Part shown: positions 1 through 35,329 of the stretch, piece by piece
Position numbering within the stretch: position 1 is the first letter of the stretch
Layout of the letters: each line of letters starts with the position of its first letter
Assembly (NCBI GenBank): GCA_032718475.1
Contig: JAUCBJ010001326.1
Span: 1 to 35,329, forward strand
Direction: 5' to 3'
Source of the DNA: Nemertoderma westbladi
Taxonomy: Eukaryota > Animalia > Xenacoelomorpha
DNA: 35,329 nt
Made by a program: the position numbers and the translations under genes
The notes under the pieces: generated by a model
Told to the model about the DNA's origin: nothing
The model's database searches: none
Seen by the model: only the letters and a program-made list of their open reading frames with translations

Positions 1-671
1 GTTTTATACTGCTATTTACTGTCAGTTCTTCATAATATGGTTGATGAATTATTATATTTGGAATAACGATAAATAACCCCGCAACCCAATATTCTTGATA
101 TACCGAAGGTAAGAGAGAAAGGTTACCAATAACGATTGTGACTTATGTTAAAGTGGTTTGAAGTGAATCTAATGTTATTTGATAGACCCTACATGAGTCA
201 GCCTGTGTTCCTTTTATATGTGACTAAAATCAGTGAAGATTGGCAGATTAGTGTGCAGTATTGTGCAGCATTGTGTATGAGTGAGTCTGTTAAAGAAGCA
301 ATTCCTAAAGAATGCGCCATATATGTGAATTATAATTAAGCCATATCGTTGTGAGTAGTTTAAGTCATAACTCTGTTTATATAGATAAAGCGCCACGTCC
401 TAAAGGAACTGTTAATATTACCGAAGGTGAATAATATTGTCAGAGATTATATAATACTGTCAGTCGAATAATACATTAGGCTTACATAGCAATAAAATTA
501 AACCGTCGAACCCAATCTCCCGGGAATATCCAGCGGGTGAATGGTCGCGCACGGATTGGTTTCGACTAGTGTAGTGAATCAAATACTTGTCATAGACTAA
601 AAGCAGATTTAATATCTAGAAGACATCTTAATTTGGTGGGTTAAACTGCCAAAGGTCTGAAAGCGCGAACA
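1..671 (+). mobile_element. LTR of BEL/Pao family A (3' part; runs off the left window edge), inserted in opposite orientation into family A gag
   Basis: Near-identical reverse complement of 5622-~6290. Ends precisely in ...GCGCGAACA (CA terminus) at 671. AATAAA at 491-496. Confidence 0.8.
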
Positions 672-3372
672 CCTGGATCTCATCGGAAAACTGGATAATT
701 CCACTACTAATAAACTTTCGGGGTGCTACTAACTTTGCATATAAGTACCCAGCGATATTATTCCTATTACCATACCTGATGTTTAGTGTATCCCAAACTT
801 GTCTTAATCCGTCTGGATGTCCAATAAACTTTAACGCCATTAACTTGGGAGATCCTTCCAAGCACTCGATGAGATATCTAAGTTTTTCTCCATTAGATAG
901 TACAGAGTTCTGTATGTTATCTTTGTAATATTCATTAAAAGGTAACCATTTCATCTCATCTCCATTGAACTTGACGATCTCTCCCACCTTTACCGCTTGC
1001 CGGGCTTCGGTTCTAGCCATTTGACGCGTAAAACTTTCTTGGGCCATCGTGTTATTTAATATCGAATTATCGGTATATAAATTTCTCGGATTATGATCAG
1101 TTCTATAGGGAATGTCATTATCAACAGGTCTATAATTACCCTTAATAGGGTTCACTATAGGAGTTTCTACTTCGCTAGCAGTATATATGCGTGTAGGTTC
1201 CACACCTTGCGCATGCGATACTTCAGACCTAACAGGTTGACACATTGTTACAGAGGGTGGTGGTATACCTCTTTGAGTATTTACTAATTTATCGCGCTCT
1301 AGCGCGATACTTTGCTGCACTTCTTGCAACTCTAGCCTACTTTCCCTTACTGTGCCCTTGAACTGCTGGACAGTCTCCTGCATCTGTCCGAGCAGGATAT
1401 CCATCCCCCGCCGTCCCTCGTCCACCCATTCGACCGCCGAAGCGGGAGTCGCCAACGTTGTAGCGGGCGGACGATGGACAACGGGCGACAAATTATGAAT
1501 ATTTCGCTCGGGACCCAGGACCTGAACTGTCTCTGGGGCAGTTCTACGGGGCACAGGTAGCTTAGTGCTATGCAGAGGGAATTTAGAGGTAACTTCAGGG
1601 AGTACAGGGGTGTCTATCACCGAAGGGGTGATTTCGAGAACAGGCCTAATTATTTCAGGCTCATCTACTATAGTAGGGAGTCTTTCTATTTTAATTATTT
1701 GGTCTGTGGGTTCTGTACTGCCTAAGTTGGTGCTATTTAGTTGCCTTCTAACAGCTGGAGGCAAATCAGGCAATTTCTGACGGTGGAATGTTCTTTTACG
1801 TCTGCTTAGACGAGATCTATTTCCTTTGCCTTCAGTATCGGTGGTATCGCCTTCCTCAGATGATGTATATCCCTGTCGTTTGGGAGTAGATCGATTCATC
1901 ATCTGCATATTACTAGCTGTTAACTGTTTATTTATGCAGTCTTGATTCTCCTGAATGTTTTCCAATTCTAATTGGGTGGTTTCTTCAGTCGCTCTCCGTT
2001 CGGCTTCTGCCACTGCCTCTGCTGTTGCCAGTGCCGCTTTTCTTTCCGCTTCGGCCTCTGCCTTTGCTGCTGCTACTGCCGCTTTTGCCTCTGCCGCTGC
2101 CACTGCCGCTGCCGCTTTTGTCTCTGCCGCTGCCACTGCCGCTGCCGCTTTTGTTTCTGCTTCTGCAGCTGCCACTGCTGCTGCTACTGCCGCTGCCTTT
2201 CTGTCTTCTATACGTTTTTTCTTTACTTGTTCTTCCTGGACTCGTGTGATGCGGAGTTGTTCATCAAATTTAGCCTGATTCGCAGCCCTCATTTCCACAT
2301 CGATGGCATCCAACACAAGCTTGGTTCCTTCGCTGTTAGGGCTAAGTCCCTCCAGCCTTCTCCTCAACTCGTCATCTCCTAAAAAACGCTGATAGTCTGA
2401 CAGATAGATGTCAATGGCATCCTTCTTATGCGGTTTCTCTGCCGTCGCTTCACTTTCCACTTGGGAAAAAGTAGCGTCTGTTGATTCTCCATGGGTTGAG
2501 CGCTCCTCCAACTGAGCTTTCCACTGAGCTGCTCCTTGAACCTGGCGATTCACCCGTTGAAACCAAGTCTTTACGGCAACTTGCAACGACGTGTCTTGTT
2601 TTCTTTTAGAAGCCTCCTCAAAGGCTGATAAGATTAGCCTGATTCGTAGAATTCTTTCTCTAACTTGATAAAGCAGCAATCCCTGCTCTTGAGGTCCTTG
2701 AGGTTGTTGAAACAGTTGTTCTTTTAATCGCTCTATAGAGCTGAAGAATCCCTGTGCGTATCCGGCTGCGGACCTCTTCCACACAGCTGGATCGATGGTT
2801 TCCTTGGCTACTCCCATCCGGTGTATGTCTTCCCAGACAGCTTCTGATAAATCAAACGGGAGTCCGGGTCCGGGGAGGTTCCATTGCGACTCGACAATAG
2901 ACCTCAGTTCTTCACTCGTGTATCCCGCATAACTATCTCTAGTTGACCGTTGACTTCTCGCCCAATCGATCTGGTGTTCTTCCACCGCGATCAATAACCT
3001 AGTGAGTACGGCTGCAGGAAGGATGAGAAGGGGATCCGTATAAACCGCATCCGTCATCTCTGCTCCGCGCTCGGGTGTCAGCTCTACAGTATCCTCACTA
3101 CTGGAGCTGCTGGGCCGCTGAGGAATAAGTTCTTGACTAGCGGGTTGTTGCTGTTCCGCTGCTTCTTGGTCCCGCTTGACCTGAGCTCGGGTGCCTATGA
3201 TAGACCTACGATGTTGGACTAGCCTAGGTTCTGTTATTACTACTGGAGGGATGACCTTCCTCACAGTGGGAGGTGAACTGAACTTACGACCAGACGGTTG
3301 TACGTCTCTATCTGAGTCGCAGATAGTTACATCTAATAAACTGTCTGACAGGTTCTGCTTAGTATCAGACAT
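628..3372 (-). CDS. gag: BEL/Pao Gag (family A), C-terminally truncated by the LTR insertion; the last ~14 aa are read-through into the LTR
   Basis: 914-aa ORF. C-terminal KFNGDEMKWLPF...LSNGEKLRYLIECLEG...WDTLNIRYGN matches the BEL/Pao Gag (DUF1759-type) pattern. Ala/Glu coiled-coil centre. No zinc knuckles because of the truncation. Confidence 0.85.
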   Translation of the reverse strand: MSDTKQNLSDSLLDVTICDSDRDVQPSGRKFSSPPTVRKVIPPVVITEPRLVQHRRSIIGTRAQVKRDQEAAEQQQPASQELIPQRPSSSSSEDTVELTPERGAEMTDAVYTDPLLILPAAVLTRLLIAVEEHQIDWARSQRSTRDSYAGYTSEELRSIVESQWNLPGPGLPFDLSEAVWEDIHRMGVAKETIDPAVWKRSAAGYAQGFFSSIERLKEQLFQQPQGPQEQGLLLYQVRERILRIRLILSAFEEASKRKQDTSLQVAVKTWFQRVNRQVQGAAQWKAQLEERSTHGESTDATFSQVESEATAEKPHKKDAIDIYLSDYQRFLGDDELRRRLEGLSPNSEGTKLVLDAIDVEMRAANQAKFDEQLRITRVQEEQVKKKRIEDRKAAAVAAAVAAAEAETKAAAAVAAAETKAAAAVAAAEAKAAVAAAKAEAEAERKAALATAEAVAEAERRATEETTQLELENIQENQDCINKQLTASNMQMMNRSTPKRQGYTSSEEGDTTDTEGKGNRSRLSRRKRTFHRQKLPDLPPAVRRQLNSTNLGSTEPTDQIIKIERLPTIVDEPEIIRPVLEITPSVIDTPVLPEVTSKFPLHSTKLPVPRRTAPETVQVLGPERNIHNLSPVVHRPPATTLATPASAVEWVDEGRRGMDILLGQMQETVQQFKGTVRESRLELQEVQQSIALERDKLVNTQRGIPPPSVTMCQPVRSEVSHAQGVEPTRIYTASEVETPIVNPIKGNYRPVDNDIPYRTDHNPRNLYTDNSILNNTMAQESFTRQMARTEARQAVKVGEIVKFNGDEMKWLPFNEYYKDNIQNSVLSNGEKLRYLIECLEGSPKLMALKFIGHPDGLRQVWDTLNIRYGNRNNIAGYLYAKLVAPRKFISSGIIQFSDEIQVFALSDLWQFNPPN

Positions 3373-3454
3373 GACTATGTATACCGTTGAATGTCTACTG
3401 CTGTATTACAGTCTGAGTAAGTCTAGTAACTCAGTATTAACTGCTAGCCTAGTC

Positions 3455-3745
3455 ATTAATTACCGGTACTGCTACTCAGTGTAGCGTGATATATAATATA
3501 TTAGAATACCGGTATGCTTATAGTATATATAACTATTATTACAGACTAGGTTTATCACCGAATACCGGTATAATTTTAGCACAAATATATATAAATATAT
3601 AATAGGCCTATTGGGAATACCGGTATAGTTTACAGTTTGTAGTATATATAATTCTGGACTAGAATTAATTATAAGTACCGGTATAATTTCAGCCTAAATT
3701 TATAGAAATAAAGATAATAGGCCTATCGTAAATACCGGTATATCA
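3455..3745. repeat. Degenerate ~55-60 bp tandem repeat centred on TACCGGTA in the element A leader
   Basis: TACCGGTA recurs at about 3461, 3508, 3563, 3618, 3676 and 3733 with similar AT-rich flanks. Confidence 0.6.
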
Positions 3746-4682
3746 ATTATTTTAAATAATTGAATTTCTGTATTTTAGGGTTACTTGATTACTTTACTTA
3801 CTTTACTACCGTTATTTGAGCAGTAATCCAACTGATATTGAGACCTAATGGTTGTATGGTAGGCCTACTATTTATAAATCGTTAGATTTGATTTATAATA
3901 TATATATACCCGTTTTAATGGGTTTTGTCAATGTTTGAAATAAATGTTATTATTTCTGGGGGGTAATCACTACACAAAGCGGTGCGCTTTCAATGAAGTG
4001 TTACTTATAAGACACTGAAACAAATAATTCTAATTTACCTAAGTTACTTAATACTACAAATTACGTACAATTCGGGTGAGATTACAATCTCTAAATAAAC
4101 ACAAAAATTTACAAAAAACACAAAATACGAATTTTTAGGGTAATTTTACAAGAAGTCTACTAACCAGCCTAACAAAGGGTTAGAAACTGGTTATTACAAC
4201 GGACAGGGTACTACGGTATTTGGAATAATAAGTAGTAGTAAATACACTGCGTTGTCCAGATAGGAAAATACCACCGCCTGACGACCTATAGCCGTATCGC
4301 TATAGGTTCTACGTTATGTATCACGGATTGTTCCTACCTAGAAGTTAATAGAGCTAATCGAACGTGCCTATTAACCACTTTACAACACAAATATAATGCC
4401 TACACTAATTACTCTCGGAAAGCACTGTACACTAAACCCTAAATTAGGTACGAGTACTTGTACAACAGATAATCAGTAGTTAAATATACTTGAACAGCTA
4501 AAAGAACCACGGCATCTGCTGGAGTGACCGATGCACAAAATCACCAGTCTTTACCTACGCCAAGCAGCCCGTGTAGTACCGGGGTTAATTTAACTATAGC
4601 GGTATGTATAACAAACACAATTACTGTAGGAACAAACTTGGGGAATGAATGTTGCGGATAATCGCATAAACTCTGAATAATA

Positions 4683-5252
4683 AATATTACGCTACGCGTA
4701 CAAACTACTCAAACAAAATGCAGACCGAACACTGACAGACTACTATCAAGCCCAAACAAACTACGGTATATGCAGACTCCGAAATAATTAGGTAGTATGC
4801 GTTCTAACCCAGTAGTACGACTTATTCTTTAATTGGGGGTTTACCTTACAGCATTCGCTGCCCCTACTTCCTAACCGTTCTTTATCGGACAAGTGATCTA
4901 CACACGCTGCAATCCGCTCAGGCCTAATAACAGCCAGACAACTATCCAGCCTACAAATTATCTAAATAAAATTATACGCTACCCGTACAGACTTACACAA
5001 ACAAAGTACAGACTAAACGATGGCAGACTACTCTCAAGCCTAAATAAACTACAGGACATGCAGACTCCGAAATGATTAGGGAGTATGCGTTCTAACCCAG
5101 TAGTACGACTTATTCTTTAGTTGGGGGTTTACCTTACAGCATTCGCTGCCCCTACTTCCTAACCGTACTTAATCGGACAGGTGATCTACACACACTGCAA
5201 TCCGTTCAGACTTAACAGCAATCAGACAACAGCTCAGCCTACAAATTTTCTG
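4683..5252. repeat. Tandem duplication of ~288 bp (2 copies) in the element A leader
   Basis: AGTATGCGTTCTAACCCAGTAGTACGACTTATTCTTTA...CAGCATTCGCTGCCCCTACTTCCTAACCGT occurs at ~4794 and ~5082. Confidence 0.85.
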
Positions 5253-5430
5253 TACAATCTGATCAGGCTTACACGCCTTCTGTTCAATACTGGCCTACAA
5301 ACAAATAAAACTTGACAGAAATAAGTAAAAATCTCAATAAAAAACCAGGGCTGCAGTCCCTGATTAATTATTAAGGCCTACCGGTATATAACTATGAAAA
5401 TCGAATAATACTAATGTACTTATACGGGAA

Positions 5431-5557
5431 GTACCGGTTAGGACAGTTAGGCCTACGGACCTACAGAAGTACCGGTTCTGGCAGTTGGACCTACGGACCT
5501 ACGGCAGTACCGGTTCTGGTAGTTGGGCCTACTGACCTACAGATGTACCGGTTCAGG
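5431..5557. repeat. 38-bp tandem repeat (3+ copies)
   Basis: GTACCGGTT(C/A)(T/G)G.CAGTT.G.CCTAC.GACCTAC units start at 5431, 5469, 5507 and 5545. Confidence 0.8.
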
Positions 5558-5621
5558 TTTACCGGTTGACCGGTACTTTCAACTTTATTGCTTACTGCAA
5601 TAAAGAAGCTATATCCTTTAA

Positions 5622-6770
5622 TGTTCGCGCTTTCAGACCTTTGGCAGTTTAACCCGCCAAATTAAGATGTCTTCTAGATATTAAATCGCTTTTTAGCCTA
5701 TGACAAGTATTTGATTCACTACACTAGTCGAAACCAATCTGTGCGCGATCATTCACCCGCTGGATATTCCCGGGAGATTGGGTTCGACGGTTTAATTTTA
5801 TTGCTATGTAAGCCTAATGTATTATTCGACTGACAGTATTATATAATCTCTGACAATATTATTCACTTTCGGGAATATTAACAGTTCCTTTAGGACGTGG
5901 CGCTTTATCTATATAAACAGAGTTATGACTTAAACTACTCACAACGATATGGCTTAATTATAATTCACATATATGGCGCATTCTTTAGGAAATGCTTCTT
6001 TAACAGACTCACTCGTACACAATGCTGCACAATACTGCACACTAATCTGCCAATCTTCACTGATTTTAGTCACATATAAAAGGAACACAGACTGACTCAT
6101 GTAGGGTCTATCAAATAACATTAGATTCACTTCAAACCACTTTAACATAAGTCACAATCGTTATTGGTAACCTTTCTCTCTTACCTTCGGTATATCAAGA
6201 ATATTGGGTGTCGGGGTTATTTCTCGTTATTCCAATATAATAATTCATCAACAAATATAATGAATAACCGACAACAAATAACAATATACAGTATCGATTG
6301 AGCAGGTAATTTTAGCAGTTTCAGCAGTTATTAAAAGCCGTGTGTCAGCAGTATTCACAGATCAGTGATTCCATGAGTTTGGTCGGTACGGCAGTTAAAG
6401 GATATATGTCCTTATAATTAAACCTACTAGTGTTGAGCTAAAAAGCAGAAAGCACAAAACACTATAAAGCCGTTCTTTCGTGGCTTTGCAAAACTCGTGA
6501 CTACTGCTCTATACGAGGATACCAACTACCCTTATTCCACGAAGCTCCCGTTCAACACAGAGAAAGAGCAGTGAGATAGGAAAATTTCAGTTCAGTAGCT
6601 CTGTGATAGGTCAAATCAAGGCTAACTCAAATTCTATTGGGAGATACAAAAACAAGGCTATGACGCAACCTTTCTAGGCTGGTTGGCCGATTAAACAGAG
6701 CCCAGATACCTGCGTACAGCAAATCAGCCAATAAGCTGGTAGCTTGCACTATTTTTAGCTATAGATCCCT
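5622..6770 (-). mobile_element. 5' LTR of element A (U3 end uncertain or truncated)
   Basis: Matches 1-671 in reverse complement. Ends in CA on the minus strand at 5622, just upstream of the leader and gag. CCAAT-like boxes at about 6635-6735. Confidence 0.7.
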
Positions 6771-6844
6771 TTAGAGTATTCTAGCGACCGGGGGGGAACT
6801 GGCCAACAAGGCAAACGAATCAGTTATCCCACAAAAGCTTTTAC

Positions 6845-8292
6845 AGAGGGCGCCACATGAGAAGTTGAAGGGGGTATCTAGGCGTAGTAGAATAGATCGT
6901 GTAGGCCGCACGAACTGGTCTACTGTCGCGCATAGCCGGTGGTGCAGAGTTAGAGCATTGTCACAGAGCCTGAAAGTTGTCTGGTAGGAAACTAGTACAC
7001 GAGTAAGAAAATTGTAGCTAGTTTTCACTGTAGACAAGTAGTGATGAATTACTTACATAGTAGTTGAGTAGTAGGTAGAGTAATAGCACGTTAGTTGAGG
7101 TTGGGTAGTGAACACAGCACTGAAGAATCAGGGGTAAATTGGCACATAAAAGGGAATATTCGTACGAAACATTGGCAGAACGCAGATAGGAGGTAGGCCA
7201 TCACTGATTTAAACTAATTAAGACCATGTGGTCCTGGATGACGTGGGGACAGTAGAGGACGATGGTGGGACAAGAAAGGGGTCAGGAGGGTCGAGTAGAA
7301 CTATATTGCTGCATTTAGTGGTGCTGAACGGAGATATTTTTCTGTTTGACCTAGCGACCTATGGTAAGAAGACCGGGCCAAAGTTGAACCTCCTACCGGA
7401 TGCGACGCAGAAGCTAGTAAGGCCAAAGACAAAGATCGAGATTGGATCGGTGATACGTGATGACGTGGAGAGGATTATTGGACTGGGTACCCCGAATCTT
7501 CTGGACATGCAGGTAGTCTACATGGCTATGACGAAACCGGATGGATTAGGATTGGTGGATAACACGGGACAATAGGGAGCCGTGGTGGTGGGTCAGTTGA
7601 TGGCCACAAGCCGATGGTGTGGAACAAGTTCCGAGAGGAATATGGTGTGGAACTTGCGAATTCACTCAAGTCGGGGGCGAGACAGGGAGAGACGAGTTAT
7701 ATCACTTCCGAAAGGGGGGGGGGGGGGGGGTTAAGACACGTCGTGTAGACGAATACATAATATATAATATACGTACTATAGTCAGGTACAACCGTTTTCC
7801 AATTAGCTACTGGGACTGGGGACTAATTGACTAGAACGGGAGGATGAGACATTAGACGGATCCAATTTCTCAAGTGCGGCCGCACGAATGAGAATGTGGG
7901 AGCCTGACAGGAGCTAACGGAGAGTGAGAGCAAAGGGGGTTGAGTATTGGGGAAGTATGGAAGGGAAGGTAGGAGAGTTCAAAGGGGAAACTAAGGAGTG
8001 CGAGGTCCAACTGTGTGGAGCGAGCAGAGAGGAGGATGAGTCCTATGGGACTAGTGAGAGAGGAACACGGACGACAGAGTCCGAGACACAAAATTGTGTG
8101 AGGAGTGAGGGCGATCGTCTAAAAAATAGAGACGCCAGGTGCCTTGGTACAGCTTAGCTCGCAGATGTACCAAGGATGGGTAGTCAAAACAGACCCATGG
8201 GGGCAAGCCTGGAAAGCTGACCCCGAGAAGAAAATTCCACCCCACATCCAATACTAGATTGGATTCCAGCAGAATTGAAGCGCACTTAAGGT
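6845..8292 (+). mobile_element. Internally deleted remnant of a diverged family B element (pre-ORF2 region, exonuclease fragment, partial 3' LTR)
   Basis: Colinear similarity: 6845-7225 to 28545-29015, 7228-7685 to 29431-29900, and 7750-8292 to 31755-32297. Confidence 0.85.
7228..7700 (+). pseudogene. Fragment of the family B ORF2 DEDDy-like exonuclease domain
   Basis: VLDDVGTVEDD...ILLHL...DIFLFDL.TYGKK..PKLN.LP...IGSVIRDDVERIIGL.TPN.LDMQ aligns to the translation of 29431-29880. Stop at 7573-7575. Confidence 0.8.
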
Positions 8293-8537
8293 GTCTAGAG
8301 TACGTTGCAAATAGGGTAAATAACAATAGCGAATAATTTAAATATGGAGAACTTTGGAAGTATCAATTGAGCCGGACAGTTCTAATGAATTAAAGTTAGC
8401 GAACCAAGACGAAATTCCTAAGCGAGGCAAGTGACTCCAAAATTGTTCAATATGTTGATTACGGCAGCTTTTACCATACAGATAAGAAGGAGACGACACC
8501 CTTATGCTATCACAAGCAAGTCTAATAAATCGTTCAA

Positions 8538-8940
8538 TTAACTCAACATTAATATTTTCAGTGCCTTGATCAGCTTCAGTTTTTGAATAGCTGCCATAAA
8601 ATACGTTGCTATGAAAAATGGGTCATTATTTGTCGATCCGCATTCTAGCCAAATTATTTTCCTTGAATCACCATCTATGCACCCATGTACACAAAGCCCG
8701 AATGATTTAAGTTTGTCCCAGCCATCTATGTGATATATGAAATTTGGGCCTGGGGCATAAAAAGTTCGTCGCACAAGCTTGTTCTTAATCCTACCCCGTA
8801 CTGAATCGCCATCAAGGAAATTTAGAATTAGAGAAACTATTTCTTGTGGGATGTACAGACTATGATCTTTCAAAAGCATATTTTTTAATCGACGATAACC
8901 CAAATCTGGATTTTCTTTAATAAGATCAATGACATCTGGA
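8538..8940 (-). pseudogene. IS3EU-type (IS3/IS481-like integrase core) DNA transposase fragment
   Basis: GYRRL...LD...RR.FYAPGPNFIYHIDGWDKLKSFGLCVHGCIDGDSRKIIWL...TNNDP is the characteristic signature. Truncated before the rest of the DDE core. Confidence 0.8.
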
Positions 8941-9045
8941 AGAATATCAAAATGGAAGCATTAGTGGCATCCAATCCATCTTACGTCTAATTGTGCGTGT
9001 AGACATAGCAACACCAATATTTGCCAATAATCTATGCATTTCGTT

Positions 9046-9143
9046 GTGGGGCGAGCCACGAAGTTGGCGGAGCCTTAGCGAATTGACACTGTTAGGGGGT
9101 GGGTCAATTTATGCAAATAGTTGTCGTCGTCGTCGTCGTCGTT

Positions 9144-9185
<42 letters not shown>

Positions 9186-9568
9186 GTCGTCGTCGTTACG
9201 ATTTTGACATGCTAATAACTTTGTCGGATTTAAAGCTGCCAAGTTGAAAATTTGTAGGTATCAATATGAGCAAAAGTTGAGATTTTTGAGAGACTTTCAG
9301 ACACCATCAGCGCAATGGTCTCCCGCTAGAGGGCCACATGTCTAAACATTAAATGCCCTCCCATTTCTTTGCTTTTAATCCGTTTAAGCTGAAACTTGGC
9401 AGATATGTATTAGACCATTAGCTGTGACTTTCAAAGGAGGCGAATCCATCTGCAGTTCTCCAGTCTGCCGCTAGAGGGCCAACGTGACTATTTGCATAAA
9501 TTGACCTACCCCCTAACAGTGTCAATTCGCTAAGGCTCTGCCAACTTCGTGCTGCGCGAAGTCCCCAC
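9046..9568. mobile_element. Non-autonomous inverted-repeat element (MITE or DINE-1/Helentron-like) with an internal (GTC)n tract
   Basis: 65-bp inverted repeats at 9057-9121 and 9487-9551 (2 mismatches). Internal direct repeat CCGCTAGAGGGCCA occurs twice. No ORF. Confidence 0.75.
9123..9196. repeat. (GTC)n microsatellite
   Basis: About 24 GTC/GTT triplets. Confidence 0.95.
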
Positions 9569-9894
9569 TTCGTGTTAAGTGTAACCCTGAAGGAAGTATT
9601 TACGTAAAGTTTCACATTCATTGAAATTATTATCGAAACAATTCATATTTTTACACTGAACAATTATTAATTGTGGCGGTAGTTTCTGTATAGTTTCTGT
9701 ACATAAATAGGTAAATTAATTAAATTGGGCCTATTCCTACTGCTACTGTATGTAGTAAAGATCGTAGTAAGATTCCATTCCTCTACATATTATAAGAACA
9801 GTTTTATGACTATAACCTTATAACATGCTTCAGTAGTACCAGTAGCGGATTTAAAGACAACCAATGAGAAATTAGATCTATTTTTAGTATCACC

Positions 9895-10060
9895 AAAACA
9901 TATTAATTCCTTTTTTCGATGCTAAAAAATATTAATTCCTTTTTTGAATACTAAAACATATTAATTCCTTTTTTTAAATGCTAAAACATATTAATTTCTT
10001 TTTTCGATGCTAAAACATATTAATTATTTTTTTCGATGTTAAAACATATTAATTTTATTT
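9895..10060. repeat. 29-30 bp AT-rich minisatellite (~6 copies)
   Basis: Units of AAAACATATTAATTCCTTTTTTCGATGCT. Confidence 0.9.
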
Positions 10061-10132
10061 TTGAATATAATAATTTCAATAACACAATTTTCAATCACAA
10101 AAAATAGTAATTGGCCTCAAATTACCACCGTA

Positions 10133-10649
10133 GTGATTGGCTGCTACATATTTCACGTCATTATGCTATGCCACAGTGATCTTCGAGAGATTTTCGATCG
10201 ATTCAAATACTCATTAAATCTCAATCATTTCACACCTGGCTTATATCAAATGAAAGCGGAGAGTCTAACGCGTCTTTAACACTACAATTAATTAATTCAT
10301 GATGAAGAACATTGATAAATAGATGTATTCAGCTGTACTTCCAGCAGCCATACCGGTACTGCATTCCAATCTGTATCGATTGCGGTAGATTAGATTTAAA
10401 ATAACACTAATAAAAAAAAATAACAACAAATAAACAAAAAATAACAAATAAAAATAACACTCAAATATGTAGCAGCCAATCACAGCCGATTTTCAAAATT
10501 GGCTTCCCGGGCTTACTTAAACCCGCCATTTCGACCGTTTCCACGTGTTTTTACAAAAAACACACCTCGCCACTCGATTCAGGGCACCTTCTTACCCCTT
10601 ATTCATTTGTTTCAAGCCCAACAATTTTTTCGCTCACCAACCCTATTAC
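10133..10649. mobile_element. Deleted copy of a dispersed palindromic TIR/MITE family (copy 1)
   Basis: 10270-10410 matches 33010-33147, 10461-10649 matches 33717-33907, and 10133-10262 is the inverse of ~33593-33739. Confidence 0.75.
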
Positions 10650-11955
10650 TTAGCTTACACAACTAACCTCGCTCCGTATAGCTTACCCAACAAACCTCTC
10701 TCAGAGTAGCTTACCCAACAAACCTATCTCGGGGTAGCTTACCCAATAAACATCGCTCCGGGTAGCTTACCCAACAAACCTCGCTCCAGGTAGCTTACCC
10801 AAAACACCTCGCTCCGGGTAGCTTACCCAACAAACCTCGCTCCGTGTAGCTTACCCAACAAACCTCGCTCCGGGTAGTTACCCAACAAACTTCGCTCCGG
10901 GAAGCTTACCTAACAATAACAAATCTCCCTCCATCCAGGTAGATTACCCACAAACCTCTCTCGGGGTAGCTTACCCAACAAACCACGCCCCGGGTAGCTT
11001 ACCCAACAAACCTCGCTCTGGGTAGCTTACCCAACAAACCTCGATCCGGGTAGCTTACCCAACAAACCTCGCTCGGTGTAGCTTACCCAACAAACCTAGC
11101 TCCGGGTAGCTTACCCAACAAACCTCGCTCTGGGTAGCTTACCCAACAATCCTCGCTCCAGGTAGCTTACCCAACAAACCTCTCTCAGGGTAACTTACAC
11201 AACAAACCTCTCTCAGGGTAGCTTACCCAAAAAACCTAGCTCCCGGTAACTTACCCAACAAACCTCTCTCGGGGTACCTTACCCAATAAACATCGCTCCG
11301 TGGAGCTTACCCAACAAACCTCGCTCCGTGGAGCTTACCCAACAAACTTCGCTCCGGGAAGCTTGCCTAACAAACCTCCCTCCATTCAGGTAGCTTACCC
11401 ACAAACTTCTCTCGGGGTAGCTTACCCAACAAACCTCGCTCTGGGTAGCTTACCCAACAAACCTCGCTCCGGGTAGCTTACCCAACAAACCACGCTCCGG
11501 GTAGCTTACCCAACAAACCTCGCTCTGGGTAGCTAACCCAACAAACTTCGCTGTGGGTAGCTTACCCAACAAACCTCGCTCTGGGTAGTTTACCCAACAA
11601 ACTTCGCGCCGGGTAGCTTACGCAACATACCTCGCTCCGGGTAGCTTACCCAAAAAACCTCGCTCTGGGTAGCTTACCCAACAAACCTCGCTCCGGGTAG
11701 CTTACCCAACAAACCTCGCTATGGGTAGCTTACCCAATAATCCTCGCTCCGGGTAGCTTACCCAACAAACCTCGCTATGGGTAGCTTACCCAATAATCCT
11801 CGCTCCAGGTAGCTTACCCAACAAACCTCGCTATGGGTAGCTTACCCAATAATCCTCGCTCCGGGTAGCTTACCAAACAAACCTTGCTCTTGATAGCGTT
11901 CCCAACAAACCTCGCTCATGGAACAAACCTCGCTCCAGATAGCTTACCCAACAAA
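10650..11955. repeat. 28-bp tandem satellite (~45 copies)
   Basis: Unit GGGTAGCTTACCCAACAAACCTCGCTCC with a near-palindromic GGGTA-GCT-TACCC core. Confidence 0.95.
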
Positions 11956-12230
11956 GTCCTTTTGCATGAAACCTTCCCCGGATAAATAATTACAAATTAA
12001 TTCAGATATTGTGTAGCAGATTGTTACCAAAATGAAACGGAAGCTTGTGTTATTGACTCTCATAATGTATTGTTTTGATTAGAATTTCCTGACACCGTAA
12101 CATTATTACTCACATTACAAGTTTGCTTCTATTAGTCCTATTACAATCCATACTATCTTTCACCTTTTGTTACATACAGTACAGATACTGATATCAAACA
12201 CTGAGGAAAGTTCACCAACACCGGAGATTA

Positions 12231-13539
12231 TCAATCAGATTTAGGTCGCTTTCCGCCACGTCGGTTATTAAACACCATGTTAAGTTTACCAATTTTCACC
12301 GAGATGCCCTGCATCAACTTTCCCTTCTTGCCATGGTGACCGTGATGATCGTTCCTAAAATAAATAATTATGAAATTAATATATTTAGAATTCGAATCAG
12401 ACGCCTTGTTCCTAAACCTTTGGGAACATTACTTTAAATGCTGCAGCCTAGCTCAACCCGGGCATTCATTCTGCAAGGACTTCTATAACATAGTATATAT
12501 TATTATATGTTCCAGAAGTCCTTGGTTAAAGTTAGGGTTCATAGTGACGAAGTTGGAGGCCGTGAATGATAAACATCAGAGGAGGCCGTGTTGGATGTTA
12601 ATGATGAGTCGTCGACTGATGACCAATGGGAGCGTCTCAGCTCCCAGTGGCGGTATGTAGGAGGTAGCTGTCACAAAAGTCATGGGCCGTCCACCATGCT
12701 TACTTTCTCCATGGGGCTGCCAAAGCACAAGATTGTGCACTGGCTGATCCTTACCACGAAAGCAATGTGCTACAAAGCGGAGGCTGTTTTGTTCAAGTAC
12801 TTAGCTTGGCGGGACTACTAAGACAGCCCCAATGCTGGATAGGGTATGATTGCAGATACTGTATGTTCATCGTACTTGACAGAATGAACCCGGCGTAGCT
12901 TTGTAACTTTGTATCCTCAGCAGTTAGTCACATAATGGCCTCTACTGCTGCTCTAAATGAACGAACCTAGAGATCTCATTTTCTTCTATATTATTCCAAA
13001 TCATGGACAGATGAAGTATGTTCTGTAATATATTCAATGGGTTTGACAGCACCAAGGCGGGGAAAGGCCACCGATGATGGGAACGGACAGGGCAAGACTT
13101 GACAACCACATCATGGTCTGTATCAATGTGATATTTCTACATACTGTACAACCAGACAAACACCTCTATGACAAAAACAAACATACATAGACTAGACTAC
13201 ACGTTGCCCCCCTTGTGTAATAAAATATTATGCTCAGTTCATTACTAACACATCGTCTTCGCCAGACTTGCTTACACCTCCACTATCACCTCGGCCTCGG
13301 CGATACGAAACTGGTACCCCGAGATGGAGTTTGGCAGGTGGAGATGTTACCTCAGACTCAAGTTCAGTTTCATTTTCTTGTTCCACCTCAGTTTCAGTTG
13401 GCTCTAATTTCTCCTCTTCAACTTCTAATTCAGGTTTGTTACCCGATCCTCCCCTTGTCAGGAAATTGTCGCTGACTTTTCTATCAATCAAAAAACCTGC
13501 AGTAACTCCTACCAGTAGAGCCAAAACAATGAACTTCAT
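12231..13539 (-). CDS. Probable two-exon host gene for a 137-aa secreted protein (exons 13539-13250 and 12354-12231)
   Basis: Signal peptide MKFIVLALLVGVTAG. Donor GT|GTTAGT at 13249 and acceptor TTTATTTTAG| at 12355 are both phase 2. Exon 2 is open for 40 aa (NDHHGHHGKKGKLMQGISVKIGKLNMVFNNRRGGKRPKSD) then TGA TAA. TATA box upstream. Confidence 0.65.
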
Positions 13540-13632
13540 GATGGTTTTTGGTTTACAAATCTAAACTAAATTAGTATTTAATTTTTATAAATTATGGAGA
13601 GATTTATTGAAATTCTAAGCTTTAACGAGGTC

Positions 13633-13639
13633 TTATATA
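13633..13639 (-). promoter_or_regulatory. TATA box of the secreted-protein gene
   Basis: CCTATATAAG on the minus strand, about 95 bp upstream of the ATG. Confidence 0.55.
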
Positions 13640-14309
13640 GGAAAGAAGTGGCATTTGGCAGGATTTTGTTCAAATACAATATACGGTATCAATGAAACAA
13701 ACATAATGACAGACATGTTATTCATAAACCACAGTAATATTTTGCCCCGTTTGATCGAAAGCCGCCATAAATTTCTGCAAAATTCCCATAATAGCGTTTT
13801 AATAATTCAATGTAAATGTAAACGAGCAAGTTTAGCAATGAATTCTCTGTGATCGAATACAAGACCAACAATAATCAAATATAGTTACTGAATTCACATA
13901 TGCTCTCTCACACAAAGTTGAACACGTCACACTAAATCTACCAAATTATAACCGACTATAATCAACGAAAATGGATTCAAATGAAACAATAAATGCAATT
14001 TGTTTGCTAATATTTCGGATTTTTACCTTTTATACAGATTGGCTCCTATTCCTAATATAATAAAAACGTCGACGTTACGTTTATATACTGTATAGTGTAT
14101 ATCCTATATGCTACTACAACTATCTAGTACAGTTGTAGGTACTACAGTAGACCCTACCTGTACACACAATCAGCAACCTCATTCGTAACAAATCTAGGTT
14201 TACAGTGCAGCTGTTTATGTTCATTGGGCTTACTGTTACTATCTATCACTTCACATATTACGCAATGGCGGTAACCTACCGGAAAAAGGGTTTAGTGTAA
14301 GCAAGGTGT

Positions 14310-17300
14310 GGTTGTGAAAATTCATAACGGGAGGTGAAAAGGCAATCAATAGCGGGTTGGGAAAAGGATATAACTGGAGGTGAAAATTAATAACGGGAGG
14401 TGAAAAGGCAATCAATAGCGGGTTGGGAAAAGGATATAACTAGAGGTGAAAATTAATAACTGGAGGTGAAAAGGCAATCAATAGCGGGTTGGGGAAAAGT
14501 TTAAGTATCGTTTGCTTTATTGGCATTTAAATTGTAATTCCATTAAATATAATATAATTCAGGACCTGCTTTTGCTTTTACATATTTTAGTTTAATTTTA
14601 TTTACAGTATCTATTTTTAATATTGATAGTTAATATACTAAGGGCCTACGGTAATTTAAATTAAAAAAATGTATAGGGCCTCGTATTTTCAGATACGGTG
14701 GGGGGTTCAATGCTGTGCAGTGCTTTAACATTTCATCTTAAGAGAAAATTAATAACGGGAGGTGAAAAGGCAATCAATAGCGGGTGGGGAAAAGGATATA
14801 ACTGGAGGTGAAAATTAATAACTGGAGGTGAAAAGGCAATCAATAGCGGGTGGGGAAAAGGATATAATGGAGGGTGAAAATTAATAACGGGAGGTGAAAA
14901 GGCAATCAATAGCGGGTGGGGAAAAGGATATATCGGGGGGTGAAAATTAATAACGGGAGGTGAAAAGGCAATCAATAGCGGGTTGGGGAAAAGGATATAA
15001 CGGGAGGTGAAAATTAATAACGGGAGGTGAAAAGGCAATCAATAGCGGGTTGGGAAAAAGGATATAACTAGAGGTGAAAATTAATAACTGGAGGTGAAAA
15101 GGCAATCAATAGCGGGTGGGGAAAAGGATATAACTGGGGGTGAAAATTAATAACGGGAGGTGAAAAGGCAATCAATAGCGGGTTGGGAAAAAGGATATAA
15201 CTAGAGGTGAAAATTAATAACTGGAGGTGAAAAGGCAATCAATAGCGGGTGGGGAAAAGGATATAATGGAGGGTGAAAATTAATAACGGGAGGTGAAAAG
15301 GCAATCAACAGCGGGTGGGGAAAAGGCAATAACTGGAGGTGAAAAGGCAATCAATAGCGGGTTGGGAAAAAGGATATAACTAGAGGTGAAAATTAATAAC
15401 GGGAGGTGAAAAGGCAATCAATAGCGGGTTGGGAAAAAGGATATAACTAGAGGTGAAAATTAATAACTGGAGGTGAAAAGGCAATCAATAGCGGGTGGGG
15501 AAAAGGATATAACTGGAGGTGAAAATTAATAACGGGAGGTGAAAAGGAAATCAATAGCGGGTTGGGGAAAAGGATATAACGGAGGGTGAAAATTAATAAC
15601 GGGAGGTGAAAAGGCAATCAACAGCGGGTGGGGAAAAGGCAATAACTGGAGGTGAAAAGGCAATCAATAGCGGGTTGGGAAAAAGGATATAACTAGAGGT
15701 GAAAATTAATAACGGGAGGTGAAAAGGCAATCAATAGCGGGTTGGGAAAAAGGATATAACTAGAGGTGAAAATTAATAACTGGAGGTGAAAAGGCAATCA
15801 ATAGCGGGTGGGGAAAAGGATATAATGGGGGGTGAAAAGGCAATCAATAGCGGGTTGGGAAAAAGGATATAACTAGAGGTGAAAATTAATAACGGGAGGT
15901 GAAAAGGCAATCAATAGCGGGTTGGGAAAAAGGATATAACTAGAGGTGAAAATTAATAACTGGAGGTGAAAAGGCAATCAATAGCGGGTGGGGAAAAGGA
16001 TATAACTGGAGGTGAAAAGGCAATCAATAGTAGGTGGGGAAAAGGATATAACTGGAGATGAAAATTAATAACTGGAGGTGAAAAGGCAATCAATAGAGGG
16101 TGGGGAAAAGGATATAACGGGGGGTGAAAATTAATAACGGGAGGTGAAAAGGCAATCAACAGCGGGTTGGGGAAAAGGATATAACTGGAGGTGAAAAGGC
16201 AATCAATAGTAGGTGGGGAAAAGGATATAACTGGAGATGAAAATTAATAACTGGAGGTGAAAAGGCAATCAATAGAGGGTGGGGAAAAGGATATAATGGG
16301 GGGTGAAAATTAATAACGGGAGGTGAAAAGGCAATCAATAGTGGGTGGGGAAAAGCATATAACTGGATGTGAAAATTAATAACTGGAGGTGAAAAGGCAA
16401 TCAATAGCGGGTGGGGAAAAGGATATAACGGGGGGTGAAAAGGCAATCAATAGCAGGTGGGGAAAAGGATATAACTAGAGGTGAAAATTAATAACGGGAG
16501 GTGAAAAGGCAATCAACAGCGGGTGGGGAAAAGGAAATAACTGGAGGTGAAAAGGCAATCAATAGCGGGTTGGGAAAAGGATATAACGGGGGGTGAAAAT
16601 TAATAACTGGAGGTGAAAAGGCAATCAATAGCGGGTGGGGAAAAGGATATAACGGGGGGTGAAAATTAATAACTGGAGGTGAAAAGGCAATCAATAGCGG
16701 GTGGGGAAAAGGATATAATGGAGGGTGAAAATTAATAACGGGAGGTGAAAAGGCAATCAACAGCGGGTGGGGAAAAGGAAATAACTGGAGGTGAAAAGGC
16801 AATCAATAGCGGGTTGGGAAAAGGATATAATGGAGGGTGAAAATTAATAACGGGAGGTGAAAAGGCAATCAACAGCGGGTTGGGGAAAAGGAAATAACTG
16901 GAGGAGAAAAGGCAATCAATAGCGGGTGGGGAAAAGGATATAATGGAGGGTGAAAATTAATAACGGGAGGTGAAAAGGCAATCAACAGCGGGTTGGGGAA
17001 AAGGAAATAACTGGAGGTGAAAAGGCAATCAATAGCGGGTGGGGAAAAGGATATAACGGGGGGTGAAAATTAATAACTGGAGGTGAAAAGGCAATCAATA
17101 GCGGGTGGGGAAAAGGATATAATGGAGGGTGAAAATTAATAACTGGAGGTGAAAAGGCAATCAATAGCGGGTGGGGAAAAGGATATAATGGAGGGTGAAA
17201 ATTAATAACGGGAGGTGAAAAGGCAATCAACAGCGGGTGGGGAAAAGGAAATAACTGGAGGTGAAAAGGCAATCAATAGCGGGTTGGGAAAAGGATATAA

Positions 17301-20147
17301 CTAGAGGTGAAAATTAATAACGGGAGGTGAAAAGGCAATCAACAGCGGGTGGGGAAAAGGAAATAACTGGAGGTGAAAAGGCAATCAATAGCGGGTGGGG
17401 AAAAGGATATAACGGGGGGTGAAAATTAATAACTGGAGGTGAAAAGGCAATCAATAGCGGGTGGGGAAAAGGATATAATGGAGGGTGAAAATTAATAACG
17501 GGAGGTGAAAAGGCAATCAACAGCGGGTGGGGAAAAGGAAATAACTGGAGGTGAAAAGGCAATCAATAGCGGGTTGGGAAAAGGATATAATGGAGGGTGA
17601 AAATTAATAACGGGAGGTGAAAAGGCAATCAACAGCGGGTTGGGGAAAAGGAAATAACTGGAGGAGAAAAGGCAATCAATAGCGGGTGGGGAAAAGGATA
17701 TAATGGAGGGTGAAAATTAATAACGGGAGGTGAAAAGGCAATCAACAGCGGGTTGGGGAAAAGGAAATAACTGGAGGAGAAAAGGCAATCAATAGCGGGT
17801 GGGGAAAAGGATATAACTAGAGGTGAAAATTAATAACTGGAGGTGAAAAGGCAATCAATAGCGGGTGGGGAAAAGGATATAATGGAGGGTGAAAATTAAT
17901 AACGGGAGGTGAAAAGGCAATCAACAGCGGGTTGGGGAAAAGGAAATAACTGGAGGAGAAAAGGCAATCAATAGCGGGTGGGGAAAAGGATATAACTAGA
18001 GGTGAAAATTAATAACTGGAGGTGAAAAGGCAATCAATAGCGGGTGGGGAAAAGGATATAATGGAGGGTGAAAATTAATAACGGGAGGTGAAAAGGCAAT
18101 CAATAGCGGGTTGGGAAAAGGATATAACTAGAGGTGAAAATTAATAACTGGAGGTGAAAAGGCAATCAATAGCGGGTGGGGAAAAGGATATAACTGGGGG
18201 TGAAAATTAATAACGGGAGGTGAAAAGGCAATCAATAGCGGGTGGGGAAAAGGATATAACTGGGGGTGAAAATTAATAACGGGAGGTGAAAAGGCAATCA
18301 ATAGCGGGTTGGGAAAAAGGATATAACTAGAGGTGAAAATTAATAACTGGAGGTGAAAAGGCAATCAATAGCGGGTGGGGAAAATGATATAACTGGGGGT
18401 GAAAATTAATAACGGGAGGTGAAAAGGCAATCAATAGCGGGTTGGGAAAAAGGATATAACTAGAGGTGAAAATTAATAACTGGAGGTGAAAAGGCAATCA
18501 ATAGCGGGTGGGGAAAAGGATATAACTGGGGGTGAAAATTAATAACGGGAGGTGAAAAGGCAATCAATAGCGGGTTGGGAAAAAGGATATAACTAGAGGT
18601 GAAAATTAATAACTGGAGGTGAAAAGGCAATCAATAGCGGGTGGGGAAAAGGATATAATGGAGGGTGAAAATTAATAACGGGAGGTGAAAAGGAAATCAA
18701 TAGCGGGTGGGGAAAAGGATATAACTAGAGGTGAAAATTAATAACTGGAGGTGAAAAGGCAATCAATAGCGGGTGGGGAAAAGGATATAACTGGAGGTGA
18801 AAAGGCAATCAATAGCGGGTTGGGAAAAAGGATATAACTAGAGGTGAAAATTAATAACGGGAGGTGAAAAGGCAATCAATAGCGGGTTGGGAAAAAGGAT
18901 ATAACTAGAGGTGAAAATTAATAACTGGAGGTGAAAAGGCAATCAATAGCGGGTGGGGAAAAGGATATAATGGGGGGTGAAAATTAATAACGGGAGGTGA
19001 AAAGGCAATCAATAGCGGGTGGGGAAAAGGAAATAACTGGAGGTGAAAAGGCAATCAATAGCGGGTGGGGAAAAGGATATAACTAGAGGTGAAAATTAAT
19101 AACTGGAGGTGAAAAGGCAATCAACAGCGGGTGGGGAAAAGGAAATAACTGGAGGTGAAAAGGCAATCAATAGCGGGTGGGGAAAAGGATATAACTAGAG
19201 GTGAAAATTAATAACTGGAGGTGAAAAGGCAATCAATAGCTGGTTGGGGAAAAGGATATAACAGTAGGTGAAAAGGCAATCAATAGCGGGTGGGGAAAAG
19301 GATATAATGGAGGGTGAAAATTAATAACGGGAGGTGAAAAGGCAATCAACAGCGGGTGGGGAAAAGGAAATAACTGGAGGTGAAAAGGCAATCAATAGCG
19401 GGTTGGGGAAAAGGATATAACGGGAGGTGAAAATTAATAACGGGAGGTGAAAAGGCAATCAATAGCGGGTTGGGAAAAAGGATATAACTAGAGGTGAAAA
19501 TTAATAACTGGAGGTGAAAAGGCAATCAATAGCGGGTGGGGAAAAGGATATAATGGAGGGTGAAAATTAATAACGGGAGGTGAAAAGGCAATCAACAGCG
19601 GGTGGGGAAAAGGAAATAACTGGAGGTGAAAAGGCAATCAATAGCGGGTGGGGAAAAGGATATAACTAGAGGTGAAAATTAATAACTGGAGGTGAAAAGG
19701 CAATCAATAGCGGGTGGGAAAAAGGATATAACGGGGGGTGAAAAGGCAATCAATAGCGGGTGGGGAAAAGGATATAACTGGGGGTGAAAAGGCAATCAAT
19801 AGCGGGTGGGGAAAAGGATATAACTAGAGGTGAAAATTAATAACTGGAGGTGAAAAGGCAATCAATAGCGGGTGGGGAAAAGGATATAACAGTAGGTGAA
19901 AAGGCAATCAATAGCGGGTGGGGAAAAGGATATAACGGGAGGTGAAAATTAATAACGGGAGGTGAAAAGGCAATCAATAGCGGGTTGGGGAAAAGGATAT
20001 AATGGGGGGAGAAAATTAATAACGGGAGGTGAAAAGGCAATCAATAGCGGGTGGGGAAAAGGATATAACGGGAGGTGAAAATTAATAACGGGAGGTGAAA
20101 AGGCAATCAATAGCGGGTTGGGGAAAAGGATATAACTGGAGGTGAAA
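14310..20147. repeat. 66-bp (46+20) purine-rich satellite array, ~5.6 kb, interrupted at ~14500-14743
   Basis: Unit AGGTGAAAAGGCAATCAATAGCGGGTGGGGAAAAGGATATAACTAG + AGGTGAAAATTAATAACTGG, with 46-, 66/67- and 86-bp variants. Confidence 0.97.
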
Positions 20148-21142
20148 GAGAGAGTAAGGGACAGCGAGGTCCGAGAGAGAGACAGTAAGGGAGAGAGGGG
20201 TCCGAGAGTGGGATTAGAGAGAGGATCTATAAAATTGTGCGAAGAGAGTCCACAATTGTCTCAAACAGAGACGTCAGATACCTTGGTGCAACATAGCTCG
20301 CGATTGCACCAAGGAGAGGTAGCAATAACATACCCAGGGGGGCGGCCAGGAAAGCCGACCCCGAGAAAAGAACTCCACCCCACACCCGATATTAGTTTGG
20401 GTTCCAGCGGAATTGAAGCGCACTTAAGGTTGATGCTATCTTCTCACCAGGAAGATAGCATGGAGGGAGTGTAAGCGGATTCAATTCCACTTCATTACCC
20501 ACCAGAAAATGGGACCAGTGGGATTTTACCAATAAGTTGGGGATACGAGATTACCAATATTAATCTCGTCTCATAACCAACATTCGGGGGGGGGGGGGGT
20601 GACACAAGCCCCAAAGCCACAGAGAGAGGTGAGAGGTCAAACCACCTCGGAGGGAATACAGCTAGTAGAAACTAGCAGCGGGGGGGGGGGGGGGGAAACA
20701 CTCACAGGGAGTGCCAAAGTGACAATTAGTATATTAGCCAATAGCAGGGAGGGAAGCACGTGATTAGAGATAGGAAAGCATCCAATGGGTACAGAGGGCC
20801 AAGTATAGTAAGAGGTGAAATCAATATCCGTGTGTGTTAATCATATATTATCCAACATTACTGATTTACTGGTCAGTTGATTCAGTTACTCAGTTGCAGA
20901 CTGGTCATAGTTAATGACCGTCACCGCTACTAACATCAGCAATTAATCTGTGTATTTTCTGCTATTACATCTGTGTTATAACCGATTGACTGATTGTGCT
21001 ATTATTGGCGGATTATCAATATCGAGAAACAACATAAACCTTTATTGTTTTCCCCAACAGACTACGGCCAAAGCAAACTAGCACGATTGCCCAGCAGAAC
21101 GGTGACGCGTACAAAATCTAACCCGGTCGGAATCTTATAGAT
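20145..21142 (+). mobile_element. 5' LTR of element B (first ~366 bp and last ~9 bp missing)
   Basis: About 97% identical to 32011-32996 (about 29 substitutions by manual count, plus poly-G length differences). Confidence 0.93.
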
Positions 21143-21241
21143 TCCTATATATTCTTATTCTTATAGATTCCGGAATCTTATAGAGTCATTAACTACCAGC
21201 CTACCAACTAACAAACTGTGACTGCAAAGAAAGACAGAAAG

Positions 21242-23570
21242 ATGGCGGAAGAAGGAACGCCCTGATTATCAGAGGGAGAGAGAACGCCGCCGCGGACCCC
21301 AGACAACACCAACCAAATGATCCGTGAGGCCGCGACGCGATGGTATCGGCCTGCCACGCCGCATTCGCTGACGAGGGACGATCCGGTAGCCCAAGCGGAG
21401 GGCGGCCGTCAACTACGGAGGAGAGAGGGAGACGAGTCGACGCGCGACGACGATGGCGGTCGGAGTACCGAAGTCGCCAGCCAGACACAGGCTGAGGGCG
21501 ACGGACAGCCCACCCGAACGACGGTGGGGCCGACGACAGAACGACGGTGGGGCCGCCGGTACAATGCCGGACAAGGAGAGGAGGCGGAGTCGACGAAGAG
21601 GACGTCGGGACGAGTGATCGGCTACGACGGGCCTACAATGCTACCAAGAAACTGCTTAAAGAGGCCAAGGAGAGGAGAAAGGTAGACCAGCCTAAACTAT
21701 ACCAGAGGCTAGGTGAGTCGAATAAACATTTTCGCTATTTAGTCCATTTTGGACAGGGAGAACTGTCGAGTGAGAGAGCGAGGGGGGTCGCCACAGAACT
21801 GTTTGAATTGTGGCGGTCTGGGGTGATGGAGCCAGACCTAGTGTACGGCCTTACTTAGTGGATGCTAGGGGAATTAAGTTAGTGGGTTGGGTGGACCCGC
21901 ACGACGGCGAACCCGAGGTTAACCCCGAGGATTCAGTGACGTCGGTCAGCGAGAACCCCAGAAAGGGGGGGAAAGTTAGTAGGACAGAGAGGCGACAGCA
22001 TCCTCCGCAAAAGCAAGAAGGGCATTAGAGATAGATCTGTTGTGTCAATTAGACCTTGTGGCGCTGGATCAGAAGGAGTTGGGAGAGGCAACTAGACGAG
22101 GGAACCGCATTATTAGAGAAAGAGAGAGAGTTAGCAAGATAGTGTAAAGAGAGGGCCGAGAGGGTGGCAAGAAACTGTAGGGAACGGGAACAGAGAGAGA
22201 TAAACGAGCGTGAGGAGCGAGAGGCTAGAATAGAGAATGAGCGTAAAGAGCGAGAAGCGAGAGAAGTAGCGAGGGTAGAGAGGGAAACAAACGAGCGTAG
22301 AGAGCGGGAGGCGAGGGAGGCAGAATTAGCGAACCAAAGTCTGAGAGAGGATAGAGAGAGAGAGAGAGCGGGAAAGCATATGCAGGATGATATGCATACC
22401 CGGCTAAGGGGGCTTATGCAATACCAGGCGAAGAAAAAGCGCCGGTTAGAACTGGCGAAGTTGGGATTATCGGAGAATGAGGCTGGTTCGGGTAGTGTTT
22501 ACGAGGAGCTAGAAGTAATGGAAACGTTTGTTAATATCCCACTTACAGGCACCGGACGACAGACCCAGGACTGGTGTAACCGTACAGGCGGGGGGGGGGG
22601 GGGGGGGGGGTGGGGGTAATAATAATACGTTAGAAGGAATTAATATTAATAGTACCGTAGTAGACAACCCTAATCAAACCTTTGTTGCAGGAAATAATAC
22701 TTTACCCGGTAATAATAATTTTGATTTAAATGTGCAAAATAACCCAAATAATATTAATTTAAACGTGCAAAATAACCCAAATAGTAATTCTAATTTAAAC
22801 GTACAAAACAATCCAAATAATAATTCTAATTTAAACGTACAAAATAATCCAAATAATAATACTAATTTAAACGTGTCAAGTAATCCAAATAATAACCCTA
22901 ATTCTGAGCAAAATAATTTAAATAATTTAAATAAATTAGAAAATAATATTATTGATAACGGTGCAATTAATACGAACGTAGGGGAGACAGGTGGTCCGAC
23001 CAGCGAGAGCCTGCAAGGCCACGTAGTTACGCAGGGAGTAGCGGGGGTGAGTCAACCCAACGGGAGCCTGCAAGGCCACGTAGTTACGCAGGGAGTAACG
23101 GGGGTAGTCAACCCGAAGGGAGCCTGCAAGGCCACGCAGTCACACAGGAAGAGGAGGGCGTGAGTAGACCCAGCCAGAGTAGAGATAGTGCGTCGACTAG
23201 AGAGGAGCGTAGAAGCGGAGTAGGAGGTAGCGAAGTAAGAAGTGGTGAATGAGGGGGGGGGGGGGGGCTATGGGCACCCCATCACAAGAGGTTAGTGGCG
23301 AGAGGGGGGGGGGGGGGCAGAGAATGTCCCACAAGCGTCGGCGGATAATGCGCAGGGCGAGTAAGGTTAACCTCGGGACCCGGCGATGGAGAACAGTAGG
23401 GGGATTGCGAGTATCCCCAGGAGCGTCCAACCCGGCAGGGAGAGAGAGGTTGGTGCCGTGAGCGGGCGAGCGACAAGACATCGAGCCCAGTCGGAAGACA
23501 GAAGAAGAACAGTGGAGTTTATACGGGAGGTCGAAGATAGATCTGGAAGAAGATAGAAGAGAAGGGGAAC
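21242..23570 (+). pseudogene. gag: Degenerate gag of element B (N-terminal, coiled-coil and low-complexity parts only)
   Basis: ATG at 21242. Broken ORFs include VNPEDSVTSV (BEL Gag PxDSxS motif), an R/E coiled coil (22164-22460), a 36-bp Asn-rich repeat and a 57-bp repeat. Multiple stops and frameshifts. Confidence 0.7.
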
Positions 23571-23583
23571 GGTACTACTCGGG

Positions 23584-26500
23584 GTGGTACCGGTGAGGGT
23601 GATGGGAGAAAGCGGTCGATCGGTTACGACACTAATGCTGGTCGACAGCGGAGCCGCCTTCACGCTGGTGGAGAATTGGGTGGCCGAGGAGATAAGGTTA
23701 CAGACGAGGCCGAGTAGGATGGCGGTAACTACTATCTCGAGCAAGGATGAGGTCCTGGAGATGAGGACGGGACAGTGCGAGATATCAGCAATAGCACCAG
23801 GATGTGATTATGGGGCGACCATCGACCCCATACAGATAATAGAATCAATTAACATAAATGCCAGGCGACCCACTAAGATCGAGGTCGAGCAATACCGATT
23901 CCTGGACGATATCGATTTCTCGATACCGGAAGTGGACATCCCGAAGGTATCCATCATAGTGGGAATGGACTGTCCGAGAGCCCACGAGAGAGTACGGACC
24001 ATTTTCGGAGAGAACAGGCAGCGCGATCCAATGGCAATTCTCACGCCGTTCGGATGGACGCTTAGCGGCCCAATCAAAACCAAGATTCCATTCAGGATGT
24101 CGGAGACAGCGGGGTGCATGTTCGCAGGGACAATGAGGGAGATGGTGGATGAAGGAGCAGAGGAGCAGCTTATGAGGCTGCTGAAGCAAGACTCCGAAGG
24201 ATTGAAGGAGGCCGGGGTCGGAACCTCGGTAGAGGTTAAACAAGCTATAGAGAGCGTAAGGGAGTCGATGAAGTGCAAAGGGGGACGGTACACCATAGGA
24301 ATGGTGTGGAAACAACCAAAACTACCGTTGCCAGATAACAAAGCAATGGTACTCAAGAGGCTTCACTAGCTAAAGCAAACACTCAGATGGAGCCCCGAGA
24401 AGGATGAGCACATCCACAAGACAATTAAGAAATACGTCGAGAAGGGATGGGCCATGGAGTTACCGGTCGACAAACCAAACACGGACAGGACCTACTATCT
24501 GCCACTCCATGTGGCTTTAGACCCAAAGAAGGGTAAACTGCGGATGGTGGTCGACGCATCGGCCAAAACCAATGGCAAGAGCCTGAACGACTATCTGCTG
24601 GAGGGCCCCAACATCAACAACTCGGGGATAGAGGTCTTGTTGAGATTTAGAAATGGGAGGCACGCCTTCACGTGCGACATAGAAGGCATGTTCAATCAAG
24701 TCCGTGTGACGGAAGAAGACAGCGATAGTCAGTGCTTCCTGTAGTACAACGGCGACGAAGAACCGTCTGAGATACCTATGTACAAGATGGTGGTGCAAAA
24801 CATGGGGGCAAAGTCATCCTCATTTACAACGACTACGGCTGTGAGAGATACGGTAGAGGGGAAAGAGGGAGAGTATAGTTTGAAGGCGATCGACATGATT
24901 CGAAGTGATTTCTATGTAGACGATGGGATGGGATCTGGAAATACGGTTGAAGAAATACTGGAGCTATGGCGCGAGGTTCACGACATCCTAAAGGGATCCA
25001 GGTTTAACCTTACTAAGTTCCAGTCCATCTCAGAGGAATTCGTGAAAGCCATAAAAGACAGGCGACCAGAGTCGACCATGGACAACCCCACAACAGCAAA
25101 GGGGCAGGATATGGCGAACAAGAGAGTGGAGTCTCAGCAGAAGACGGTAGGGATCGTGTGGAACCGGGAGACGGACGAGTTGAAGTATCAACTGAGCCAA
25201 GAGGGTGCAGAGATCCACACTAAGCTGGCCTATGTATCGTACATAGCAAGGATATACGATCCCCTAGGCCAAGCATCCCCATTGTTAGTCACGGGGAAAC
25301 AGATACTAAAGAAAGTATACAAGTTAAAGGATGAGTGGGATACTGAGGTCCCGGAAGAAATAAGTAAACAGTGGAGTAAGTGGACGGGGAGTCTAGAGCA
25401 GATGGGGATGTACAGCATGCCACGCATGTATTTCCCGGACGGAGACATGACGGACCTGGATCTACACATGGTTTCCGATGCATCTTTGGAAGCATACGGA
25501 GCGGCACTTTATTTGGTACAGCGAAAAGGGGCTCATAAGCCCAGACTCGCATTTAGCAAAGCAAATTCGACGCCACCAGATTCAGCGTTAGTGCCAAAAC
25601 TCGAGCTGACAGCTGCAAGGTTAGGAGTAAGGGCCACAGCTTACTTGATGGATACTATACCCAACATAGTGGAGACACACTACTGGACGGACTCCATGGT
25701 GGTGCTAGGGTGGCTACATAACGAGAAGACGAGATACCCCATATTCGTCGTGAATAGTGTAAACGAGATAAGGGCGACGTCTGACCTAGAAAGGTGGCAT
25801 TACTGCCCTACCGACGACAACCCAGCAGATTTGTTATCGAGGGGCGTGGCACGCCACACTTTCTCAAAGAAGGAAGAGTTGTGGCAGCACGGGCCATACT
25901 TCATGAACGATAGATCAGCCTGGCCACCAATGAGGAAGGTGGACCTGGGCTCAGAGGAAGTAGTACCAGAAGAAGAGGGGAAAGATTCAGAAGGGGAAGA
26001 GATATACAGCCAGTTGGTGAGGGAGATCAAGGAGGTGCCACCGAAATCAGAAGAACCATGCGACAACCCGACGGATAGGTTGCTCAGTTGCAGCTCCAGC
26101 TGGTATAAGACTACGAAGTTGGTAGCATATTGGAGGGCCTACAGGGATTTCCTTAGGGGAGTTGGCAAGGATGCCAAAAGGAAACCAACCACCGATCTGG
26201 AAGGAGCGGCTAAAGCCGTAATATGATATGAGCAGAGAAAGAACTACGCCGACGAAGTGGATAGAGTTAGCAAGCAACAACACCTTTGTCAAGACAGCGA
26301 ACTCAACACGCTGTCCCCGCAGTTGAACGACGACGGGATTCTGGTGATGAATTCCAGAGTGGTGAACAACAACAGCTTAGTTATCCCACCAAAACCCATA
26401 ATAATCCCTAATAAATCACCGATAGTCCACCAGATCATATGGGACTTGCATAAGTCGATACTACATGCAGGCACGAACCAGACCCTCACAGAGATATGAA

Positions 26501-27558
26501 GGACATTCTGGATCATACAACTTAGGATGAAGGTGAAGGCAGTAGTGGGGCAGTGCCAGACCTGCCAACGGATGAGAAAGGAGAGGGCCGTACAGGAGAT
26601 GGCGCCCTTACCGGCCAATAGAGTGAGACAACACGACCCACCATTCACGCACGGCGGCGTGGACCTGTTCGGGCCGATTAAGATAAAGGTGATGCGGCAC
26701 AAGGAGAAATGCTATGGCATTATCTTCGTCTGCAACAACACAAGAGCGGTGGGAATAGAACTTGCGCAGGATGCTACGGCATCGGCATTTATTAATGCCT
26801 TAGAAAGATTTGTAAACCGCAAAGGGGGAACAATCACGGTGATATATTCAGATAATGGGACCAACTTCATGGGAGCGGAGAACGAGTTGGCCGAGGCCTT
26901 TGACATCCTAGAGGGAGACGATGTCAGGGCGGCTATGAGGAGACAGCAAATAAAGTGGGAAAGGAGGACGCCATATGCGCCATATACGTTATGATGTGTA
27001 GAGAGACTTGTCGGAAGTTCTAAGCGTTTAATGACTAAACTGAAGAACACCCACATGGTCACAGAGGACATATTAAGAACGGTGCTAGCCAAGTGCGAGG
27101 GAATCATTAAAAGCAGACCGCTATATCCGGAGAATGACGACCCAGAATCACTGGACGTGCTAACACCAGGACACTTTCTGATGGAGAGGCCGGCGACCAT
27201 CGATATGCGGGGTGTAGACCCAGATGACATACATTCCCGTCAAAGTTGGAAAGTCGCCAAGGCAATAAGTGCTGAGTATTGGAGGAGATGGGTAGTGGAA
27301 TATCTTCCGGCGTTACATAGGAGGAGTAAGTGGAGAAACACCAATAGGGAGCTGAAGAAGGGTGACTTGGTAATCGTCACTGACGACACAATTATCAATA
27401 ACCAATGGAGACTAGCGAGAGTGGTAGATACTTACCCCGACAAGGTCGGAAGAGTCCGGTTGGTGGAAGTGAGAATAGGAGGCAAGATAGGAGCCAAAGA
27501 TAGGAAGACCTACAGGAGGGCTGTAGGAAACTGCTGCCTATTGGAAGGGGCACCTTAG
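23584..27558 (+). pseudogene. pol: BEL/Pao pol (protease, RT, RNase H, integrase, C-terminal DUF5641-like region); one frame with 5 in-frame stops
   Basis: LVDSGA protease. YYLPLH, KLRMVVDASA, SLNDYLLEGPN, CDIEGMF and FYVDD RT. YDPLG, SDASLEAYG, PKLELTAA, WTDS and NPADLLSRG RNase H. H..H..CQTC, GVDLFGP, SDNGTNF and ERLV integrase. WRRWVVEYL. Confidence 0.96.
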
Positions 27559-28036
27559 AGTTTAGTCGTCCAAAATGTTGGACTGAGGGGGGTGGGAATG
27601 AGGGTGAGACGCCCTTCCCAAACAAAAATAAAAAATAATAAGCAAATAATAAAATTAAGAAGTGAGATAGTAGAAAGTTAAAAAGTAATAGTAGTAGACG
27701 TAGCACTAAGTAAGTAGTAAGGCAGCAGGCTGGGGCTCGAGGATGGGGCGGGTCTCCCGCTCACAACTTGAAATGCGGCCGAACAGTAGTACAGTACTGC
27801 CAGACTGTTTCAGTTTTAATTATTTACATCATTTCATATTTACAATAGTAGCTAGGCACCTGATTGTTGACATATCTGTATAGGTGGTGGGCGTTTATTT
27901 ACATTTTTGATAATTAAAATCAGCTGGTGATGGGTTTTTTATGATATTTGTTTGATCTGTTTTTTAAATTTGAAAGGTTTTTATACTTTAAGTAAATAAA
28001 TTTAGTTTAGTTTATTTTATTTTAACTAAGTAAGTA

Positions 28037-28377
28037 GTTAGAAGTTAGGGAGTGTGGTATAATGACATACCACGAGAGTAGCAGGGTACATAGTACCGTA
28101 GGCAGTTAGAAGTTAGGGAGTGTGGTATATTGACATACCACGAGAGTAGCAGGGTACATAGTACCGTAGGCAGTTAGAAGTTAGGGAGTGTGGTATATTG
28201 ACATACCACGAGAGTAGCAGCGTACATAGTACCGTAGGCAGTTAGAAGTTAGGGAGTGTGGTGTATTGACATACCACGAGAGTAGCAGGGTACATAGTAC
28301 CGTTGGTAGAAGTTAGAAGTTAGGGAGTGTGGTATATAAACATACCACGGGAGTAGTGGCAGGGTACATAGTACCGT
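28037..28377 (+). repeat. 68-bp tandem repeat (5 copies), each unit with two hairpins
   Basis: Units start at 28037, 28105, 28173, 28241 and 28312. Each has GTGGTAT-N6-ATACCAC and GGTAC-ATA-GTACC. Confidence 0.92.
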
Positions 28378-29091
28378 TAGAGTTAGAAGTTAGAGTTAGT
28401 AGAGTTAGTAGAAGTTGGTAGTAAGATAGTAAAGAGTATGGTATATCTATATACGTAACACTAGGTATCTAGAACACTAGAAAGCACAGTATACCATAGG
28501 AATATTAGTAGGGTACGTAGTACCATAGAGGCTGTGGGCATCGAGGGCGCCACAAAAGGGAGAGGGGGGAACGTGGGTACAGCAGGATAGACTGTGTAGG
28601 CCGCACTAGACAGACTACTGTACTGCACAGCCCATAGAGTAAGTTTAGGGTGTTTGTTACAGGGCCAGGAAGTTGCCTGGTACGAAACTTGCACAGAAAG
28701 GGAATAGCTAGTTTTCCCTGTATAGAAACTATAGGTGTTATCTGAGTAGAAATAACCCGCCATGACCGATAATAGCACACTAACAGAGAATAAAACAGTA
28801 TTAGGAGCAAATCGAACAAATTATGGTAACAGTAGGTAAAGGATTCTAGAATTATAATGAAAGTAACGGACAGAATTGTAAAATATAGAAAAAATTGGCA
28901 CTTTGGGGGACGTATACGTAAAATATAGTATAAAATTAGGATTTCTAAGAGATAGGCCATTACTGAACCATTAGTGTTCTGAGAGAGATAGGCCATCACC
29001 GAACCATACAGACCATCTTAATAACGTCACTCATCTATTTTGAGCCTTGGCAAGGCACCACTAAGTGGGTGAGCGATCGGGAGTGTTCGTA

Positions 29092-31628
29092 ATGGCGGAG
29101 AGACTTGTCAGGAAGAGAAAGACGGAAAGGAGTGGAAAGGAGATACTAGTAGACTTCACGCAAAGGCATCCGGAGGAGAAGACGGGGGGATACTACGAGC
29201 CGCTAGCGAAGGGTCACAATGCACGAGCGCTGCAGGACCACTTCAGGGAGATGCACGAGAGGCGACTGGTCGGGACCTACGGGACACCGTCGCTAGACAA
29301 CGCGATCCTCGAGCATTTCCACTACGTAGTGAAGGGAGATGAGGCGAAGTTCGGGATACCGAAGTATCTGAGGGAACCACTGAGAAAGGACTGGAGGAGG
29401 TTCGTAGAGTCCGTGAACAGGGGAGGATACATGGTCCTAGATGACGAAGGGACTGTGGAAGACGACTAGGGTTCGAGAAGAGGGTCGGCGGGGTCGGCCA
29501 GAACCATACTACTGCATTTGGCTGCACCAAAAGGGGATATATTCCTGTTCGATCTAGGAACGTATGGGAAGAAGAGCAGACCGAAATTAAACCGGTTGCC
29601 AAGGGCGGTGCAGAACCTAGTAAGGGAGAAGTCGACGATGAAGGTGGGATCGGCGATCCGCGACGATGCGGAGAGGATCATCGGACTGGAGACCCCCAAC
29701 TTCTTGGACATGCAAGCGGTCTACATGGCCATGACAGGGCCAGACAGGTTGGGATTGGTAGAGAAGACAGGACATTGCGGAGCAGTGGCGATGGGCCAAC
29801 TCATGGGGCTCGTCTGCCACAAGCCGATGGACTAGGGTAAATTCAGGGAGGAGTATGGAGCGGAGCTGGCGAACTCGCTGAAATGGGGAGCGAGGCCAGG
29901 GAAACAGGAGGTAGATCAGTTCCGAAGAGGAGTGATCAAGATATATCAGAAGAGATATATCCTATAGGAGGACTGGATAATGATAGGTTTATTAAACCTA
30001 TTCATGGCCATGGTTATCAGAAGAGAGCCAACAGCGTTTCTGCTATCAGGAGCACCTCTAAACTACAGAAGAGCCTTTAAGGTGGCCTTCGAAGGTCTGG
30101 TGGACCACCCGGGGCTGAAGGGTGAGTCAGTGTACTACGATAGCCGGCATCTAGTAGACAGAGAGGTGGATACACCATACAAGAGATGGGAGAAGCTGGA
30201 AGCGGATAGAGTCGAGGAGAAGCGACTGGAAGAAGTCGCCAGGTGAGAAAGGAGGGAAGCAGATGAGAGAGAGGCGGACATAAGGGGAGAGGATTACGGG
30301 TTCGAAGCCCAGAACTTGGACAAGCTGAGGTGGGGATCAGGGTGCTCGGGCGAATTTCTGGGGGAGGAGCTGGGATGGACAGAAGAATCGCCGAAACAGT
30401 CGACATCGGGATTGCAAGTGATGCCCATGCCAGTGGGCTCTGAGGGCGATTTCGTAAGAAAGAGACCAAGGGAGCAGGAAGGGTGGAGAGTTAGGGTGGA
30501 AAGGGGCACAGTGGATCTACCGGGATACCGGGTCTGGATCCATTCCCAGCGAGGGAGGAAGATGACGACGAGTTCGGGGAGATTCTGCCCATCGAGAGGA
30601 TCGGCCACTCAGATACGGACTGGGTAGGCGGGAGAGTGGTGACGGCCAGCGGGGCGAGGGCCTTCTGGGATAAACCCGGCAAGCGGACCTGGGTGCACAA
30701 GGAGCCGGCAATCGATTCGCGGGGAGCACCATCAGGTTGGGCGAGCAACCGGGAACGGCACCACGGGTAGTGTTTGGGGAGACCATGCCGAGGCGGGAGG
30801 AGGACGTGGATATGGATAGAGACATCAATATCCAGAAGTTTGCCTATCAATGGCTCCACAGACCTAGGAGAATGCTCGGGGCAAAAGACGACTTGGGGCG
30901 GGATGCGTTGATACATGGCTGTGATTACTGTGGGAGGCTAACTCACCAGGATAAGAGCTGTTTGTATCGATTTCAGAAGGGGACGAGTTGCCTCTACTGC
31001 CGTGAGTCGACCCATAGAATGAGAGCATGTCCGAGGCTGCACAACCGCTGCTCAAAGTGTAACTTCCGAGGGCACTATGGGCGCCAGTGCGACTGGATGG
31101 ACGATGAGGAGAAGTTTAAGATCTTCGAGGAGTGGGCTGACGTCGGCGTTATGATGCGACAGAGGATGAAGGCCCAGAAGTTCTGGTGGGGTTTCTTCAA
31201 CATCAATCCAGAAGCCCATCTGGAGATTATCAAAAGGAGACTGCCATTCACATACCAAGAGGTAGCGACAGCGGCGTCGTATGGAGGAGTCATCAACACG
31301 CAGAGGGACTTGGATAGATGGACTCCAAAAAACAGAGGCGAGTTCAGGGATTTTCTGGCGGAGCACATTGCCGCAAACGATGAAAATGATCTTGTGGGAC
31401 GCTACCAGGGGGAAGCAGGAGGGGCACTCGGAGGGGCCACCTGCAAAACATTACCGGGAGTTGATAACACCAGCGCCCAAAGAATCGACCATGGGGATTA
31501 GCATGGCGGTAATGGCGAGAATGAGGAGTCTCAGAGAGGACAAGCCAGAGGGAAGGAAGCGGCCCAGACAAGACGATGACAGGGGGAAAGCACTAAGATG
31601 GTTCCCGAAGACGGGAGGGGCGAACTAG
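29092..31628 (+). pseudogene. Extra ORF2 of element B: DEDDy-like 3'-5' exonuclease domain plus three CCHC zinc knuckles (stops and frameshifts)
   Basis: Same-frame pieces over 29092-30627 give VLDDEG (ExoI), LLHLA..IFLFDL, LP..V..L....KVGSAIRDD (ExoII), FLDMQ and QKRYIL*ED (ExoIII-like). 30737-31501 has three CX2CX4HX4C motifs. Confidence 0.7.
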
Positions 31629-31633
31629 GACTC

Positions 31634-31644
31634 AGAGGGGGAGA
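31634..31644 (+). other. Polypurine tract
   Basis: AGAGGGGGAGA immediately before the TGTG start of the 3' LTR. Confidence 0.8.
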
Positions 31645-33005
31645 TGTGGGTGTGCCTGGAAGGCACCACATGTGGAAATATATACGAACTCCTAAGTGCG
31701 AAATAATTAAGTGCAATTAGTATGTATGTATGTAAATAATCAATATAATTACAATGAATATATAATCAAAGTAAGTACTATAGTCATATATAACCTTTTC
31801 CAATTAGCTACTGGGATTGGGAACCACTTGACTACAATCGGACGAGACTTTAGATGGGTCTCACTGGCATGGTGTATACATGCATGAGACCCGACGAGAG
31901 AAAGGAGAGTGAGAACAAAGATGGGTTGAGTACGAGAAAAGTACGGAGAGGAGGTGTTGACATGCGTGGAAGTGAGAGGAGTGCAATTCAAATGTGGGGA
32001 GCGAGCAGTAAAAGAGAGAGTAAGGGACAGCGAGGTCCGAGAGAGAGACAGTAAGGGAGAGAGGGGTCCGACAGTGGGATTAGAGAGATGATCTAGAAAA
32101 TTGTGCGAAGAGAGTCCACAATTGTCTCAAACAGAGACGTCAGATACCTTGGTGCAACATAGCTCGCGATTGCACCAAGGAGAGGTAGCAATAACCCCCC
32201 CATGGGGGCGGCCAGGAAAGCCGACCCCGAGAAAAGAACTCCACCCCACACCCGATATTAGTTTGGGTTCCAGCGGAATTGAAGCACACATAAGGTTGAT
32301 GCTATCTTCTCACCAGGAAGATAGCATGGGGGGAGTGTAAGCAGATTCAATTCCACTTCATTACCCACCAGAAAATGGGACCAGTGGGATTTTACCAATA
32401 AGTTGGGGATACGAGATTACCAATATTAATCTCGTCTCATAACCAACATTGGGGGGGGGGGGGCAACACAAGCCCCAAAGCCACAGAGAGAGGTGAGAGG
32501 TCAAACCACCTTGGAGGGAATACAGCTAGTAGAAACTAGCAGCGGGGGGAAACACTCACAGGGAGTGCCAAATTGACAATTAGTATATTAGCCAATAGCG
32601 GGGAGGGAAGCACGTGATTAGAGATAGGAAAGCATCCATTGGGTACAGAGGGCCAAGTACAGTAAGAGGTGAAATCAATATCCATGTGTGTTAATCATAT
32701 ATTATCCTACATTACTGATTTACCGGTCAGTTGATTCAGTTACTCAGTTGCAGACCGGTCATAGTTAATGACCGTCACCGCTACTAACATCAGCAATTAA
32801 TCTGTGTATTTTCTGCTATTACATCTGTGTTATAACCGATTGACTAATTGTGCTATTATCGGCGGATTATCAATATCGAGAAACAACAGAAACCTTTATT
32901 GTTTTCCCCAACGGCCTACGGCCAAAGCGAACTAGCACGATTGCCCAGCAGAACGGTGACGCGTACAAAATCTAACCCGGTCGGAATCTTATAGATCCCG
33001 TCACA
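31645..33005 (+). mobile_element. 3' LTR of element B (1361 bp)
   Basis: Starts TGTG after the PPT and ends CACA. Matches the 5' LTR and the remnant at 7750-8292. The MITE-derived flank resumes at ~33006-33011. Confidence 0.88.
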
Positions 33006-33009
33006 TTGA

Positions 33010-33907
33010 GCGTCTTTTGACACTACAATTAACTAAATTTATGATGAGGAACATTGATTATGTATTGATCTGTATTTCCAGCAGCAATACCGGTTCTGCA
33101 TTCCAATCTGTATCGATTACAGTAGATTACATTTAAAATAACACTAAACTTGTAATACCGGTCAGCCGGTACTATAATACAGTAATAATTGGCAGTACAG
33201 TAGGCTACTTGAATATTGAAAATGTGTACTGGTCACCGGTAAACCCTACATACTTAATTAATGAAGTAATCTGCAATACTCAGATACTGCAATAGGCTGT
33301 GGAGACAGGGGGGAAACTGGACGAAAAACCCGCCTTGGCGAATTAATTTCCCGCCTCAATGTTAAATTCTCAATTTAGTTTTATTTTTGAGAATAATCAG
33401 CTGTTATTTGCCCTGGAGAGGGATGAATTTTTATTGCGTCTGGCGTCCAGTTCCCCCCCCCCCCCCCTCCCCCCCCCCCCCTGAGTGCTTACATACCGGG
33501 CGATATGCCGAGTATGTAATTGTAACCAGCATTTTATCTATCTTCCCCTTTATGTATTTAATTAATTGAGTTTCAAAGGAAAAACACAAGAGTCTCCGCT
33601 TTCAATTGATATAATCCACGTGTGAAATGATTGAGATTTAATGTGTATTTGAATCGCTCGAAAATCTCTCTCCATAGAAACCAAGATAAAAAATATCAGA
33701 TCACTGCGTAGTGACGTCAAATATGTAGCAGCCAATCACAGCCGATTTTCAAAATTGGCTTCCCGGGCTTACTTAAACCCGCCATTTCGACCCTTTCCAC
33801 GTGTTTTTATAAAAAAAACACACCCTGCCATTCGATTCAGGGCACCTTGTTACCACTTATTCATTTGTTTCAAGCCCAACAATTTTTTCGCTCACCAATC
33901 CTATTAC
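33010..33907. mobile_element. Right part of the dispersed palindromic TIR/MITE family (copy 2); apparent target of the element B insertion
   Basis: Homologous to 10133-10649. Both copies stop matching at ...CCTATTAC. Confidence 0.7.
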
Positions 33908-34731
33908 CGTCGGCGGTGTGGCAGTCATAGGGCCGAGGGGAGTTGGTTAATGAGGTGAGCCCGTGGCCGATTGCTCATCAGCTTAAACTTACCCTTCCAG
34001 ATCGAGATATGGGATGGTAGTTTCGTCTCAATCTGTCAATCAAGATTCTCTCCAGGGCGAAATCGAGGCAAATAACAGCTGATTACTCCCAAAAATATAA
34101 ACTGTAGGCCTACCCTGTTATAATGACTTACGTTTATTGTTTTGGTTAGAATGACGCGCCACTGTAACCCACGAATTTCCCTTAATCGATAATTTAACAT
34201 TGAGGCGGGATATCATTTCGCCGAGTCGGGATCCGCGTAGGGCCTACAGTTCCCCCCTTCAAAATATTATTAAAAATATTTCTTGTCAAAATATTATTGA
34301 CTTTGTTGTTTGTTGAGCATATGGGCCTGTAATTCATTAATATGAAACTTAATGCTACCGACTTGCGATCAATAATCATTATAATTGAGCTCAACGTTTC
34401 TGAGCCTTGCAACTCCGTTTCGAATACAATAGAGCCAGGCCAACAAATCATTGCATTTTAATTATGATTTCCTTTAATGGTATTGGCGGTTGGGCTGCCA
34501 TGTGCAGTGCACTGCGTTGCTACAAACACAACAACTCAATGTTAATATAGTTAATGAATTTATCCCATAAAAACCAGTTTACGTTGCCAAACTTTTGACT
34601 TGTTATACAAAAGTCGTCAACATTACACTTATTAATTAGTCTATCATAATTTGATGTGAGACGCTTTTTCGGTTCAACGTTTATTTATAATTTTCTGGCC
34701 TCTAATAGATAATTATGTACTTCCATATTAG

Positions 34732-34862
34732 TCGCCCGGCCTCGCCAGATTTCTACACCTGGGAGGAGTTGAGGTGTTTGGCGAAGGCCTTCGGGTTTAC
34801 TTACACAGTGTTCGAAGATTGTTTCCCCAAGAAAACAGACTGCAGGGGATGGAATGAAGAAG
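34732..34862 (+). CDS. Possible isolated coding exon, product unknown
   Basis: GC-richer open stretch (RPASPDFYTWEELRCLAKAFGFTYTVFEDCFPKKTDCRGWNEE) bounded by CATATTAG| and AAG|GTAAAA in AT-rich flanks. Confidence 0.25.
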
Positions 34863-35329
34863 GTAAAATCTTTACGTCACTAATTGAATTTTCTTGTTGC
34901 TACTGTAATTATAATTAGTTAGTTTATTCATTATTAATGTAGTTGCTACTGACAGACATTTTAAATATCATCAGATTTTTACGCGGAAAGGTTCAAACTT
35001 TAACTGCGTTTTTTTGAAACCCTAATGTAAATTTTTGCACAAAAATGCTACTTGTCCCGTATTTATGAACCTTTTCTGCTGAAATTTTGTCCCGTTTATC
35101 GCAATGACCTTCTCTAAAAGACTGTTTAGATGGATTTCTGAAATTTTGACAAGAAGACTTTTTTACAACATTTTTCAGAAATTTTTTATAAAAAATGCAA
35201 AAATATGCAATAGAAATTGACTCTTAGGCCTACGTGTCCTGAACCCACATGTCAACTGTCAAGTACCAACTTTTAACGGCATAAACTTAATATTAAAGGG
35301 CAAGGAACATTTTTAATTTTTAGTTAATA

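Follow-up and report, generated by a model that had tools for sequence, protein, structure and literature searches.

A BEL/Pao Retrotransposon of Nemertoderma westbladi Carries a Third Gene With a Predicted WRN/EXD2-Type Exonuclease Domain and Three CCHC Zinc Knuckles

Results and Discussion

Structure of the BEL/Pao Element

Analysis of the window, a 35,329-nucleotide stretch of N. westbladi DNA (contig JAUCBJ010001326.1, assembly GCA_032718475.1), identified a decayed LTR retrotransposon of the BEL/Pao type at positions 20142–33003, with a length of at least 12.9 kb (Table 1). Its pol occupies a single frame with five internal stop codons and showed Pfam matches to Asp_protease_2 (E value, 2e-5), Peptidase_A17 (1.8e-36), rve (1.1e-6), and DUF5641 (7.7e-24). 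Because these domains stand in the order protease–RT–RNase H–integrase, together with BEL-type domains, the element was assigned to BEL/Pao, in agreement with the first-pass annotation of this locus. The coding region is flanked by LTRs whose left ends are undefined; the paired segments, 20142–21145 and 32008–32999, are 95.8% alike (30 mismatches and 12 gap bases in 1004 columns). No loci related to pol were detected among viral or metagenome contigs.

The gag region has probably been internally deleted. The two gag pieces scanned gave no Pfam match, and a knuckle scan of the region found no zinc knuckles in any frame. No primer-binding site, whether of the tRNA-Arg or tRNA-Gly type or of the TGG type, was seen by eye after 21188, and Rfam gave no match in 20000–33200; no tRNA was found either. 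The end of the 5' LTR (21130–21190) contains a short duplicated, partly palindromic segment that is absent from the 3' LTR.

Table 1. Features of the element and of its diverged second copy in the window.
Feature	Position	Strand	Remarks
Copy 2, diverged, deleted	6846–8292	+	Upstream non-coding piece, exonuclease piece (7228–7712), LTR-like tail
5' LTR, right-hand remnant	20142–21188	+	LTR match; ends GTCA near 21188; left part missing
gag region, decayed	21243–23556	+	Coiled-coil, Asn-rich, 57-bp repeats; three-frame translation
pol	23557–27558	+	Protease, RT (YVDD), RNase H/Pao domain, integrase, DUF5641
Polypurine-tract-like run, then TG	27585–27600	+	27 nt past pol stop; candidate LTR start 27599
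68-bp tandem repeat	28036–28393	+	5.2 copies; non-coding stretch ahead of the ORF
Extra ORF	29092–31628	+	About 845 codons, downstream of pol; window copy with 4 stops and 3 frameshifts
WRN/EXD2-type DEDDy exonuclease-like domain	29428–30006	+	Residues about 113–305
Three CX2CX4HX4C zinc knuckles	30920–31090	+	Starts 30920, 30989, 31049
Second polypurine-tract-like run, then TG	31634–31646	+	6 nt past ORF stop; candidate LTR start 31645
3' LTR	31645–33003	+	Left boundary uncertain; 32008–32999 matches 5' copy; GTCA end at 33003

Two candidate polypurine tracts were found downstream of pol, at 27585–27598 and 31634–31644. A putative LTR start at 27599 would give an LTR of 5.4 kb with the extra ORF inside it, and a putative start at 31645 would give an LTR of 1.36 kb with the ORF ahead of it. 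Both starts are candidates, as the 5' LTR has lost its left part. The DNA upstream of copy 2 aligned unconvincingly with the stretch after pol (score 40 against a best of 38 in 100 shuffles), and the LTR start is therefore not fixed by copy 2; contig depth likewise showed no clear step at 31645. The surroundings of the two candidates (27578–27605 and 31627–31652) resemble each other, sharing the pattern GGACT..AGGGGG..TG.GGGTG, which would fit a duplication of the LTR start upon acquisition of the gene. The ORF had initially been assigned to the env position; it does lie downstream of pol, but it may be located inside a long 3' LTR; a coding LTR of such length would be unusual for BEL/Pao.

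The remainder of the window contains other repetitive DNA. The truncated 5' LTR is adjoined by a satellite with a 66-bp unit (14314–20147, 5.8 kb), which conceals where the LTR begins on the left. Two inverted repeats, each about 670 bp long (5–671 and 5622–6288, 96% complementary), enclose a minus-strand frame of 925 codons (628–3405) that matches the BEL-type gag domain DUF1759 (E value, 4e-7); this frame is cut at the left repeat, and there is no pol between the inverted repeats. An integrase-core match (rva_4; E value, 5e-12) on the minus strand at 8538–8960 is a fragment of another element, and a 28-bp tandem array of about 45 copies occupies 10651–11917.

The Third Gene and Its Lesions

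In the window copy, the exonuclease frame runs from the ATG at 29092 to 30627 and is interrupted by stops at codons 126, 248, 292, and 385. The knuckle frame (30674–31501) is a different one, and a third frame supplies a linker piece and the ORF end at 31628. The frameshifts were located at about 30450–30550, about 30715, and about 31367. A decayed ORF of about 840 codons had been proposed by reading through the stops; the length agrees with that obtained by tiling other copies (see below), but stop read-through is insufficient to restore the ORF in the presence of three frameshifts.

No hydrophobic anchor was detected in the two main frames, where the 19-residue hydropathy maxima were 1.65 and 0.38, the former in the ExoIII helix. 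With neither a signal peptide nor a transmembrane anchor in these two frames, an env gene was rejected. The gag region (21243) and the extra ORF (29092) share the start ATGGCGGA in a similar start context.

The ORF in Other Copies

Contigs from four public runs were compared with positions 28400–31720 at a minimum likeness of 80%. In three runs (two samples, two studies), 5914, 3962, and 4114 contigs matched and 30 of 30 bins were covered, and 25 contigs matched in the fourth run, from a third study. These thousands of contigs, mostly 90–99% alike, show that the family is high-copy, although summed contig depth is not equal to copy number. Three diverged contigs start at 29085; therefore, homology begins at the ATG of the ORF.

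Nearly all of the contig depth has another letter at stop codons 248 and 292, while codons 126 and 385 lie outside the best 40 of 756 differences. A length difference at 31367–31368, present in most of the depth, opens into the frame that ends at 31628. One contig (X5 record 28) joins the exonuclease frame, the third-frame piece, and the knuckle frame in one net frame, so that this link comes from a single contig of a single run, and another (X5 record 29) continues gaplessly across two knuckles. From this tiling, based on 12 listed length differences out of 48 and 15 listed joints out of 40, we infer that the ORF forms one frame of about 845 codons in other copies. The fusion of exonuclease and knuckles reported by the first-pass annotation is likewise inferred, because none of the contigs listed spans both domains, and in the window copy the two stand in different frames; that intact copies encode one fused protein is very probable.

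A diverged copy (copy 2) is present elsewhere in the window as a decayed fragment with one stop and several deletions, and it retains 69–71% nucleotide identity in three blocks whose order is kept. In the exonuclease piece, 110 of 158 codons give the same residue in both copies, and the differences at codon positions 1, 2, and 3 number 27, 32, and 89, respectively. The resulting pN of 0.18 and pS of 0.72 give a pN/pS of 0.25 (bootstrap, 0.18–0.34), while pN exceeds pS in the other two forward frames of this piece. Among the contig differences, 24 of 35 assignable ones fall at third positions (p = 2e-5), including 12 of 15 in the knuckle frame; these belong to the best 40 of 756 differences, a best-supported and therefore non-random subset, 5 of which fell outside assignable frames. 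The comparison of copies proposed with the original observation thus shows that the ORF evolved under purifying selection and that two or more subfamilies had it as a functional coding sequence.

Linkage of the ORF to pol was observed in the window copy alone. An unrelated nested insertion, which had been named among the findings that would overturn the original claim, was rejected, since copy 2, X5 record 30, and X1 records 7–8 tie the ORF to the same LTR-like downstream DNA. Its coding state in at least two subfamilies and its association with the LTR argue against a stray insertion, and its occurrence in copy 2 and in thousands of contigs marks it as an element-borne gene.

Long poly-G runs were noted at 7714–7730, 22590–22610, 23253–23267, and 23304–23317. 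The run at 7714 is the exact deletion junction of copy 2, which suggests that deletions are linked to G-tracts, possibly also in gag.

The Exonuclease-Like Domain

The motifs on which the domain was originally recognized were all found in place: YMVLDDEG at 29428, ILLHLAAPKGDIFLFDL, KVGSAIRDD, FLDMQ, GLVCHKP, and YQKRYIL-stop-ED. The predicted catalytic residues are D117, E119, D192, Y289, and E293, the last being a Glu at the fourth acidic place, where Asp is usual.

Standard searches with the exonuclease part found no relative in Pfam, PHROGs, NCBIfam, or PDB sequences and no match in a word-indexed protein search (lengths 281–895), metagenome contigs, phage records, or the E. coli genome. 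At E ≤ 0.001, there was no sequence relative among 1.84 billion representatives. Pfam detected no helicase and no MUT7-C domain in the ORF, and a MUT-7/Nibbler orthologue was rejected for want of the latter.

Reference profiles were built from PF01612 matches in bacterial genomes and a protein search; a motif filter left out 10 of 40 loci, and 1 of 54 hits was left out because its domain was too short. The nine-sequence WRN-type seed itself had WRN, MUT-7, and EXD2 structures as its best matches. With the 62-sequence WRN-type profile, the ORF ranked first of 702 six-frame pieces of the window (16.3 bits; E value, 1.6e-4), the best unrelated piece reaching 2.6 bits, and the exonuclease piece scored 16.8 bits, whereas none of 1000 shuffles exceeded 2.5. 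Profile–profile comparison with hhalign gave a probability of 84.6, an E value of 6.9e-6, and a score of 41.7 against 21.2 for the best of 60 shuffles. It paired LDDEG with GFDTE, KVG..D192 with KVG..D (ExoII), LDM with DL, W265 with NW, and YIL-X-EDW with YAATDAW. A small WRN profile yielded an hhalign probability of only 3–5%.

The response depended on the branch of the reference set. Among size-matched profiles, the WRN-type scored 10.0 bits (reached by 0 of 1000 shuffles), the PolA −2.7 bits (reached by 203 of 1000), the RNase D −1.6 bits, and the short RNase D/NrnC-like −2.5 bits. These scores favour a placement of the putative domain nearer to the WRN/EXD2 branch than to RNase D or PolA proofreading domains. 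Of the broader WRN-exo/MUT-7/EXD/RNase D assignment made previously, the WRN/EXD2 part is consistent with the scores, and the RNase D part is not.

The motifs align with unequal confidence. The confident profile alignment covers residues 138–222 only, and ExoI and ExoIII align at low confidence. In ExoI, D117-D-E119 stands at the end of predicted strand 1 in copy 1; copy 2 has Val at E119, and in the MAFFT alignment the ExoI Glu falls at E123 rather than E119. D192 of ExoII is aligned confidently and kept in both copies, with KVG lost in copy 2. In ExoIII, Y289-x3-E293 lies beside a stop codon, and the flanking Q, Y, and W match YAATDAW. Copy 2 alone scored 0.0 bits on the profile.

Structure prediction was of limited help. 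An unguided single-sequence AlphaFold model (pLDDT 37) gave no exonuclease match and was too poor to use. A model guided by 37 WRN-type sequences reached pLDDT 71, with EXD2 as the top match (E value, 1.3e-4), followed by Trypanosoma brucei RNase D (TbRND), Exd1, Egalitarian, Nibbler, and WRN at TM-scores of 0.36–0.54; because the guiding sequences were themselves WRN-type, this circular result shows compatibility only.

It is improbable that the N-terminal half belongs to an RNA-binding accessory protein of another fold, its likeness to an exonuclease being coincidental or vestigial. Such a reading would account for the missing database match at standard thresholds and for the poor single-sequence model, but not for five colinear motifs, a branch-specific profile response, or a score far above 1000 shuffles and every other piece of the window. 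From its sequence, the domain is predicted with good confidence to have an exonuclease fold, in which the acidic residues would bind metal.

Whether the fold would be catalytic is less certain. One unlikely alternative is that it is weak or dead and serves as an RNA-binding adaptor or decoy in the manner of Egalitarian or EXD1, bringing element RNA to the oocyte or titrating piRNA-pathway partners. The non-canonical Glu as fourth acid and the Val that stands for E119 in copy 2 are in line with this, and the modelled fold would agree as well, with Exd1 and Egalitarian ranking right after EXD2 and TbRND and neither being in the guiding alignment. A study of the I factor retrotransposon, cited in the Egalitarian literature, reportedly found the localisation machinery to be shared. 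The putative catalytic residues of Egalitarian are described as dispensable (PMC13186709). On the other side, copy 1 retains D-x-E, D, and Y where they are expected, the Val of copy 2 may reflect the decay evident from its stop and deletions, and the fold-search ranks among DEDDy relatives are close at low TM-scores. Catalytic activity of the exonuclease is predicted with moderate confidence.

An RT proofreading partner acting at cDNA 3' ends, as considered in the first-pass annotation, is very improbable. The domain does sit in an RT-bearing element, and WRN and PolA-type exonuclease domains act on DNA. But the proofreading idea is weakened by the match itself, which favours WRN/EXD2 over the PolA profile that fails to score; the ORF is also unfused to pol, and CCHC knuckles suggest RNA.

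The Zinc Knuckles

The three CCHC knuckles described previously were recovered and are the only CX2CX4HX4C motifs in the six frames of the 35-kb window. The knuckle part gave a weak Pfam match to zf-CCHC_4 (E value, 0.025), and its look-alikes in the Atlas were CCHC arrays with scores below 0.9. No longer relatives of the knuckle part were found, and its C-terminal domain had no usable Atlas match. Knuckles of BEL gag are not known to have the CX2CX4HX4C spacing, and an origin as a relocated gag nucleocapsid was rejected on this account.

Proposed Function

We propose that this conserved accessory gene, separate from gag and pol, encodes a WRN/EXD2-type 3'–5' exonuclease with three CCHC knuckles. 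The protein may be translated from its own subgenomic mRNA, by analogy with the rotifer ORF3s. As in TbRND, the knuckles would hold single-stranded RNA and pass its 3' end to the active site. The trimmed RNAs would be host piRNAs or siRNAs, or their precursors, and silencing of the element would fall. An RNA 3' trimmer that weakens host small-RNA silencing of the element is our preferred, if tentative, reading of the ORF product; host small RNAs as the substrate are its least certain part, about half as probable as catalytic activity.

This reading is preferred because host members of the branch act in germline small-RNA production, because replication in most BEL/Pao elements needs no gene of this kind, and because the family reached high copy number. 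Enzymes of the MUT-7 family are described as working in germline small-RNA production (PMC11347159; PMC5622571). The rotifer study reports that a DEDDy ORF was not clearly linked to copy number or to small-RNA escape, and raises the opposite role, mut-7-like silencing (PMC5408684).

An active nuclease could also serve the replication of the element itself, trimming the 3' end of element RNA, of a tRNA primer, or of particle cDNA, with knuckles that would act like a nucleocapsid. This is possible but rather unlikely. The same domain evidence (the WRN-type profile and hhalign) fits it, and 3'-end processing of element RNA was proposed for rotifer elements (PMC5408684). The lack of a visible TGG-type primer-binding site past the 5' LTR and of knuckles in the gag of the window copy also speaks for it. 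Against it, the ORF is separate from pol, and most BEL/Pao elements replicate in its absence, gag, pol, and env being the only genes listed in the ICTV profile (PMC8742986). The lack of gag knuckles probably reflects a lesion in the window copy, because the poly-G runs in gag at 23253 and 23304 resemble that at the deletion junction of copy 2.

In its fullest form, the small-RNA counter-defence reading would describe a high-copy BEL/Pao lineage with an active exonuclease–knuckle enzyme, its D-E-D-E site non-canonical, that degrades or mis-trims piRNAs, possibly from a gene inside a 5.4-kb LTR; we regard this as doubtful. If true, the transposon would itself encode an enzyme that suppresses the piRNA pathway, and with the gene inside the LTR, solo LTRs would carry it too. 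An enzyme-type third gene under purifying selection through a large expansion would extend nuclease capture beyond rotifer retroelements, and the ORF is a concrete, assayable candidate for a transposon that fights or exploits small-RNA silencing. Similar genes may be missed elsewhere because the protein is invisible to standard databases.

Comparison With Known Systems

DEDDy ORFs downstream of pol are described in the bdelloid rotifer elements Juno, Vesta, and Terminons (PMC5408684; PMC6431247; PMC6338049), which confirms the precedent cited in the original observation. As in the rotifer ORF3, the gene described here is a separate ORF past pol in an LTR element, with likeness to a DEDDy-type 3'–5' exonuclease and without transmembrane or env features, and the function of both is putative. 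In contrast to it, Juno and Vesta are not BEL/Pao elements, and the rotifer motif is given as DEED rather than D-E-D-E. The rotifer descriptions consulted mention no triple-CCHC fusion, with a Cys-His-Cys motif in Vesta2/5 only; the comparison is one of published descriptions.

The combination of a DEDDy exonuclease with C-terminal CCHC knuckles is also found in TbRND (PDB 7c42/7c45), whose CCHC domain is reported to raise RNA binding and cleavage strongly (PMC7797062). TbRND is described as a host enzyme for mitochondrial guide RNAs that has about 350 aa and four fingers, whereas the BEL/Pao ORF encodes an 845-aa mobile-element protein with three knuckles about 300 residues past the exonuclease. 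A PDB sequence search gave no direct match between the two, and the shared architecture is probably convergent. With the WRN/EXD2/MUT-7 (Nibbler)/EXD1/Egalitarian branch (PF01612-like), the domain shares motif order and spacing and its best-scoring profile, but it differs in its identity of about 20%, several insertions, and the Glu at the fourth acidic place.

Where BEL/Pao elements have a third gene, it has been described as env-like, and env-bearing members of the Belpaoviridae share with this element the order of pol domains, the BEL-specific domains, and a third gene past pol (PMC8742986; PMC3118150). Unlike theirs, the third gene here is not env-like. The words "exonuclease" and "zinc" are absent from the main text of the BEL/Pao survey (PMC3118150), and neither a DEDDy ORF nor an exonuclease–knuckle gene in BEL/Pao was found in a literature search that left out most subscription journals and Repbase. 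Belpaoviridae are given as 4.2–10 kb long with LTRs of 0.2–1.2 kb (PMC8742986), and both the element and its LTR, whether 1.36 or 5.4 kb, lie above these ranges. DEDDy ORFs and exonuclease–CCHC combinations are thus known elsewhere, and what is new is an exonuclease-type third gene with knuckles in BEL/Pao, well supported as a gene and, as a predicted nuclease, moderately so.
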